This document shows, piece after piece, positions 1-64,000 of a stretch of 64,000 nt of DNA. Position 1 is the stretch's first letter, and every line of letters begins with the position of its first letter. Made by a program: the position numbers and the translations under genes. The stretch is taken from positions 4,338-68,337 of the forward strand of contig JAXLUJ010000013.1 in assembly GCA_046329575.1 (NCBI GenBank), given 5' to 3'. This DNA comes from Chitinophagales bacterium (lineage in GTDB: Bacteria; Bacteroidota; Bacteroidia; Chitinophagales; LD1). The notes below the pieces were generated by a model. It ran no database searches. It was not told where the DNA came from and worked only from the letters and a program-made list of their open reading frames with translations.

Positions 1-1774
1 CTTTTACTGCAAAACCATGCGGTACGTCCCAGTCTTGTTCCAAATTCGTAACGTGGAAGTACACCACATCGCCCACTTTTACACCTTCAATGTTATCAGG
101 TGTGAAGTGCGAACGAATGGCAGTAGCATAAACATGCACTTCATTGCCGTTCCGAACCACTTTGGCGTCTTTCTCACTCTTTACAGCATACTTGTGCTTG
201 TTATACTCCAGCTTGAAAAATTTCACTTCATGTTTGGTGATAATCTCGGCAGGACAAGCTTGTGCATAGTGTGGCTCGCCTATGGTTGGAAAATCGAGCA
301 GCAACTGCATTTTTTGACCATCTATAGAATATAATTGCGCTGACTGCGTAAGTTCCGGACCGGTTGGTAAATAGCGATCCTTAGTGATCTTGTTCAGAGC
401 AATCACATACTTACCATAAGGTTTTATGTTGTCGCCCATGGGAACACATAGGTGACCAATTGAATAATAGGTGGGTACGCGGTCTAGCACTTGTTTGGTT
501 TTGATGTCCCACTTCACTACTTCCGAAGAAACAAAAAACGAAGTATAACCATGCCCTTCATTATCAAACTCCGTATGCAGTGGTCCTAATCCCGGCTTCT
601 CTACTTCGCCGTCTAATGCAGCTTCATATTTGATCACCGGAACGCCGTCAAAGTCGCCATCAAATACTTTGCCTTCAATAGCTTTCTGCATTTTGCCAAA
701 AGAATAAACCGGTATCACAGCGGCCAATTTGCCCGATGCGCAAATATATTCTCCGGTTGGATCTACATCACAACCGTGCGGCGATTTCGGACAAGGAATA
801 AAGTAACAAACACCGGGCAGATCCTTAACATCAAGAACGGTCACTTCCTTCTCGATGGTAGATGTCGCAGTTTGAGTAGCTTCGTCATAAACGTTGTGAG
901 CATAACTGGCCGGCCACTTTTGTCCTTTTCCCTGAGCCAGGTATTCTTCCGCTTTTTTCCAGTTTACAGCCATAATAAAGTCTTTATCGCGCTGCGAGGC
1001 ATTTACTTCAAGAAGTGAATGCGCTTTCTCACTGTTATAACAACTAAAGAACACCCATCCATTTGAAGCGCCTTTTCCGGCACGTGCCAAATCATAGTCC
1101 ACTCCCGGTACCAGAAGCTGGAAATTCAAATTCATTCGGCCGCTTTGAGGATCCACTTTTACAAATGAAATGGTGCCCTTAAACTTATCTTTGTAATCGG
1201 CAATGGCCTGATCTCCATCTTTGTCATACGGTACTGAAAACCGCGAAGCACCCACAACGTACTCCGTATTTTGGGTACAAAACGGCGAAGCATGGTTGCC
1301 ACCACAATTCGGGAGCTCAATGATTTCACGGGTCTTGAAAACACCAAGGTCGATTCTCGCAATTCGCGGCGTATTATTGGCATTGATGAACAACCATCTG
1401 CCATCGTCCTGTCCTTCAGTGCGCGAAAGCTGAGGATGGTGACTGTCGTCCCAAGGCGTAAAGCCATGAGAGGTCATCAGCATGGGTTTGGTTTCTTCAC
1501 TGAAACCGTAACCAGTTTCGGCATCCTCACTGAATACCGGAACTTGTTTGAACATGCGGCCACTTGGAATACCATACACGCCGATCTGTCCGCTGAATCC
1601 TCCGGAAGTGAACAAATACACTTCATCTTTTTTACCGGGAGCTACATACACTTTTTTTGCCGCATCGCCTGAAAGACCAGAGTCAGCCTTGGGTGGTTTG
1701 CAACTGCCGAAAATTCCGGCAGCAAAAAAACCGGCGGCCATCCACGCCAGATTTTTTATGGTAACATTTTTCAT
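1..1774 (-). CDS. nosZ: Nitrous-oxide reductase NosZ, clade II (Sec/lipoprotein-type leader); first ~591 codons, 3' end lies beyond window start
   Basis: Not in the ORF track because it runs off the edge. My minus-strand translation from the ATG (complement of 1772-1774) is open to base 1. It reads MKNVTIKNLAWMAAGFFAAGIFGSCKPP...WDDSHHPQ...CPKSPHGCDVDP...GEPHYAQ...VYFHVTNLEQDWDVPHGF (beta-propeller His ligand motifs, then the start of the cupredoxin CuA domain). There is no twin-arginine motif in the leader. Confidence 0.88.
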   Translation of the reverse strand, partial: MKNVTIKNLAWMAAGFFAAGIFGSCKPPKADSGLSGDAAKKVYVAPGKKDEVYLFTSGGFSGQIGVYGIPSGRMFKQVPVFSEDAETGYGFSEETKPMLMTSHGFTPWDDSHHPQLSRTEGQDDGRWLFINANNTPRIARIDLGVFKTREIIELPNCGGNHASPFCTQNTEYVVGASRFSVPYDKDGDQAIADYKDKFKGTISFVKVDPQSGRMNLNFQLLVPGVDYDLARAGKGASNGWVFFSCYNSEKAHSLLEVNASQRDKDFIMAVNWKKAEEYLAQGKGQKWPASYAHNVYDEATQTATSTIEKEVTVLDVKDLPGVCYFIPCPKSPHGCDVDPTGEYICASGKLAAVIPVYSFGKMQKAIEGKVFDGDFDGVPVIKYEAALDGEVEKPGLGPLHTEFDNEGHGYTSFFVSSEVVKWDIKTKQVLDRVPTYYSIGHLCVPMGDNIKPYGKYVIALNKITKDRYLPTGPELTQSAQLYSIDGQKMQLLLDFPTIGEPHYAQACPAEIITKHEVKFFKLEYNKHKYAVKSEKDAKVVRNGNEVHVYATAIRSHFTPDNIEGVKVGDVVYFHVTNLEQDWDVPHGFAVK

Positions 1775-1804
1775 TTTATTGGATTTGATTGATTAAGAAT
1801 CTTC

Positions 1805-2293
1805 TTACTTTTTTACTTCAGCAGTTTCTACCGCATCATTGCTGCGCAAAAATTCCAGGATTTGTTTCGCCTGATCATCACTAACATCCTGAAAAGTCAT
1901 CTGCGTAAGGTGTTCGGCAAGTAAGGCTTTGGCCGTTGGATCCTTTTGGGTCATTTCCACCGGATTCGTGATCATATTAAGTATCCAGGCAGGCGATTGT
2001 TTAAACGTAACGCCCTTCAAGCCGGGCCCCACTATTTTTTGGTCGGTAGTGCGGTGGCAGGCATAGCATTTGGCCTCAAAAACCACCTTGCCTTGCTCGG
2101 CTAGCTTCGTATCCACCGGCCCCAGTGTTATATTTTTGAATTTCCCGATGCCTTGTCCATCGTCCTTGGGCGCATCCTGAATCATGCTGGCAGGTGGATT
2201 GGCGGTATCTACTGTTTTGGTTTCGTTGCTTCCGCAACCTGCTAAAAAGATCAAGCCGGAAAAACTGGCGATCATGAGAATGTTTCGATGCAT
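1805..2293 (-). CDS. c-type cytochrome lipoprotein, immediately upstream of nosZ (clade II nos-associated cytochrome c)
   Basis: 162 aa. Lipoprotein leader (LAGCGS). Single CxxCH haem motif (CYACH). Lies 30 nt upstream of nosZ on the same strand. Confidence 0.85.
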   Translation of the reverse strand: MHRNILMIASFSGLIFLAGCGSNETKTVDTANPPASMIQDAPKDDGQGIGKFKNITLGPVDTKLAEQGKVVFEAKCYACHRTTDQKIVGPGLKGVTFKQSPAWILNMITNPVEMTQKDPTAKALLAEHLTQMTFQDVSDDQAKQILEFLRSNDAVETAEVKK

Positions 2294-2692
2294 AATTTGA
2301 TTTTTTCTGAAGCAAAAATAGGCTACGCGGCAACCGTCGGAAATGAGTGCGGTTAGCCATCCACATGATTGATGTCAATTTAAAGACCTTTTTATCTTTT
2401 ATTTTTAAAACTAATTTACCATTCCCAAACGATAAGGTCATTGAGTTTACCTCATCCTGTTTTTCCACAATATTTATATCAGGTATTTTTTAGTGCGGCT
2501 GCCGCGCTATCCATGGCTCCGCTATCGCTTCGGTGCTACGTTTCACTACGCACTGCTCCCTACGGTCGCACCATTCCTATCGCTGCCGCATCCCTGCTGG
2601 GCGCCATATTTCTATTCGGCAATTCCCTTCAAATTCAGCTTGCCTTTCATCTATGGCACTTACGCAAACAATGAAAAAAATTATTCTTGAAC

Positions 2693-3124
2693 TCAATTCA
2701 GCAGAAATGCCCGTCCGCTTTTGATCTCTTTAGCAAAATCCTGAACGGTCTTGGTTTCCAGCATCTTTTTTAAGCGAACAGAATATGCTTTAAACTGATT
2801 GTGAATTGGGCATGGATGACGTTCATCACACTGCTTTAGACCTAAACCACATCGCTCAAAGGCGCTGCTGCCGTCAATCAACTTGACCAGATCCATCACT
2901 ACAATGGGTGGAGCACCGTCAGCGATATAAAAACCTCCACCCGGACCTTTAGCTGAAGACACCACCTTATGCCTTGCCAGAGTTTGCAATATTTTGGCGG
3001 TAAACGGTTCTGGCGATTCTATGGCCTGTGCGATTTCTGCAATGCTCAAACGCCTGCCATCTTTGGTTTCCATGCAAATATGAATAACCGCTTTCAAAGC
3101 ATATTCACAACTCTTTGAGAACAT
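2693..3124 (-). CDS. Rrf2-family transcriptional regulator (NsrR/IscR-like, Fe-S cysteine cluster)
   Basis: MFSKSCEYALKAV N-terminus typical of Rrf2. Cys cluster CGLGLKQCDERHPCPIH. Start moved to the second ATG of the track ORF (2693..3154) so it no longer overlaps the upstream gene. Confidence 0.85.
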   Translation of the reverse strand: MFSKSCEYALKAVIHICMETKDGRRLSIAEIAQAIESPEPFTAKILQTLARHKVVSSAKGPGGGFYIADGAPPIVVMDLVKLIDGSSAFERCGLGLKQCDERHPCPIHNQFKAYSVRLKKMLETKTVQDFAKEIKSGRAFLLN

Positions 3125-3141
3125 CATAATTAATAACCGGT

Positions 3142-3879
3142 TTAAATGCTCCATTTTTCCTCCAGTGCTTCCACCTTTGGAAATAGTATATTGTTTTCCA
3201 AGTGAATATGCTGAATTAAATCGTCTTGAAACTCTTGTAGTTTGGCATATAGAACCCGATACGTATTACATGCATAATCAGGCGGAGTAAATTGATCGCT
3301 CAGTTCCTGGATACGCTTCATGAGGCTGCCAGCAACTTCATGCTCCTTTCTCATCATTGTAATTGGATTTTTCACAGTACCAAAATGTGGGAATGGAAAT
3401 GCATCCAACTCACCCCTGCTAAATCGTTCCAGATTTTTGATGTAAGGGAATAGCACCAATTCCTCTTTCTTCATATGTATCGTAAGTTCAGTTTCAACTT
3501 CCTGCCATAATGAAAAAATAGTTTGGGTTTCAGGGTGATGTGCGCCATGTACACGAGCTACTTTTTCGGCATATGATGAAATAGCAACCATATTCTCATT
3601 AACATAACAGTGATGCACATTCACGATATGATCAATTAGCGCGGCTAAGGTCCAAAACTGATACTGCTTTTCTTCAACCGTGCTTTCCTCAAGAGCATCT
3701 TGTATCGATCGCGCTAGTTCCGAAAGATCAATTCCTTTTTCCAAACCTACAGTTTCTAACGTTTTTCTGCCGCCACAACAAAAGTCAATTCCATACTTCC
3801 TAAATACTCCGGCCGTCCGGTAATCGTTTGCAACAAGTTCCGCAACCGTGGTATGCTTCAATATTGATGTACTCATCAT
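3142..3879 (-). CDS. ric: Iron-sulfur cluster repair di-iron protein (RIC / YtfE / ScdA family)
   Basis: 245 aa. ScdA-type N-terminus (GIDFCCGG) followed by a hemerythrin-like His/Glu-rich domain. Confidence 0.85.
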   Translation of the reverse strand: MMSTSILKHTTVAELVANDYRTAGVFRKYGIDFCCGGRKTLETVGLEKGIDLSELARSIQDALEESTVEEKQYQFWTLAALIDHIVNVHHCYVNENMVAISSYAEKVARVHGAHHPETQTIFSLWQEVETELTIHMKKEELVLFPYIKNLERFSRGELDAFPFPHFGTVKNPITMMRKEHEVAGSLMKRIQELSDQFTPPDYACNTYRVLYAKLQEFQDDLIQHIHLENNILFPKVEALEEKWSI

Positions 3880-4322
3880 TGATTTAAAAATTTAAAAGTA
3901 GAATCCATTACAGCCATCGTCTTGTTTACCCGAATTAAGGCCTGCTTTGATCGCGCCGTATCTTTTCCGGCAAATACGGGTAACTCCTGTTGAATAATAC
4001 GCAGCTCACTTTCAAGTACGCTTCGGCAATTACCCCTCAAATTTCCATTCTCTAAAATTCTTGCCATCTGGAGTTGCAGCAATTCTCCGAATTCCTGATA
4101 CGCTTCTACATGCTCAAACTTTTTTTTGTTTAACAAAGTAAAGTTCTCCACCGTATTTTGCATGCTCCTCAGTTCCTCCGCTGTTTTTAGATCAATACGG
4201 TATTGCCCGTCCGTTATCCCCGACATAAAATCCCCGTTCTTTTCACGATCTGCCAATTCATTGCTTTCCATACGGCAACCCAATAGGGTTGATAGTCCAA
4301 TGATCCAAAATACTCTTCCCAT
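3876..4322 (-). CDS. Hypothetical helical lipoprotein, first gene of the RIC-Rrf2 operon
   Basis: 148 aa. Leader ending LLGC. 4-nt ATGA overlap with ric. No family recognised. Confidence 0.5.
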   Translation of the reverse strand: MGRVFWIIGLSTLLGCRMESNELADREKNGDFMSGITDGQYRIDLKTAEELRSMQNTVENFTLLNKKKFEHVEAYQEFGELLQLQMARILENGNLRGNCRSVLESELRIIQQELPVFAGKDTARSKQALIRVNKTMAVMDSTFKFLNQ

Positions 4323-4453
4323 AATAAAAGATGCAATTATCCTTTATAACAGCATGATTCTTCATGATGAATAAAAGCGATACACCTGAGAAATATCATT
4401 TTTGTATTTAAGAGTTGAAGATACGTTTGTCTTCTAATCTAAAATATCAAATT

Positions 4454-5008
4454 ATGAAAAAACTATTCATCGCTTTAATTGCTGCCGCAACTATGGCTTC
4501 CTGCAATAATAAAGACGCAGAAACCGCCACTACAACTGAAGATCAAACTGCTCCGGCTGCCGGACAAAGTGCTGTACTGGACAATCAATCGCAGGCCGAT
4601 GTGGTGAAAGTGGCTGTGGGTTCGAAAGACCATACTACCTTGGTGGCAGCATTGAAAGCTGCAGCATATGTTGATGTGCTTTCAAACGCAGGTCCTTTTA
4701 CCGTATTTGCGCCCACAAATGACGCTTTCGCCAAATTGCCTGCAGGAACAGTAGACGGTTTGCTGAAACCCGAAAAGAAAGCGGATCTGCGCAACGTTCT
4801 GGAATATCACGTCACTACCTCAGCCTTGAAAGAGGATTATCTGAAAGATGGCATGACGCTTGGTATGGTCAACGGCAATAATGTGAAAGTTTCGAAAACT
4901 GCTGACGGGAAAATAAAAATCAACAATGCCAATGTTATTGCTGTTGTTCCCGCCAGCAATGGTATGGTGTATGTGATTGATGCAGTACTGCAACCTCCGG
5001 CCAATTAA
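4454..5008 (+). CDS. Fasciclin (FAS1) domain lipoprotein
   Basis: MKKLFIALIAAATMASC leader. TVFAPTNDAFAKLPAGTVDGLL and VIDAVL motifs typical of FAS1. Start moved from TTG 4415 to ATG 4454. Confidence 0.85.
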   Translation: MKKLFIALIAAATMASCNNKDAETATTTEDQTAPAAGQSAVLDNQSQADVVKVAVGSKDHTTLVAALKAAAYVDVLSNAGPFTVFAPTNDAFAKLPAGTVDGLLKPEKKADLRNVLEYHVTTSALKEDYLKDGMTLGMVNGNNVKVSKTADGKIKINNANVIAVVPASNGMVYVIDAVLQPPAN

Positions 5009-5024
5009 GCACTAATTCATTCGT

Positions 5025-5819
5025 TTACTTAGCGGGTCGAAACGGCTTCACCGAAGTGCTGCGGTTACCTTTTTGAATAACGCTAACGTTTACCGAATTG
5101 GTTTCGCCTCCCATATGCAAAGTTAGGCTGGTGTTCGACGACTCGCGAATAATAAGCTGTTCTTTAATATTGTAAAACAAACTGCCCGAGCCTGTTCCGC
5201 TGCCCGTCATGGAAACCGTTTGGTTACCGCCTTCTATGGTAAACAAATCAGACTGCTCCAATCGAGCGATGCCATTTTTAACCGCAATAACTTTATAAAC
5301 CGTGTTCGATTTAACCGTTAAGGAAGCAACATCCATATTTAAGGTGCTTACTTGCAGCATGGTATCGCCAATAGCCAGTTGCTTCTTCTCCAAAGGAAAT
5401 TGCTTTAAAATATCTCCTAATGAATTCAGCAAGGTGCGTTCAAATTGCGCACTCTTACCGGGAGCATTCACATTGTGAAACTCCGGCATGGAATTAATGG
5501 TGGCGGTTCCTAACAATGTGGTATGCTCAGGAACTTCTTGCTTATCTTTTGAGGATGTAAATTTTATGATTTCCAGTACCACCGTAAAGGTACTATCTTC
5601 ATGAGTACTTCCGGTGGTGATAGTGAACTCGCGTTGCCCTTTTTCGTTTTGCTTTTTTGCAATGCCTGATGGCGTTTCGGCCGTCATTTTTTTGTCGGTA
5701 AACAAACGTGTAGTGTATTTGCGATCAGGCAAAAACCGGGGAGCAAACAGGAAGGTGTTTTGCGCCCGGATAAAGCCAAATAATGAAAGCGCTATCAGTA
5801 AGCTGTATGTTTTTCTCAC
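5025..5819 (-). CDS. Hypothetical secreted protein
   Basis: 264 aa with an N-terminal signal peptide (LLIALSLFGFIRAQ). No recognisable family. Confidence 0.55.
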   Translation of the reverse strand: MRKTYSLLIALSLFGFIRAQNTFLFAPRFLPDRKYTTRLFTDKKMTAETPSGIAKKQNEKGQREFTITTGSTHEDSTFTVVLEIIKFTSSKDKQEVPEHTTLLGTATINSMPEFHNVNAPGKSAQFERTLLNSLGDILKQFPLEKKQLAIGDTMLQVSTLNMDVASLTVKSNTVYKVIAVKNGIARLEQSDLFTIEGGNQTVSMTGSGTGSGSLFYNIKEQLIIRESSNTSLTLHMGGETNSVNVSVIQKGNRSTSVKPFRPAK

Positions 5820-5894
5820 AGTGAAATTTTCGTGGTGCTATTTAGAAAAGACAGTTGATGGCCAAGCAACTGTTTCCATTTTAATCATCCCGCC

Positions 5895-5993
5895 CCTTGC
5901 ATCTTGCGTCTTGCGTCTTGCGTCTTGCCTCTTGCCTCTTGCCTCTTGCCTCTTGCATCTTGCGTCTTGCATCTTGCATTTTGCATCTTGCAT
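5895..5993. repeat. Heptanucleotide tandem array, ~14 units of TCTTGCN (N varies in blocks G,G,G,C,C,C,C,A,G,A,A..)
   Basis: Read directly: ccttgca tcttgcg tcttgcg tcttgcg tcttgcc x4 tcttgca tcttgcg tcttgca tcttgca ttttgca tcttgca. Intergenic: downstream of the ompA-family gene and ~76 nt upstream of the 5819 start. Confidence 0.95.
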
Positions 5994-6008
5994 GTTCCCC
6001 CCTCTCCC

Positions 6009-8321
6009 CTACATCTTCACAATCTTGAATTCGGTGCGGCGGTTCAGCGCGCGGCCTTCCGGGTTATCGCTGCCATCCAGATTTTTGTTTGGTGCAATCG
6101 GCTTGCTCATACCATAACCTCTTGGGATCATCCGCTTGGCGGTAATGCCTTTCGAGATCAAATAATCTACACAACTTTTCGCACGTGCCTGCGACAATTT
6201 GAGATTGTAATTTTCTGCTCCCTTGCCGTCGGTATGTGAAGCTAACTCGATTTCAAACGATGGATTTTCCATCAGAATGCCGTACAAGGTATCGAGTACC
6301 AGTTTCGACTCTGGTGTGAGTGTGGCTTTGTCGAATTCATACAAAATGTTCGACAAACGGTATTCTTTATTGATGATCACTTTCTTCAATTTAATATCGG
6401 CGCGCAACGAGTCGAGCTTGTCGATATTTTTGGTAGAAATGCGTGTATTTCCTGCGAAGTAGCCTTCATGACGGGCCATAATCTTGTAATCGTGGCCGGT
6501 TGGTAAACTGATGTAATAGAAACTGTCTTGCGCCACATCTTCACGGAACAAACGTTCCTGACCATCAACAATATCATACACTAACAAATTCGATTTCATG
6601 ATGCCATAAGGTTTGGCGGAATCATCTTCGTAAACTTTTCCGTAAATGATGTATGCATCTTTGGCTACCGTAAAACTTTTGTCAAGCGTATCTTCATCGT
6701 CTAATCCCTTGGTAGTTACAAAATCGGTTTGCGGTAAAAAACCCGGTTTGATTACTTCTACTTCATAATCTTCATCAGGCTGCAGTTTAAAGAAGTAGTT
6801 TCCGTTTTTCGGAGTAGAATCTACGGCAAACAATTCCTTTTCTCCATTCGGAAGTTTGCGGTACAAATTGAAACGCGAGCCCGTCATATCGGCCTGCGGA
6901 TCATCTTTCTTTTTCACATCACCTTCCAATCCAAATTTTAGATTTTCATAGTAGAAAATATCATCTGAGGCAGTGGCAATTCCATTAAGCGGTACTGTGC
7001 CTTCACGATTCGAAACAAAATAACCAAACTCCTGATTGGCACTTTTACTGAAGTATAACTCATCGGCGCCGGTGTTCAGGCGCTTGCCCATATTGGTTAC
7101 TTCGCCCCAGCTTTTGGCCTCGCCATTTTGCTGAATCTTGAAAACATCATAGCCGCCCATGCCCGGATGGCCGTTACTGCTAAAATACAACGTACGGGAA
7201 CTATCGTTATACGATGGCGTTACTTCATCGCCAACTGTATTTACTTTACCCATCAGTTTAGGTTCGGTGTATGTTCCGTCTTTTAATCTTGACGTGTACC
7301 AAATATCCATTCCGCCTTTTCCGCCATTACAGTTGCTGCTGTAATAAAGCACTTCGCGGTTTTTATCAATGCTGTTTACCGCCGGATGGGTGGTGGTAAA
7401 TTTCTCCATGAAGTTGATGCCTTCAGGCAAACGCGTAGGTTCCTGCATTTTGCCATTTTTTACTTCGCTTACAAAAATGTTGCATAGCGAACGGTCGTCG
7501 TCCATCTCCAAACATTTGGTGAAATAGAAACGCGAACCATCTGCATTAAAAACGCCGTTACCGGTGAAGTAACGATCTTCATTTATGGTAACCGGCAAGC
7601 GGGAACCTCTTTCAAATTGATAGCCGCTACCTTCGGCACGGAATAGGTAGGTGTGCTTTTCATTTTTATACTCTTCAAACTTTTGAAGGTTGTTGAAGGG
7701 TAGTGAAGTGTAATAGAGTTTTCCATCTGGCGCCAGGGTGGGCGACTCCTGATTGTAAGGATTGTTGATGTCGCCTTCCAGATGTTTGATTTTTAATTTT
7801 GCCTTTCCTAAAACCATAGCCGAATCACATCCTGCGGCTTCTAGTTTTGCCATTTTAATTAATGCTTCCTGCTCATTTTGATCGGTAGTATAAAACTCGT
7901 TGCGGAACTGGTTAAGCTGGTCCTTCGCCTCGGCATATTTTCCAATGCGGTGCAAGGTCATTCCATAATATAACTTGCCTTGTTTGAAGTATTCTTTTTG
8001 AAGTTTAGGTGCAGGATTCAGCGAGTAGAATTTTTCAAAATATTTTTCGGCGCCTTGATAGTCGCGCGCGAAATACAACGCTCTTGCCATCCAGTAGTTG
8101 GCGTAAAGGTCATCGGGCTTTTTTTGGAGGTATAGTTTATAATTTTCCGCAGCAGAATAGAAAAGTGATTCGCCATAATAACGATTGGCCAGTTTCAGCG
8201 TAGCATTCTTAGTGAGTCCGTTCGGTAATTCTTTGAACAGGCCACCTTCTTTTCCGAAAGCGGTCACCATTAACAACAGCGCTAAACCAAGGGTTGAAAT
8301 TTGCTTCATTTGAGTTCTCAT
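6009..8321 (-). CDS. OmpA-family outer-membrane protein with N-terminal TPR and TolB-like beta-propeller repeats
   Basis: 770 aa with a signal peptide. TPR-like region. Repeated WD40-like/TolB-type segments. C-terminal OmpA_C domain (…LSQARAKSCVDYL…NRRTEFKIV). Confidence 0.85.
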   Translation of the reverse strand: MRTQMKQISTLGLALLLMVTAFGKEGGLFKELPNGLTKNATLKLANRYYGESLFYSAAENYKLYLQKKPDDLYANYWMARALYFARDYQGAEKYFEKFYSLNPAPKLQKEYFKQGKLYYGMTLHRIGKYAEAKDQLNQFRNEFYTTDQNEQEALIKMAKLEAAGCDSAMVLGKAKLKIKHLEGDINNPYNQESPTLAPDGKLYYTSLPFNNLQKFEEYKNEKHTYLFRAEGSGYQFERGSRLPVTINEDRYFTGNGVFNADGSRFYFTKCLEMDDDRSLCNIFVSEVKNGKMQEPTRLPEGINFMEKFTTTHPAVNSIDKNREVLYYSSNCNGGKGGMDIWYTSRLKDGTYTEPKLMGKVNTVGDEVTPSYNDSSRTLYFSSNGHPGMGGYDVFKIQQNGEAKSWGEVTNMGKRLNTGADELYFSKSANQEFGYFVSNREGTVPLNGIATASDDIFYYENLKFGLEGDVKKKDDPQADMTGSRFNLYRKLPNGEKELFAVDSTPKNGNYFFKLQPDEDYEVEVIKPGFLPQTDFVTTKGLDDEDTLDKSFTVAKDAYIIYGKVYEDDSAKPYGIMKSNLLVYDIVDGQERLFREDVAQDSFYYISLPTGHDYKIMARHEGYFAGNTRISTKNIDKLDSLRADIKLKKVIINKEYRLSNILYEFDKATLTPESKLVLDTLYGILMENPSFEIELASHTDGKGAENYNLKLSQARAKSCVDYLISKGITAKRMIPRGYGMSKPIAPNKNLDGSDNPEGRALNRRTEFKIVKM

Positions 8322-8350
8322 TTAAGAGCGGTTTCTGATTTCTTTTCTAT

Positions 8351-8375
8351 AAAAAAAACCCGCACTGGGTGCAGG
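8351..8375 (-). terminator. Rho-independent terminator after porP/sprF-like gene
   Basis: Minus strand reads CCTGCAC-cca-GTGCGGG (7-bp stem with one G.U) followed by eight U. Confidence 0.6.
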
Positions 8376-8425
8376 TTCCGGTTATTCAAACTGTTATTCG
8401 CAGCCAAAATGATCCCGGTTGGGAT

Positions 8426-9472
8426 TTAGAACCTGCGACTTGGCAACGATTTGCTGCCTTTAAAATATTTGATGCTTTCACCCACATAGCTGAGCGAAAT
8501 TTCAAAAGCACCGCGGTTTTTGGTGGAACTGCTGAGCGACGAAATATTTACATCATATCCAAAGCCCAAACGCACATTGCGGAATTCAACCATCGCCATT
8601 GGAATGATTGCATCGCCAATGGTGTTGTTCACGCGATAACGGGCACCGATGTGTACGCTATTGTTTTTGCGGAATCCGGTTTGCATATAGTAACCGATAA
8701 ACAATCCAGGAGTGATTTCGCGCGAAGGTCCTTGCAAAAGCACCAGTAATTCGGGCGACAATGAAATATTTTTGCGCTTTCCGAAAAATGCTTCCAAATT
8801 GAAATCAACAGAAAACTTGCGGTACATGTTTCCGGCAAGTCCATTCTTTACGAACTGTTCTTTTGGTTCAATTAAATGGTAAGCACCAACGCCCACACCA
8901 AATTTTACTACATCCTTAAAATTCGATTTCCAGTACAAACCGGCGTTGAAGTCCCAGTTATGGATGCCGCGAGTGAAATCCTCTGCTGAAACCGGACGAA
9001 CATTATAATCAGCTTCGTGCTGATCGCCAAAAATCGGATTATCGATACGCTTTTGAACATAAGCGCCCTGCAAACCGATGGAAAGACGGTGGTTACCATC
9101 TTTTCCAAAGCCCTGATGGTAAGCCAGCGATAAAGAGGCATTCAGGTACGAAAGGCCGGCCTGACCCGAACGATCGTTAAAGAAACCTACGCCAACGGCA
9201 AGTTTTGAACGGCGTAAATAGCCTTCCAAAAAAGAAACGTCAACATCAGCGCCAATACTTTCATAGGCTGATTTGCTAAGGGCAGCGCCCCACTGGTTAC
9301 GGTACAGAACGCCCAAGCGGTAACTGCCGTTGTAGTTTCCTACCAACGCCGGATTCAGCTGCGAAGCGAACGTATAATATTGATTGAAGTGCGGGTCTTG
9401 CGCGTTACCGGTGAAGGCCGCCGCCACAAATACCAATGCCAGATACAGACGTGTAAAATTCTTCATAAGCAA
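8426..9472 (-). CDS. Type IX secretion system membrane protein, PorP/SprF family
   Basis: 348 aa. Signal peptide, then the AQDPHFNQYY…LNPALVG signature typical of PorP/SprF beta-barrels. Confidence 0.85.
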   Translation of the reverse strand: MLMKNFTRLYLALVFVAAAFTGNAQDPHFNQYYTFASQLNPALVGNYNGSYRLGVLYRNQWGAALSKSAYESIGADVDVSFLEGYLRRSKLAVGVGFFNDRSGQAGLSYLNASLSLAYHQGFGKDGNHRLSIGLQGAYVQKRIDNPIFGDQHEADYNVRPVSAEDFTRGIHNWDFNAGLYWKSNFKDVVKFGVGVGAYHLIEPKEQFVKNGLAGNMYRKFSVDFNLEAFFGKRKNISLSPELLVLLQGPSREITPGLFIGYYMQTGFRKNNSVHIGARYRVNNTIGDAIIPMAMVEFRNVRLGFGYDVNISSLSSSTKNRGAFEISLSYVGESIKYFKGSKSLPSRRF

Positions 9473-9601
9473 TCTCTAAAAAGGTTTCTAGTGGCTAAAA
9501 CTATGAACTTCCGCCAAAGGACAAAAGTTTTTGCACAAAAAATTAGTCGGTTAACAATGAAAACGGGGAAAAGCCATGAAACTGCGTTAGTTGCAGAAAG
9601 A

Positions 9602-9646
9602 TGTGGTAGGTGTGGTGGGTGTGGTTAGTGTGGTTAGTGTGGTGGT
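9602..9646. repeat. 9-bp GT-rich tandem array, 5 units (TGTGGTAGG TGTGGTGGG TGTGGTTAG TGTGGTTAG TGTGGTGGT)
   Basis: Read directly from the sequence. Intergenic, ~130-170 nt upstream of the porP start. Confidence 0.9.
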
Positions 9647-9679
9647 TAAATGCCCGCGGCTCTAAACTCTTAGCTCGCT

Positions 9680-9774
9680 CCTTGCGTCTTGCGTCTTGCG
9701 TCTTGCGTCTTGTGTCTTGCGTCTTGTGTCTTGCTCCTTGTGTCTTGCGGCTTGCGGCTTGTGTCTTGCGGCTT
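9680..9774. repeat. Heptanucleotide tandem array, ~13 units of TCTTGCG/TCTTGTG/GCTTGCG, same family and orientation as 5895-5993
   Basis: Read directly: ccttgcg tcttgcg x3 tcttgtg tcttgcg tcttgtg tcttgct ccttgtg tcttgcg gcttgcg gcttgtg tcttgcg gctt. Intergenic, between the VOC gene stop and the porP start. Confidence 0.95.
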
Positions 9775-9785
9775 ACATCTCCTAA

Positions 9786-10166
9786 CTATGCCTCATCTTC
9801 TGCAAACGTAAGCACATAACCATTTGGGTCTTGAATCGAAAACTCAGTAGCTCCGTAAAAAGTTTTTTCCAACCCCTTAATCACTGTTGCATGATCTTTT
9901 ATTTTTTCGAAGAATTCGCGGATGCCTTCTACCTGAATATACAACAACAGCGATCCGCCACTCCTTCTTGAGATTGCGGGCAAATCCTGCCCCAGGCTTT
10001 CCATGGTTTGAAACATGAAGGTAACTTCACCCAGCACCATCATCACCCAAACCGGTTCGCCTTTATCGGGAACGCGGTTCACTTCTTTAAAACCAAGTTG
10101 TTCGTAAAATGCGATAGTGGCGTGAATATCTTTCACGAAAATATTTGGGGAGATAGATTTCATCAT
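9786..10166 (-). CDS. VOC-family (glyoxalase/bleomycin-resistance fold) protein
   Basis: 126 aa with the typical small VOC layout (…IFVKDI..ATIAFYEQLGF… FSIQDPNGYVLTF). Confidence 0.7.
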   Translation of the reverse strand: MMKSISPNIFVKDIHATIAFYEQLGFKEVNRVPDKGEPVWVMMVLGEVTFMFQTMESLGQDLPAISRRSGGSLLLYIQVEGIREFFEKIKDHATVIKGLEKTFYGATEFSIQDPNGYVLTFAEDEA

Positions 10167-10246
10167 AAAAGTGAATTTCCTGTTGATTATCTAAAACTAT
10201 GCCGAAATTTCCCAAAAGATAACTGAAGAAATAACCTCAATCGCAA

Positions 10247-11434
10247 TCACTCCAGCAATGCTTCGGAAACGCGCACTGTTGCTGCACTCACCGGATTTTT
10301 ACGCCCATGATCGCAGCCGGGTAGCTGGGCGTGATAGGTAGTCCATACCGCGCTGGTATCGCTTCTAGGATCGGCGCGGTAATAATCGGTTGAAACGATT
10401 TGTGCACCGCTGTTATAGGCATTGTTGGCGTCAGTATAATCGCCGGTGCGGGCCTGCTCGGTATCGGCATCTGCCCGTGTACGAACAATGTAACCGCGCC
10501 TCACCAAACTTTGAATGGTATCAAAATCGCCGGTAGGATCGTTCATAATCACAAAGGCCGCCTCAGGATCGCCGGGATCTGCGTAAGTAAACATAGCGCG
10601 CCCCTGCAGTGACGGATGACCTGCCAAATAAAAAGGCACGGCATTTCCCTGCATAATAAAGACCACCTTACCGCGGCAATCGCCAAGTTTTGGCCAGCGA
10701 TGCTGTACTGCCACTTCGTTCAAAGTTGAAGCCCCATTGCGCACTTTGTCAGGGGTTATTACTTTGTCTAATTGCTCGCCAAAAACACTTTTGATTTCCC
10801 TGTCCAGTTCATCTGCAGCCGCTGCATTGTAAACCGGCGCAGGTTGAAATCCCAGTGCTGCTAATTGTGCGTTTTGGGCCGGGCCGTCTTGCTTACTTTC
10901 GATATTAATAAACAATGGCACGTGATTCGGATTGGCTTCGCTCCAATTGCGCACTGCCCAAAGCGCTTCCCTGAAAGTATTATAGTGCGAATTGTAGTCA
11001 ACGTCCTTAATGTGTAACACCTTGAAGCCGGGAAGCAGCAAGGAATAGATATGAGAAACAGGGTCGGTGCCGATAAGTTCATTCATTTTGCGGCGATAGA
11101 AAACACCTCCTTGTGGATCGTTATAAATATCGATTTCCAGGCCGCGAATTCCATAGTCAGTCATCTGCTGATCGAAAGGCAAATGCTCATAGTCTAGTCC
11201 ATCCGGATCGTATTGCGGAGGCAAACTGGATTTCAGGTTCTGCAAAGCCGCATAAACAGCCGAGTCGGTATGCCGGTGGTAGCTATTGTGGCTGGCCAGT
11301 ATCTGAATCTGATTTAATTGCAGCGAATCGTCCTGTGGGTTGATTATAGCCTGTGTAGGACCTCTTTCATGTTTGCAACCACTTAAAATGACGATCAGAG
11401 CAAAAACTGATAAAACGTAGCGCATGTGAAACAC
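10247..11434 (-). CDS. Phosphoinositide-specific phospholipase C-like (PI-PLC X-domain-like) lipoprotein
   Basis: 395 aa. Lipoprotein leader (ILSGC). ILASHNSYH catalytic-His-type motif. The start may be the internal ATG at 11425. Confidence 0.55.
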   Translation of the reverse strand: MFHMRYVLSVFALIVILSGCKHERGPTQAIINPQDDSLQLNQIQILASHNSYHRHTDSAVYAALQNLKSSLPPQYDPDGLDYEHLPFDQQMTDYGIRGLEIDIYNDPQGGVFYRRKMNELIGTDPVSHIYSLLLPGFKVLHIKDVDYNSHYNTFREALWAVRNWSEANPNHVPLFINIESKQDGPAQNAQLAALGFQPAPVYNAAAADELDREIKSVFGEQLDKVITPDKVRNGASTLNEVAVQHRWPKLGDCRGKVVFIMQGNAVPFYLAGHPSLQGRAMFTYADPGDPEAAFVIMNDPTGDFDTIQSLVRRGYIVRTRADADTEQARTGDYTDANNAYNSGAQIVSTDYYRADPRSDTSAVWTTYHAQLPGCDHGRKNPVSAATVRVSEALLE

Positions 11435-11555
11435 ATATTTTACAGCAATTTAATATTAAGGGAATATCTGATAGCGAATTTCTGCCAAGAAGGACTATTC
11501 ATCTGCGAACGGGGCGGAAAATTCGCAATACGAAGACCCGAAGAAGGAAGTGATA

Positions 11556-13484
11556 TTAATTTCTTCTGTAAATATTCTTCCGTATGAACTTCGGACGGCG
11601 TTTCACTTCTTCAATGATCTTCGCCTGGTATTCGCCGATAACCGAAATGCCAAGCATGTTTAAGCCGCCAAAAAAGAGCAGCAACACAATGATGGTGGTA
11701 ATGCCATGTGGATTACCGGGAAAAACAAAATAGGCCACGATCTGAAAGATGATGGCAATGAATGATAATACCGTGAGCACACCACCTAAATAAGTAAGTA
11801 ACTCCAATGGAACGTAGCTGAAACTGAAAATAGCCTTTCGCGCCCAGCCCAGATTTTTCCGCCAGTTGTTGGTAGTTACGCCAAACATTCTTTCGGGACG
11901 AACATAGTTGATACCCGTTTGTTTGAAACCAACCCAGGCACGAAGACCGCGCATGAATTGATCTGTTTCGGGCATTCGAATCAATTGGTCCACCACTTTA
12001 CGGTCCATCAGTGAAAAATCGCCGGCATCTAATGGAATGGGTACATAGGACATAGAACGGAATAACCGGTAGAACAGCTTATAAAAAAAGGCAAGTTGCT
12101 GATTTCCTTCGCGGGCAACACGGCGCCCATACACCACATCAAAGCCCTCCAGATATTTTGCATAGAACTGTTCGATGAGTTCCGGCGGATCCTGAAGATC
12201 GCCGTCTAATAAAATCACCCCATCGCCGGTTGAAATCTCCATACCGCTTAGAAAGGCCGCCTGCGAGCCAAAATTGCGCGAGTGTTCTATTGCAATTACA
12301 TGATCATCCTGTTCCACCAATTTTTGTAATACTTCCGAAGCATGATCGGGCGAGGCATCGTTTACAAATATGATTTCATAATCTACACCAATTTTGGTGA
12401 AGGTATCGGTGAGTCTTTTGTACATAAACGGCACCGCTTCGGCATCGCGATAGCAGGCAATCACGGCGCTAAGTTTATGCCGGATTTTGTCCTGTACCAT
12501 CTTTTTTTCATAGAGCGGTTTGGAATAGTTTTTCTGCCATTGTGCCGTTTGTTCCAGCCCTTCTTTTAAACCGGTTTCATTCTTCCATTGCAACAAATCA
12601 GCAGCTAACCTGGCGTTGCCATACCATTCTTTTAGATCCCATTTCCGATTGGGGAAATCGCCCCATTCCGGCTCATTTTTCAAATTGAAAATTTCTCTAA
12701 TGGTAAAGGCGATATCGCGAATGGTGGTTTTTTTGTTTCCGGCTATATTGAACGAACGTCCGCGGGTTTGCTGAAAATCGGAGGTAGCCGCATTCAATGT
12801 GGCCAAAACCGCATCATCCACATATACAAAATCGCGCGATATATCGGGCTGCACCAACGGAGGATAAACTCCCGTTAAACCCTTTTCGATTAGCTGCGGG
12901 ATCAACCGGTCAGGTTCTTCATAAGGTCCATAAATGGAATAATAGCGAAGATTCAACACCGGCATTTCTTTGATGGTTCCGTAGAACTTGATCATTTGCG
13001 CTGCTGATGCTTTAGTTACAGCATAATGCGAATTAGGTTGCAATGGCGCATCTTCATCGGGAGCGGCAGCGTTCAATCCATATTCCGAACTGGATCCGGC
13101 ATGAACAAATGCTTTGATGGCATATTGTGAACTCACCTCTAACAGGTTCAGCAAACCCATAAAGTTGGTTTCATAAATCAAGTCAACATTACTTTGTTTA
13201 GAATAGGCCCCATAAGCCGCCAAATCGAAAATGGTTTGAAACCGGTGGGTGCTGAACAATTGCTCAATTTCGTGGCGTTTGGTGATGTTACAATGAAGAA
13301 TGCGGTGGGGATCGCAATCATCCAGCCGCCATGGGATGAACGGCTTGGAAGTTACCGCAAAAACGTCGCTGCGGTACTTTGAAATCTGGCGAAACAGGTT
13401 GGCGCCAATAAATCCTCCGGCACCAAAAATTACGATTGGACCAGCAAGCTGGTTCACCTGCGCCTGAATTTTTTCATCTAACAT
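11556..13484 (-). CDS. Fusion protein: NAD-dependent epimerase/dehydratase (SDR) domain + family-2 glycosyltransferase with C-terminal TM helices (ArnC/DPM1-like)
   Basis: 642 aa. N-terminus has a GAGGFIGANL Rossmann motif and YxxxK (YAVTKAS). C-terminal half has LSAVIACYRD…DYEIIFVNDASPD…LDGDLQDPP (GT2 DxD), then two hydrophobic helices. Confidence 0.8.
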   Translation of the reverse strand: MLDEKIQAQVNQLAGPIVIFGAGGFIGANLFRQISKYRSDVFAVTSKPFIPWRLDDCDPHRILHCNITKRHEIEQLFSTHRFQTIFDLAAYGAYSKQSNVDLIYETNFMGLLNLLEVSSQYAIKAFVHAGSSSEYGLNAAAPDEDAPLQPNSHYAVTKASAAQMIKFYGTIKEMPVLNLRYYSIYGPYEEPDRLIPQLIEKGLTGVYPPLVQPDISRDFVYVDDAVLATLNAATSDFQQTRGRSFNIAGNKKTTIRDIAFTIREIFNLKNEPEWGDFPNRKWDLKEWYGNARLAADLLQWKNETGLKEGLEQTAQWQKNYSKPLYEKKMVQDKIRHKLSAVIACYRDAEAVPFMYKRLTDTFTKIGVDYEIIFVNDASPDHASEVLQKLVEQDDHVIAIEHSRNFGSQAAFLSGMEISTGDGVILLDGDLQDPPELIEQFYAKYLEGFDVVYGRRVAREGNQQLAFFYKLFYRLFRSMSYVPIPLDAGDFSLMDRKVVDQLIRMPETDQFMRGLRAWVGFKQTGINYVRPERMFGVTTNNWRKNLGWARKAIFSFSYVPLELLTYLGGVLTVLSFIAIIFQIVAYFVFPGNPHGITTIIVLLLFFGGLNMLGISVIGEYQAKIIEEVKRRPKFIRKNIYRRN

Positions 13485-13563
13485 GCTTCAAAGAAAAAAA
13501 AGTTGGCGCAATGACACAGCATTTGGCTGTAGCATTGCGCCAGCAATTCAGGAGAATGAGTGT

Positions 13564-14304
13564 TTATTGGTTCACTACTCTTTTTGTTAGCAAGATGCGA
13601 TTTTCCGAAACTATCGTCACTACGTAGATCCCTTTTGAAATTCCTTCCATTGGAACAGTTGTAGTAGCCTGGCTGATGGTACTGCTATGCAAAACTTTGC
13701 CATTTAGATCTAGAACCGACAAGGTTGCTGTGGAACGAAAGGTTTCGTTCGCTTTCAGTTGAATGCAATTATTGGTGCAGCCAATCGTTCCAAAATCATT
13801 GATATCGGAAATCCCTAATGAAGTTTGTCCTGCAGTAATAGCACCGCCGTTAGCGTTATAAGCGAAATTATCGACATAGGCCGATGAGGAACCGCACTGT
13901 ACATACACGTAACCATAAACAGTTTGGCCGCCAACAGTAGCTTTCAGGCCAACATATCCCGATTGGTTACCGCCTCCAAAATTACCAGCGCTTCCATAGC
14001 TGTAGCACAAACGAGCTGAATCGCCCCAGGTATTATTGCCAATCTGATTTCCGTATGAGAGGTGGTTACCATCAATACCTGATTCGATTTCCACTTTGTT
14101 GCCATTTTTGCCAACAATGCGAATGATATAATCGCTCATTTGGTAATCTACAACAATCCAGAAATCTTTCACTCCATTGTTGTCAATATCCAACTTATAT
14201 GGCGCTCCATAAGTTGCCGAGGTAGAACCTGCTGAGCCGGTAACGATTTGTGAGTAGGAATAGAGGGTGCCAAAAAGGAACAAAAACGTAAACAATTTTT
14301 TCAT
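13564..14304 (-). CDS. Secreted protein with T9SS type-A C-terminal sorting domain
   Basis: 246 aa with a signal peptide. The C-terminal ~70 aa (…LSVLDLNGKVLH…GIYVVTIVSENRILLTKRVV) look like a Por secretion tail. Confidence 0.7.
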   Translation of the reverse strand: MKKLFTFLFLFGTLYSYSQIVTGSAGSTSATYGAPYKLDIDNNGVKDFWIVVDYQMSDYIIRIVGKNGNKVEIESGIDGNHLSYGNQIGNNTWGDSARLCYSYGSAGNFGGGNQSGYVGLKATVGGQTVYGYVYVQCGSSSAYVDNFAYNANGGAITAGQTSLGISDINDFGTIGCTNNCIQLKANETFRSTATLSVLDLNGKVLHSSTISQATTTVPMEGISKGIYVVTIVSENRILLTKRVVNQ

Positions 14305-14390
14305 GACGTAATTTTCGGCGAATATATGGCGAAGCCCGCATTTTGCAAGGGGTTCCGCAATTTAACAGACTTCAAAAAAGTTAAAGTTGT

Positions 14391-15311
14391 TTAAGCTCTT
14401 CCCGCAAGCAAATACAAAACCGCCATACGAATAGCCACGCCATTTTCCACCTGTTGTAAGATGATGCTTTGTTTAGAATCGGCTACATCACTGTTCAATT
14501 CCACACCGCGGTTGATGGGCCCCGGGTGCATGATCGTAATAGGTTTCCGGATACTATCCAACAACTCGCGATGAATGCCATAGAAGAGGGAATATTCGCG
14601 AAGCGAAGGAATGAATTTAATATCCATTCGCTCCAACTGAATGCGCAGCACATTAGCTACATCGCACCATTCCAAAGCCTTTTTCACATCGGGTTCAAAA
14701 GTAACGCCTAACTCTTCGATGTATTTGGGTATAAGCGTTGGCGGTCCGCACACTTTCACATTCGCCCCCATCTTAAGCATGAGCGGAATGTCGGAACCCG
14801 CTACCCGACTGTGTTTGATATCTCCAACAATAAGATAGTTCAGCCCTTTAAGCGAACCCATTTTTTCAAGCACGCTGAATCCATCCAGAAGCCCTTGAGT
14901 GGGATGTTCATGTGTGCCATCACCGGCGTTGATGATGGAAGCGTTGATATGTTGTGAAAGAAAATGAGGTGCGCCGCTGGAAGAATGGCGCATCACAATC
15001 ATATCTACCTTCATGGCCAAAATATTGTTTACCGTATCCAGTAGCGTTTCACCCTTTTTTACTGAAGAACCGGATGCGGAAAAATTGATGGTATCGGCAC
15101 TCAGTCGTTTTTCAGCCAGCTCAAAAGAAATTCGCGTTCGGGTAGAATCTTCAAAAAACAAATTAGCAATGGTGATGTCGCGCAGCGAAGGCACTTTTTT
15201 TATGGGCTGTTGCAGAATTTTTTTGAAATGAGCCGCCTGGTCAAATATCAGCCGGATGTCGCTTGGCAGCAACGGTTTAATTCCAGTTAAGTGTTTCTGA
15301 CTAAGTGCCAT
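14391..15311 (-). CDS. pyrB: Aspartate carbamoyltransferase catalytic subunit
   Basis: 306 aa. STRTR (FFEDSTRTRISFE), HPTQGLLD and HPGP motifs. Confidence 0.93.
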   Translation of the reverse strand: MALSQKHLTGIKPLLPSDIRLIFDQAAHFKKILQQPIKKVPSLRDITIANLFFEDSTRTRISFELAEKRLSADTINFSASGSSVKKGETLLDTVNNILAMKVDMIVMRHSSSGAPHFLSQHINASIINAGDGTHEHPTQGLLDGFSVLEKMGSLKGLNYLIVGDIKHSRVAGSDIPLMLKMGANVKVCGPPTLIPKYIEELGVTFEPDVKKALEWCDVANVLRIQLERMDIKFIPSLREYSLFYGIHRELLDSIRKPITIMHPGPINRGVELNSDVADSKQSIILQQVENGVAIRMAVLYLLAGRA

Positions 15312-15362
15312 TTTTAAATTATCAGTAATCCGTTTTCAATTCCCAATTTTCAATTTATCACT

Positions 15363-15902
15363 CTATTTTTCCTCAATCCAAACACGGTCTGCACCATCTT
15401 TTTCCTTCCACTCTACCCGTACTTTTTCTGCCGCAATAGAATCAATTACCTTACCGGCATACTTTGCCTGAATGGGCAAGTGCCGCTGCAATCTTCTGTC
15501 AATTAAAACCAGTAGTTCCACGTCGTTTGGCCGCCCGAAAGAAAGCATGGCATCCAGTGCTGCGCGAATCGTACGGCCGGTGTACAACACATCATCTACC
15601 AACACCACATTGCGGCCTTCAATACTAAAATTGATGGTGGTTTCTGCCGCTAAAAGTGAATCGCCCTTCAACCGAAAATCATCACGATGAAATGTGATAT
15701 CGAGTTTACCGAAGTCAATGTTCTTTTTTTGTAGAATTTCGCAAAGGCGCTTATGTATTCTTTCTGCCAATGCCACGCCGCGTGGCTGAACGCCAATAAT
15801 GCAAGCCTGAGAAAAATCGCGGTGTTGCTCGATCAATTGATGACAAAGCCGGTCGATGGTAAGGTGGAAACGCGCACTGTCGAGAATCAGTCGTGGCTGC
15901 AT
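15363..15902 (-). CDS. pyrR: Bifunctional pyrimidine regulatory protein PyrR / uracil phosphoribosyltransferase
   Basis: PRPP-binding motif VVLVDDVLYTGRT. Sits upstream of pyrB. Start placed at the internal ATG (MQPRLILD…) of track ORF 15363..15932. Confidence 0.85.
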   Translation of the reverse strand: MQPRLILDSARFHLTIDRLCHQLIEQHRDFSQACIIGVQPRGVALAERIHKRLCEILQKKNIDFGKLDITFHRDDFRLKGDSLLAAETTINFSIEGRNVVLVDDVLYTGRTIRAALDAMLSFGRPNDVELLVLIDRRLQRHLPIQAKYAGKVIDSIAAEKVRVEWKEKDGADRVWIEEK

Positions 15903-15985
15903 GCGGAGGTAAAGGTAGCGAAAAAGACGCAAGTAGCAAGTAAGAAGCAGCTAGGTGTTAGTTGTTCTCCATAATGAATTTCACT

Positions 15986-16927
15986 TTATTCCACCAATCC
16001 CCTGCCCTGCTTTTTGATGGCGCCGGCTTCCTGCAGTTGCTTGCGCGTTTTATCGAGAACGCCGTTCACAAAGTCCTTGCTTTTTGGAGTACTGTACAAT
16101 TTCGAAATGTCGATATATTCATTGATCGACACCTTTACCGGAACGGTAGGAAAGTATTTCAGTTCGCAAATCGCCAGTTTCATAATTACCAGATCGAGCA
16201 CAGCAATTCGGTCCATATCCCAGTTTGCAAGATTTGGTTCAATATCCTTTGCCAGTTCCTCACTGTGCGCCACGTATTGGCGCAACAGGTCGCGGGCAAA
16301 TTTCTGTTCGGTTTCCCAGGCTGAAATGCCTTCCATCAGCGCATTTTCATTGGTCGCATCAAAATTCTCGAGATATTTTAATAACACATGCGTGAGCAAT
16401 TGCTGATCATCGGAATAGTTCATGAAAAATTCTTCGAGATGCGCTTCCAGCTCTTCATTTGTGGCCAAAATTTTCTTTACAAGAAATGACAGCAATTCGA
16501 TATCCTGCTCGGCAGTAGGTTTGGCAAGGGCTGCGTATTCCTTGTACTTCGGCTTAGAACTCCAGGCCACAAACAAATCTTTCACTACATCCTGCGAAAC
16601 ATAATTGTGAATCTTTTCCGTTTTGCAGTACGTCTGAAATCGCGGATTAGTTTTCAGAAATTGCACTACGGCATTTGCTGCAATTTGAGTGCTGATATTT
16701 TTATCGGCCTCTGTTTTTACATGACGCGCCATGCGTCTTGCAGCATCTACCATACTATATTCGCACACGTCGATCAGGTAGGCCAAATCAGTGAGGTACA
16801 GCTTTAAGCTGCGCGCCATACTTTTTTCCAGATCGCCTTCCAGCGAAGCCAATGGTATATCGGGATTCATTTCCAACCCAAACAACACTTGCATCACTTT
16901 AATGCGCAAACTTCTTCTGCCTAACAT
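15986..16927 (-). CDS. nusB: Transcription antitermination factor NusB (long Bacteroidetes form)
   Basis: RSLRIKVMQVLF… N-terminus and a C-terminal NusB fold (…AICELKYF..VPVKVSINEYIDISK.YS). Start set to ATG 16927, 4 nt after the upstream stop, instead of the overlapping 17053. Confidence 0.8.
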   Translation of the reverse strand: MLGRRSLRIKVMQVLFGLEMNPDIPLASLEGDLEKSMARSLKLYLTDLAYLIDVCEYSMVDAARRMARHVKTEADKNISTQIAANAVVQFLKTNPRFQTYCKTEKIHNYVSQDVVKDLFVAWSSKPKYKEYAALAKPTAEQDIELLSFLVKKILATNEELEAHLEEFFMNYSDDQQLLTHVLLKYLENFDATNENALMEGISAWETEQKFARDLLRQYVAHSEELAKDIEPNLANWDMDRIAVLDLVIMKLAICELKYFPTVPVKVSINEYIDISKLYSTPKSKDFVNGVLDKTRKQLQEAGAIKKQGRGLVE

Positions 16928-16931
16928 ATTC

Positions 16932-18020
16932 CTAGTTCTTTTTAGCCTTTTGGATGCGTTCCATCGCAATGCGAATAGCCGCTTCCTGAGTAGGTACGTG
17001 CTCAGCCTTGCTGCGAGCAAAAATCTGCAAGGTCTTGTTATAAATATCTTCAATAAATGGCATGGTTTGCTTTTCCGACAAACCGCTCACTTCGCGATAG
17101 CAATTAATTACACCACCGGCGTTGATTAGAAAGTCGGGAGCATATAATATTCCGCGCTGCATCAGAATTTCACCGTGCATTTGCTCATCAGCCAGTTGAT
17201 TATTAGCAGCTCCGGCAATCACCCTGCATTTCAAACGTTCTATGGTTTCATTATTGATGGTTGCGCCTAAGGCACAAGGCGAGTAGATATCAACGTCAAG
17301 ATCGTAGATCTTATCTTTATCTACGGCAATGGCTCCGTGATCGGAAACCGCAGCCTTCACCAAATCATCGTTTATATCGCAAACATAAACTGTAGCTCCG
17401 GCTTTAGCCAAATGGCCCACCAGATATTTACCTACATGACCTACTCCCTGAACGGCAATTTTCTTTCCCGATAAATCATCACTTCCATAGGCCTCCTTGG
17501 CGCTGGCTTTCAAGCCCAGGAAAACACCATATGCCGTAAACGGCGAAGGATCGCCGGTTCCGCCGGCTGATTCCGGTTTGCCGGCCACATGATCAGTTGA
17601 TTGCATGATATAACTGATCTCGCGGGTGGAAGTGCCCACATCTTCAGCCGTAATGTATCGCCCGCCCAAACTTTGAACGAATTCGCCAAACTTACGCCAA
17701 TAGGCCTCTGTACGCTGCTCTTTACTATCGGAAATGATTACCGCCTTACCACCACCCAGGTTGATGCCGCTGATCGACGATTTAAAAGTCATACCGCGCG
17801 AAAGCCGCAACACATCCCAGGCGGCATCGCTTTCATTGGCATAATTCCAGATGCGGCAGCCGCCCAGAGCCGGCCCCAATACAGTGTTATGAATAGCGAT
17901 AATGCCTTTTAGCCCGGATTTTGCATCCTGAAAAAAAAGCACCTGCTCGTGATCCATATCTTTCATGAGGCTCAGGATGTTCGACTGCGCCTTCATTCCT
18001 AAATTCGAATTTGTTGACAT
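16932..18020 (-). CDS. Leucine (Glu/Leu/Phe/Val family) dehydrogenase
   Basis: 362 aa. Catalytic GGGK motif (INLGGGKAVI). Rossmann motif GVGHVG. Confidence 0.88.
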   Translation of the reverse strand: MSTNSNLGMKAQSNILSLMKDMDHEQVLFFQDAKSGLKGIIAIHNTVLGPALGGCRIWNYANESDAAWDVLRLSRGMTFKSSISGINLGGGKAVIISDSKEQRTEAYWRKFGEFVQSLGGRYITAEDVGTSTREISYIMQSTDHVAGKPESAGGTGDPSPFTAYGVFLGLKASAKEAYGSDDLSGKKIAVQGVGHVGKYLVGHLAKAGATVYVCDINDDLVKAAVSDHGAIAVDKDKIYDLDVDIYSPCALGATINNETIERLKCRVIAGAANNQLADEQMHGEILMQRGILYAPDFLINAGGVINCYREVSGLSEKQTMPFIEDIYNKTLQIFARSKAEHVPTQEAAIRIAMERIQKAKKN

Positions 18021-18120
18021 ATCAAAAAGTTAACTTTTCAAGCAAAACCCTACTTTCGCTCTCAAGGCGGGCAAACCTAAGCCAATTCCCGAATTAGAAA
18101 AAAGCCGTTTTTAGATTTAT

Positions 18121-19920
18121 ATGCGTTCTCTGTTTTCGTTGTTTCAATATTTTGGAAGGCACCGCCTAAGGACCATATCGGGTTTCGTTTTTATTCTTCT
18201 TGCCAATTTATTCAAAACCTATAACCCCAGCGTGGTGCGTCAGGCTATTGATAAGGTGGTGGGCATTTTGAAAACGCAGCATTCCGGCAGTTCCGAAATT
18301 CCTGACCAGATTTTTTCGGCTTCCCTGTGGTTCATACTTTTATATGTTGGAGTAGCGCTATTGGAAGGCTTGTTCACCTTTCTGATGCGGCAAACCATCA
18401 TCGTGGTGTCGCGCCTGATCGAGAACGACATCAAGGCTGATATGTACGCCCATTATCAGCAACTGGATCTGGCCTTTTATCGGAAAAATAACACCGGCGA
18501 CCTCATGAACCGCATCACGGAAGATGTATCGCGTGTGCGGATGTTTTTGGGGCCTTCGCTAATGTATTCTGCCAACCTGGTGTGTATGTTTGTGCTTTGT
18601 ACGGTAGCTATGATTCGCGTAAACGCCGAATTAGCGCTTTATACCTTGTTACCTCTGCCTTTTCTTTCCTTGTTGATCTATTTGTTAAATTATAGAATAG
18701 AAAAAGCCAGCGATTCGTTACAGAAAAAACTTTCTGACATCACTACCAACGCTCAGGAATCGTATTCCGGCATACGTGTAATTCAGAATTACGTACAGGA
18801 AAAAGCAATGATCGGTTTTTTCAGCCGCGAAAGTGAAAGCTATAAAAAGGATTCCCTTCAACTGGCCCGTATCGAATCGTTCTACTTTCCATTAATCCTG
18901 TTTTTGGTAGGATTATGCATGGCCATAATTGTTTATACCGGTGGCAGATTGGTAATGGCGCATCAGGTTTCAATAGGAAACATTGTTGAATTCATCATGT
19001 ATCTCAATATGCTCACTTTTCCGGTAAGTGCGCTGGGCTGGGCCGTTTCGCTTACGCAACGCGCTGCCGTAAGCATGCGCCGGATCAATGAGTTCTTCCA
19101 TCAACAGCCAACTGTATGGAACAGCAACGGAGAAAGAAAAGAAATGAAAGGCACAATCTCATTCCATGAGGTTGATTTTGTTTATCCCGACACCGGAATA
19201 CGGGCTTTGAAAAAGGTGAGTTTTACCATTCCCGCGGGCGAACGCTGGGCGCTGATAGGGCGCACCGGCTCCGGGAAAAGTACGGTGGCCGACCTGCTGA
19301 TGCGCATGTATGATGTTACCGGAGGCTCAATAACTATTGATGGCCTGGATATCCGGCAATGGGAAACCGGCGCATTGCGCCGCCAGATTGGGTATGTACC
19401 TCAGGATGTTTTTCTTTTTTCGGAAACCATAGCCGATAATATTGCCTTCGGCCTGAGCGATACGAATTTGGAAGAAGTGAAAAAGTATGCGGGATATGCT
19501 TCAGTGGCGGCCGAAATCGACCGGTTTCCGCAAGGTTATGATACCATGGTGGGGGAAAGAGGGGTTACCTTATCGGGCGGACAAAAACAGCGCATTTCCA
19601 TAGCCCGGGCACTTATTAAGAAACCAGCGGTGCTGTTGCTCGACGACTGCCTGTCGGCTGTGGATGCCGCTACCGAAAAGGAAATCGAAAGGAATCTGGA
19701 CGAGGTTATCCGGGGGAAAACATCGTTGGTAATAACACACAGAATCTTTGCCCTGATGCATTTCCATAGGATTTTGGTTATTGACGATGGTGAAATAGCA
19801 GAGCAAGGAACGCCGGATGAACTGATGGGGAAAAACGGTATTTACGCCGGCATCTTCCGCAAACAAATGTTGGAAAGAGCCGAAAGAAATGCTGTTTATC
19901 AAGGCAATTTGGATAATTAG
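18121..19920 (+). CDS. ABC transporter, fused permease/ATP-binding protein (MsbA/MdlB-type exporter)
   Basis: 599 aa. Six-helix TMD. Walker A GRTGSGKST, signature LSGGQKQR, Walker B LLLDD. Confidence 0.9.
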   Translation: MRSLFSLFQYFGRHRLRTISGFVFILLANLFKTYNPSVVRQAIDKVVGILKTQHSGSSEIPDQIFSASLWFILLYVGVALLEGLFTFLMRQTIIVVSRLIENDIKADMYAHYQQLDLAFYRKNNTGDLMNRITEDVSRVRMFLGPSLMYSANLVCMFVLCTVAMIRVNAELALYTLLPLPFLSLLIYLLNYRIEKASDSLQKKLSDITTNAQESYSGIRVIQNYVQEKAMIGFFSRESESYKKDSLQLARIESFYFPLILFLVGLCMAIIVYTGGRLVMAHQVSIGNIVEFIMYLNMLTFPVSALGWAVSLTQRAAVSMRRINEFFHQQPTVWNSNGERKEMKGTISFHEVDFVYPDTGIRALKKVSFTIPAGERWALIGRTGSGKSTVADLLMRMYDVTGGSITIDGLDIRQWETGALRRQIGYVPQDVFLFSETIADNIAFGLSDTNLEEVKKYAGYASVAAEIDRFPQGYDTMVGERGVTLSGGQKQRISIARALIKKPAVLLLDDCLSAVDAATEKEIERNLDEVIRGKTSLVITHRIFALMHFHRILVIDDGEIAEQGTPDELMGKNGIYAGIFRKQMLERAERNAVYQGNLDN

Positions 19921-19972
19921 CGAACAATTCGCTTTATTTGTCGTATTCAAATTTTCTTAAATAATTGCTACT

Positions 19973-20386
19973 GTGGAAAATAACGCTGGTAAACAAAGCG
20001 GCACTTTCAGCCGAAAGCTGCGCGCAGGAAAGAGAAGGACTTATTTTTTCGACGTAAAAAACACCCGCCAAGGTGATTTTTTCATTACGATCACAGAAAG
20101 CAAAAAGAAGTTCGACAGCGATGGCTATGAGAGCCATAAGATCTTCTTGTACAAGGAAGATTTCAAAAAATTTATGGAGGCATTAAACGAAACCGTAAAT
20201 CACGTAAAAACTGATTTGATGCCTGATTTTGATTTTGATGCTGAACGTCCGGCGCGTGCTGAACAACAAGATCGGGAGATTGCCGGAAATGCTGCCAATC
20301 AACAGATGAACGCACCGGTACAAGAAAACACCGAGTTCACTTCCACATCATCTATTTCGGATGATGAAGAAATGAACTGGGGTTGA
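19973..20386 (+). CDS. DUF3276 / bacterial PUR-alpha-like nucleic-acid-binding protein
   Basis: 137 aa. FSRKLRAGKRRTYFFDVKNTRQGDFFITITESKK…HKIFLYKEDFKKFMEAL is the characteristic PUR-repeat pattern. GTG start. Confidence 0.75.
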   Translation: MENNAGKQSGTFSRKLRAGKRRTYFFDVKNTRQGDFFITITESKKKFDSDGYESHKIFLYKEDFKKFMEALNETVNHVKTDLMPDFDFDAERPARAEQQDREIAGNAANQQMNAPVQENTEFTSTSSISDDEEMNWG

Positions 20387-20804
20387 AAATCAAATTTTTA
20401 GGTTTGGTGTGAAGGGCGCTAGAGCGGGGCCCTGAGGTTTAAGTGACGTTTAAGGTGAAAGGTGCTGCCACCAGGTTTAGTTAGAAGGATGGTGCCTGAG
20501 GCTTTTGGGTGAAAAGTCTCGCCAATTTTTTTGGTTTCTTAGTGAATGGTTTTTTGTAGTCCCCTTTGCAGAGAACGGTGAACAATACGCTCCATGCACC
20601 GAAAGTTTAGCGCGGCGAAGGAGCTTTTCGAAAACATTTTAATGGATTTTTTAGTTGAAGGTGTCATATAGATTTCGATGAATTTGGCATATATTACGAC
20701 CAACCTTAATATTAGTTACGCCATTTGATACGATTTATTACATATTTTTTTAATGTAATAAGGATCAACACATTAAAATTTTCTATACTAAAAAAAACTA
20801 GCGC

Positions 20805-21185
20805 TTACAGCCAATTGTCAAGGTTGCGCCGGTCCTTTTTGGTTGGCCGTCCGCTCTTGCTGTTCCGTTTGCCTGTTGGAAAATAGAATGCTGTTGGAGC
20901 CATATTCTTATCGGGTAATGGCGAGTGATCGATATAATTTTGACTGGCTTCGGCAAATGCCACCCGTTTTTCAATAATACCAATTACTTCAATATCCCAT
21001 TTCTTGTTTTCGGCTTTGATATCGTAACGATCGCCAATTGAAACGGTTCGTGATGCTTTAAGAGCTTGCCCATTGCATTTCACTTTACCTGAATCGATTG
21101 CAGCAGCAGCCTGTGTGCGTGTTTTGAAAATACGTATGGCCCACAAATACTTATCAAGTCTGATTTTCGACGAGGTATTTTCCAT
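20805..21185 (-). CDS. hslR: S4-domain RNA-binding heat-shock protein 15-like
   Basis: 126 aa. RLDKYLWAIRIFKTRTQAAAAIDSGKVKCNG S4 motif. Confidence 0.8.
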   Translation of the reverse strand: MENTSSKIRLDKYLWAIRIFKTRTQAAAAIDSGKVKCNGQALKASRTVSIGDRYDIKAENKKWDIEVIGIIEKRVAFAEASQNYIDHSPLPDKNMAPTAFYFPTGKRNSKSGRPTKKDRRNLDNWL

Positions 21186-21218
21186 GACAGGGCAAAGAAG
21201 AAAAATCTACGCCAAAGG

Positions 21219-23024
21219 CTATACCTCGCTGGTAATTTTCGGAATGGTAAAGCAGAACTTTGTTCCACCCAAATCGCAATCTTCAATCCAGATGTTGCCG
21301 TTCATCGTTTCTACGATTTTCTTACAAATGGCTAGGCCTATGCCTGTGCCATCATATTCGTGGCGTTTATGCAGCCGTTGAAAAATTACAAAAACGCGTT
21401 CACGATAAGCCTGTTCGATACCAATTCCATTGTCTGCCACTTCGAAATGATAGGCATGTTCATTTTCGGTAGCAGATATACGAATCACAGGCTGTTCACT
21501 GCGGTTATATTTTACGGCATTACCGGCCAGGTTCAGGAACAATTGGTGCAGATGTAGCCGATCGGCCTTCACTACAGGCATGGCCCCAATCTCGAACACC
21601 ACATTTTTATTACTGAATTCTGACCGAAGCGCAGACCGAACATCGGCAACCACGGCCTGAACCGGCACTTCATTTAATTCACTCCTGGAACCAATGCGTG
21701 ATAGTTCCAGTAGGTGATTAATGATAGTCATCATCCGCATTGCTCCATCATTCAGATAATGCAGATAATTTTTCTGATCATCAGTAAGATCGCGCATAGA
21801 GCGTTTCAGCAATTGCGCATAATTGGTAACCATACGCAGCGGCTCTTTCAAGTCGTGGGAAGCCACATAGGCAAATTGGTTCAATTCGCTATTAGTCATT
21901 TCCAGTTTTCGCGCATACTGCCTGATTTCTTCATTCTTTCGCCGCAGCAGGTCTTGTTCCTTTTTGCTTTCGTTTACTTGTAATTGCAATCGGGTATCGT
22001 TCAGCGTAGCTTGTTTGTTTTGCCTGAGCGTTACTTCGCGAATCTGGAACGCTCTATCCAATTTCAGATAGGCTTCTTCAGGTTTATTCAAGCCCAAAAG
22101 CGTTTTCGACCATAGCTGAAATAAGTTGTAGTTGTCGGTAGTTTTACCTAACGAATCGTACAGCGCTGCTGCCTGTGAGAAATAAAAATCAGACCGCTGA
22201 AAATCATGCAGGTTCTGAAAAACTTTTCCTGCCAATTCAAAAATTGATAAATGAAAATGGTTGTTGTTTTGTTCCTGAATGCGGTTCAACGCTTTTTCAA
22301 TGCTGGCAATGGCTTCTTCCTTATCCCCTATTTCCGATTTCACCACGGCTATGTTTCCGAGGGCAATGCAAAGGGGTTGAATATCGTGGTCTTCCTCCGC
22401 AATGGCCGCAGCATTTTCGTAATGACCAATAGCCGATTGGTAGTTCTTCTTACGCCAGTCGATCACGCCAAACGAAATAAAGCCCCGTGCAATTCCACCT
22501 CTATAATCACAACGTTTAAATAGTTCCATTGCCCGCGAAAGGTATGCTGTACTCAGGCTTTCAAATTCCAGTTCGGTATATAAAATTGATTGATTGAAAA
22601 GAGCACGTGCCAATGTGAGCGTACCTTCAGCTGTTAGTTCTTTCTGCCCCTCCAACAGTTGAATGGTTTCATCATAGTACGTTTTGGCCAATACCATATC
22701 GCTTTTGTAGTCGTAGGCCAGCGCAAGACGCAGCAGGTATTTGCATCGGGCTTCAGCCTCGGTGCGGGCATCAAATAAAGCCACCAGATGCGAGAGGCAT
22801 TTTACCGCCTTATCAAGTTCGGTACTGATATCAATGTAAAAGTGAGCCAGTTCAAATCCTGTAGCCGCAATAAGTTCCCGATTTCCCAAACTTTGCGCTA
22901 TTTCATGAGCTTTCAGGCCCAGCGGCAAAGCTGTAACATCGCGCTGTTGCTTGCGCGCAATAAAGGATGCGAGCAGTTCATTCACCTGCCCGGCGGTGTC
23001 AATTGGCGTTATAATGGCAGACAT
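21219..23024 (-). CDS. Cytoplasmic TPR-repeat sensor histidine kinase (no adjacent response regulator)
   Basis: 601 aa. N-terminal TPR-like repeats, then a coiled coil. H-box ASHDLKEPL, with N, G1 (DNGIGI) and G2 (GTGIGLAI) boxes. No TM segment seen. Confidence 0.85.
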   Translation of the reverse strand: MSAIITPIDTAGQVNELLASFIARKQQRDVTALPLGLKAHEIAQSLGNRELIAATGFELAHFYIDISTELDKAVKCLSHLVALFDARTEAEARCKYLLRLALAYDYKSDMVLAKTYYDETIQLLEGQKELTAEGTLTLARALFNQSILYTELEFESLSTAYLSRAMELFKRCDYRGGIARGFISFGVIDWRKKNYQSAIGHYENAAAIAEEDHDIQPLCIALGNIAVVKSEIGDKEEAIASIEKALNRIQEQNNNHFHLSIFELAGKVFQNLHDFQRSDFYFSQAAALYDSLGKTTDNYNLFQLWSKTLLGLNKPEEAYLKLDRAFQIREVTLRQNKQATLNDTRLQLQVNESKKEQDLLRRKNEEIRQYARKLEMTNSELNQFAYVASHDLKEPLRMVTNYAQLLKRSMRDLTDDQKNYLHYLNDGAMRMMTIINHLLELSRIGSRSELNEVPVQAVVADVRSALRSEFSNKNVVFEIGAMPVVKADRLHLHQLFLNLAGNAVKYNRSEQPVIRISATENEHAYHFEVADNGIGIEQAYRERVFVIFQRLHKRHEYDGTGIGLAICKKIVETMNGNIWIEDCDLGGTKFCFTIPKITSEV

Positions 23025-23074
23025 AAAATCTCTTATTCTGCTTACGAAAACGCACTTAAAAAGTTACGTATTCA

Positions 23075-23389
23075 TCAGGCCTGTGCCGGAGGCCCAAAAC
23101 CCATTGGGAAAGGAACCGTTTCCTGATCTTCAATACGGCCAAACTGCTGTTCGTACTTTTTCAGATTTTCAGCTAAGGCTTTAACTAATCGTTTCGCATG
23201 CTGGGGCGTGAGCACAATGCGCGCTTTCACCTTCGCTTTAGGAATGCCGGGCATTAAACGAACAAAGTCCACAATGAACTCCTGATTTGAATGCGCGATA
23301 ATGGCAAAATTCGAGTAGATGCCTTCGGCCACATCTTCAGGTAATTCGATATTGATTTGATTTTCGGGATTGGTATTCTGGTTCGACAT
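23075..23389 (-). CDS. DUF3467-family protein
   Basis: 104 aa. GIYSNFAIIAHSNQEFIVDFV pattern typical of DUF3467. Confidence 0.65.
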   Translation of the reverse strand: MSNQNTNPENQINIELPEDVAEGIYSNFAIIAHSNQEFIVDFVRLMPGIPKAKVKARIVLTPQHAKRLVKALAENLKKYEQQFGRIEDQETVPFPMGFGPPAQA

Positions 23390-23398
23390 AAACTTCGA

Positions 23399-24319
23399 TT
23401 ATGAACGTAAAGTATTCTGTAAATAATATTCCACTTCTTTTTGAAGCGCTTCTTTTTTCAAATTAAGCAATAAGAATGAAATGAGCATAAGCAAAGGTGA
23501 AAGGATTAATACCGCCGTAGGTAGCAAAAACATAAAAACATAAACACGAACCGCGCGTGAAAAAGAGCCATCGGGTGCGCCGCCAATGAATTTCGACCAA
23601 ATACCAAAAGCGCGTTGTCCGCGCTTTTCCATTAACACCAATTCAGGTTTAATTTCTACCGCACCGGCTTGGTTCAGGCTGGTTTGCATGGTAGAAAAAC
23701 GATTACTCTCCCAATGCTGTTTGCAGCTATTTCCAAATAACACGGCCTGTTGAAGGTCGTGTTCAGAAACTCCGGCAGCGGGCAGCAGCCCCGAGGCCTC
23801 CTTTTTCCCCCATAACAGCCAGCGCAATATGGTAAACAAACTAACTACGTTAGGCGCGTGGTCCACAAGGGCAATATTTCCAACCAACTCTGCTCCGGCG
23901 GTTTTCAAATGCCGCTTCACTTTTTCCTGCGCGCCCAGCCACATATTCCGGCAGGCAATGAGGGTAATCACGGGCGTACCGCTCAGCAATTGCTTTGCCG
24001 TTTCAGTTTGAAGAAAAGTAGCCATAGCCGGCGCCGGGGTTAGGAACCAGGGTTGATAGGCCAGCACCACCAGATCCCATTTTTCAGAAAGTTTATTGCT
24101 AAAGGGTTTTAGGGGAATTGGCGTTTGAAGAAACGTGCTTGGAAAAGCATTAAAAAAACGAAAGGCCGTCCATGGAAAGGGGAAATCGTTTTCAGGCAGG
24201 AGTTGTTCGAAATGCACATCATAATCAGTATCGGCCGAGAACGGTTGGGTGAAACGATTAGCGGCTTCGCGCATTTGTCCGCTTTGGGTGTAATAGATTA
24301 CCAGGATTTTCTTCTTCAT
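23399..24319 (-). CDS. Flavodoxin-fold membrane-anchored protein, possibly DarA-like (dialkylresorcinol condensing enzyme family); no darB neighbour
   Basis: MKKKILVIYYTQSGQ flavodoxin-like N-terminus and C-terminal hydrophobic helices. The family assignment is from memory only. Start moved to the internal ATG. Confidence 0.4.
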   Translation of the reverse strand: MKKKILVIYYTQSGQMREAANRFTQPFSADTDYDVHFEQLLPENDFPFPWTAFRFFNAFPSTFLQTPIPLKPFSNKLSEKWDLVVLAYQPWFLTPAPAMATFLQTETAKQLLSGTPVITLIACRNMWLGAQEKVKRHLKTAGAELVGNIALVDHAPNVVSLFTILRWLLWGKKEASGLLPAAGVSEHDLQQAVLFGNSCKQHWESNRFSTMQTSLNQAGAVEIKPELVLMEKRGQRAFGIWSKFIGGAPDGSFSRAVRVYVFMFLLPTAVLILSPLLMLISFLLLNLKKEALQKEVEYYLQNTLRS

Positions 24320-24338
24320 ACAAAAATGGAATAAAGCG

Positions 24339-24378
24339 AAAAAAAAAGCCCTCACCGAAAGGTGAGGGCAAAAAAAAA
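24339..24378 (-). terminator. Rho-independent terminator (bidirectional-looking) after the zinc-ribbon gene
   Basis: GCCCTCACC-gaaa-GGTGAGGGC perfect 9-bp stem flanked by A9 / A9, so a U-run follows the stem on either strand. Confidence 0.85.
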
Positions 24379-24387
24379 TACGATGGA

Positions 24388-25134
24388 TTATTCGGCTGCG
24401 TCGATCGGCATCAGAATTCTTCCGCAGTGTTCGCAGGTAATTACCCGGCGGCGCGAGCGAATTTCAGACTGACGCTGAGGTGGAATTTTGGCATAGCAAC
24501 CACCGCAGGCATCGCGCAAAATGGGCACTACGGCCATTCCGTTGCGGTAAGCACCGCGAATACGAACATAGGCTTTCAACAAGCGATCTTCCACTTTTTT
24601 GGCGGCCTTTGCCGATTCCTTTTGCAGTTCAGCTTCCTCTTTCTCGGTTTCTTCAATAATTTTGTCGAGTTCCTTCTTCTTGGCCTTAAGGTCTTTCTCC
24701 CGCAGTTTGATACGCCCCTCGGTTTCTTCCATAGCCGATTTCTTCATATCAATTTTAGCGGTAGCATCGCCCATTTTCTTTTCAGAAAGTTGGATCTCGA
24801 GCTTCTGCAGTTCAATCTCTTTAGAAAGCGCATCAAATTCGCGGTTGTTCTTCACCGAATTCTGTTGCTTTTCGTAACGGCTAATCAGTTCCTTTGCCAT
24901 TGCCTTGGCATTTTTGCGGTTGTTGAAGTCTTCCTCCAACTCTGCAATTTCTTCGTTCATTTTGGTTAAACGTACGTTCAACCCTGCGATATCATCTTCC
25001 AGAACACGAACTTCTTCAGGCAATTCGCCTTTAAGAATCTGGATCTTATCAATTTTGGTATCAATCTGCTGAAGGTTCCAAAGCTGGTTCAGACGCTCTT
25101 CAACCGACAACTCTTTTTCTTTAGCTACAGCCAT
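24388..25134 (-). CDS. Coiled-coil protein with C-terminal C4 zinc ribbon (COG1579 family)
   Basis: 248 aa. Long E/K-rich coiled coil, then CGGC…CEHCGRIL. Sits downstream of the Nif3-like gene, a commonly conserved pair. Confidence 0.75.
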   Translation of the reverse strand: MAVAKEKELSVEERLNQLWNLQQIDTKIDKIQILKGELPEEVRVLEDDIAGLNVRLTKMNEEIAELEEDFNNRKNAKAMAKELISRYEKQQNSVKNNREFDALSKEIELQKLEIQLSEKKMGDATAKIDMKKSAMEETEGRIKLREKDLKAKKKELDKIIEETEKEEAELQKESAKAAKKVEDRLLKAYVRIRGAYRNGMAVVPILRDACGGCYAKIPPQRQSEIRSRRRVITCEHCGRILMPIDAAE

Positions 25135-25137
25135 AAC

Positions 25138-26232
25138 TTATAAATAATTTACGGGATTTGTGTTTGTTTCCGACAAATGGAGTGCGAATGTAGGAAATTT
25201 TTCGGTAAGATGTTGATAAAGCAGTTGCCGGGTAAATTGTTCGCTTTCAAAATGCCCCACATCTGCAATGAGGATGCGGTTTTCGGCATCAAAAAATTCA
25301 TGATACTTAAAATCGGCAGTTACCAGAGCATCAGCGCCTTGCGCCTTGGCGGCGCTTAACAAGAAATTTCCTGAACCGCCGCAAATCGCGACAGTTTCAA
25401 CCGGTTTTTCGAGTACAGCCGTATGGCGCACACAACCCGTTTGAAACGCACCTTTCACCATTTTTAGAAATTCCATACCCGGAAGAGGTCGCGGCAGTTT
25501 ACCGATCATACCGGAACCCATTTGCGCATAGGCATTCGAAACGGGAATCAGATCATAGGCCACTTCTTCATACGGGTGACTATTTAAGAGCGCTTTTACA
25601 ACTGCGCTTTCCAAATGTGCAGGGAAAATAGTCTCGAATTTTGATTCAGGCGTTTTTTCCAGAGCCCCCGCCTTTCCTATAGCCGGATGAGAATTGGAAT
25701 TCCCGCGGTATTGACCGGTTCCTTCTGACCGGAAGGCGGTTTCGCTATAGTTACCCATTTGACCCGCACCGGCTGCAAAAACTGCTCCCGAAACGCTGTC
25801 GTAATTTTCAACAGGAATATAGGTTTGCAGTTTCTTTAATAATCCTGATTTAGGTACCAGAATTTTAGTTTCAGTCAAACCTAAGCGTTCTGCAATTTTT
25901 GCGTTTACCCCATTCCAAACATTATCGTAATTAGTATGAATGGCATAAATGGCAATGTTATTTTTTATGGCACTGATCACAGTGCGCTCCACGTAATTCT
26001 TTCCATTCAATTTTTTCAATCCGGAAAAAATGATGGGATGGTGCGCAATAATGAGATCACAATTTTCACGGATTGCTTCTTCAACCACTGCTTCGGTGCA
26101 ATCAAGTGTAATCAATGCCTTACGAACTTGATTTTCTTCATTGCCCACCAGCAAACCGCAATTGTCGTAACTTTCCTGAAAGCTAAGCGGGGCAATGCTT
26201 TCAAGGAATGCGGCTATTTCTTTAATTTTCAT
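25138..26232 (-). CDS. Nif3-like dinuclear metal centre protein (GTP cyclohydrolase 1 type 2 homologue)
   Basis: 364 aa. …DNCGLLVG…DLIIAHHPIIF… and a C-terminal HFESE motif. Confidence 0.85.
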   Translation of the reverse strand: MKIKEIAAFLESIAPLSFQESYDNCGLLVGNEENQVRKALITLDCTEAVVEEAIRENCDLIIAHHPIIFSGLKKLNGKNYVERTVISAIKNNIAIYAIHTNYDNVWNGVNAKIAERLGLTETKILVPKSGLLKKLQTYIPVENYDSVSGAVFAAGAGQMGNYSETAFRSEGTGQYRGNSNSHPAIGKAGALEKTPESKFETIFPAHLESAVVKALLNSHPYEEVAYDLIPVSNAYAQMGSGMIGKLPRPLPGMEFLKMVKGAFQTGCVRHTAVLEKPVETVAICGGSGNFLLSAAKAQGADALVTADFKYHEFFDAENRILIADVGHFESEQFTRQLLYQHLTEKFPTFALHLSETNTNPVNYL

Positions 26233-27253
26233 TGGCCGATTTTTTCAAATCGTAAATCCTCTCGATGATCTCCACCACTTTCATACCTTCCAAAGCATTG
26301 GTAGTGATGGTTGATTTGCCGTGAAGCGTATCTACCACATTCTGGATCACATAGTGGTGATTGGCAGCGCTGCCTTTATAATGACCATAATCGTTTGGCG
26401 GATTAACCGGCGCCAGTTCCGGCATGGTATAATTTTCGATGTGGCAGTATTCCACTTTATCCATGTATTGTCCGCCTACTTTAATAGCGCCTTTTTCGCC
26501 GATGATAGTCATACTGCTTTCCAGATTGGTATCCCAAACTGAGGTAGAGTAATTGATACAGCCGACACCTTCGTTCACAAAATCGAAATTAACGATACCG
26601 GAATCTTCAAATTCGGTATTGTGTTTATGGTTGAAATTTTTGAAGCGGGCATTAATGTGAGTGATATCGCCAAAAAGCCAGTACATAATATCGAGGAAGT
26701 GAGAAAACTGAGTGAACAGCGGTCCGCCATCTAAAGCCAGTTTGCCTTTCCACGCACTTTTGGAATAGTAGCGGTCGTCGCGGTTCCAATAACAGTTGAT
26801 TTGCACCATAAAAATTTTACCCAGCACTTTATTGGCCATCACTTCTTTCAGCCAGGCTGAAGGAGGCGAATAGCGGTTTTGCATTACGCCAAAAACCTGA
26901 CGGGAAACATTGAGTGCTTTGTAAAGTACTTCCTCGCAATCGGCTTTGCGCAGGCCCATTGGCTTTTCACAAACTACGTGACACTTATGATCGAGCGCGG
27001 CCAAACAATGCTGGGCGTGAAAACCGTTGGGGCTGCACACATTCACCACTTGTATATCCGTAACGCCGGCAAACATTTCTTCCGGGGTGAGGAAAAACGG
27101 CACCTTAAAATCGGTTTCGGCAGTTTGGCGTTGCTTCTCATCAATATCGCAAACGGCTACCAGTTCACAGGCGGGGTTTTGCCGAATCATTGTGGCGTGG
27201 CGTTTACCAATATGGCCAAAGCCGATGACGGCGAATTTTATTTTATCGTTCAT
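26222..27253 (-). CDS. Gfo/Idh/MocA-family NAD(P)-dependent oxidoreductase
   Basis: 343 aa. KFAVIGFGHIGKRH Rossmann N-terminus and an EKP motif (VCEKPMG). Confidence 0.8.
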   Translation of the reverse strand: MNDKIKFAVIGFGHIGKRHATMIRQNPACELVAVCDIDEKQRQTAETDFKVPFFLTPEEMFAGVTDIQVVNVCSPNGFHAQHCLAALDHKCHVVCEKPMGLRKADCEEVLYKALNVSRQVFGVMQNRYSPPSAWLKEVMANKVLGKIFMVQINCYWNRDDRYYSKSAWKGKLALDGGPLFTQFSHFLDIMYWLFGDITHINARFKNFNHKHNTEFEDSGIVNFDFVNEGVGCINYSTSVWDTNLESSMTIIGEKGAIKVGGQYMDKVEYCHIENYTMPELAPVNPPNDYGHYKGSAANHHYVIQNVVDTLHGKSTITTNALEGMKVVEIIERIYDLKKSANEN

Positions 27254-27348
27254 AAGAATGTGCTAAACTGATAAAAAGAAGGCAAAGGCCAAAAGGGGAA
27301 GGTGTGGTAGGTTGATTGAGCATTACCTCGATTTAAAACAGGTGGCGT

Positions 27349-27375
27349 AAAAAAAAAGGCGGCTTCAAAGCCGCC
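27349..27375 (-). terminator. Rho-independent terminator after the amidase gene
   Basis: GGCGGCT-tcaa-AGCCGCC stem flanked by A9 (plus strand), which is a U-run on the minus strand. Confidence 0.8.
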
Positions 27376-27396
27376 TTTTTCTTTACTATTCTTCTT

Positions 27397-29142
27397 TTAT
27401 TTTGCCAATTCCAGAGTGCGTTTGGTATCGGTACGTTTGCCATTTTGATAGGCAATTACGAACGCTCCTTTAAAGCCCATTGCCTCGGCTTTAGCAATCA
27501 TTTGTTTAGCCTTGTTGTAGGTTTCAAAATCGCCAGCCATGTAACGGGTAACGCCGTTTCCGGCATCCTCTTCGATAATTGCAGGGAAAGCCGCTTCGAG
27601 TTGTTTCATATTATGGGGCCGGTTATGCGCTGCCACTAATTGCAACCGGAATACTGTAACCGCCGAAGCAGCCGGCGTTTTCACTGTGGTGGTTTTCTCT
27701 ACCACTTTAGTTTCTTTAGTTACCGTTTTCACTTCAGTTTTCACCACCGGTTTTTCGGCGGGTTTTTCGGCGGGTTTTGCTGCCGGTTTCTCAGGCGCTT
27801 TTTCAGCAACAGGTTTTACTGGTGCTTCGTTAGAATTCAGCGGAACTTTTGGCTTTTCGGTTTTTACGGTAGCGGTGGTAGTAGTGGTCTTTACCGTAAC
27901 CGGCTGCGCTTTCGTTTCAGCAGGAATTTTTGCAGGATCTACCTTTACTTTAGCAGGCTCTTCGCGCTTTACTTCTCCTTCCGGACTCCAAGCCCAGCCT
28001 CCGGCAGGTTCTTTGTCGTGCGCTGCCGGTTTTACCGGTTCGGTACGTTCTACCATTCTTGTTGGTGCGGTTTCAGGTTGTTTTTCGGCCTGCTTTTCCA
28101 CTACTTTTTCAACCGGCTTTTCAGGAATTATTTCCGTTTTTACAGTGGTTTGCACCACTTGTGTTTCCGGTTCCGCCTTTTTCATTTCCACTTTAGGTTC
28201 GTTAGAAACAGTGTTTTGAACTACCACTTCTTCTTTGGTAGTAACCGTTTTAGTGGTTTCCATTTCCTTCTTCACTTCTTCCGGCATCGGCTTTACGATT
28301 GACGCTCCCGCCGGTGTGCCTTCGATGTCATTCTTATAGCCCCGGAACGCCTTTAGTATAGACGTTGCTATAGAAGTTTGACCACTATCTGACGACAAGA
28401 ACTTTTCTTCCGTAGGATTAGATATAAATCCGATCTCGGCCAGCAGGGCGGGCATAGCCGTTTTGTACAGCACCCAGAATCCGGCTTGTTTCACTCCCCG
28501 GCTTTTGCGTTTTGCAGCCGCAGCCAGTTCATCTTCTATTTTAGAAGCAATCAGAATGCTTTGATCAAGAAAGGCATTCTGTTTCATGCTCATGATGATG
28601 TGCCCTTCGGGCGAATTGGGATCGAATTCATAGTTTTTGGACCTATCTTTATCGTTCTCCAGTTCCACTACACTGTTCTCGCGCTTAGCAATATCCAAAT
28701 TATCTTCGGTGCGGTGCAAACCCAACACATAAGTGCTGGTGCCATAGGCTTCGTGGTTTGTGGCCGAGTTGAGGTGAATACAGATGAACAGATCGGCCTT
28801 TGCTTTATTGGCGATTTCGGCGCGGTCGGCCAAAGAGACAAATTTATCAGTGGTACGGGTGTAGATGATTTTCACATCAGGAAAATTTTCCTGCACCATT
28901 TTGCCGAATTTGAGCGAAACGGCCAGTGCCAGATCTGCTTCGTGGTGATTACCAGGGCCTATAGCGCCGGGATCCATACCGCCATGGCCGGGATCAATCA
29001 CCAGCGTACGCACCGTAGCGCCTTGCCCTGCAGGACGGGCATTGGCAAAAGAAGTTAAAAGTAAAACTGCGACCGTTAGAGCAAGCGTCCTCACTATGAT
29101 GTTTTTATATTTTTGTTTGTTTCGATCAACAGATACGACCAT
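27397..29142 (-). CDS. N-acetylmuramoyl-L-alanine amidase (Amidase_3) with long K/E/P/T/V-rich linker and C-terminal SPOR domain
   Basis: 581 aa. LVIDPGHGGMDPGA amidase_3 motif. ~220-aa low-complexity linker. C-terminal FRLQLVA…GFKGAFVIAY is SPOR-like. Confidence 0.85.
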   Translation of the reverse strand: MVVSVDRNKQKYKNIIVRTLALTVAVLLLTSFANARPAGQGATVRTLVIDPGHGGMDPGAIGPGNHHEADLALAVSLKFGKMVQENFPDVKIIYTRTTDKFVSLADRAEIANKAKADLFICIHLNSATNHEAYGTSTYVLGLHRTEDNLDIAKRENSVVELENDKDRSKNYEFDPNSPEGHIIMSMKQNAFLDQSILIASKIEDELAAAAKRKSRGVKQAGFWVLYKTAMPALLAEIGFISNPTEEKFLSSDSGQTSIATSILKAFRGYKNDIEGTPAGASIVKPMPEEVKKEMETTKTVTTKEEVVVQNTVSNEPKVEMKKAEPETQVVQTTVKTEIIPEKPVEKVVEKQAEKQPETAPTRMVERTEPVKPAAHDKEPAGGWAWSPEGEVKREEPAKVKVDPAKIPAETKAQPVTVKTTTTTATVKTEKPKVPLNSNEAPVKPVAEKAPEKPAAKPAEKPAEKPVVKTEVKTVTKETKVVEKTTTVKTPAASAVTVFRLQLVAAHNRPHNMKQLEAAFPAIIEEDAGNGVTRYMAGDFETYNKAKQMIAKAEAMGFKGAFVIAYQNGKRTDTKRTLELAK

Positions 29143-31853
29143 TGTTTCTCAAATATAGGCTTTCCTCTTTTTACGGTACTGCTCGTTTGGCCGTTCTATT
29201 TTTCACAATAGTTTGGTCATTGTCCTATTCTGAAACATGTGTAGCCCAAACCCGTGCCGGGGCCAAAACCGGCGGCACGGTAACCGAGCCACCTAAAACC
29301 ACCAACGATACCCTTCGCAAAGCTGACAGTATGGTGGTGAAGGTAGATACTTTGAACCCAGACTTTGCTGAAAGCGATATCAAAAGCAAGATCAACTACC
29401 AGGCCGACGACAGTATTGTGTACGATTTGGACAGTAAAAAGATGTATTTGTACAACAAAACGCAAATGACATATGATAAAACCAAGTTGAAGGCTGACCT
29501 TACAGAGTTTGACTGGACTACCTTTACGCTTACGGCAGAGGGAAAAAAAGACAGTTCGGGGCAGGTGACCGGAACACCCGAGTTTACCGAAAACGAGCAG
29601 CCTTATCGCGCGAAGAAAATGGCCTATAATTTCAAAAGCAAGCGCGGCAAGGTGTATGAAGTGAGTACAAAAGAAGGTGAAGCCTACTTGCACAGTGAAG
29701 CCGTAAAAAGAAATGAGGATGAAAGTTGGTATGGCTACAAAACGAAATACACTACATGTGATTTAGACCATCCCCACTTTTATTTTCAGGCCAAGAAAGC
29801 CAAAGTAGTACCGAACAAGGTGATGGTAACCGGTCCGGTTAATTTATGGGTGGCCGATGTTCCCACCCCATTGTATTTGCCTTTTGGAATTTTCCCCATC
29901 AAGCAAGGGCGGCGTTCGGGCATTATCATGCCGAAATACGGCGAAGCCGGCGGCACATTTTTTCTGAAAGAAGGCGGTTACTATTGGGCGGTGAACGAAA
30001 TGCTGGGGCTTCGGTTAACCGGCGACATTTTTCTGAACGGCACGTTTGGCGCGCATGTGGGCGCGCAGTACCGTGTAAACTACAAAGTGAATGGTAATTT
30101 GGGTTTCGATTATATCCGCACGCGGCCGGCCGATCCTGATTTGCCCAATCAGCGTTCTACTAACAGTTTCAACTTTGCCTGGCAGTTAGCGATGGATCCG
30201 AAGGCAGCGCCTACCAATTCGTTCAACATTAACATTAATGTAAACCTGGGCGATTATTACCGCGCCTCGCGAGCCACCGACAACAATATCTTCCAGACGG
30301 CATTCAACTCCAACATCAGTTACGCCAAATCATTTCCCAGGGCGCCATTCCTTTCTTTGGCTATCAATGCTTCGCACAGCCAGAATATTGCCACGAAAAC
30401 CTTTAGCATTACATTGCCTGCTGTTCGATTTGCGGTGTCGCCGGTGTCGCCATTCAAATCAAAAGTATCCACGGGAAATCCAAAGTGGTATGAGAAAATT
30501 AGAGTGAGCTATGCCATGGAATTCAAAAACCAGTTGAACACATTCGACAGTTTATTGAACAAAGCAGAGACCTACAAAAAAATGGATTACGGCATCAACC
30601 AAACGGCAACCATAGATGCTCCGTTTGTTGTGGCCAAATATCTCAACATTACACCGGCATTCACTTATAACGAAAGGTGGTTCTTTAAATCGGTAGATCG
30701 TTCCTGGGTAAGCCAGGATCAGATTCTGAAATTACCAAATGGTCAGGAAATTGTATTGCCGGGCTACGGCAGCTATCTGCGTTCTGATACTTCTTACAAA
30801 TTTCATGGTGTTCGCGATTTCAACACCTCGCTTCAGGTTTCTACCAAAGTGACCGGCATTTTCAAATTTGGCGGAAAATGGATCAAGGCATTACGGCACA
30901 CCTTTACGCCTGCGCTGAATTTTATTTACAATCCGAACTTCAGCAAACCCATGTGGGGTTACTATCAGCGCGTTCGCACCGATTTGCAGGGAAACACCAC
31001 TTTATACAATCGCTATGACATCAATTCAGGATTAGGTTATGGAAGTCCGTCGTCGGTGCAGTCGGCCTCGTTGAACTGGAGTTTGGGCAACACTTTCGAT
31101 TTGAAAACATTTTCAAAAAGCGATTCGGTTAAACATGAAAAGACGATCAACAGTTTTCTTCGATTAAATATTACCGGTGGCTATAATTTTGCCGCAGATA
31201 GTTTACGGCTACAGCCATTTGGCATTAATGGCAGCATTCAATTTTTACAGAACATCAATGCCAATTTTAATGTTGGGCTCGATCCTTATACCGTAGATGG
31301 CAGGAATGTGCGGATCAACAAATTTGCGTGGAATGCCGATCATAAATTATTGCGTTTCACTAGTGCCACATTTAGTATTTCCGCCAGTTTCAGAGGAAAG
31401 GCCAAGCCGGTTTCGCCGGTTGTGGAAGACACTAAATTGCCGAAGATGATTGCCGATTATGTGGTGTACAATCCTGATGTGTACTACAACTTCAACATTC
31501 CATGGAGCATTTCGCCAAATTATTCATTGTTGCTATCGAACACCAAAAGCGTTTACACGCAGCGCGACACCGTAATTTTTACCCAAACGTTGAATGTAAG
31601 CGGCGATGTTAATATCACACCAAAGTGGAAGATCACGGCCCGCACCGGATACGATTTTCAGCGAAAAGATTTGACCATAACGCAGTTAACGGTGATCCGC
31701 GATTTGCATTGCTGGGAGCTGAGTTTCAACTGGACGGCGTATCCTGTACAGTATCAGCAATTCTTGATTGATCTGCACATCCGTTCGTCAACATTGCGCG
31801 ATCTGAAATTGACAAAGAAGAACGATCCGCAGCAATTACAGCGTTTTCCATAG
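29142..31853 (+). CDS. Bacteroidetes-type putative LPS-assembly outer-membrane protein (LptD-like)
   Basis: 903 aa. Signal peptide and large beta-barrel-like composition. Typical divergent pairing with the amidase. Start uncertain: TTG at 29142 or TTG near 29187. Confidence 0.65.
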   Translation: MFLKYRLSSFYGTARLAVLFFTIVWSLSYSETCVAQTRAGAKTGGTVTEPPKTTNDTLRKADSMVVKVDTLNPDFAESDIKSKINYQADDSIVYDLDSKKMYLYNKTQMTYDKTKLKADLTEFDWTTFTLTAEGKKDSSGQVTGTPEFTENEQPYRAKKMAYNFKSKRGKVYEVSTKEGEAYLHSEAVKRNEDESWYGYKTKYTTCDLDHPHFYFQAKKAKVVPNKVMVTGPVNLWVADVPTPLYLPFGIFPIKQGRRSGIIMPKYGEAGGTFFLKEGGYYWAVNEMLGLRLTGDIFLNGTFGAHVGAQYRVNYKVNGNLGFDYIRTRPADPDLPNQRSTNSFNFAWQLAMDPKAAPTNSFNININVNLGDYYRASRATDNNIFQTAFNSNISYAKSFPRAPFLSLAINASHSQNIATKTFSITLPAVRFAVSPVSPFKSKVSTGNPKWYEKIRVSYAMEFKNQLNTFDSLLNKAETYKKMDYGINQTATIDAPFVVAKYLNITPAFTYNERWFFKSVDRSWVSQDQILKLPNGQEIVLPGYGSYLRSDTSYKFHGVRDFNTSLQVSTKVTGIFKFGGKWIKALRHTFTPALNFIYNPNFSKPMWGYYQRVRTDLQGNTTLYNRYDINSGLGYGSPSSVQSASLNWSLGNTFDLKTFSKSDSVKHEKTINSFLRLNITGGYNFAADSLRLQPFGINGSIQFLQNINANFNVGLDPYTVDGRNVRINKFAWNADHKLLRFTSATFSISASFRGKAKPVSPVVEDTKLPKMIADYVVYNPDVYYNFNIPWSISPNYSLLLSNTKSVYTQRDTVIFTQTLNVSGDVNITPKWKITARTGYDFQRKDLTITQLTVIRDLHCWELSFNWTAYPVQYQQFLIDLHIRSSTLRDLKLTKKNDPQQLQRFP

Positions 31854-31905
31854 TGCGGTGAATGTTCCCCACCCAAAGGCTGGAACACCTTATGCGGCAA
31901 CGGTT

Positions 31906-32607
31906 ATGGGCATTTCATTGTACAATAAGAAACGCAACTTTAAATCAACAAAAGAACCAGAAGGCAAGGTAAAATCAGGTTCGGGAAAGTTGAAATTTGT
32001 GGTGCAAAAACACCATGCGTCGCATTTACATTACGATTTCCGTTTAGAAATGGAAGGCGTATTAAAAAGCTGGGCAGTTCCTAAAGGACCTTCGATGAAC
32101 CCCGATGATAAACGATTGGCAATGATGGTGGAAGATCATCCGTATGATTACAAAGATTTTGAAGGAAACATTCCTGAAGGAAGTTATGGTGGCGGCAATG
32201 TGATTGTTTGGGATGCGGGCAGTTATCATTTGCCGGAAGCAATGACGCGTAAAAAACAGGAAGCCCAATTACTGGCCGATCTTCATAATGGTCATCTGCA
32301 TTTTGTTTTGGAAGGCAAGAAATTAAAAGGCGCATTTTCTTTAGTCAAAATCAAAAATGGCAAACAGGAAAATGCGTGGTTGCTGGTAAAGAAAGATGAT
32401 GAATTTGCCAGTAAAGAAGATATAACGTTGAAGGAAAATTCGGTGCTCAGCAAACTCACCTTACCGAAACTTGCGGAAAAGTTTGGCAATGACAAGAATG
32501 GCATTTCCGGTTCAGAAAAAAAGCGGACTGTAAAAAGCACTTCAGTTATACCCGCTGCGAAAAAACAGGCGGTAAAAAAAAAGTCCGCGCCCGGCCTGAA
32601 AAAATAA
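31906..32607 (+). CDS. LigD 3'-phosphoesterase (PE) domain protein with lysine-rich tail
   Basis: YNKKRNFKSTKEPEG…KFVVQKHHASHLHYDFRLE…LKSWAVPKGPS is the LigD-PE signature. Start moved to ATG 31906. Confidence 0.85.
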   Translation: MGISLYNKKRNFKSTKEPEGKVKSGSGKLKFVVQKHHASHLHYDFRLEMEGVLKSWAVPKGPSMNPDDKRLAMMVEDHPYDYKDFEGNIPEGSYGGGNVIVWDAGSYHLPEAMTRKKQEAQLLADLHNGHLHFVLEGKKLKGAFSLVKIKNGKQENAWLLVKKDDEFASKEDITLKENSVLSKLTLPKLAEKFGNDKNGISGSEKKRTVKSTSVIPAAKKQAVKKKSAPGLKK

Positions 32608-32612
32608 AGCCG

Positions 32613-34493
32613 ATGCTGGCCACATTGGGCGAGGCCGCATTCGACGATGAGGAGTGGCTGTTTGAAATTAAATATGATGGTTACCGGGCTGTAAGTTCTA
32701 TACAGGAAGGTGAAGCTGATTTGTACAGCAGAAATTCCCTATCGTTCAACGAAACTTTTGCTCCGGTGAAGGATGCCCTTTCCCGATTAAAGCATGATGC
32801 GATTCTTGACGGTGAAGTGGTGGTAAACGATGCCCAAGGCGTTTCGAAATTTCAGTTGTTGCAAAACTATCAGCGCTCTGGTGAAGGGGCGCTGCAATAC
32901 ATGGTTTTCGATCTCTTATTTCTGGATGGAAAAGACGTTCGGCACTTACCACTTTTTCAAAGGAAAGAACTATTGAAAACCCTGTTGGATGAATGGAAAA
33001 GCAAAACAGTAAAATATTCCGATCATATTGTTGGTAAAGGCATTTCATTCTTCAAGTTGGCGGAGCAAAATCATTTAGAAGGAATTATTGCCAAGCGCGC
33101 CAACAGTGTTTATCAGAGCGGCGTGCGGAACAGAGACTGGCTGAAAATTAAAATCAGTCTGGAAGAAGAGGCTGTTATTTGCGGTATTACAGCGCCTCAG
33201 GGCTCGCGTTCTCATTTTGGATCGCTGGTATTAGGAATGTATGAAAACGGTGAATTGAACTATATCGGCAACTGCGGAACAGGATTTTCAGAAGCCTTGC
33301 TGCGTGAGTTGTATCAGAAATTCAGCAAGTATTTCACCGATCGAAATCCTTTCGATAAAAAGATAAAACTACCGGGAAGTGTGCAATGGATGAAGCCTCA
33401 CTTTGTAGCGCAGGTTAAGTTTACGGAATGGACGGGTGACGGCAGTTTGAGGCATCCTGTTTTTCTTGGATTGCGTAACGATAAAAAATCAAAAGAAGTG
33501 ATGAGGAAAAATGCAGCAAGTAAACCCGCCGTAGCTAAAAAGGCCGGTGCGAAACCCAAGTCGCAAAAAGCATCTTCTACAAAAGAGGAAGTGCGAAAAG
33601 TGAATGGAAAAGAATTAATTCTAACCAACCAGCAAAAAATATACTGGCCGAAAGAGCACATTACCAAAGGCGGCCTGATTGCCTACTACGATTCTGTTGC
33701 TGCTTATATGCTGCCTTATTTAAAGAATCGTCCACAATCAATGAATCGCTTTCCCAACGGCATCAACGGCCCTTCGTTCTACCAAAAAGATGTAGATACA
33801 GCAACGGTGCCTGAATGGATTCAAACAGAAAAAGTTTACAGTGAATCGAATAAGGAGTTCATTCACTATTTGATTTGTAACGATAAAGCCACCTTGCTTT
33901 TTATGGCGAATCTGGGATGCATTGAAATCAATCCGTGGAATTCGGTAATCAGCCGGCCGGAAAATCCCGACTGGATGGTAATTGATTTGGATCCTGAAAA
34001 AATCGCATTTTCTGAAGTAGTAAAAACGGCTTTGGTAGTGCGTGAAGTTTTTGAAGAATTGGAAATTGAAAGTTATTGCAAGACGTCGGGCGCAACCGGT
34101 CTTCATATTTATATTCCCTTGGCCGGGAAATACGATTACGATATTGTAAAAACGTTTGCAGAAGTAATTGCGCAAACGGTGTTTTCGCGTCTTCCTGACA
34201 TAACGAGCATCGTACGAAGTCCGGCCAAGCGGCAAAAAAGAGTGTATGTTGATTTTCTTCAAAACCGGCGTGGCCAAACGCTTGCAGCGCCTTATTCGGT
34301 ACGGCCAAAACCCGGCGCCACTGTTTCCACTCCTTTGGAATGGAGCGAAGTAAATTACAAACTCGATCCTTCGAATTTTACCATTAAGAACACTTTAAAG
34401 CGATTGGAAAAAAAGGGAGATTTATGGAAACCGGTGTTGGGTAAAGGGGTGAATATTGATAAGGTGATTAGGAGGATTGCATCAAAGAAATGA
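32613..34493 (+). CDS. ligD: ATP-dependent DNA ligase D, ligase + primase-polymerase domains (no PE domain)
   Basis: 626 aa. Adenylation motif EIKYDGYR. OB domain. K/A-rich linker. C-terminal LigD polymerase domain (…NRFPNGI…FYQKD…IDLDP…KTSGATGLHIYIPL). Confidence 0.88.
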   Translation: MLATLGEAAFDDEEWLFEIKYDGYRAVSSIQEGEADLYSRNSLSFNETFAPVKDALSRLKHDAILDGEVVVNDAQGVSKFQLLQNYQRSGEGALQYMVFDLLFLDGKDVRHLPLFQRKELLKTLLDEWKSKTVKYSDHIVGKGISFFKLAEQNHLEGIIAKRANSVYQSGVRNRDWLKIKISLEEEAVICGITAPQGSRSHFGSLVLGMYENGELNYIGNCGTGFSEALLRELYQKFSKYFTDRNPFDKKIKLPGSVQWMKPHFVAQVKFTEWTGDGSLRHPVFLGLRNDKKSKEVMRKNAASKPAVAKKAGAKPKSQKASSTKEEVRKVNGKELILTNQQKIYWPKEHITKGGLIAYYDSVAAYMLPYLKNRPQSMNRFPNGINGPSFYQKDVDTATVPEWIQTEKVYSESNKEFIHYLICNDKATLLFMANLGCIEINPWNSVISRPENPDWMVIDLDPEKIAFSEVVKTALVVREVFEELEIESYCKTSGATGLHIYIPLAGKYDYDIVKTFAEVIAQTVFSRLPDITSIVRSPAKRQKRVYVDFLQNRRGQTLAAPYSVRPKPGATVSTPLEWSEVNYKLDPSNFTIKNTLKRLEKKGDLWKPVLGKGVNIDKVIRRIASKK

Positions 34494-34551
34494 CTCCATA
34501 ATTCCACTAAATAACATTTATTATATTGCAAGGAGTTTAATAACAACCACT

Positions 34552-37500
34552 ATGAAACACTTGCAAAGTACCGCCAATAGGATAATCTGCGGCTTTTTGA
34601 TCCTGACATTTTTTGCTTTGTTCAGCAACCAAACAAACGCGCAGAGTTGTTGCCCAAAATTTCAACTTACCTTTCCTGAAAATTGTGACCGTTTTGACTC
34701 CCTTTGCGAATCGTCGGTCATATCGGCTGGAATGCAATTGTCAACGGCATGCAAAGGATCTACAAATGTTTACACCGTTTATCCAAATCTTCCAGGCTAC
34801 ACCTATCAATGGACGATTACAGGCGGCACACCCGTGAGTTATACTGGCAATCCGGTTACTGTGACCTGGGGAAATGGCGGTAATGCTCTGATCAAAGTAG
34901 TGATCTCTCAAAATAGTGGCAACTGCCGTGATTCCTTTCAAACGCAATTATGTTTGAAAGATGGACCCGTGGCGAATTTTACCATTACATCAAGTCCCTC
35001 ATGCGTAGGCCAGCCGGTAACCTTTAACAATACCGGCACGGGTGGCGTAACTTTCGTCTGGAACTTTGGAGACGGCAATTCCTATTCCGGTTTCAATCCG
35101 CCGCCTCACGTTTACAGTACTCCGGGAACTTATATTGTAACATTACTGGCCAGCAGTAATCCATTAACCGCCCAGCCCGGTTCGCAGGATTGCCATTGCA
35201 GAGATATTAAATCGGATACCCTAATAATTGGATCAGGAACCGGACCGAAGATTGATACGCTGGGTTGCTATGGATCACTTTGCAGTACCGACACCCCGCT
35301 TAGAACAGCTTACAGCACCCCGCTAATTTGCGGTACTTATAATTGGACGGTTAACGGAGGAACCATTATTTCCGGAGCCGGAACTTCCAGCATTGTAGTG
35401 CAATGGAATCCTTCGTTTTCTGGAACGCCAACCGTTACTTTATCGGTACCTGCAAGTTGTGCCGGTGGTTGTGCATCTTCTACCACTATTACAGTTCCAA
35501 TAATTTATCCTAACCTGCCAATCCAAGGCCCTGCATCGGTTTGTGTAGGAAGTACCAGTAGTTATTCACTGCCGGTATTACCCGGATGCTATTACAGTTG
35601 GACTATTACAGGCAATGGAAATTTTACGCCTTCCAACAATAACTATAACTCAGCTGTTGCCAAAGTAATTGCCGGCAATTTCCCCGGCTCGTTTACACTG
35701 AACTGCACTTACTACGATTCGTTGAAACATTGTGGCGGAAGCAGTTCGTGGACAGTTCAAGTTCTTGACAAATTTTTGATATCGGCAGCAGACCTGAAAG
35801 TTTGCGAGCAAGCCACAGGAAATTATTTTGCAAGCGGACCGGCGAGCTGGCAGGTTTTCCAAAATGGAATTCTCGTACCATCATATGTGATTCCCAATGG
35901 CAGCAGCGCATCTATTTTTTGGTTGACACCGGGAACGTATCAGGTAGTTGCCACTTCATTAAATCCGCTTCTGTATTGCAATAGTTCATATTCCGCAACG
36001 GTTGTTGTAGCTGCACGTCCTGTACTCACCACTTCACAAGCGTTAAACTCGAATGTATGTTCTGGTGACTTAATAACTTATCAGGTAAACAGCACACATC
36101 CCGATTATCCATTCAACTGGTCTATTTCAGGCGGAACGATAATGGCGAACGACGGCGATAATGTTACGGTGCAATGGACCAGCGGCGGAACTATTTCGGT
36201 GTATCAAAGTAATCCTGACCCGAGCCTGATTTGCCCATCGAACACACTCACTTTTACAGCAACTCCATTTGCTGCCCCCAACATCACCGGAGCGGCAACG
36301 GCTTGTGAGGATGACGTAGTGAATTATAACGCTACTCCTGCAGGTATGCCCGATTATCAATGGACCATTATTGGCGGAACCATCACCGGCGGTCAAGGCT
36401 CTTCCGCTATCAGTGTTTTATGGGCCGGCGGTACGGGAGTTCACAGTTTGACAGTTTCTACCTGTTCCGGTAGTTCCACAAAAACGGTTTTCATCACCAA
36501 CAAAACCACGTATTCGGTCACTTATACGGCTGGTGCCGGTTGCTCTTACACATTAACCAGTACGGCAACTGCACCTACTTATAGCTGGTATTTAAATGGA
36601 ACGCCATTAGCGCCAAATACCCAAACCATTTCCATAACAGCGTCAGGATACTACATGGTTCAGCCAAATATTCCCTGTACAAAAGCTTCAGGCATTGCCG
36701 TTACCTTGCCTGCCATTCCGCAGGTAACGATCACAACACCGGTCAGCCGTTTTTGTTCGCCGGGCGGTAGTGTAGCTCTTCCAGCCATCACCTTTAATTC
36801 TATAATTTCTGCCGGTGGTCCTTACACCTATCAATGGTATCATACACCTTCGCCGGGCGCAATCCCCGGAGCAAATAGCGCGGTGTATACGCAACCGGCA
36901 GGTTTACCATCTACTTCTATGGGTAGTTATTCGCTTGTGGTGGGATATGGCTCAGGCTGTACGGTGTCTTCAAATGTAGTTGTGATTGATACCGGCTGCG
37001 GAAGTGGCGGCGGAGGTACGCCATGCACTTTACCATCACCTCCATATAGTTTAACGGTAAGTAAAGGCTGTAACGGTTCGTATCTGGAATCCTTTTCTTC
37101 ACCGCCTCCGGCAGGCACTTCTATTAATTGGAATTTCGGTGATGGGAACACAGCCATTTCTTCCGTTGGCGCGGGCGTTACTCATAGTTTTCTGAATCCC
37201 GGTATTTATTCGGTTTGTGCCACGGCATCTAACAGCACCTTTTGTGATCTTACCAGTTGTATCATGGACACCATTCCCATTGCGCCTTCCTTCAGTGTGA
37301 ATATCGGCTGTACAGCTGCCACACTCACCAACACTTCACAAATGCTGAGCGGTATTTCCGGTTACACTATAAGCTGGTCGGCCAGCAGCGGAACCATTAG
37401 CCCAACCGGACCAAATACCGCCACCTTTACCGGATCAGGAACAGTCACTATGACCATTTCTTATCATGGTTGTAATTATGTTGTAAGTCAGAATGTAAAT

Positions 37501-39852
37501 GTTGTTGGCACATCGGTCACCATTAGTAATCCTGCCACGAGTTGCTTAGCCGATCAGAATTTGTTCACAACAACACCTTCCGGCTTTGCAGTATATAATT
37601 GGAATTTCGGCGATGCCACCACTTCCGGTTTGGCCGCGCCGGTTCATGGTTACAGCAATTCCGGCATATTCAATATCACCGTTACTGCGGTAGATTACAA
37701 TGGTTGCACGGCCACCGGAACTTCACAAATACAAATTTTCCCGCTGCCGGTTGTAGTACTCACTACTTCCGACACGTTCATTTGTAAAGGCGATTCCGCC
37801 CAGCTTACTGCTACTGCCGGTTTCAACAATTACGTATGGTTCCGCGCCGGCGTGCAAATCGCAACAGGCACATCCAACACCTTGTTTGTGTCTCAAACCG
37901 GAATGTATACGGTATTAGTGACAGATGGCAACGGATGTTCTTCTAAATCGAATAGAATGCCGATTGTAGTTCGGCCACTTCCGAAATTTAAGATCAATTT
38001 CCCTCCACCCAATTCTTCCATTGTATGCGTGAACGCCACACAACCGGGCACAACAACAGTAGCGGCGACTTATAACTCTAATTTTATTTACAATTGGTAT
38101 GCTTCTGCGCCTGTGTCCATTGCTTCGCCAAACGCATCATCAACAACGGTAAATATTGCTGCGGCCACTCCTGCAGGAAATTATCCGATTTATCTTACCG
38201 TAACAGATACCATAACCGGATGTAGCAAAAGTGATACGGTATGTTTAACGGTAAGTTTAGCGCCTTCAGTAGTTATTACACCTAATGCTTCTGTTTGTGC
38301 CGGAAATCCTACCGTACTGAATGCCATACCAAACGCACCAATATTTTCTTATAACTGGAATACCGGGGCGTCAACACCTTCCATCACTGTAAGTGCGGCG
38401 GGGAATTATCAGGTTACCATAACTGCTAATCAATCGGGATGTAGCGCCGTTTCCAATTCTGTAATTGTGTATCCAATTCCCGATGTGAGTTTGTTCCCAA
38501 CCGGGTGCGATACACTTTGCGATAAAGATCACCTTTACATCCCCCTTCCGAATCAGTTAAATCCGGTTGCTCCTTCCAGTGTGTACGATACCATTCAGTG
38601 GTTTGTAAACGGAAATCCTTTTTCTCAAGGTCCATTTCTGCCATTAAGTAGTTTAACTCCCGGCAACAACATCATTCATGTAAGCGTTCACAACACTTGG
38701 GGCTGTACAAATACGACTGACGATTACTTTGTTTTTGTAAAACATTGCCCTGACACTTGTATCGTTCAGGCTATTTTTACCAATACACTCCATGGCGACA
38801 CCGCACAGTTTCACAATGCTTCCAGCGGAAACGGCATGCTGAGTTATTTGTGGGTGTTCAGCGATGGCGACACTTCGCATCAGCAAAATCCGGCGCATGT
38901 TTTCGATACTACAGGCGTTCAATCCGTTTGTTTACACGTAACCAACAACAATCCAAACGGAAGTTTTTGTGAAGATTCGTTCTGCATCTGCGTTTGCATT
39001 TGCCACAAAGATTCCGGGTGCAGTGCATTCCTTTCATATCTGCAAAACCAGAACATTACCGTAAATGGCACATTAAATCCAACGTTCACCTTCACACCGC
39101 CGGTTTTACAGCCCACCGACGTAGTTCGATGGGATTATACCTGCGACGGAATCATAGATGCGGTCACCACCGGTAATAGTACTGCAACGCATACCTATGG
39201 CGCATCCGGAAATTATGTGGTATGCGCCAAAATTGAACGAATCGTTGATGGTGATACTTGTTGGGCGCGGCTCACTGCCGCGGTAAAGGCCGATGTGAGT
39301 GTGGCCTGCCACTGCGACAGCACTTTTCTAAGCGCTGTGAATGCCGGATATGCCACCAGCGTTAGTGGAAACATGGTAACCTTCATCCCGCTTGCGCTTA
39401 CGAATTGCGACACGGTGGAATGGAATTTCGGCGACGGATCGCCTTTGGTTTACACCGTAGGGAATACGGCAGTTTCACACACGTATGCCAACCCGCATCA
39501 ACAGTATTACGTTTGTATGTTGGTACGGCGTGCCGGATCGCCTAATTGTACAAGGGAGTTTTGCCGCGCAACCACAGTTTCCGGCATCAACCAAATACCG
39601 GCCGGTGATCTGCGCATCTACCCAAATCCTTCGCAAGATTTCTGGTTCATTGAATGGAATCACAATCAATATAGCGAGACCTATTTTGCGGCAGTGAGCG
39701 ATCCTGCAGGACGGGTTTTGTTGAAACAGCATTTATCATCAGAAAAAACCACACGAATTTCATGTGAAAATTTCAGCTCGGGATGTTATCTCTTGTCCAT
39801 CACCAACGCTTCAGGACAAACCGTGAGCAATTACCGGATTTCGAAATATTGA
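34552..39852 (+). CDS. Giant Cys-rich surface protein with multiple PKD and Ig-like repeats and T9SS type-A CTD
   Basis: ~1766 aa from ATG 34552 (signal peptide ILTFFALFSNQTNAQS). At least five PKD-type W-x-F-G-D-G motifs. C-terminus LRIYPNPSQDF…GCYLLSITNASGQTV is a T9SS sorting domain. Confidence 0.85.
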   Translation: MKHLQSTANRIICGFLILTFFALFSNQTNAQSCCPKFQLTFPENCDRFDSLCESSVISAGMQLSTACKGSTNVYTVYPNLPGYTYQWTITGGTPVSYTGNPVTVTWGNGGNALIKVVISQNSGNCRDSFQTQLCLKDGPVANFTITSSPSCVGQPVTFNNTGTGGVTFVWNFGDGNSYSGFNPPPHVYSTPGTYIVTLLASSNPLTAQPGSQDCHCRDIKSDTLIIGSGTGPKIDTLGCYGSLCSTDTPLRTAYSTPLICGTYNWTVNGGTIISGAGTSSIVVQWNPSFSGTPTVTLSVPASCAGGCASSTTITVPIIYPNLPIQGPASVCVGSTSSYSLPVLPGCYYSWTITGNGNFTPSNNNYNSAVAKVIAGNFPGSFTLNCTYYDSLKHCGGSSSWTVQVLDKFLISAADLKVCEQATGNYFASGPASWQVFQNGILVPSYVIPNGSSASIFWLTPGTYQVVATSLNPLLYCNSSYSATVVVAARPVLTTSQALNSNVCSGDLITYQVNSTHPDYPFNWSISGGTIMANDGDNVTVQWTSGGTISVYQSNPDPSLICPSNTLTFTATPFAAPNITGAATACEDDVVNYNATPAGMPDYQWTIIGGTITGGQGSSAISVLWAGGTGVHSLTVSTCSGSSTKTVFITNKTTYSVTYTAGAGCSYTLTSTATAPTYSWYLNGTPLAPNTQTISITASGYYMVQPNIPCTKASGIAVTLPAIPQVTITTPVSRFCSPGGSVALPAITFNSIISAGGPYTYQWYHTPSPGAIPGANSAVYTQPAGLPSTSMGSYSLVVGYGSGCTVSSNVVVIDTGCGSGGGGTPCTLPSPPYSLTVSKGCNGSYLESFSSPPPAGTSINWNFGDGNTAISSVGAGVTHSFLNPGIYSVCATASNSTFCDLTSCIMDTIPIAPSFSVNIGCTAATLTNTSQMLSGISGYTISWSASSGTISPTGPNTATFTGSGTVTMTISYHGCNYVVSQNVNVVGTSVTISNPATSCLADQNLFTTTPSGFAVYNWNFGDATTSGLAAPVHGYSNSGIFNITVTAVDYNGCTATGTSQIQIFPLPVVVLTTSDTFICKGDSAQLTATAGFNNYVWFRAGVQIATGTSNTLFVSQTGMYTVLVTDGNGCSSKSNRMPIVVRPLPKFKINFPPPNSSIVCVNATQPGTTTVAATYNSNFIYNWYASAPVSIASPNASSTTVNIAAATPAGNYPIYLTVTDTITGCSKSDTVCLTVSLAPSVVITPNASVCAGNPTVLNAIPNAPIFSYNWNTGASTPSITVSAAGNYQVTITANQSGCSAVSNSVIVYPIPDVSLFPTGCDTLCDKDHLYIPLPNQLNPVAPSSVYDTIQWFVNGNPFSQGPFLPLSSLTPGNNIIHVSVHNTWGCTNTTDDYFVFVKHCPDTCIVQAIFTNTLHGDTAQFHNASSGNGMLSYLWVFSDGDTSHQQNPAHVFDTTGVQSVCLHVTNNNPNGSFCEDSFCICVCICHKDSGCSAFLSYLQNQNITVNGTLNPTFTFTPPVLQPTDVVRWDYTCDGIIDAVTTGNSTATHTYGASGNYVVCAKIERIVDGDTCWARLTAAVKADVSVACHCDSTFLSAVNAGYATSVSGNMVTFIPLALTNCDTVEWNFGDGSPLVYTVGNTAVSHTYANPHQQYYVCMLVRRAGSPNCTREFCRATTVSGINQIPAGDLRIYPNPSQDFWFIEWNHNQYSETYFAAVSDPAGRVLLKQHLSSEKTTRISCENFSSGCYLLSITNASGQTVSNYRISKY

Positions 39853-39863
39853 TAGGGCGGCCA

Positions 39864-39896
39864 GGTCGAAGCGCTAATTTTCATCGCGCTTCGACC
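39864..39896. terminator. Perfect 11-bp inverted repeat hairpin at convergent gene junction (possible bidirectional terminator/RNA-stability element)
   Basis: GGTCGAAGCGC-(11 nt)-GCGCTTCGACC. The left arm ends in the dinB stop codon and the right arm encodes the last dinB residues. There is no clear U-run. Confidence 0.45.
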
Positions 39897-41100
39897 GCTG
39901 GCGGTTTACTTCTTCCTTCATTTCGGCCTGCACGTCGCGGTTGCGCTTCACATTGCCCATGTCCATACCGCGCGCTAAAACAATTTTTCCGGTGCCATAC
40001 TTTTGTTTCACAGCATCAATAGCGCTGTACATCTTCGTTTCACCTTCCTGATCTTCAAAAATACGAAGTTGGGACCCGGTATGAACCAGCCGGCTGAAAC
40101 GCACGCCGATTAAACGCACCGGCCTGCCGTTTTCATAAAGTTCATGAAACAAACGCGTAGCCTCATTGATGAGAATTGTGGTAGAAAAGGTATCGCTGAT
40201 CGTGCACTGCCGCGAAGTAGTTGTAAAATCATTGTAACGAATTTTCACTGTAACGCAGGCCGTAAGGCGTTTCAGTTTCCGCAAATCGAACGACAATTTT
40301 TCAGTGAGCACAAAAAGTGCCGAGAGCAGAAATTTTTCATCTGTTGCATCTTCATCGAAAGTGCGTTCAACAGAAACCGATTTTTCTTCGTGATAATTTT
40401 CCACTTCGCCATGATGTTCGCCGCGCGCGCGCTGGTACAACATCAACCCCGTTTTTCCAAAAACATTCATCAGACTTTGCAACGGAATTTCACGAAGCTG
40501 GCGAACCGTACGCACATTCATCTGAATCAATTTTTCTTCCAGTTTTTCACCAACAAACGGAATTTTACCTACCGGTAGCGGATCCAGAAAATCTTGTTCA
40601 CTTCCCGGTTGAATTTGAAATTGTCCGTTAGGCTTTCCAGCATTGGTAGCCATCTTCGCCAGCATCTTATTGATGGAAAGCCCGAAGGAGATCGGCAACC
40701 CGGTGGCATTAATAATCTTTTGCCGCAGTTGCACGCTGAAGTTCCAGGCGCCGAAATACTTTTCCATTCCGGAAAGATCGATGTAAAATTCATCGATAGA
40801 CGCCTTTTCGAAGGTGGGCGCTTCGTTCTCAATTACCTGCGTAACCATCCTGCTATACCGCGAATATTCGGCCGAATCGCCACGAAGGTAGATGCCATTG
40901 GGGCAAAGGCGGTGAGCCTGTGCTGAAGGCATGGCGGAATGAACGCCCATTTGACGAGCCTCGTAGCTGCAGGAACTCACCACGCCGCGATGGCCTACCG
41001 CCCCAACAATTACCGGTTTGCCAATTAATGAAGGGTCTTTTATTCGTTCTACCGAAACAAAAAAAGAGTCCAGATCGAGATGCAGAATGGCGCGGTCCAT
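39874..41100 (-). CDS. dinB: DNA polymerase IV (Y-family)
   Basis: 408 aa. ILHLDLDSFFVSVE active-site motif. Little-finger domain. Basic C-terminal extension. Confidence 0.9.
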   Translation of the reverse strand: MDRAILHLDLDSFFVSVERIKDPSLIGKPVIVGAVGHRGVVSSCSYEARQMGVHSAMPSAQAHRLCPNGIYLRGDSAEYSRYSRMVTQVIENEAPTFEKASIDEFYIDLSGMEKYFGAWNFSVQLRQKIINATGLPISFGLSINKMLAKMATNAGKPNGQFQIQPGSEQDFLDPLPVGKIPFVGEKLEEKLIQMNVRTVRQLREIPLQSLMNVFGKTGLMLYQRARGEHHGEVENYHEEKSVSVERTFDEDATDEKFLLSALFVLTEKLSFDLRKLKRLTACVTVKIRYNDFTTTSRQCTISDTFSTTILINEATRLFHELYENGRPVRLIGVRFSRLVHTGSQLRIFEDQEGETKMYSAIDAVKQKYGTGKIVLARGMDMGNVKRNRDVQAEMKEEVNRQRSKRDEN

Positions 41101-41170
41101 AACTACCTGTAAAAGAAACTATATTTTTTGGTATTTTTGCGCTAATAATTTTAGTTTTCAACTTTTGAGT

Positions 41171-41953
41171 ATGGATTTTATTCAGCATAACATCAAATTT
41201 TTGAGAAAACAAAAAGGCTGGACGCAGGAACAACTAGGTTTGGAACTGGAAATCAAAAGAAGCCTGATTGGCAGTTATGAAGAAGGCCGCGCCAAACCCA
41301 ACTATGAAGTGTTGGCGGCGCTTTCAAAAGTTTTTAAATGCAGCATTGATAACCTGATCACGCGCGATTTGCGATTAACAGAAAAAGTGCCCTTGTTCTC
41401 GCCCGAACAACTGGATATTACGGGTGAATCGATGCGGGTGTTGGCCATTACGGTTGACGAAAAGCAGAATGAAAATATCGAAATCGTTCCGGCAAAAGCT
41501 GCTGCCGGTTATTTGAATGGTTATGCCGATCCTACTTTTATTGAAGAACTGAATCGCTTCCGGTTGCCATTTCTACCGGCAGGAACTTACCGCGCTTTTG
41601 AGATCAAGGGCGATAGTATGTTGCCGCTGCAACCGGGAAGTGTTGTAGTAGGCGAATATTTGAGCAATTGGAAAGAAATGAAAGATGGACATACGTATGT
41701 GATCATTTCGAAACACGATGGTATCGTTTACAAACGCGCATTTAGCAAGATCGAGGAAGATGGTACTCTAATTCTTCGTAGCGATAACACCTCCTATCCG
41801 GCTTATTCTATCCATATCAATGAAGTGCTGGAAGTGTGGAAGGCTGTGCTTCACATGAGTTATGTAAATAAAGGCAGCGATATTTCTTTTCAAAATATTT
41901 TGCATTTGATGCAGGAATTGAAGCAGGATGTAGAAACGCTGAAGGGCAATTAA
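41171..41953 (+). CDS. LexA-like self-cleaving repressor (XRE-type HTH + S24 peptidase)
   Basis: HTH region IKFLRKQKGWTQEQLG. Ala-Gly cleavage-type motif PAKAAAGY. Ser (KGDSMLP) and Lys (VYKRAF) dyad. Start set to ATG 41171, not 41018 which overlaps dinB. Confidence 0.8.
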   Translation: MDFIQHNIKFLRKQKGWTQEQLGLELEIKRSLIGSYEEGRAKPNYEVLAALSKVFKCSIDNLITRDLRLTEKVPLFSPEQLDITGESMRVLAITVDEKQNENIEIVPAKAAAGYLNGYADPTFIEELNRFRLPFLPAGTYRAFEIKGDSMLPLQPGSVVVGEYLSNWKEMKDGHTYVIISKHDGIVYKRAFSKIEEDGTLILRSDNTSYPAYSIHINEVLEVWKAVLHMSYVNKGSDISFQNILHLMQELKQDVETLKGN

Positions 41954-41957
41954 AGAA

Positions 41958-42512
41958 TTACCTTATGGTAAGATGAGGAATGTGAAACACTTTTTCATCA
42001 CGAAAAATGGTGAGGTCATAAGTTCCTTCAGGAATATTTTTGACAGCCGAAAAATTTCCGCCTTTTTCAATATAGGACCATTGAACAATTTGCTTTCCGG
42101 ATAAGAATTCTACACACTCATTTTTAAATACACCACCAATAGCCGTGATGGTAACACATGCACTTTCGGGATTATACGCTGCTACATAACCTTGAAATCG
42201 GGAATCAGGCCGAGCTAGTATCTGACTGGAATCTCTAGCCGTCATAGAAGTGTTTAATGGCCATTCAGGATGGATTTGCCAGTTTTCCGGAATTCGAAGT
42301 TCGGTTTGAAAGTGGAGCGCTGCCTGCAAAGGAACATGGAAAACCGGAAGCAGGGCTCGAAAGAAATTGTTGCTGTAAATTGCTGTAGCCGGATCGCCGG
42401 ATTCAATAGTCCATACGAATGCTTTTCCCAATTTGCTGGATACCGTATCCTGACAAAAGACTTGCGTTGATTGAAAAAAAATCAGCAATCCCAAACACTT
42501 TTTTAGTGGCAT
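41958..42512 (-). CDS. Small secreted hypothetical protein, last gene of the five-ORF cluster
   Basis: 184 aa. Signal peptide MPLKKCLGLLIFFQSTQVFCQ. The first five codons are identical in nucleotides to those of the upstream paralog. 2-nt gap to the upstream stop. Confidence 0.6.
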   Translation of the reverse strand: MPLKKCLGLLIFFQSTQVFCQDTVSSKLGKAFVWTIESGDPATAIYSNNFFRALLPVFHVPLQAALHFQTELRIPENWQIHPEWPLNTSMTARDSSQILARPDSRFQGYVAAYNPESACVTITAIGGVFKNECVEFLSGKQIVQWSYIEKGGNFSAVKNIPEGTYDLTIFRDEKVFHIPHLTIR

Positions 42513-42514
42513 AT

Positions 42515-44140
42515 CTATTCCATCATTAACCGCGAGGTAGCCATACGCTTGCCATCGCCTTCCAAAGCTACAGAATAAACACCGCTCTGTAAATTAGGCA
42601 GCGTGATTTGCTGAAAGCCACTGTAGGCGGGCACTTCCAGTTGCAGCACTACTGCCCCCAGACTGTTATAGCACACCAATTGAACCTGGCGGTAACGCTC
42701 CCATTCAATCCAGTTGTAGCTAATCAGCAGTTCGCTGCCACCACTGTTGGGATTAGGCTGCAATTGCAGTGCCGGTGCCCGTCCGTACAGCGGGTACAGC
42801 GAGTTGATGCCGCTGTAGATCGTATCGCAGCCCGATCCGATTTTGCGACCCGTGCGGTAATGAGGGAAATGGGGCGGGGCGTACAATACCATTTTACTGG
42901 TGCGGTACCGCTTGGGGGTGCCCATAGCCGCCGCCCCCTTTTCATTCGGCCGTTCGATGGTCGTAAAACTATGGCCCAGACCATTCATGGCCGTGGCAAA
43001 AAAGATCCGGCCGTCCGGGGCCATCTGAGAGCATTTAAAATTATAGGAGGGAAAGAGATAGTGCAAGGTGTCGAAATTGGGCGGTTGCGGGAACGAAAAG
43101 GTATCTTTCAGCTTGGTCGTATTCAGTACCGTATCGCGGCTGGCCATCACATCGGCCGCCTCCAGATCGTACTGATATACCAATGCCCTTAGATTCAGAT
43201 ATACAAAACGGTTGTTGGAAGAGATTTCCGCACTCTGGCAAAAGGCTTTAAAAGGCAGGTTCAGCGTATCGTATTCCGGAAAGGTGTCGATCACCAGAGG
43301 GTGCGACAACAATCCGCTGCAGCGGTCAAAATCGAACAGCTGCGGATGGTACGTCACAGAGCCCCGCACCGCCTTGGTGCCATCGGCCGAAAAGACCAAT
43401 TTACCATAATCCGCTTCCGTTTCCACTTCGCCTATGCACTGACTGCCCGAAAACGCCAGCGTATCCGGCTTCAGCAGGTAGCGCAGGTAGCAGTTGGTCT
43501 TCCACTCCTTAAAAAATACCCACCAGTCCCGGCCATTGCCATGGCGGCAGGCCGATACAAAACCGATCTCGCATTGGTGCATCGATAGCCGTATATCTTT
43601 CTTTTCGATCTTCAAATGACCGGTGCTGCGGTGGCGCGTGATATACGAATACACCGGATGGAAATCGGGCGTGGTCACATCGCCATACAACTGCGGATAG
43701 AACAGATAATAGCCCGTATCCGTTCCCGGCTGCGGTAACGCCATAAAGCTGTACACCAAGGCCATCCCACCCACGCCATCGTGCGCGATTTCTTTATAGT
43801 CTTCCCAATAATAATCGGTATATCCCAGTGAATCCCCATTCTCAATAATATGGCCCGAACTGTCCATCACCCACATCCCATTGGTTTGAAACAGCAAACG
43901 GCCCGAACTGTCGGAAAAATTGCAATTGCTTTCCCAGTAAGCCATACCCCGGTACTGGGGGCGATACCGGAAACTGTCGGTAAACAACCCTTCTTCATTG
44001 CCGGCACTGGGATGATGCAGCACCGAGTCCTGTAAGGCGGGATCCGCCCCCCAAATCCACGTCCGGTCGTACTGCTGGGCGTAGCTACCGGCTGCAAAAA
44101 AGGAGATTGCAAATAAGGAGAGGAACTTTTTTAGTGGCAT
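42515..44140 (-). CDS. Uncharacterised secreted protein (beta-propeller-like by eye) with T9SS type-A CTD; paralog 2
   Basis: 541 aa with a signal peptide. CTD is LQLQPNPNSGGSELL…YNSLGAVVLQLEV…SGVYSVALEGDGK. Near-identical to 44143..45771. Confidence 0.75.
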   Translation of the reverse strand: MPLKKFLSLFAISFFAAGSYAQQYDRTWIWGADPALQDSVLHHPSAGNEEGLFTDSFRYRPQYRGMAYWESNCNFSDSSGRLLFQTNGMWVMDSSGHIIENGDSLGYTDYYWEDYKEIAHDGVGGMALVYSFMALPQPGTDTGYYLFYPQLYGDVTTPDFHPVYSYITRHRSTGHLKIEKKDIRLSMHQCEIGFVSACRHGNGRDWWVFFKEWKTNCYLRYLLKPDTLAFSGSQCIGEVETEADYGKLVFSADGTKAVRGSVTYHPQLFDFDRCSGLLSHPLVIDTFPEYDTLNLPFKAFCQSAEISSNNRFVYLNLRALVYQYDLEAADVMASRDTVLNTTKLKDTFSFPQPPNFDTLHYLFPSYNFKCSQMAPDGRIFFATAMNGLGHSFTTIERPNEKGAAAMGTPKRYRTSKMVLYAPPHFPHYRTGRKIGSGCDTIYSGINSLYPLYGRAPALQLQPNPNSGGSELLISYNWIEWERYRQVQLVCYNSLGAVVLQLEVPAYSGFQQITLPNLQSGVYSVALEGDGKRMATSRLMME

Positions 44141-44142
44141 AT

Positions 44143-45771
44143 CTATTCCATCATTAACCGCGAGGTAGCAATTCGTTTGCCATCGCCTTCCAAAGCTAAA
44201 GAATAAACACCGCTCTGTAAATTAGGCAGCGTGATTTGCTGAAAGCCACTGTAGGCGGGCACTTCCAGTTGAAGCACTACTGCACCCAGACTGTTATAGC
44301 ACACCAATTGAACCTGGCGGTAACGCTCCCATTCGATCCAGTTGTAGCTAATCAGCAGTTCGCTGCCACCACTGTTGGGATTGGGCTGCAATTGCAGTGC
44401 CGGTGCCCGTCCGTACAGCGGATACAGCGAGTTGATGCCGCTGTAGATCGTATCGCAGCCCGATCCGATCTTGCGACCCGTGCGGTAATGAGGGAAATGG
44501 GGCGGGGCGTACAATACCAGTTTACTGGTGCGGTACCGCTTGGGGGTGCCCATAGCCGCCGTACCCTTTTCATTCGGCCGTTCGATGGTCGTAAAACTAT
44601 GGCCCAGACCATTCATGGCCGTGGCAAAAAAGATCCGGCCATCTGGGGCCATCTGAGAACATTTGAAATTATAAGACGGTAGATAGATATAATGCAAGGT
44701 GTCGAAATTAGGCGGTTGCGGGAACGAAAGGGTATCTTTCAGTTTAGTCGTATTCAGTACCGTATCGCGGCTGGCCATCACATCGGCCGCCTCCAGATCG
44801 TACTGATACACCAAACCCATTAGATTCAGATATACAAAACGGTTGTTGGAAGAAATCTCTGCACTCTGGCAAAAGGCTTTAAAAGGCAGGTTCAGCGTAT
44901 CGTATTCCGGAAAGGTGTCAATCACCATCGGGTGCGACAACAATCCGCTGCAGCGGTCAAAATCGAATAGCTGTGGGTGGTACGTCTCAGAGCCCCGCAC
45001 CGCCTTGGTGCCATCAGCCGAAAAAACCAATTTGCCATAATCCGCTTCCGTTTCCACTTCGCCTATGCACTGGCTGCCCGAAAACTGAAGTGTATCGGTT
45101 GTGAGAAGATACCGCAAATAGCAGTTGGTTTTCCACTCCTTAAAAAATACCCACCAGTCCCGCCCATTGCCATGGCGGCAGGCCGTTAGAAAACCGATCT
45201 CGCATTGGTGTATCGAAAGCCGTATATCTTTCTTTTCGATCTTCAAATGACCGGTGCTGCGGTGGCGCGTGATATACGAATACACCGGATGGAAATCGGG
45301 CGTGGTCACATCACCATACAACTGCGGATAGAACAGATAATAGCCCGTATCCGTTCCCGGCTGCGGTAACGCCATAAAGCTGTACACTAACTCCATTCCT
45401 ATTATGCCGGCACGTGCCCCCTCCTCAAGATCTTCCCAATAATAATCGGTATAGCCTAGCGAATCCCCATTCTCGATAATATGACCCGAACTGTCCATCA
45501 CCCACATCCCATTGGTCTGAAACAGTAAATGGCCGGAACTGTCGGAAAAACTGCAATTGCTTTCCTCAAAAGCCATACCCCGGTGCTTCGGACCATACCG
45601 GAAGCTGTCCGTAAACAACCCTTCTTCATTGCCGGCGCCGGGATAATGCAATACCGAGTCCTGCAACTCCGGATGTGCGCCCCAGATCCACGTCCGGTCG
45701 TACTGCTGAGACTGACCAGCTCTGGCAAAAAACAAAAAGGCGAAAATTGGAAGGAGCTTCTTTAATGGCAT
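44143..45771 (-). CDS. Uncharacterised secreted protein with T9SS type-A CTD; paralog 1
   Basis: 542 aa. Same architecture as paralog 2. Its start overlaps the stop of the 2246-aa ORF by 10 nt (ATATGCCATTAAAG). Confidence 0.75.
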   Translation of the reverse strand: MPLKKLLPIFAFLFFARAGQSQQYDRTWIWGAHPELQDSVLHYPGAGNEEGLFTDSFRYGPKHRGMAFEESNCSFSDSSGHLLFQTNGMWVMDSSGHIIENGDSLGYTDYYWEDLEEGARAGIIGMELVYSFMALPQPGTDTGYYLFYPQLYGDVTTPDFHPVYSYITRHRSTGHLKIEKKDIRLSIHQCEIGFLTACRHGNGRDWWVFFKEWKTNCYLRYLLTTDTLQFSGSQCIGEVETEADYGKLVFSADGTKAVRGSETYHPQLFDFDRCSGLLSHPMVIDTFPEYDTLNLPFKAFCQSAEISSNNRFVYLNLMGLVYQYDLEAADVMASRDTVLNTTKLKDTLSFPQPPNFDTLHYIYLPSYNFKCSQMAPDGRIFFATAMNGLGHSFTTIERPNEKGTAAMGTPKRYRTSKLVLYAPPHFPHYRTGRKIGSGCDTIYSGINSLYPLYGRAPALQLQPNPNSGGSELLISYNWIEWERYRQVQLVCYNSLGAVVLQLEVPAYSGFQQITLPNLQSGVYSLALEGDGKRIATSRLMME

Positions 45772-48700
45772 ATACTGATTTTTTGGGAAAAGAGATGTTT
45801 ACCTTGCTGCAGCACCCGGATCTGATACGCTCCCGAAGCTATATTTTTTGTGTCAATAACCACTCTGTTGCCCGAAAATTCCCATTGATCCAAAACCACT
45901 TCACCTAAATAATTGAGCATCTGTATATGCTTACCGTTAAAAAAATCGTTTTTAACGGTAACAAAAACCGAATTGCCGGCAGGAATGGGATACACATGGT
46001 ATTCCGGAGTAGTGCAGATGGAAATGGAGGTATCCGGTTCCTTTTTCAGGGCGATGCCTACCTGATCGCAAATATCGTAATCATCATACGCTTCGGGCGA
46101 AGACCAATTCAGCAGTGCCCGAGCCTCAAAAACTGCCATACCTCCTTCAATATAGCAGGAATGCGCTATATCGTACAATTGCTGATACCCCTCTTCATCT
46201 AAATAGGAAGAATCAGTAACTACTGAATGCAGATAGGCATCCGTTACCTGTTTTTTATTGCGTTCATAATATTCCAAATCAGAAAGATTCCAGTTGCTAT
46301 CGATTAACTGCAGTCTTCTGTCCTCAAAAATAGCTTGTTCAGCCGAATGTATAGCTTCTTGCAATACCCTTTCACTATCAATGAGGGCATACAGCAGTTC
46401 TCGCTGTACGATATAGGCCGAATCTGGAAGTGCAATAAAAGACGACTGTGTATCGCTTGATGTCCATAGCTGCTCCAGACTGTCCGATACATTTAAAATG
46501 GCGGTATCATCCGGTTCGGCAGTAACAGTTAATATGCGTGCGGCAGCATCCAGGGTATCTAACTGCCGTTCATACTGGCTTTGGCGCAGATAGCTGGTCT
46601 GCAACTGATCGCTATGTACCGAAGTATAATCGCGCAGATGTTTTTTTGCATCAGCCACCTGTACGAACCGCTCTATTTCGGTACCGTGGTTTTGTTGGTA
46701 AAAATCGTATTCGGGGCTGCCGAAAATAAGGCTGTCGCGGGCATCGCCCAGGGCGCCCAGCACCTGTTCTTTGGCATCCCATTTGTTAACCTCCGTAAAA
46801 TAATCGGGATTGTATTTCCCTTCCATCACCTGCCTTTCGAATTCCGACAGTATCGGATTCGTACCGGCCGTCAAAGCCGGTAGCGCACTGCCACCGGAAC
46901 ATTTTGGCAAATCGGAATAGAACGGATCTCCACGAAACCAGCCATTTAATTTGATATCGACATTGAGATTCCCGGTATTAATCGGATTAATGAAGGAAGG
47001 CGTTACCTTATCTAAGGTCGGGCTCTGATCGGAACTGCCAGAGGCAGGAGTTACAAAACGGCTTGCCGCACCATTTCCCGTTTGGTCCAATAGTTGGCTT
47101 TGGTTCCAGGCAGCGGCGCCGCTGGTCATCGGATTGGTGCCATAACTACCCATCCAGCGGTTACCCTTTTGGGATTGATCGCCAATTAAACCCGATGCCG
47201 TAATCTGCACTCCCAAATAATTGCCTATGTTACCTCTTCCAATTTCATTGGTTTTGAAATCGGTATTCTGGTTTCGTCCTTCGAATCGAAAGCCGGTCCG
47301 CAAATTGTAGGCAGAATTGCACTCTAAACGTAACCCGCCTAAGGTATTTGCGGCTATGCAAAAACCACGCGGGTATTGTTGATTAGAGGCCATAATCGGC
47401 CCAATATTCTGGGCCGTATTGGAAAGTATCTGAATATTGGTGCTGTTGTGAACATTAAAGCAGTTGTTCGGCCGGATCTGATTAGAAATTGCCGTTACCG
47501 TATTTTCCTGTACCGAAACATTTTTATCGGTACCGCCATTTACGCCGTTAAATGTTACGCCCTCTACACCCCGCTTAATAGTTACAATATTATGTAGAAT
47601 ACTCAATGTGGGATAGCTGTTCGCCACATCATCGGTCACAACGATTCCAAACCCATAATTTGATGAAGACGGCCCGTGAAAAACGCCCCACTCCCAACGC
47701 TCCACATCCACTGTATTGTTACTTATAGAGTGCTTGAGGGGGCTCCAGCCTGCCTGCCTGCAATAATTCATAGCAATGCCAATTGATTGCGGCTCCAGTT
47801 TAAAAAACGGTTGCGCCTGAAACGGAGACGGCGTAAATCCAAGCATACGAATATAATTGTTCTCAATAGTGATTGTTGAATTCACACATCTGTTGATCAA
47901 TATGCCGGTTTGGCAGTAATTTAAATGATTACCGGAAACATTTATAGTATAAGCATCTTCTACTTTCACAGCCTTCCGGCACAATTTAAACAATGAATTC
48001 GTGACCTGAAGGTTATTACTAATTGCAGGGAATTTGCCTTTCGCATAAATTCCATTACCACATCGCATTCCGGTTCCTCCCGCGCCGGCAGGCTCTTCAA
48101 ACGCTAAATACGTTGCCGGGTGTGCCGGGTCGGGCAACTCGTAAAATTTAGCGTTGTCGATAGTAAGGGTGGAATTTCTGAGTACGATGCCATTCGCGAT
48201 ATGTTTAAAGTTGCCGGTAACAATATCGGGTACTACCGTTTGGTTCAAAACCATTCCGGCAAAAGCCCAGTTGTTATTTGGTAGTGTCATATCTAAAACG
48301 GTAGGCTCACCTACTGCATTCCACATACCCGGAAAAGGTTTTTTTAAATTTTGGTTTCCTTCAAACAAGGTGAGATTCCCCAGTTGAATGCTGCACTTTC
48401 TTACTGCGCCTAAAACCGTTGGCGGAAAAGGAGCGGTATAGATCCCTATAAAATTGTTTCGGAATGCCGCATAATCGCAATAGAGCTGGCTCTTTTGGTT
48501 AAGTTGAATGGCATATTGAGCATCCTGAATTTCTTTAAATCGAACCAGAGAGAGTTTAGCATCAGCCGACACTTTAAAGCCCTGCCACAGGCAATCGCCC
48601 AGGGAAGCTATCGAGCAGGTTGCCAAAATCAAATTTTGCGATGGCAACACCGTGATTGACCCGCCCGGAACTACAAGAAATTTCACGAAACTAAAAACAT

Positions 48701-51700
48701 ACTGATTGCTGGTAACATTACCCGCAATTACAACTACCGGCGGGTTGGCCGAGCTGCCCAGATACATATTCGGATATCCTTTCCCGGCCATATACGAAGC
48801 AATTTCTGCACCATCGGGAATTACCATAGCTATCGGAAACGGCGATGTATAATTATAACTGATCGCCGCAGTCGACTGATTGAATTGCGTAACCGTAACC
48901 GTATAGGTTCCGCTCATGATGGGCGTAATAGTTGAAGTAGCGGCACCCGTATTCCACTCATAACTTTGTGCAGCCGGGGCTTCCAGCATCGGCAGGCCGC
49001 AATCATCAAAACATCTGGTCACAACAACTTGTTTTGAAGCCACAGCCTGGCAGCCATTTGCTTTAGTTACTGTAACAGAATAGTTATATGACCCGGAAAC
49101 GATCGGGGCTGAAAAAGTAATAGCCGGCGAAGAGGCGGGAGAATTACTCCATTGATAGGTTACGCCATTATTAGCAGTTAAAGTAATGTCATTACCGGTA
49201 CACACGGTGTTAGCTGATGCAGTGATTACCGGGTTACATTGCGGAATAACTATTTCATCAAAATGCGATTGAATAACTTCCGTTTGTTGTTTACAGTAGA
49301 GGTTGTATTGCCACTCCAAATCCAAACGCGGGATGTCGAAAAGGCAATTTTGGGGAGTAAACTCAAGCTGTAATTGAAGTTGGTCTTCTGAACCTGGATT
49401 ACCATCAGTAACGCCGTCGGCACCAAAAGCTGAATTGACTGCAAAGTTGGTCAGGTTCAACGAATTTAACGTTCCAAGATCAAGATTATTAATGGTATTG
49501 GGAAGCGTTAGGGTTGCATTTGCAACCACCACACCTCTTCGTAAAAGACTCCATCGGTGAAGTGTTAAACCCGGTTGAGGCGTCCAGAAAACTTTCATAT
49601 TTCCGGCACCTCCTTTACCGGGATTATGAAATGCGATAATATATTTTAAATCAGCATTGCCGTTGCAAATTGGGTTTACCGGAGGGGTCAGTTCCAAACT
49701 GGCGGTAGCCACTTGTGGTGGGGTAATGGACAGCGTGTAAGGCAAAGACGCCGAGTTCATGCAACTATTTCCAAAGGGAGAGAAATTTGTAGCAACTTCA
49801 TTTGGATAATTTCCATCACAACTCCATCCATATTGTAATGGAATTTGAAAAAGATGCTCCGGCAAGCAATCAGCAAATCGGAATTTTAACTGACAATTAA
49901 CTGAATTCTGGTTTAAAGGACCAAAGGTATATACGACATAACAATTACCATTTACGTCGGTTCTGTAAACCGGTTGTATTGGAACTGAGTTTAACATTAC
50001 GCCATCCAGATCGATTTGACCTGCCAATCCTGAAATAGGGAATGGCCCTAAAGGGGTTCCCGTGCATGCGGCTGCTGTGGGCACGGCGATATGAATAAAA
50101 AAAGAAGTGTTATCAGTAGCCCCGCCTCCAATCGGCTGGGTCACATCCATATTTAGATTATATGAAAATGTATTTCCTACAATAAAGTTAGGTTGTGTTT
50201 GAATAGCTTGCGGTGTAATAGTTAGCGTAGGGGGCGAAAGTATTGGATTGTTACTGATTCCAGCGCCGCCAATATCCGTGACTACTGCTACATTGTTACA
50301 GTAATTGTCGAAATCGGCAAGACTCATCGAAAAATCAGTTTGCTGAATAACTCCATTGGAAGGCGTTGGTCCCGTACATTCAGGAATAATCTCTGTAATT
50401 AGACCTTGCTCAAAGTATTCATCGCCCAATACTAAAGCTGGCAAATTATTTAATGGGGTTGGACTGCCGATTGTTCTAAATTCATTTTCATTAAATATAC
50501 TCGGCAAAGATGTCCAATATGCAGCAACAAAGGGGTTCAATGGAACTGTGTTTCCTGTAATAGTTGCAGGCATACTTTCGCGCATCAATTGATATCCTGC
50601 AGCATTGTTAGTGTTCAAATAAACGGAACCCGAGCCACTGCCATATCCATATCCCGAATAAGGTTGAACAGGAATAGGAAGACTACTCCAAATCGGACTA
50701 ATGGCGGGTTGATTTGCAAAATTATCTGTTACTGATGTTATATACTGTTGATCTACCTGAAAATTATTAAATGTTTGCGCAACAGTATAAAGCCATTTTA
50801 ATTTTGCCCGGAACCCGTTGGGAATATTTAGGTTAAATTTATAGGGAGTTGTTAAATTATTTGCACCTTGTATTCGGGGGCCATTAAATAAATTAAGCGC
50901 TACGTCTCCCGGAATCGGACGAATTTCATACGGAAATACGTTAACCAGTCCATTGAAGCCATCAACATAAAATTTGTGCCTCATTTTATTGTACTTATGA
51001 CAAGAATTCGGATTGTCCCACGTTTCTTCTGTTTCCTTCCTAATCGGAAAAAAGGTAACACCATCTACGCGCGGTTCGCACATAAAGTATCTGGCATCGG
51101 CTGTAGAATTTGCTATTGGTGAACTAACGCAAGGTTGACCAGGGTGAAGCTCATTCGTTTCACCGGCATCTTTCATTTTACTGTGAGGATCCCCCTCAAA
51201 TACCCCGTTTAATTTAACATCACTTTCAGTGGCGCCGTAAACACCAAAAAGGTAACTGATCGCAAGAATCGTCTTAGGTTGACTAACATTTTTACATACG
51301 GTATAGTGCGATTCAATTTTAAAGACTTGACCCGGATGAAACTCAGTTAAATTAAGATCGCTATTAGTAAAATGATAAAGAAATATTGATTTATCACCAA
51401 TAACGTTGCCGTTTTGAATAGCCGATTTATATACACTACCAGCGGGAATGTTATTTGCAAAATCACTTTGACTATTAAAAACGGTAAGTTGAATACTACC
51501 ATTCGATGGCAAGTCTTTCGATTCGCGCAATAATCCTTGATCGTCTAACCAGGATAACTGTAAATAAATATCTTCAATCTTACGCCCCCCACAAGCGGCC
51601 CATTCCGAATAAGAATAACCAACTGTTGAAGTGCCATCAAAAAAGTTTGCGTAAGAAACAACCTTGAGTTGATCGCCTAGCATAACGCTATGCGTTTGAA

Positions 51701-52502
51701 TATTCGGAGTATTCGCATTTACCATAGTAAAAGGATTTGTAGGCGTTCCGTCATCAACTCTTCCGTCATTGTCTTCATCCTTAAATCCGAAAGTGGTTCG
51801 ATTAGCTTGAAGCGAGGATGTTATGATTCCAGGGGTTACACAACCAGGACAAAAGACAACGAAACGAAAGGCTTGTTCGTTCAATGGTATAAAACACTCT
51901 GTAACGCAAGTATTCGGCGAATGGAGTGGGTTTGGTGAAAAATATGTATGCATGTAGGCATAAGGATTAGACTTGGTTGGGTCAGAAAGAGGACAACATC
52001 CGCGAATCCAAAACTTAATTTTTGAACCGAGAAAAAAGTTAACAAAGTCGCTCATACCCGGTGCTGTAATCCCTGATTGTATTAACTCATTTTTCAAGTC
52101 GTCTAAGTCAAAAATGGCATAGGCATCGGCATTTGGATCAAATGTCGGCGCCATTGCATCTTGAAAGTTACTTGGATTCCAAACCGTATTACCTTTTTCT
52201 ATCCTAGGCGATTGTCCGCAAATTAAGTTTGCTTCTAAATTATATACTATTGCAAATTTTCCCCGAGGGAAAGCGGTCTCAGTCTCGCAGAATAATTGCC
52301 CGTCGCCATTCAAGTTCTGAATTTGTGTAGCCGGAAAAGAAGCATTAATAATTTCGTTATCATATTCGTCGTTACTACATGATCCAACATTGCGATCTAC
52401 GATTCCAAAGTTATATTGGTGCGGATACTGTTTTAATTCAAGATCAGGGGCGGTTATCCCATCTGCCATTTGAGTTGAGATTCCTTTTGATGGCAAATTC
52501 AC
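45762..52502 (-). CDS. Giant T9SS-CTD protein lacking its own signal peptide (beta-sandwich/Ig-like repeats, DxDxDG motif, right-handed beta-helix region, helical region, type-A CTD); in frame with the upstream 500-aa ORF across one TAG
   Basis: 2246 aa. The N-terminus MNLPSKGISTQMADGITAPD is not a leader. Contains DEDNDGRVDDG. Ig-like segment VCTGNDITLTANNGVTYQWS. PbH1-like repeats (…NSTLTIDNAKF…VSGNHLNYCQTGILINRCVNSTITIENNYI…). CTD is YHVYPIPAGNSVFV…GAYQIRVLQQGKHL. Confidence 0.8.
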   Translation of the reverse strand: MNLPSKGISTQMADGITAPDLELKQYPHQYNFGIVDRNVGSCSNDEYDNEIINASFPATQIQNLNGDGQLFCETETAFPRGKFAIVYNLEANLICGQSPRIEKGNTVWNPSNFQDAMAPTFDPNADAYAIFDLDDLKNELIQSGITAPGMSDFVNFFLGSKIKFWIRGCCPLSDPTKSNPYAYMHTYFSPNPLHSPNTCVTECFIPLNEQAFRFVVFCPGCVTPGIITSSLQANRTTFGFKDEDNDGRVDDGTPTNPFTMVNANTPNIQTHSVMLGDQLKVVSYANFFDGTSTVGYSYSEWAACGGRKIEDIYLQLSWLDDQGLLRESKDLPSNGSIQLTVFNSQSDFANNIPAGSVYKSAIQNGNVIGDKSIFLYHFTNSDLNLTEFHPGQVFKIESHYTVCKNVSQPKTILAISYLFGVYGATESDVKLNGVFEGDPHSKMKDAGETNELHPGQPCVSSPIANSTADARYFMCEPRVDGVTFFPIRKETEETWDNPNSCHKYNKMRHKFYVDGFNGLVNVFPYEIRPIPGDVALNLFNGPRIQGANNLTTPYKFNLNIPNGFRAKLKWLYTVAQTFNNFQVDQQYITSVTDNFANQPAISPIWSSLPIPVQPYSGYGYGSGSGSVYLNTNNAAGYQLMRESMPATITGNTVPLNPFVAAYWTSLPSIFNENEFRTIGSPTPLNNLPALVLGDEYFEQGLITEIIPECTGPTPSNGVIQQTDFSMSLADFDNYCNNVAVVTDIGGAGISNNPILSPPTLTITPQAIQTQPNFIVGNTFSYNLNMDVTQPIGGGATDNTSFFIHIAVPTAAACTGTPLGPFPISGLAGQIDLDGVMLNSVPIQPVYRTDVNGNCYVVYTFGPLNQNSVNCQLKFRFADCLPEHLFQIPLQYGWSCDGNYPNEVATNFSPFGNSCMNSASLPYTLSITPPQVATASLELTPPVNPICNGNADLKYIIAFHNPGKGGAGNMKVFWTPQPGLTLHRWSLLRRGVVVANATLTLPNTINNLDLGTLNSLNLTNFAVNSAFGADGVTDGNPGSEDQLQLQLEFTPQNCLFDIPRLDLEWQYNLYCKQQTEVIQSHFDEIVIPQCNPVITASANTVCTGNDITLTANNGVTYQWSNSPASSPAITFSAPIVSGSYNYSVTVTKANGCQAVASKQVVVTRCFDDCGLPMLEAPAAQSYEWNTGAATSTITPIMSGTYTVTVTQFNQSTAAISYNYTSPFPIAMVIPDGAEIASYMAGKGYPNMYLGSSANPPVVVIAGNVTSNQYVFSFVKFLVVPGGSITVLPSQNLILATCSIASLGDCLWQGFKVSADAKLSLVRFKEIQDAQYAIQLNQKSQLYCDYAAFRNNFIGIYTAPFPPTVLGAVRKCSIQLGNLTLFEGNQNLKKPFPGMWNAVGEPTVLDMTLPNNNWAFAGMVLNQTVVPDIVTGNFKHIANGIVLRNSTLTIDNAKFYELPDPAHPATYLAFEEPAGAGGTGMRCGNGIYAKGKFPAISNNLQVTNSLFKLCRKAVKVEDAYTINVSGNHLNYCQTGILINRCVNSTITIENNYIRMLGFTPSPFQAQPFFKLEPQSIGIAMNYCRQAGWSPLKHSISNNTVDVERWEWGVFHGPSSSNYGFGIVVTDDVANSYPTLSILHNIVTIKRGVEGVTFNGVNGGTDKNVSVQENTVTAISNQIRPNNCFNVHNSTNIQILSNTAQNIGPIMASNQQYPRGFCIAANTLGGLRLECNSAYNLRTGFRFEGRNQNTDFKTNEIGRGNIGNYLGVQITASGLIGDQSQKGNRWMGSYGTNPMTSGAAAWNQSQLLDQTGNGAASRFVTPASGSSDQSPTLDKVTPSFINPINTGNLNVDIKLNGWFRGDPFYSDLPKCSGGSALPALTAGTNPILSEFERQVMEGKYNPDYFTEVNKWDAKEQVLGALGDARDSLIFGSPEYDFYQQNHGTEIERFVQVADAKKHLRDYTSVHSDQLQTSYLRQSQYERQLDTLDAAARILTVTAEPDDTAILNVSDSLEQLWTSSDTQSSFIALPDSAYIVQRELLYALIDSERVLQEAIHSAEQAIFEDRRLQLIDSNWNLSDLEYYERNKKQVTDAYLHSVVTDSSYLDEEGYQQLYDIAHSCYIEGGMAVFEARALLNWSSPEAYDDYDICDQVGIALKKEPDTSISICTTPEYHVYPIPAGNSVFVTVKNDFFNGKHIQMLNYLGEVVLDQWEFSGNRVVIDTKNIASGAYQIRVLQQGKHLFSQKISICH

Positions 52503-52514
52503 ATTTGCCGGAAA

Positions 52515-54017
52515 CTACGGAAGCGATGTTCCTGAAGTTTCCGTAAAACTAGTTTTACTGGAACTAAACTCTTGAAAAGTGTAACAAGCCAAATCGTACC
52601 TTCCCTTTACTTCAAAATGATTAAAAACATAATTGTAAAGTGATTGCGGCCATTTATTGTTAGTGGTAACAAGATTTGCTGGACATACTCTGGTTGTTTT
52701 AAACTGCAAAATGAAAAGATCATCTGCTGCTAAATCCCCTAAGCCTTTATAGTAGGCCTTTAATCGTCCATTAGCATCATTCACTGAATACGGACTATTT
52801 TTATGTCCAATAGATTGGATATCGAAGGCAGCCGGAAACAAATATGAACTTATTGGATTTAAATCGCCATCTACTTTTTGCACTTCAATATCAGTCACAT
52901 CTAAATAATCTAATTGGGGAAACAGATCATAAATTTGGATATATGCATTCTTGACTGCACATGTATTTTGAATAAGAAATTTCCAGTTTTGTGAGGCACC
53001 GATACAAGAATTATCCCATGCCTCATTGTCCGCAGGTAGTATCCTGCTTACTGTCATTGCTTTAGGATCAACAGGATTTGTGAAGGTAAAAGAACAATTT
53101 GGTTCAAAAATACATGATGAATTCGACTCACATGTCCATGCCGCTGTAACACTTACCTGACATGGTGCATTTAAGCACGTGGGCGTGATTGAGGTTAAAC
53201 CCTGGTGTTTTAAAGAAAATACAAAATTAATTTCTTCGTGAGGCGGAATTGGAGTATTAGCAAACGACCTGGAAAAAGTGTAACGGCCTGTGATAACTGG
53301 ATCCGGAACCAAAGTGACATTAATAGGTTGATTGCTAATTGATGAAGGCAAAATAATTTTTGCAGAGGACATTACCTGAAAATTATCCGGACAGTGTATA
53401 TCCAGCGTAACTGTAACATTGCCCTTGAACTCGCTATCTCCTGTATTCTGGAATATGGATTTAAGATCACTTAGTTGTCCCGGTACATAGTTCTGATTTG
53501 CAGTGGAGTTACAAGTAAGTATTGGATAATGCATAGCAGAATTTATCGTCAATCCACTTGATAATACAGTAATGTTTTGTTGAAAAGCCGGCGCAGTAAC
53601 CGAATTGTTAGGAATCAATCCACATTTTGGATGTACCTTAAAAGGTAAAATTAATACTTCTCCTGCTGCAAATGACTGGCTCGAAGTGTATGTGATTTCA
53701 TAACCAGTTCCGGAACTATTTGGTGCTAAGCTGAAATCAGGCGGCATCACTGTCAGAGTATAAAGTCCGGTAGAAATGCTCGAATTATTTTTCTTTAAAG
53801 AATAACCAATTACCAAGTTTGTATTAGCACTAAAGGCGGAATTGAACTTAATTTCAATGGAAACATCATTATCTGTACATGCTTTTAAGTCAATAGTTTG
53901 GGTAAGATTTGTTAGTGTTACCGATTGTGAAAACATTATCGCCGGAATACCAACGAAAAAAATGATCCATAATAACTTTCTGATTCCTACGAGAGGACAC
54001 ACGGATTTGCTGTTCAT
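52515..54017 (-). CDS. Signal-peptide-bearing beta-sandwich-repeat protein without CTD; probable N-terminal part of the giant ORF downstream
   Basis: 500 aa. Leader LLWIIFFVGIPAIMFSQS. CARDB/DUF11-like segment (NTGDSEFKGNVTVTLDI). Ends …TSGTSLP-TAG, 12 nt before the GTG of the next ORF and in the same frame. Confidence 0.75.
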   Translation of the reverse strand: MNSKSVCPLVGIRKLLWIIFFVGIPAIMFSQSVTLTNLTQTIDLKACTDNDVSIEIKFNSAFSANTNLVIGYSLKKNNSSISTGLYTLTVMPPDFSLAPNSSGTGYEITYTSSQSFAAGEVLILPFKVHPKCGLIPNNSVTAPAFQQNITVLSSGLTINSAMHYPILTCNSTANQNYVPGQLSDLKSIFQNTGDSEFKGNVTVTLDIHCPDNFQVMSSAKIILPSSISNQPINVTLVPDPVITGRYTFSRSFANTPIPPHEEINFVFSLKHQGLTSITPTCLNAPCQVSVTAAWTCESNSSCIFEPNCSFTFTNPVDPKAMTVSRILPADNEAWDNSCIGASQNWKFLIQNTCAVKNAYIQIYDLFPQLDYLDVTDIEVQKVDGDLNPISSYLFPAAFDIQSIGHKNSPYSVNDANGRLKAYYKGLGDLAADDLFILQFKTTRVCPANLVTTNNKWPQSLYNYVFNHFEVKGRYDLACYTFQEFSSSKTSFTETSGTSLP

Positions 54018-54167
54018 AAAGTGAGTTTTAGATGTTATTAACCACTAAAACAGAAAAACAGTAATCCCCTAAAAAGCTAAAACATTATTCCTGAAAATTG
54101 AAGAGGGTTGCGGTTATAGTGTTTTTGTGATTGCGTTTTGGTTTCTTCGAATTTAGTACTTTTTTAT

Positions 54168-54956
54168 TCACGGCAAATCATTCACATCAAATTTGAAATA
54201 CGGATTTTCAAAATGAAGATCTTTATAATGTATCAGTTTCCATTCGCCATTATGATATTCCAGCGCCGTCATATTTTCTACCCAATCCCCGGAATTCATA
54301 TAAGTAACCGTTCCCTTTTCGGTTTGAATTTCCTTTATGCAGGGTAAATGAATATGCCCGTTAATCACACAATCGTAACCATTGTCAATCGCTATCTCGG
54401 CCGCCGTCAATTCATAGTTACCAAACTTTTTCACCCCTCGCTTCGTAGCATCCTTAATGGCCTTGGTGAAGTTTACATGTTCTTTCCCCAACAAAACTCT
54501 GATGAAGTTCACCAACTTGTTGGCCAATATCAGCAGTTCGTAGCCGGTGTTACCCAATTTCGCCAGCCATCGGGAACCGCGCATGCTCACATCAAAAATA
54601 TCGCCGTGAAAAAACCAATGGCGCTTGCCGTCCAGTTCCAGAATCAGTTTATCTTCCAACTGCAAGTTCCCCAAATTCATGCCGCTGTATCGGCGCAACA
54701 ACTCATCGTGATTGCCGGTGAGATAATACACCTGAACGCCTTCGCTCAAAAATTTGAAAATGCGCTGTAATACCTTAGTGTGCGATTTTGGAAAATAGTA
54801 CGACCGGAATTGCCAAATGTCAATCAAATCGCCATTAATCACCAATATTTCAGGCTGTATCGACTTCAGGTACTTGTTTAACTCCTTCGCCCTGCAGCCT
54901 AAAAAGCCCAGATGCACATCTGAGATCACACAAACTTTAACTGCGCGCTTTGCCAT
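54168..54956 (-). CDS. UDP-2,3-diacylglucosamine diphosphatase-like metallophosphoesterase
   Basis: 262 aa. DVHLG, GDLIDIW, GNHDE and GHIH motifs of the calcineurin-like/LpxH-type fold. Confidence 0.75.
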   Translation of the reverse strand: MAKRAVKVCVISDVHLGFLGCRAKELNKYLKSIQPEILVINGDLIDIWQFRSYYFPKSHTKVLQRIFKFLSEGVQVYYLTGNHDELLRRYSGMNLGNLQLEDKLILELDGKRHWFFHGDIFDVSMRGSRWLAKLGNTGYELLILANKLVNFIRVLLGKEHVNFTKAIKDATKRGVKKFGNYELTAAEIAIDNGYDCVINGHIHLPCIKEIQTEKGTVTYMNSGDWVENMTALEYHNGEWKLIHYKDLHFENPYFKFDVNDLP

Positions 54957-55093
54957 AGCTCGAAAATTAGAAATTATTCTGCGCTTGAAAACCTTGTTGT
55001 AAGGTTTAAACTAAAAATAACGTAGTGGTAATGCGGTGCCAATTTCGTTTTTAAAGAAGTCCGCCTTATATTCGCGGCGCTCTTTAATTACAG

Positions 55094-55190
55094 TTTATCA
55101 AGAAAGGCGGAGGGACAGGCCCTATGATGCCTTAGCAACCGGTGGAACTCCATGTGGTGCTAATTCCTGCCCCAAAGGGGAAAGATAAGG
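55094..55190 (+). promoter_or_regulatory. SAM-I (S-box) riboswitch aptamer upstream of metH
   Basis: TTATCAAGAAAGGCGGAGGGACAGGCCCTATGATGCCTTAGCAACC…GGTGCTAATTCCTGCCCCAAAGGGGAAAGATAAG matches the conserved AUCAAGAG-GGCGGAGGGAC-GGCCC-AUGA-GCC-GCAACC…GGUGCUAAUUCC…AGAUAAG core, with P1 TTATC/GATAA. Confidence 0.9.
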
Positions 55191-55248
55191 TGATCGTACA
55201 TTACTCTTATCGGATTTTTTTGTAAGCTGTAAAAAGGCACAAACTCTA

Positions 55249-58200
55249 ATGTATATGTTGAAAGAAGCGATTCAAAAGAAAATTCTGGTGCTCGACGGCG
55301 CTATGGGAACCATGATCCAGCGTCACCAACTTACCGAAAATGATTTCCGCGGCAGCCGTTTCGCCGGTCATGGTCATGACCTGAAAGGCAATAACGACCT
55401 GCTTTCCATCACAAGACCTGATATTATTAAAGATATTCATCGCCAATATTTTGAAGCCGGTGCCGACATTGTGGAAACCAATACTTTTTCTTCAACCTGG
55501 ATTGCTCAGGCCGATTATAAATTAGAATCGCTGGCTTATGAACTAAATTACGAATCGGCTAAGATTGCAAAGGAAGTGGCCGCTGAATTCAACCAAAAAA
55601 CTCCCGGCCAACCGCGCTTTGTAGCCGGCGCTTTGGGTCCCACAAACCGAACGGCTTCCATTTCGCCTGATGTCAACAATCCGGGTTTCCGCGCTATAAC
55701 CTTCGATCAACTTGTAGATGCCTATGCCGAACAAACACGCGGCCTGATTGACGGCGGTTGCGATCTGCTTTTGGTAGAAACCGTTTTTGATACGCTGAAT
55801 TGCAAGGCGGCACTTTTTGCTATTAAGAAGGTGCAATTAGAGAAAGGCACGGATGTTCCGGTTTCTGTTTCAGGAACCATTACCGATGCCAGCGGAAGAA
55901 CACTAAGCGGTCAAACAACTGAAGCCTTCTGGATTTCTACCAAACATGCCGGATTGTTTTCCATAGGCCTGAACTGCGCTCTGGGCGCGAAAGACATGCG
56001 CCCGTATCTGGAAACACTGGCCGGCATATCCGATTGTTATGTGAGTGTATATCCAAACGCGGGTTTGCCCAACGCCTTTGGCGGTTACGATGAAACGCCA
56101 CAAATGATGGCTGCTGCCGTGGAAGAATTTTTAAAAAGTGGCTGGGTGAATATTCTGGGCGGCTGTTGCGGCACCACACCCGACCACATCCGCGAATTTG
56201 CCGCGGTGGCCAAAAAATATCAGCCGCGACAAAAACCAAAACGCATCCCATTCCTTCAATTGAGCGGATTGGAACCGGTAACGCTTACGCCTGAAAGTAA
56301 TTTTATGAACGTGGGCGAACGCACCAACGTAACCGGCTCCGCAAAATTTCTCAAACTCATTAAAGAATCGAAGTTTGAAGAAGCGCTGAGCGTAGCCCGC
56401 GAACAAGTGGAAGGCGGCGCACAAGTAATTGACATAAACATGGACGAAGGCATGCTGGACGGTGTGGCTTCAATGAAAACATTTTTGAATCTGGTAGCAG
56501 CCGAACCCGACATCGCACGCGTTCCGGTGATGATTGATTCTTCCAAATTCGAAATTATTGAAGAAGGCTTGAAATGCTTACAGGGCCGTGGTATTGTAAA
56601 TTCTATTTCCCTGAAAAACGGGGAAGAAGAATTCATCAGGCAAGCTTCGTTAATCAATCAGTATGGCGCAGCAGTAATTGTAATGGCTTTTGACGAAAAA
56701 GGTCAGGCCGATTCGTACGAAAGAAGAATTGAAATCTGCGAACGATCGTATAAAATCCTCACTCAAAAAGTAGGCTTTCCTGCTGAGGACATCATTTTCG
56801 ACCCGAATATTTTCCCGGTGGCCACCGGCATGGAAGAGCATCGCCAGAATGCGGTAGATTTTTTCCGCGCTACCAAATGGATTCGTGAAAATTTACCGCA
56901 TGCGCACATCAGCGGCGGCGTGAGCAATGTGAGCTTTTCGTTCCGCGGAAACAATCCCGTACGCGAAGCCATGCACGCTGCATTCCTGTATCACGCCATT
57001 CAAAATGGCATGGATATGGGCATCGTTAATCCCTCGATGCTGGAAGTGTATGATGATATACCGAAAGAATTATTGGAACGCGTGGAAGATGTGTTGCTGG
57101 ATCGCCGCGATGATGCTACCGAGCGTTTGTTAGCATTTGCCGAAACGGTGAAGAAGAAAGACAAAGCTGATGACACTCAGGAATTAGCCTGGCGCCAAAC
57201 TTCAGTGGAAGAACGATTGGCGCATGCGCTGGTAAAAGGCATTGTGGACTTCATTGATGCCGATACCGAAGAAGCCCGGGTGAAATACGGTAAACCACTT
57301 CAGGTAATTGAAGGGCCACTGATGGCAGGTATGAACATTGTGGGCGATTTGTTCGGTCAGGGAAAAATGTTTCTGCCGCAAGTAGTGAAAAGTGCACGGG
57401 TAATGAAGAAATCGGTAGCGTATCTGCAACCTTTTCTGGAAGAAGAAAAAACTTCGGCTACCTCGAATTCAGCAGGAAGAATTTTATTGGCCACGGTAAA
57501 AGGCGATGTTCACGACATTGGAAAGAACATCGTGGCTGTGGTGCTGGCCTGCAATAATTTTGAAATCGTGGATATGGGCGTGATGGTCCCGGCCGATAAA
57601 ATTCTGGAACGTGCTAAAGAAGTGAACGCCGATATTATTGGCCTGAGCGGACTCATTACGCCATCACTGGATGAAATGGTGCATGTGGCCAAAGAAATGG
57701 AACGCCTGAACATGAAGCAGCCTTTATTGATTGGCGGGGCCACCACTTCGAAAATTCATACCGCAGTGAAAATCGCACCCGTGCTTTCTTCGCCGGTTGT
57801 GCATGTACTGGATGCGTCTAAAGGCGTTACCGTGGCTTCACAATTGCTAAGCAAAACCGATGCGGAAAATTTTAAGAAAGAAGTTAAAGCAGAATACGAA
57901 GAAATCAACAGGCAGTTTCTGAGCAAACAGAATAAAGTGAACTATGTTTCGCTGGAAACGGCGCGCAACAATCGCTTTCAATTGGCGGCGCCGGCTGCAA
58001 CGCCCGCTGCTAAAGGCATTCAGGTGTTTGCCGATTATCCGATAGCAGAAATTGCCGCCTTCATCGATTGGTCGCCTTTCTTTTCTACCTGGGAAATGAA
58101 CGGCACCTTCCCTAAGATTTTGGAAAGTGAAAAATATGGTTCGGAAGCCAAAAAATTGTACGCTGATGCGCAGGCCATGTTGCAAAAAATAATCACCGAA

Positions 58201-58872
58201 AAGTGGTTAACTGCAAAAGCGGTGATTGGTATTCACGAAGCCAAAAAGAAAAATGAAACCGTTACGCTGAAGGGCGTCGATTTCCATTTTCTGCGGCAGC
58301 AGGCTGAGAAACCTAAAGGCCAGGCTAACTACTCACTTGCCGATTTTATTGCGGAAGAAAACGATCATTTAGGAACGTTTGCGGTTACAGCAGGAATTGG
58401 CATTGAAAAGAAATTGGAAGAATTTGAAAAACAGCACGACGATTATTCTTCCATCATGCTGAAAGCACTTGCCGACCGGCTGGCAGAAGCGTTCGCCGAA
58501 CTAATGCACAAACGTATTCGTACCGAAATATGGGGATATGCCAAAGAAGAAAATCTCGACAATGAATCACTGATTCGTGAGGCCTATCAGGGCATTCGTC
58601 CCGCACCCGGTTATGCCGCCTGTCCTGACCATACTGAAAAACCATCTATCTGGAAATTGCTGGACGTGGAGAAAAACACAGGAATTAAACTTACGGATAG
58701 TTATGCCATGTATCCAACAGCTTCCGTTTGCGGTTGGTATTTTGCGAATGCAGAAGCTCGTTATTTTGGTGTGGGAAAAATCGAAAAGGATCAGGTTGCG
58801 GAATTAGCCAAAGCGAAAAAACTTCCGGTGGAAGTAATGGAGCGCTGGCTGGGCCCTAACCTTGGCTACTGA
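55249..58872 (+). CDS. metH: Cobalamin-dependent methionine synthase
   Basis: 1207 aa. Hcy- and pterin-binding barrels, B12-binding DxHxxG (GDVHDIGKN) and a C-terminal AdoMet activation domain. Confidence 0.93.
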
Positions 58873-59196
58873 TCAGGGTTTCACCACAATGGTTTGGGTA
58901 ACGTTACTGCTCTTGCCGCCGTTCAGCACCAGCAACAGCACATCGTAATTACCGGCTGAATCGTAAACCGTTTCCGGCCGTCCTTCGTTGCTAATTTCGC
59001 CATTGCCAAAGTCCCATTTATACACCTTGGCGCTGTTACTGCAAGAACCGTCAAATTGCACGGCCTTCCCTACCCTAATGCTATCGGCAGGAGTGGTAAC
59101 TTTAAAACATGCAGCAGGTTGGGTGCCGCATGCGTTCAATCCAAAAAGAAAGGCCGCTATGGCCAATACCACAAAGAGTGATTTCATTTTATTCAA
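58873..59196 (-). CDS. Small PKD-domain lipoprotein
   Basis: 107 aa. Leader LNACGT. PKD motif [10 protein letters not shown]. Confidence 0.7.
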
Positions 59197-60475
59197 TTAT
59201 CAGTAAGTAATAGTTCTTTTTGCCTTTCTGCACCAGCAAACAATTTCCAAATAACAAATCAGCAGCAGCAAGTTTTTTATCGGCTCCAATCTTTACCTTA
59301 TTGATGCTTACGCCATTTCCTTGAATCATTTTGCGTGCTTCGCCTTTTGATGGGAAAACGGCTGATTTTTCGGCCAGTAAAGCAATTACATCGGCTGTTT
59401 CAAAATCGCTTTTTGAAATTCGAAAGGTAACGTTGGCATCAAAAGCATCTTCCAATTCTGAAGAAGAAAGTTTTAGCAACTCCTCTATTCCTGCCGATCC
59501 GAACAGAATATCAGTAGTGTCTTTGGCTTTCTGTAAAGCTTCAGGAGAATGCACCCTGGCGGTAAGCTCATCTGCCAAGGCTTTTTGAAGAATTCGCAAG
59601 TGCGGTGCTTCACGATGTTGCGCCTCTAGTTGTTCTAACGCTTCTTTTTCTTGTAAACTGAAAATCCGGATATAGTTCACCGCATCTTCATCAGCCGCAT
59701 TCAACCAGAATTGATAAAATTTATAGGGCGAAGTTTTTGCCGCATCCAGCCAAACATTACCGCCTTCACTTTTGCCAAACTTGGTGCCATCTGATTTTTT
59801 GATCAGCGGCGTTGTTAGCGCAAATCCTTCCCCACCGGCCTTTCTGCGAATGAGCTCGGTTCCGGTGGTGATATTTCCCCACTGATCGCTGCCGCCCATC
59901 TGTAGTTTCACGCCATGCTTTTCCCACAAATAGAAAAAGTCATAGCCCTGAACCAACTGATAAGCAAATTCGGTAAAACTCATACCATTCTCCAGACGGT
60001 TTTTCACACTGTCTTTCGCCATCATATAATTCACTGAAATATGCTTTCCTACATCGCGAATGAAATCAAGGAACGACATATTTTTAAACCAATCGTAATT
60101 GTTTACAATCATCGCTCCATTCTCACCGCTGAAGTCGAGAAATTTTTCCAGTTGCTTTTTCTGCGCATTCAAATTGCGCTGCAATGTAGCTTCATCCAAC
60201 AAATTGCGCTCTGCGCTTTTGCCCGAAGGATCGCCCACCATTCCCGTAGCGCCTCCCACCAGGGCAATCGGCTTGTGGCCACAACGCTGAAAGTGAAGCA
60301 GCGTCATAATTTGAACCAAATTGCCTACACCTAATGAATCGGCTGTAGGATCAAAACCAATATAGCCGGTAACCACTTCGTTCGTTAACAGTTCTTCTGT
60401 TCCGGGCATAATATCTTTCAGCATGCCGCGCCATTTCAGCTCTTCTACAAAATTTTTTGTCGGTTTCTTCTCCAT
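59189..60475 (-). CDS. tyrS: Tyrosine--tRNA ligase
   Basis: 428 aa. HIGH-region variant ([14 protein letters not shown]), KMSKS variant KFGKS and a C-terminal S4-like domain. Confidence 0.92.
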
Positions 60476-60532
60476 CGGGCTAAACTAATAATTACTGGCA
60501 GTTAGCCTCGTTTCAATAGCTACATTTACAGC

Positions 60533-62206
60533 ATGCGGTTGAAATTATTCTTGCTTTTTCTTTGTGCTTACGTCACCTTTTTTGCAGTGGCGCAACAACC
60601 TTGGTATCATCACACCACCATCTACCAGATCTATCCGCGATCGTTTGCCGATTCTAACGGCGACGGCATTGGCGATATTCCCGGAATCATCTCAAAGCTC
60701 GACTACATCAAAGATTTGGGCTATGAAACCATTTGGGTTTCGCCATTTTTCGAATCGCCGCAGCAGGATTTTGGGTACGACATTAGCAATTACTGCGACA
60801 TTGCTCCGGAATATGGCACGCTGGATAACGCTATTCAATTAATAGAGGAAGTACACAAACGAAATATGAAAATTGTGTTCGACATGGTGATGAACCACAC
60901 TTCCAGTCAACATGCCTGGTTCCAACGCGATTTGGAGAACAAAACCGATTCTAATCTTTTCTACATCTGGGCTAATAAACCCAATCGTTGGCAGTCCGCC
61001 TTGTTCAAAAAAGGCTGGCATTATGCACCTGAACGAAAACAATACTACTGGGCCAGCTTTCTGCCCTTTCAGCCCGACTTAAATTATAGAAATCCGGAAG
61101 TGAAAAAACAAATGTTTACGCAGGTTCGTTTCTGGTTAGAACACGGAGTGGATGGATTCCGGCTCGACATGTTCAATTCGATTTACAAAGATTCACTATT
61201 GCGCAACAATGCGGCCTCACGCCGGGAGGTTTCAAAACACTACAACACCAAAGGATTTTTCCATACCATAAAAGGCTCCGTAAATCAACCTCAGAGTTTT
61301 GAATTTGCCAAAGAACTTCGAACGGTTTGCGATTCGTTCGGAACAAAAATGTTACTGGGTGAAGTGTTTGGCAACCACGCTATGATCCGCAACTTTTCGG
61401 GTAAGGAGCAGAATGACGGGCTGGGACTGGTCTTCAATTTTGAAATGCTGCGTTTTCACTTCAGCGCGCATTTTTTTAGAAAAACCATAGCCGGTTTGGA
61501 ACGCGACTTCGCCCGTCCATTTGCGCCTGTTTATGTATTCAGCAATCACGATAGGCGCCGAAGCGCCACTCGATTGAAGGGTAATGCGCGAAAAGAAAAA
61601 TTACTCGCCCTGTTACAACTCACTGCCAGAGGAACGGCCTGCATGTATTATGGAGAAGAATTGGGAATGCAAGATGTGCGTATGCCTTATCGAAAGGCTC
61701 TGGACCCTATCCCTCACTTGTATAAAGCGCTGCCGCGATTTTTAGTGGATTGGCATGGCGAAACCCTAAACCGCGACGAATTGCGTACGCCCATGGCCTG
61801 GGATTCCTCTGCAACTGCCGGCTTTTCATCATCAACAAAAACATGGCTGCCCCTTCACGCCGATCACAACATGCGAAATGCAGCATCTGAAATTTCCGAT
61901 TCCACCTCGCTGCTGCAACATGTAAAAAAGCTGCTCCATCTTCGGAATAATAAACCATCTCTTTCCATAGGAACTCTTGAACTTCTTAACCTACCCAAAT
62001 GCCCGAGGAATGTGTTGGTGTATTCCCGCAAATGGGAAGGCGAAGAGTTGTGGATCGTATTGAATTTCAACAAACAGAAACAACACCTGAGTTTACCCAA
62101 CCAACAGCGCCTGATTTATTCCACCGTACCCGCCGTGAAAACAGATAGCGGCTTAAAAATAGATGGATATAGTGGTGTAATTCTGGAAATGGGAAAACGC
62201 CCATAA
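60533..62206 (+). CDS. GH13 alpha-amylase-family glycosidase (oligo-1,6-glucosidase/alpha-glucosidase-like), secreted
   Basis: 557 aa. DGIGDIPG, DMVMNHTS, GVDGFRLDM, GEV and FSNHD conserved regions I-IV. Confidence 0.88.
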   Translation: MRLKLFLLFLCAYVTFFAVAQQPWYHHTTIYQIYPRSFADSNGDGIGDIPGIISKLDYIKDLGYETIWVSPFFESPQQDFGYDISNYCDIAPEYGTLDNAIQLIEEVHKRNMKIVFDMVMNHTSSQHAWFQRDLENKTDSNLFYIWANKPNRWQSALFKKGWHYAPERKQYYWASFLPFQPDLNYRNPEVKKQMFTQVRFWLEHGVDGFRLDMFNSIYKDSLLRNNAASRREVSKHYNTKGFFHTIKGSVNQPQSFEFAKELRTVCDSFGTKMLLGEVFGNHAMIRNFSGKEQNDGLGLVFNFEMLRFHFSAHFFRKTIAGLERDFARPFAPVYVFSNHDRRRSATRLKGNARKEKLLALLQLTARGTACMYYGEELGMQDVRMPYRKALDPIPHLYKALPRFLVDWHGETLNRDELRTPMAWDSSATAGFSSSTKTWLPLHADHNMRNAASEISDSTSLLQHVKKLLHLRNNKPSLSIGTLELLNLPKCPRNVLVYSRKWEGEELWIVLNFNKQKQHLSLPNQQRLIYSTVPAVKTDSGLKIDGYSGVILEMGKRP

Positions 62207-62276
62207 TTTAGGCCAATCCTGCAACCTATGGCTTACAACCCATTGCAATTAATGAGGCAGGAAATAATTTTGCAAG

Positions 62277-62936
62277 GTGCACTTCCTATCGCATTACTTC
62301 ATTGATCGTTCAACTGCCTCGCCTTACTTTGTGGCCGGTGCTTTAATGCCCGATCTGGTTTCGGGTTTTACGAGATATTACAATCAGAAGATCATTCATA
62401 CTGATACGAAACACTTTTCACGACCGGTTCGGGAAATTCACTTGGGCGTGCTCCGCCATTTTGAGGCCGACAAACTATTCCATCAAAAATTGGTTTTCCT
62501 TGAGATGGTCCACCTCCTTCGCGATGAAATGCTGAGGCAGCAACTCAATCGTTCCACATTTCGGATTTCGTTTCTGGCTCATATTGGCATCGAAGCCGTA
62601 CTCGACAAAGTGCTGATGGCAGCTCATCCGCACCTTCTCGATCAGTATTATGCTCATTTACAACAAGTTGAAGATAACGCACCGGAGCGTTTTCTTGATG
62701 AACTAGCCGATGGTTCGGCCAAAAGTGAATTTTTTCATAGATTTCGGTTATTCCGTGAAATGCGTTTTCTGTACCGTATGAAAACGATGAACGGATTGGC
62801 AGAAGGATTATGCCGCACTTACGAAAAAGTAACCGGCGTTAAGATAGCAGGCGTTGATCGGGAAAAATTAGTCCTTTCGCTGAACAATATTGAAGAAAAA
62901 GTACGTTATAGCAGCCAATCACTGTTGGCTTTCTAA
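62277..62936 (+). CDS. Hypothetical protein, possibly ACP phosphodiesterase-like (DUF479/AcpH)
   Basis: 219 aa. N-terminus xFLSHYF…GALMPDL and HLGVLRHFEADKLFH resemble the AcpH N-terminal His/Asp pattern. Weak, from memory. Confidence 0.35.
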   Translation: MHFLSHYFIDRSTASPYFVAGALMPDLVSGFTRYYNQKIIHTDTKHFSRPVREIHLGVLRHFEADKLFHQKLVFLEMVHLLRDEMLRQQLNRSTFRISFLAHIGIEAVLDKVLMAAHPHLLDQYYAHLQQVEDNAPERFLDELADGSAKSEFFHRFRLFREMRFLYRMKTMNGLAEGLCRTYEKVTGVKIAGVDREKLVLSLNNIEEKVRYSSQSLLAF

Positions 62937-62945
62937 ATAAGGATC

Positions 62946-64000
62946 ATGAAATTGAAAAACTGGGTACCGTTTTTAATAGGAGTTGTAGTAACCGCAAACG
63001 GCTTCGGACAGGCCGAAACCCGTAAGTATAGCAACGAGTTTATGGACATTGGCGCCGACGCCAAAGGTCTTTCGATGGGCAACGCGCTCACCGCTTTTCG
63101 CGATGATGTATATGCCGGTTACTTCAATCCTGCGGGATTGGCCAACATCAACAATACTTTTCAGGTAGGGCTTACCCATGCCGAATGGTTTGCCGGAATT
63201 GGAAAGTTTGATGTAGGCGCTGTGGCGGTGCCTTTTGATGATAAAAAACGGGTGATTGGGTTTACCTTTCAACGCTTTGGAGTGGATGACATCCCCAACA
63301 CTTTGTTTTTGTATGGCCCGGATGGAACGCCCGATTACAGCAAGATCTCCTCATTCAGCACGGCCGATTACTCTTTCAATATTCACTATGCACAGAAGTT
63401 CAAGGTAAAGGGACTTACTGCCGGAGGAACGGTTAAGATTGTGTACCGCCACGTGGGAAAATTTGCGAATGCTTATGGTTTCGGTATCGATCTGGGTCTG
63501 CAATATCGCTGGAAAGGATTAAGAACCGGACTGGCCCTGCGCGATATCACCACCACGGCCACATCCTGGTCGTTCAACTTCACTGATGCTGAAAAGGCGA
63601 TTCTGTTGGCCACCGGTAACGAACTGCCGAAAAATTCTACCGAATTGCGCAATCCACTCATTCATTTGGGTGTTGGGTATGAAGTAAATGTGAAAGACAA
63701 GTTCTTCATTCGGCCGGAAGTAGATTTTATTTTTTCTACTGATGGAAAACGCAATACGCTTGTAGCCGGAAAACCAATCAGTATGGACATTGCCGCCGGA
63801 ATGGAACTCGATTTGTTTCATATCGGTTTCATTCGTGTGGGAATGAATAACATCCAGCGCTATTATGCCGAAGATGGTAAAAAGCACTTCACCGTAGCGC
63901 CTTCCATTGGCGCTGGTGTGCGAATTAAAGTGGTTCAAATCGATTATGCGCTGGCTAATTTGACAGCGCTTAAGGACGCATCGCAAAACAACGGCTTGTA
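62946..64000 (+). CDS. PorV/PorQ-family T9SS-associated outer-membrane beta-barrel (partial, runs off window end)
   Basis: Not in the ORF track. My translation from ATG 62946 reads MKLKNWVPFLIGVVVTANGFGQAETRKYSNEFMDIGADAKGLSMGNALTA…, is open to base 64000, and has FadL-like/PorV-type alternating beta-strand composition. Confidence 0.6.
   Translation, partial: MKLKNWVPFLIGVVVTANGFGQAETRKYSNEFMDIGADAKGLSMGNALTAFRDDVYAGYFNPAGLANINNTFQVGLTHAEWFAGIGKFDVGAVAVPFDDKKRVIGFTFQRFGVDDIPNTLFLYGPDGTPDYSKISSFSTADYSFNIHYAQKFKVKGLTAGGTVKIVYRHVGKFANAYGFGIDLGLQYRWKGLRTGLALRDITTTATSWSFNFTDAEKAILLATGNELPKNSTELRNPLIHLGVGYEVNVKDKFFIRPEVDFIFSTDGKRNTLVAGKPISMDIAAGMELDLFHIGFIRVGMNNIQRYYAEDGKKHFTVAPSIGAGVRIKVVQIDYALANLTALKDASQNNGL

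Follow-up and report, generated by a model that had tools for sequence, protein, structure and literature searches.

T9SS cargo requires both a signal peptide and a CTD. The described type-A cargo (PF18962 / TIGR04183) includes the gingipains, mirolase and NucA, and limited literature searches found no description of an ordered pair for cargo of this type. Cargo with a type-B CTD adjoins a dedicated partner, as in SprB-SprF, GhpA-GhpB/GhpC and CTD/PorP-like pairs (PMC9143113; bioRxiv 10.1101/2024.01.29.577165). A surface propeller with a CTD has been described in P. gingivalis, where PorZ (PDB 5M11) is T9SS-dependent and acts as an accessory for cargo (PMC5121618, PMC8545088).

We analyzed a gene cluster within a window of 64,000 nucleotides (the whole stretch of DNA under study) from a Chitinophagales bacterium, in which a large gene, B, is followed by two copies of a smaller gene, P. 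The proteins resemble type-A cargo in that both end in a CTD beta-sandwich and have, as judged by eye, apparent N-terminal signal peptides, in the case of B once ORF1 is fused to the remainder of the gene. They differ in that the helix/helical core of B and the propeller of P, with its HGNGRDWW motif, lie outside the curated families, and in that B and P keep a conserved order as a pair. For a small dedicated partner gene beside one for a giant modular surface protein, the nearest "cargo plus partner" analogy may be the type-B pairs; however, the CTDs of B and P are type A, and P is a secreted propeller with its own CTD rather than a PorP/SprF barrel or a PorE-like protein. B was rejected as type-B cargo itself, having no CHU_C/TIGR04131 match and propellers as neighbours, with the PorP/SprF gene of the window 33 kb away. 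P shares with PorZ the character of a T9SS surface beta-propeller with a CTD, but PorZ has two propellers in ~770 aa, whereas P has one, is multi-copy and is often tandemly duplicated. Structure 5m11 was matched by P in the CTD only (E 0.42) and was absent from the top 50 fold matches, and a PorZ-like assignment was discarded.

We hold it moderately probable that this cluster contains a conserved two-gene B-P module of T9SS cargo, with B being one 2751-residue protein that is broken here and the 184-aa ORF being a passenger.

Organization of the cluster

Five minus-strand ORFs occupy positions 41958-54017 (Table 1). Their coordinates and successive gaps of 12, -10, 2 and 2 nt are exactly those given in a sequence-only reading of this DNA, the first P copy starting within the last 10 nt of B and the second beginning 2 nt past the first. 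The cluster consists of four genes, not five, all co-oriented, and forms a T9SS cargo set with B then P as its core. A metallophosphoesterase gene lies on one flank and dinB with an HTH-S24 repressor on the other, corresponding to the lpxH-like and dinB/LexA-like genes named earlier.

Pfam and NCBIfam searches of the five ORFs returned nothing besides the type-A CTD of T9SS cargo and an Ig_7 match below threshold, which agrees with the earlier statement that none could be assigned to a named functional family. Profile and fold searches gave no family with a known joint function for the pair, and no characterised family beyond the CTD and the generic beta-helix fits the proteins of the cluster. 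The host encodes T9SS machinery, as indicated by the PorP/SprF and PorE-like genes in the window; sprA and gldKLMN lie outside it. Another CTD protein, of 1791 aa, is encoded nearby.

Table 1. Positions of the cluster ORFs, their domains and a T9SS gene within the window
Feature	Position	Strand	Remarks
Gene B, single 2751-codon T9SS cargo gene	45762..54017	minus	frame open except codon 501; colinear with P0124
ORF1, 500 aa	52515-54017	minus	
ORF2, 2246 aa	45762-52502	minus	GTG start
In-frame amber TAG splitting B	52515..52517	minus	reads ...TSGTSLP*FPANVNLPSKGIS...
Sec signal peptide of B	53925..54017	minus	MNSKSVCPLVGIRKLLWIIFFVGIPAIMFS/Q; N-terminus read by eye
Variable N-terminal head of B, orphan, beta-rich	48798..53924	minus	no Pfam family above threshold
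DEDNDGRVDDG motif in B head	51747-51779	minus	giant protein residues 242-252
Two Ig_7-like domains in B head	48798-49232	minus	Ig_7 23.3 bits, below threshold
Right-handed parallel beta-helix of B core	47103..48737	minus	giant protein residues ~1256-1800; AlphaFold model
All-helical domain of B core	46062..46844	minus	giant protein residues ~1887-2147; model residues 648-908
Type-A T9SS CTD of B	45765..46004	minus	Por_Secre_tail 31.1 bits vs cut-off 27
Gene P copy 1, 542 aa	44143..45771	minus	7-bladed beta-propeller and type-A CTD; signal peptide judged by eye
Gene P copy 2, 541 aa	42515..44140	minus	tandem duplicate of copy 1; 91% aa, 90.8% nt identity
Orphan 184-aa ORF	41958..42512	minus	signal-peptide-like N-terminus; weak CTD-like C-terminus (CTD-like match 7.7 bits)
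PorP/SprF gene	8426-9472		PF11751, 133 bits; beside OmpA/PD40 PorE-like gene

Gene B is interrupted by an amber codon

ORF1 and ORF2 are in the same reading frame with one TAG between them. Both are colinear with P0124, a homologue of 2714 aa that has no such interruption; residues 294-496 of ORF1 align to P0124 residues 269-487 (E 1e-7), and ORF2 from residue 19 to its end aligns to P0124 from residue 516 with 31% identity. The multiple alignment is continuous across the TAG and the 12-nt 'gap', and the TAG itself aligns beside Leu/Asn in P0124. ORF1 has the same aberrant GC3, 0.30-0.32, as codons 1-600 of ORF2. Because the frame is shared, the TAG is single and the P0124 homology runs across it, ORF1 and ORF2 are one interrupted gene and not the two separate, coupled genes of the sequence-only reading. 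TAG is an ordinary stop here, ending 10 of the 37 ORFs in the window.

Signal peptide and type-A CTD occur together only in the fused 2751-codon product of B. By eye, the signal peptides of ORF1 and of the P proteins have typical n-h-c regions ending ..A/S-Q, and no signal peptide was seen at the N-terminus of the 2246-aa ORF; in alignment, the mature N-terminus of B (QSVTLT..C) matches P0125 and P0127. The proposal that every product has either a signal peptide or a CTD conceals a difficulty, in that the 2246-aa ORF appears to lack the former and the 500-aa ORF lacks the latter. Since the TAG follows codon 500, B in this genome would give rise only to two fragments, one of 500 aa with the signal peptide and without the CTD, and one of 2235-2246 aa with the CTD and without the signal peptide. 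B appears to be inactive here and is probably not displayed on the surface, unless the TAG is read through or represents an assembly or strain variant. An error of assembly could account for the TAG, as could variation between strains; we looked for a second assembly covering the site and found none.

B has a variable, lineage-specific N-terminal head of ~1750 residues, in which the beta-sandwich repeats and the putative 'Ca-binding' motif are found. The DEDNDGRVDDG motif is present as previously noted, and its position is kept as the acidic stretch DDDDDGLADVNG in P0124. The detectable relatives of the head consist of P0124 and fragments in two other loci (L038 and L042), and no homologue of ORF1 was found among 5.8 billion proteins. 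The GC3 of the head is 0.30-0.35, versus a background of 0.46. Heads found in members of the B family comprise PKD, DUF11 or SprB repeats, or peptidases of the S8, M43, M12 or C1 type. The motif, beta-helix and helical region attributed to the giant protein are all there, but conservation is limited to its C-terminal ~990 residues.

Tandem P genes, the 184-aa ORF and base composition

The two P copies are a recent tandem duplicate, both under purifying selection, with 73 synonymous versus 45 non-synonymous codon differences. AlphaFold modeled P as a single 7-bladed propeller (pLDDT 88), and the family has at least 539 relatives at no fewer than 594 genomic loci. The Pfam CTD scores of the P copies in the window were 21.5 and 21.7 bits, below the cut-off of 27. 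The P-family profile matches the solved NucA CTD 8glk_D at 1.6e-9, PF18962 is found on nearly all homologues and a terminal beta-sandwich is present in the models of both P and the B core; both B and P carry a type-A CTD. The closest compact folds to P are 7-bladed lactonase-type or YVTN/WD40-like propellers (3fgb, 4qrj and 3scy; TM 0.38-0.58, or 0.54-0.58 normalised to the target, at 10-12% identity), and the P profile matched lactonase-type propellers weakly (E 0.004-0.01). Unlike these, P carries a CTD and invariant motifs of its own, and it gave no match to Pfam Lactonase (PF10282).

The 184-aa ORF is the sole member of its 90%-identity cluster, and no homologue was found in related loci. 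It is probably a lineage-specific passenger, unrelated to its neighbours, and not part of the conserved module. The last three genes do all begin MPLKK, as had been observed. Because the 541-aa and 184-aa genes share identical DNA up to the end of ATGCCACTAAAAAAGT, including the sequence ahead of it, with the duplication junction at ATGCCACTAAAAAAGT, the start common to these two is a footprint of tandem duplication, not a functional motif.

The GC3 values of the window reach their minimum and their maximum within the cluster, with 0.297 for ORF1, 0.346 for the 184-aa gene and 0.595-0.640 for P against a background of 0.464±0.045. The base composition is unlike that of the flanks, as had been claimed, in respect of these extremes, but it forms a mosaic and not one uniform island. 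These values, the nonsense codon in B, the SOS genes adjoining the cluster and the transposases adjoining B-P in two other loci (L084 and L088) would suit a horizontally acquired island that is decaying into pseudogenes and has no current function here. We consider such decay unlikely, although it coincides in part with the two-gene module that we prefer, B being probably inactive in this genome. No integrase, transposase or tRNA was found at the cluster borders within the window, the B core has a native-like GC3 of 0.455, purifying selection has acted on both P copies since their duplication, and the mosaic is better explained by head-swapping in a resident gene than by a single import.

The conserved core of B

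The last ~990 residues of B, composed of a right-handed beta-helix, a ~260-aa helical domain and the CTD, are conserved and define a large uncurated family, with 249 representative clusters at E<=1e-10 and a complete core in 117 of the best 150 matches. An AlphaFold model of the core (alignment A4; pLDDT 78.5, pTM 0.78) contains all three parts, the beta-helix appearing as short strands stacked over about 540 residues. The sequence-only reading had proposed a beta-helix, a propeller and a helical region just ahead of the CTD, and AlphaFold models showed all three. The Pfam beta-helix families gave no match to the B sequence of the window itself, and both Beta_helix and NosD scored above threshold in family members; the core homologue P0158 matched Beta_helix (PF13229) at 51.5 bits and NosD (PF05048) at 36.9, and 13 of 33 B-core members matched NosD. 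Taken together, the homologue profiles and the modeled fold argue that the B core contains a beta-helix. The helical domain had neither a fold match nor a profile match, and its motif, QC(P)xxGGxAVxxAR...DD..C, appears as conserved columns in alignments A3, A4 and A5. The fold of the B CTD resembles those of the NucA and mirolase CTDs (TM 0.76-0.83).

A long PbH1-type helix is shared by B and the right-handed beta-helix/CASH proteins (PF13229, PF05048; tailspikes, AlgG and pectate lyases), a generic structural similarity only; B differs from them in having no conserved catalytic signature and in that a helical domain particular to the family, and then a T9SS CTD, come after the helix. The helix had been thought to suggest glycan binding or cleavage, and B could on that basis be a glycan lyase, hydrolase or epimerase with P as its lectin-like or lactonase-like helper, the pair serving polysaccharide use and not adhesion or display. 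The beta-helix does match alpha-1,3-glucanase 7c7d (E 3e-5 over 120 positions) and, weakly, the HK620 tailspike, AlgG and the viral pectate-lyase superfamily, with weak fold matches to tailspike, AlgG and NosD, and the folds nearest P are 'putative 6-phosphogluconolactonase' propellers and a PLL lectin. However, all these matches are weak as well as generic (no Foldseek E better than 2e-3, and helix TM <0.35), the helix keeps as invariant residues a ladder of Asn, Gly and Cys with no conserved acidic pair or other acidic catalytic residues seen, and many family members bear peptidase heads, which leaves a polymer-degrading enzyme with its accessory quite improbable. With Asn/Gly/Cys as the invariant columns and 7c7d as the best match, B was rejected as a glycan-active beta-helix enzyme of the PL1/3/6/9, GH28/55/87, tailspike depolymerase or AlgG kinds. 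A domain search of the five ORFs and immediate flanks found no SusC/SusD pair and no glycoside hydrolases, and the cluster was likewise rejected as a polysaccharide utilisation locus.

Order of B and P across genomes

In a P-seeded sample of 80 loci from species-representative genomes, 34 had B as the gene directly upstream of a same-strand P, with gaps ranging from -46 to +89 nt; the labels of these genomes include Chitinophagales, Saprospiraceae and Flavobacteriales. P also followed B in eight of eight loci reached from the B side, not all of which are independent, as three (L086, L088 and L089) are on contigs already among the 34. The opposite order, P upstream of B, was never found in the loci examined. 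Conservation of gene order had been set as a test of the cluster, and the order B then P does recur in many Bacteroidota genomes. About 44 P genes in the sampled loci have no B and lie beside unrelated genes, such that roughly half of the P genes stand alone. The B-adjacent P proteins form no clear subfamily (nearest neighbours 48 of 78, versus 39±5 expected; 46 of 1000 permutations reach the observed value), and P is therefore independent of B.

A chance juxtaposition of unrelated, fast-evolving T9SS cargo, in which B and P are functionally unlinked, would accord with the abundance of CTD proteins, including the 1791-aa protein nearby, with the many solitary P genes and with the lack of a distinct clade of B-adjacent P. 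We give this little credence, for the same-strand arrangement within 89 nt at 34 loci across several groups, always in one order and repeated in every B-seeded locus, far exceeds expectation for two families present in a few copies per genome. That all five ORFs are distinct, translationally coupled subunits of a novel five-component cell-surface machine, as the tight one-strand packing and the absence of any ORF from a characterised family might imply, is hardly credible given that the TAG divides a single gene into ORF1 and ORF2, the 541/542-aa genes are a recent duplicate, the 184-aa ORF and a stand-alone ORF1 have no counterpart in related loci, and conservation is limited to the B core followed by P. 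The idea of a novel cell-surface module survives, though not with five components, in the form of a conserved B-P pair of cargo genes with a putative function.

A possible function for the B-P module

In the two-gene module that we favour, intact B would consist of a Sec signal peptide, a ~1750-residue head, a ~550-residue beta-helix, a ~260-residue helical domain and a type-A CTD. The spacing and synteny of B and P suggest that they are co-transcribed. Both proteins would cross the inner membrane via Sec and the outer membrane via the T9SS, using their CTDs, and may work jointly on the cell surface. B could use its beta-helix and helical stalk to present an exchangeable head, with adhesin-type repeats here and a peptidase in relatives, and the P propeller may be the partner of B, probably docking on its conserved core or on the same ligand.

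It is tempting to go further, though we regard the following as speculative and on the whole doubtful. As a type-A equivalent of the type-B CTD/PorP-like pairs, the B core and P might make up a widespread T9SS display system of the 'carrier and partner' kind that has so far gone unrecognised. The core would be a generic stalk or anchor for swapped heads (adhesin repeats or S8, M43, M12 or C1 peptidases), and P a dedicated co-secreted factor required for assembly, anchoring or activation of the core. The 3' tail of B is repeatedly co-duplicated with P ('S' ORFs); if the carrier and partner reading were true, this co-duplication would reflect a physical or regulatory link of the helical tail to P.

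Gene organization of the cluster

ORF calling on the window placed the five minus-strand ORFs exactly where the sequence-only reading had located them, with the same spacings of 12, -10, 2 and 2 nt. The flanks it named also agreed. A calcineurin-type metallophosphoesterase gene lies on one side, past which is a SAM-I riboswitch (83.6 bits) immediately 5' of a B12-dependent metH gene; the opposite flank has an HTH-S24 repressor gene, convergent with the 184-aa gene, and then dinB. Pfam and NCBIfam searches of all five proteins gave the T9SS C-terminal sorting domain (CTD) and a sub-threshold Ig_7 as the sole matches. That reading was partly confirmed in its observations and partly supported in its interpretation of a five-ORF surface module: the cluster does contain a widespread, conserved pair of T9SS cargo genes, here termed B and P, but it consists of four genes, of which one is broken, one component is duplicated and one is an orphan. 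A promoter and terminator scan gave counts no higher than expected from shuffled sequence, using a sigma-70 consensus that is inapplicable to Bacteroidota.

Coordinates and third-position GC (GC3) of features in the window and in loci from other genomes (L numbers)
Feature	Source	Position	Strand	GC3	Remark
ORF1	window	52515-54017	-	0.297	500 aa
ORF2	window	45762-52502	-		2246 aa, GTG start
B head	window			0.32-0.35	
B core	window			0.455	
Right-handed beta-helix of B core	window	giant residues ~1256-1800			AlphaFold model
All-helical domain of B core	window	giant residues ~1887-2147			AlphaFold model
P copy, 542 aa	window	44143-45771	-		
P copy, 541 aa	window	42515-44140	-		
P copies, both	window			0.595 and 0.640	
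184-aa gene	window	41958-42512	-	0.346	
Background	window			0.464+-0.045	
Metallophosphoesterase gene	window	54168-54956			flank of cluster
SAM-I riboswitch	window	55092-55191	+		
metH	window	55249-58872	+		
dinB (-) and HTH-S24 repressor gene (+)	window	39874-41953			
1791-aa T9SS cargo gene	window	34477-39852	+		
LigD, two ORFs	window	31858-34493	+		
PorP/SprF-family gene	window	8426-9472	-		
OmpA + PD40 gene	window	6009-8321	-		
'S' ORF	L006	9495-9974			
'S' ORF	L028	9344-9736			
'S' ORF	L036	6110-6769			
'S' ORF	L042	11498-12124			
'S' ORF	L043	2472-3197			
'S' ORFs	L045	6601-7005, 9042-9443			
'S' ORFs	L048	11499-12077, 13631-14209			
'S' ORF	L067	9422-9946			
'S' ORFs	L071	3315-3860(-), 8570-9157			
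CarboxypepD_reg-like protein	L001	8289-9245			Chitinophagales-type locus
CarboxypepD_reg-like protein	L083	8355-9290	-		Chitinophagales-type locus
CarboxypepD_reg-like protein	L084	8863-9834			Chitinophagales-type locus
Transposases	L084	882-2256, 7358-8575			
Transposases	L088	5052-7436			

ORF1 and ORF2 as one interrupted gene

The stop codon of ORF1 (TAG, 52515-52517) is in the same frame as the first possible start of ORF2 (GTG, 52502), and translation across the break reads ...TSGTSLP*FPANVNLPSKGISTQMADG..., this TAG being the sole internal stop in a frame of 8256 nt. T9SS cargo requires a signal peptide and a CTD together; judged from sequence, ORF1 has a typical signal peptide without a CTD, and ORF2 has a CTD and no hydrophobic N-terminus. 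An exhaustive HMMER search found an uninterrupted homologue of 2714 aa, database protein P0124, named at NCBI 'hypothetical protein [Chitinophagales bacterium]'. Residues 294-496 of ORF1 aligned with P0124 269-487 (E 1e-7), and P0124 from 516 onward aligned with ORF2 from residue 19 to its end at 31% identity. When B homologues of ~2,700 aa were aligned with MAFFT, neither the stop nor the 12 'intergenic' nt interrupted the similarity (KGISTQ vs AGISTN, APDLELKQ vs DPDLELIQ). After the signal peptide ORF1 begins QSVTLT..C, as do the mature homologues P0125 and P0127 (2835 aa and 2868 aa). GC3 is unusually low in ORF1, and equally so over the initial 600 codons of ORF2 (0.318). Based on the shared frame, the complementary signal peptide and CTD, the colinearity with P0124 and the shared low GC3, we conclude that ORF1 and ORF2 are a single 2751-codon gene, B, carrying a nonsense codon.

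Reassignment of TAG was rejected and recoding is not indicated, since TAG serves as the ordinary stop of 10 of the 37 ORFs in the window. A fixed mutation, strain variation and error are each possible origins of the TAG in B; a search for a second assembly spanning the site found none. Searches of 5.8 billion proteins and of the JGI metagenomes found no ORF1 homologue. The database gene call P0273 (2235 aa) belongs to a cluster whose representative is an 854-aa fragment. For the annotation of this genome the practical correction is that the 500-aa and 2235/2246-aa calls are pieces of one interrupted gene.

Genes of the B family were also found in two ORFs in four of 34 loci with adjacent B and P, all from other MAGs (L026, L036, L039 and L050). 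In L026, L036 and L050 the pieces overlap or differ in frame; these three splits therefore look like frameshifts and are uninformative as a guide to the TAG. The B gene of L039 looked degraded. The contigs of at least one of these assemblies, L036, are named in tig style, as would be expected of long reads. Either disruption or assembly error seems to affect long B genes readily.

Domain structure of the B family

A word-indexed search, which returned one match of 5% coverage and no self match, first suggested that the giant protein was an orphan. This was overturned by tblastn against loci of the P family together with the exhaustive HMMER search, which revealed a large family at roughly 20-30% identity. 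Matches numbered 1134 at E<=1e-3 and, at the stricter limit of E<=1e-10, 249, giving a count of at least 249 50%-identity clusters with strong core matches. Only the last ~990 residues of B, the core, are conserved, and the full core was present in 117 of the best 150 matches.

An AlphaFold model of the core, built with 48 family members (pLDDT 78.5, pTM 0.78), consists of a right-handed beta-helix, an all-helical domain and a CTD sandwich. The CTD is of type A (31.1 bits, cut-off 27) and gave good fold matches to the CTDs of NucA and mirolase (TM 0.76-0.83). The helical domain, with the family motif ..NEKxVNxIYLxT....QCPxxGGxAVxxAR...DD..C, gave no match in the fold search. The beta-helix expected from the sequence-only reading is present in the model, and family members pass the Pfam thresholds for Beta_helix and NosD; its fold matches were weak and generic (HK620 tailspike, AlgG, NosD and the viral pectate-lyase superfamily). 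The glycan binding or cleavage proposed for it is possible but unsupported; the family alignments contain no conserved catalytic signature in the helix. PDB was searched by sequence with single proteins and with profiles of P (A1) and of the B core (A3). Apart from CTDs, the matches were limited to the helix of an alpha-1,3-glucanase, which was weak, and to generic propellers of WD40/lactonase type.

The heads N-terminal to the core vary by member and include PKD, DUF11, SprB repeats, MAM, or peptidase domains of S8, M43, M12 or C1 type; the smallest members (~890-960 aa) consist of signal peptide, core and CTD and nothing more. In the window the head has ~1750 beta-rich residues with no Pfam match above threshold, and two Ig_7-like domains, sub-threshold in Pfam, directly precede the core. 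The acidic DEDNDGRVDDG motif, as reported, lies at giant residues 242-252, and P0124 keeps an acidic stretch there.

The P propeller family

The two proteins described as propeller-like were modelled (pLDDT 88) as a 7-bladed beta-propeller followed by a CTD, the latter sub-threshold in sequence (21.5 and 21.7 bits, cut-off 27). The nearest solved folds were 'putative 6-phosphogluconolactonase' propellers of Bacteroides (TM 0.54-0.58, 10-12% identity). Invariant motifs of the family include ACKHGNGRDWW, DFDRCSG, QLAPDGKIY and GSxCDTL. At least 539 relatives were found by protein search and at least 594 loci were confirmed among species-representative genomes, labeled mostly Chitinophagales, Saprospiraceae, Flavobacteriales and other Bacteroidia; in the source records P has no annotation beyond 'T9SS type A sorting domain-containing protein'.

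The copies in the window share 91% protein and 90.8% DNA identity; of their codon differences, 73 are synonymous and 45 non-synonymous, which indicates a recent tandem duplication with each copy under purifying selection. The last three genes do all start MPLKK, but this is not a shared motif: the starts of the 541-aa and 184-aa genes have identical DNA through ATGCCACTAAAAAAGT and upstream, so it marks a duplication junction.

Conservation of the B-P gene order

Two HMMs, one for the B core and one for P, served to classify the ORFs in 80 species-level loci. The neighbourhood comparison proposed with the cluster showed that the order recurs across Bacteroidota: in 34 of the 80 loci B directly preceded P or a P array, both on one strand, with gaps of -46 to +89 nt, and the reversed order was seen in none of them. 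Starting from B-family proteins, a P gene followed directly in 8/8 loci: the long-form L083, L084 and L087, the M43-headed L090, L085 with the truncated tail of a minimal member, and L086, L088 and L089, which are not independent of the 34 because their contigs are already in the P-seeded set. About 44 P genes in the sampled loci had no B and lay beside unrelated genes. Within the sample, B is invariably accompanied by P, and P is independent of B. A distinct B-adjacent subfamily of P received marginal support in a nearest-neighbour test (48/78 against 39+-5.2 expected; 46/1000 permutations reached the observed value). B-P is a widespread and conserved module of T9SS cargo that is not yet in curated collections and whose heads are exchangeable.

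The 184-aa protein had no homologue in the related loci, and its C-terminus is weakly CTD-like (7.7 bits). Some loci contain small 'S' ORFs (130-240 aa, without signal peptides) directly preceding extra P copies; these correspond to the end of the B helical domain together with the CTD and resemble B 3' ends co-duplicated with P, and several are still intact. The 184-aa gene was rejected as their counterpart, as it matched neither the S profile nor any locus. A conserved 311-318-aa protein with a C-terminal CarboxypepD_reg-like domain and no signal peptide occurs just upstream of B or P in three loci; it is in two pieces in L084 and missing from the window.

The cluster had been described as unlike its flanks in base composition. 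The GC3 extremes of the window, the P copies and ORF1, do lie inside it, but the pattern is a mosaic in which the B core is at background. This mosaic does not fit a single imported island; it fits head exchange and separate histories of the parts. No integrase, transposase or tRNA was found at the cluster borders within the window. Elsewhere, transposases (rve, Transposase_mut and IS1595 types) adjoin B-P in L084 and L088, which hints that the module or parts of it may be mobile.

Possible function and relation to known systems

A protein that has both a signal peptide and a type-A CTD passes the inner membrane via Sec and the outer membrane via the T9SS translocon, after which it is either released or fixed to the cell surface. 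B and P would be transcribed together and exported by this route; the beta-helix and helical stalk of B would display the variable head, and P may work with B at the surface, most simply bound to the conserved core. As encoded here, B would yield a periplasmic 500-aa piece and a cytoplasmic 2235-2246-aa piece. The B part of the module is therefore probably inactive here, and the P copies stay constrained.

B and P belong to the type-A T9SS cargo, except that the link to the signal peptide is broken in B, and B falls in the generic beta-helix class through its homologues and model. The cluster does not belong to the polysaccharide utilisation loci, nor B to the glycan-active helix enzyme families, nor B-P to the type-B CTD/PorP pairs. 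Homology of P to PorZ was rejected on fold and profile searches, the P profile matching PorZ in the CTD only, and the Aureispira grappling hook GhpA was rejected as a relative on its other architecture and its PorP/PorE partners. The nearest functional analogy is the 'giant cargo plus dedicated adjacent partner' arrangement of SprB-SprF, GhpA-GhpB/C and type-B CTD/PorP-like pairs (PMC9143113; bioRxiv 10.1101/2024.01.29.577165), from which B-P differs in CTD type and kind of partner. A limited literature search found no published description of the B-P pair.

Much of the surface proteome of Bacteroidota consists of T9SS cargo, the greater part of which lacks annotation. With at least 249 B clusters and at least 594 P loci in genomes labeled Chitinophagales, Saprospiraceae, Flavobacteriales and others, the B-P pair represents sizeable uncharted surface biology and suggests the hypothesis that some type-A cargo, like type-B cargo, have dedicated partners. 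The B core and the P propeller are each definable as a protein family, and entries now named 'Hypothetical protein' or 'T9SS type A sorting domain-containing protein' could then be separated by head type, several peptidases included.

Other features of the window

A PorP/SprF-family gene is followed by an OmpA + PD40 (PorE-like) gene, an arrangement of the sort for which a role in anchoring type-B CTD cargo has been proposed. LigD, an NHEJ enzyme, is encoded as two adjoining ORFs, one of 249 aa with the 3'-phosphoesterase domain only and one of 626 aa with ligase and primase-polymerase. Overlapping the 3' end of the LigD gene is the ORF of a second giant T9SS cargo (1791 aa) with PKD repeats, Ig_7-like domains and a type-A CTD, which has only the Ig_7-like repeats in common with B (E 1e-4). 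The dinB and LexA-like HTH-S24 repressor genes are divergent, and because the two genes share 83 nt when each ORF is called at its longest, the true start of the repressor is probably downstream of TTG 41018.

Follow-up and report, generated by a model that had tools for sequence, protein, structure and literature searches.

Two same-frame reading frames parted by a TAG codon

The window, which is the whole 64-kb stretch of DNA analysed here, carries two long minus-strand ORFs that lie in one frame and are held apart by a TAG codon and four sense codons. The features on which the analysis depends are as follows.

45762..54017, minus: putative ancestral gene as reconstructed, 2751 sense codons, one internal TAG, terminal TAA
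54017..52515, minus: 5' fragment ORF, ATG start, 500 sense codons and TAG
53925..54017, minus: Sec-type signal-peptide-like leader, MNSKSVCPLVGIRKLLWIIFFVGIPAIMFSQ, approximately residues 1-31 (heuristic check, inferred cleavage site)
50688..53186, minus: Cys-rich family module straddling the TAG, residues 278-1110 of the fused protein
52517..52515, minus: in-frame TAG (codon 501), separating the 5' and 3' ORFs
52503..52514, minus: TTT CCG GCA AAT (F-P-A-N), four sense codons that follow the TAG and precede GTG 52502, the first codon at which translation could restart
52502..45762, minus: 3' fragment ORF, 2246 codons from GTG, TAA stop
49017..49232, minus: Ig-like domain (Ig_7, CHU_C-associated), PF19081, 23.3 bits, under the cut-off of 27.3
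45771..45995, minus: type-A T9SS C-terminal sorting domain (CTD), PF18962 Por_Secre_tail, residues 2170-2244 of the 3' ORF
42515..45771, minus: two tandem paralogues, 542 and 541 aa at 91% identity, that have leaders and match the CTD weakly

Translation of 54017..45762 on the minus strand (2752 codons) meets the TAG as its sole internal stop, which confirms the ORF coordinates, the shared frame and the TAG with its four trailing codons as given in an earlier sequence-only reading of this DNA. No second pair of long same-frame stop-to-stop ORFs split by a TAG was found on the coding strands of the window. A scan for promoter and terminator consensus sites around the junction, using a sigma-70 consensus that is unsuited to Bacteroidota, returned sites no commoner than in shuffled sequence. 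Downstream, the first of the two paralogues overlaps the stop of the large gene by 10 nt, and because of this overlap the paralogues probably belong to the same operon. Three further CTD-bearing ORFs in the window give indirect support for a T9SS in the host; none of the core components PorK/L/M/N, SprA/Sov or PorU/V was found among the ORFs scanned in the 64 kb.

The two targeting signals fall on different pieces. The 5' ORF opens with K/R residues, followed by a 12-residue hydrophobic core (IIFFVGIPAIMF, residues 18-29; Kyte-Doolittle 2.69, a heuristic measure) and then S-Q-S, and the first 60 residues of the 3' ORF reach a Kyte-Doolittle maximum of 0.38 from either the GTG or Met12. Hydrophobicity thus agrees with the earlier assignment of a Sec leader to the 5' ORF and of none to the 3' ORF, and all of the full-length homologues described below have a comparable hydrophobic core (2.1-3.5). 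The Pfam search likewise agrees that a type-A CTD closes the 3' ORF and is absent from the 5' ORF: PF18962 matches at 31.1 bits (gathering cut-off 27) over model positions 1-75 of 75 and stops 2 residues short of the 3' ORF stop. The sole NCBIfam match to the 3' ORF is to a model of a T9SS-dependent M36 peptidase, in its C-terminal tail only, with no match to TIGR04183 in that scan, and a PDB sequence search with the same ORF found nothing. No Pfam or NCBIfam match was obtained for the 5' ORF. In the account given in PMC12618676, a T9SS substrate must carry its Sec signal peptide and its CTD on the same chain. As sequenced, the leader lies on the 5' piece only and the CTD on the 3' piece only; judged from the translations, only the reconstructed ancestral gene would place the two signals on one polypeptide.

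Between these signals, and on both sides of the TAG, lies the Cys-rich module, recognisable by the motifs FKTxRCCP, GCCP, HCPGCVTPG and NVFPYEYR. The family alignment contains 50 invariant columns, which are distributed on both sides of the junction. The module has no sequence match in Pfam, NCBIfam or the PDB. An AlphaFold model built on a 9-sequence alignment has a mean pLDDT of 50.6, with the junction in a region below 50. At ~830 residues, found in Bacteroidota MAGs only, uncharacterised and without a Pfam model, the module could merit a description of its own.

Homologues across the junction

An exhaustive HMMER search of 1.84 billion representative proteins returned 43 matches, at least 12 of which (P0002-P0011, P0014 and P0015) cross position 501 in one stretch. 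These junction-crossing homologues are distant, at 24-30% identity. The alignment with P0006 (2714 aa) is a single BLASTP alignment that joins fused residues 294-2747 to 269-2710 at 30% identity, and residues 9-500 of the 5' ORF align with the N-terminal regions of homologues that are far larger. Similarly, seven GTDB loci have unbroken ORFs across the point equivalent to the TAG. One of them (L002), from a Chitinophagales MAG, is a single 2818-aa ORF with a leader, in which residues 4-1692 align with fused residues 21-1713 and the final ~220 residues align with the C-terminus of the fused product, CTD included, although Pfam does not detect Por_Secre_tail there. Por_Secre_tail is above the cut-off in P0005 and P0007 and below it in P0006 (24.1 bits, cut-off 27). 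The main claim of the sequence-only reading, that one T9SS cargo gene has been cut by the TAG, is therefore upheld by homologues that run through the junction as single polypeptides, with the signal-peptide-like N-terminus and the CTD that the proposed architecture predicts.

The converse arrangement was absent from the same collections. No standalone homologue of either half was found among the 1.84 billion representative proteins, and the protein and locus searches gave no homologue that starts or ends at the junction. Relatives with two genes, the second bearing its own leader, were looked for among the same representatives and none was found. A word-indexed protein search with a junction-spanning 542-aa query and with the whole 2246-aa ORF recovered only the 500-aa protein of the window itself and a single partial match of no relevance.

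In the alignment column of the TAG the homologues have T, L or A. The F that follows the TAG falls on a conserved Y/F position, and the A on the conserved A of the family motif Y-x-A. Since the four codons after the TAG align with family residues, they would be coding sequence of the ancestral gene and not an intergenic spacer. By the same alignment, codon 501 lies in a region of low conservation flanked by two conserved blocks, and both ORFs are, as far as homology can tell, pieces of one ancestral gene.

The TAG is flanked by two copies of TTCCG, in which a slippage or insertion event had earlier been suspected. Such a close recurrence of a 5-mer is uncommon (0.8% of the gene's codon positions) and was noticed post hoc. 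Slippage or duplication at TTCCG was rejected, as the family alignment has no insertion at that point and the window sequence at this site is shorter than those of its relatives rather than longer. A point substitution would be enough to explain the TAG.

The relatives available for comparison are remote. No true orthologue was found in the 1.84 billion representatives, the GTDB species representatives or the JGI metagenomes, nor did these three collections contain any relative above ~35% identity or with shared neighbours. Searching for close relatives by 8-mer peptides in the GTDB genomes and the JGI metagenomes gave nothing, and profile scans gave only relatives at no more than 34% identity. 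Both the identity of codon 501 before the change and the age of that change are accordingly inferred rather than observed.

Origin and consequence of the stop codon

Our preferred explanation, which we hold to be likely, is that a real and recent single nonsense mutation has struck a fast-evolving giant T9SS surface protein and left a functional null or a strain variant. The ancestral product would have been a cell-surface or secreted Bacteroidota protein of ~2750 residues, laid out as a Sec signal peptide, a Cys-rich family module of ~1100 residues, Ig-like and repeat regions and a type-A T9SS CTD. One base substitution would have converted sense codon 501 to TAG, and the change is taken to be recent because the rest of the 8.2-kb gene is undamaged. 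Ribosomes would then terminate at codon 501 and free a fragment of 500 residues, which would reach the periplasm but, having no CTD, would not be passed to the T9SS. Any restart at GTG 52502 or ATG 52469 would yield a leaderless protein barred from the periplasm. Surface display would accordingly be null in this genome or strain, and the locus would most likely represent an ordinary young pseudogene or loss-of-function allele that calls for no new mechanism. The 2246 stop-free downstream codons fit a very recent event and are equally consistent with ongoing selection on a product still being synthesised.

Whether the TAG is present in the DNA was approached through a second assembly. Logan contig SRR26348422_8985145 is 100% identical to the window over 54165..52423 (1743 nt), TAG included, and a second Logan contig is 100% identical over 4931 nt, which suggests that the window consensus is generally accurate. 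The first of these is the only contig on record carrying the TAG region, and it probably derives from the same reads as the window. Its identity therefore speaks against an assembler artefact, an option raised earlier that now appears unlikely, and would not speak against reads that are systematically wrong or a population that is mixed. A consensus error, with a sense codon in the true genome and a plain 2751-codon gene, is improbable: a single-base difference would be sufficient to create it and the remaining gene is intact, but a second assembler arrived at the same 1743 nt, the 4931-nt match is perfect, the other genes inspected in the window look intact with no other broken gene seen, and substitution errors that survive consensus are rare. 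Somewhat less improbable, though still unlikely, is a population-level on/off allele, in which the TAG would be real but polymorphic, some cells would carry an intact gene, and the assembly would represent the majority or one strain. Fluctuating selection on a giant surface protein, for example through phage or predator recognition, could maintain such an allele. The otherwise perfectly intact gene accords with this, as do the high divergence and lineage specificity of the family, a pattern expected when diversifying selection acts on surface proteins. The Logan contig with the TAG breaks 92 nt downstream of it, and no repeated 31-mers at the Logan contig ends were found in the window to explain the break; strain variation or reduced coverage in the vicinity would be in keeping with this, but the break lies away from the TAG and could simply reflect low coverage, and no variant sequence was seen for a region that has one contig on record. 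The nonsense mutation and the population variant both remain and are indistinguishable here. Among exact-protein look-ups, the 500-aa ORF and tyrS are on record, both in Logan run SRR26348422, and the 3' ORF (with either start) and three neighbouring genes are absent. The window's tyrS occurs in that run only.

The alternatives in which the TAG is passed or bypassed in expression fare worse. Full-length protein could be made at some level by amber suppression (through a host or phage tRNA-CUA), by leaky termination or by a hop, but we regard such recoding as very improbable. The 2246 open downstream codons would suit it, and identical CCG codons flank TAG-TTT and form a formal take-off and landing pair, so that a 9-nt ribosome hop from codon 500 (CCG) to the second codon beyond the TAG (also CCG) would give TSLPANVNLPSK; in E. 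coli, reporter experiments have documented short hops across a stop codon that lies between matching codons. However, 7% of the positions in this gene show a recurrence of one codon within three codons by chance, and in the homologues a sense codon occupies the site, with no stop conserved. TAG is moreover a frequent ordinary stop in the window, where it ends 11 of the 31 long ORFs, including dinB-like and LptD-like genes; as TAG is used as a normal stop, reassignment of the code was ruled out. The regulated readthrough that had been offered as one option is also left unsupported, since the 64-kb window contains no tRNA genes and no structured RNA was found downstream of the TAG (the 131 nt around and after it fold at -24.5 kcal/mol, z-score -0.34 against shuffles). 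The base after the TAG is T, a context linked to efficient termination in E. coli. Were the TAG nevertheless tolerated or used, with a fraction of ribosomes passing it by the CCG hop or by an amber suppressor tRNA of the host or of a TAG-recoded phage, which we consider a very slim chance, surface display would be low-level or condition-dependent, for instance infection-dependent, and selection on the product would explain the intact downstream codons.

Hardly credible, finally, is that the locus holds two genes with independent functions, one encoding a periplasmic or secreted protein of 500 aa and the other a protein of 2246 aa translated by coupling from GTG 52502. The GTG lies 12 nt past the stop and would permit termination-reinitiation, but no homologue is organised in this way, none starts or ends at the junction, and the supposed spacer codons align with family residues. 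The second product would moreover carry a T9SS CTD with no route across the inner membrane. The architecture of the homologues already contradicts this arrangement.

Annotators should join the two ORFs and mark them as a single disrupted gene; without this, the databases gain a "T9SS cargo" that lacks a leader and an orphan "secreted protein" of 500 aa, and the 500-aa piece is in them already. On the biological side, the locus would illustrate in a small way how one mutation switches off a giant, fast-evolving surface protein in Bacteroidota.

Comparison with known systems

Compared with type-A CTD cargo such as the SprB/RemA-type adhesins of Flavobacterium and the CHU_ proteins of Cytophaga, the reconstructed protein shares the leader, the Por_Secre_tail domain and the great size. 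It also shares Ig-like (Ig_7, CHU_C-associated) segments and a Bacteroidota setting beside other CTD proteins, and its nearest GTDB relative has a sub-threshold SprB-repeat match. It differs in that its first ~1100 residues are a Cys-rich module without a database match, in having no significant similarity to named adhesins, and in that the TAG keeps leader and CTD off one polypeptide in this genome.

The closest relatives are the giant proteins of Chitinophagales, Sphingobacteriales and Crocinitomicaceae MAGs (P0002-P0016; L002-L008), which share the HCPGCVTPG module (~830 residues, 50 invariant columns) and the leader and several of which have the CTD. Their identity to the window gene is 24-34% and all are uninterrupted. 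No gene neighbourhood is common to them and the window, which argues that they are paralogous family members and not orthologues.

The disruption itself resembles that of young single-nonsense pseudogenes, in which adjacent same-frame ORFs are jointly collinear with single-gene homologues and one disabling change is accompanied by no other decay. Nothing here is different in kind from such cases; the gene is unusually large, and the break cleanly parts its two targeting signals.

One ancestral gene with a single nonsense codon

54017..52515, minus strand: 5' ORF, ATG at 54017, 500 codons, TAG at 52517..52515
52502..45762, minus strand: 3' ORF, GTG at 52502, 2246 codons, TAA at 45764..45762
50688..53186, minus strand: conserved Cys-rich module, ~830 residues, motifs FKTxRCCP, GCCP, HCPGCVTPG and NVFPYEYR

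Read in a single frame, 54017..45762 has 2752 codons and one internal stop, in agreement with the sequence-only reading of two same-frame ORFs separated by a TAG. The TAG is followed by TTT CCG GCA AAT and then GTG (52502), and this is the sole case in the window of a same-frame pair of long stop-to-stop ORFs split by TAG on a coding strand. The targeting signals are divided as that reading proposed. The 5' ORF has a leader-like N-terminus, MNSKSVCPLVGIRKLLWIIFFVGIPAIMFSQS, with basic residues before a hydrophobic core (Kyte-Doolittle 2.69 across 12 residues). The 3' ORF has no leader-like core within its first 60 residues from either the GTG or the Met12 start (hydrophobicity ≤0.38), and ends in a full-length match to Por_Secre_tail (PF18962; 31.1 bits, cut-off 27). 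T9SS substrates require a Sec leader and a C-terminal sorting domain (CTD) on one chain (PMC12618676). The reconstructed protein has the sequence characteristics of a type-A T9SS cargo; in the gene as written, leader and CTD do not share one chain.

Word-indexed protein searches were uninformative for the split gene. An exhaustive HMMER search, run against 1.84 billion representative proteins with fused residues 1-1200 as query and X at position 501 (the TAG), returned 43 matches. Twelve of these (P0002-P0011, P0014 and P0015; 24-30% identity, 1131-4033 aa) cross position 501 in one stretch, such as P0007 (fused 9-1090 against 32-1121) and P0009 (146-1070). Re-scoring against the whole 2751-residue fusion found P0006 (2714 aa) collinear for nearly its entire length; a single BLASTP alignment joins fused 294-2747 to P0006 269-2710 at 30% identity. 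Scanning GTDB species representatives with a profile gave 36 loci, all from Bacteroidota MAGs except one contig, probably mis-binned. The best, L002 (Chitinophagales STL-BAC28), has one 2818-aa ORF with a leader, which aligns in one piece with fused residues 21-1713; the final ~220 residues of the ORF can be aligned with the C-terminal end of the fusion, where the CTD lies.

Loci L002-L008 are all uninterrupted at the point equivalent to the junction, and no hit starts or ends there, so neither half is a standalone family. Two separate genes in relatives, which the sequence-only reading named as evidence against itself, were not seen: every homologue has a single-gene architecture, and this contradicts two genuine genes here as well. 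The two ORFs are thus pieces of a single ancestral gene, intact apart from its one nonsense codon, as first proposed. No orthologue was found in the collections searched, GTDB species representatives and the 1.84 billion representative proteins among them.

In a MAFFT alignment of homologues, conserved blocks lie upstream (FKTxRCCP...FNxW...C) and downstream (IS...DLxLxQ) of the TAG, whose column is occupied by T, L or A. Two of the four "spacer" codons, those for F and A, match the homologues' Y/F-x-A, and at the junction the window sequence has fewer residues than its relatives, not more; the four codons are therefore ancestral coding sequence. An origin of the TAG by insertion or slippage, hinted at earlier, was rejected on the same alignment, which has no insertion at this point.

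The Cys-rich module is N-terminal in the reconstructed protein and is common to giant proteins of Chitinophagales, Sphingobacteriales and Crocinitomicaceae MAGs (L002-L008). It has no match in Pfam, NCBIfam or PDB sequences. AlphaFold, given 9 sequences, produced a poor model (pLDDT 50.6) in which the junction falls within a low-confidence stretch. Contig L033 (CAZHSC010000104.1), binned as 'uncultured Bifidobacterium sp.', matches this Bacteroidota-restricted HCPGCVTPG module and is probably mis-binned.

Status of the TAG

A Logan assembly contig of run SRR26348422 is 100% identical to window 54165..52423, TAG included, and a second is 100% identical to 62609..57679. No other run yielded exact proteins of the organism, so this Logan contig probably derives from the window's own reads, assembled a second time. 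It makes an assembler artefact, an option raised by the sequence-only reading, unlikely and is still compatible with read-level heterogeneity. A consensus error is unlikely, as two assemblies agree; furthermore, the other inspected genes are intact, so the window is neither error-ridden nor generally decaying. A population polymorphism may stand in place of a fixed mutation, with at most a faint hint in its favour: the Logan contig breaks off 92 nt past the TAG, inside the 3' ORF, and the window contains no repeat that would account for this.

Of the window's 31 long ORFs, 11 end in TAG, the well-supported dinB-like and LptD-like genes among them, and the genetic code is therefore standard. 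No tRNA gene lies within the window, and the predicted fold of the RNA surrounding and following the TAG is no more stable than those of shuffled controls (z-score -0.34). Nothing supports recoding. A 9-nt hop is formally allowed by CCG-TAG-TTT-CCG, but at 7% of its positions the split gene has the same codon again within three codons, and at 0.8% the 5-mer repeat, both patterns having been spotted post hoc.

Neighbouring genes and database records

42515..45771, minus strand: two tandem paralogues, 542 and 541 aa, 91% identical
41958..42512, minus strand: next ORF, 184 aa, starts MPLKK, otherwise no detectable similarity to the paralogues
58873..59187, minus strand: 104-aa ORF between tyrS and metH, lipoprotein-like leader (…FGLNAC), PKD domain
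32613..39852, plus strand: LigD-type ligase/primase-polymerase gene (626 aa), then a 1791-aa PKD-repeat protein

The first downstream paralogue overlaps the split gene's stop by 10 nt. Both are probably co-transcribed with the split gene, and the TAG could exert some polarity on them. They have MPLKK... leaders and Por_Secre_tail matches below threshold, and their near-identical repeats fill most of 42.5-45.5 kb; the 184-aa ORF may be the remnant of a third copy. The 1791-aa protein, directly after the LigD-type gene, ends in a Por_Secre_tail CTD and has an Ig-like segment in common with the split gene (~30% identity over 150 aa). The 104-aa ORF, below the 150-aa minimum of the window's ORF listing, is called as a gene in Logan contig L038. 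The 2246-aa product, from either start, is absent from a 5.8-billion-cluster protein collection and from the gene-position index; the adjoining 500-aa fragment is on record.

Probable origin and consequences

Most likely, a giant and fast-evolving gene for a T9SS surface protein has recently acquired a nonsense mutation, or is present here as a loss-of-function allele. The TAG would have been made by point substitution; an original TTG would agree with the Leu found in three homologues, and CAG, TGG, TCG, AAG, GAG and TAY are just as close to TAG, each a single change away. With translation ending at codon 501, the product would be a 500-residue fragment exported by Sec but lacking the CTD, and a restart at GTG 52502 or ATG 52469 would give a leaderless protein unable to reach the T9SS, so the allele would be null for surface display. 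As there is no further damage in 8.2 kb, the event would be very recent, or else the population would contain several alleles, this one among them.

The most likely cause is also the least exciting one, and the split gene would be an annotation-relevant pseudogene, one more case of a well-known phenomenon.
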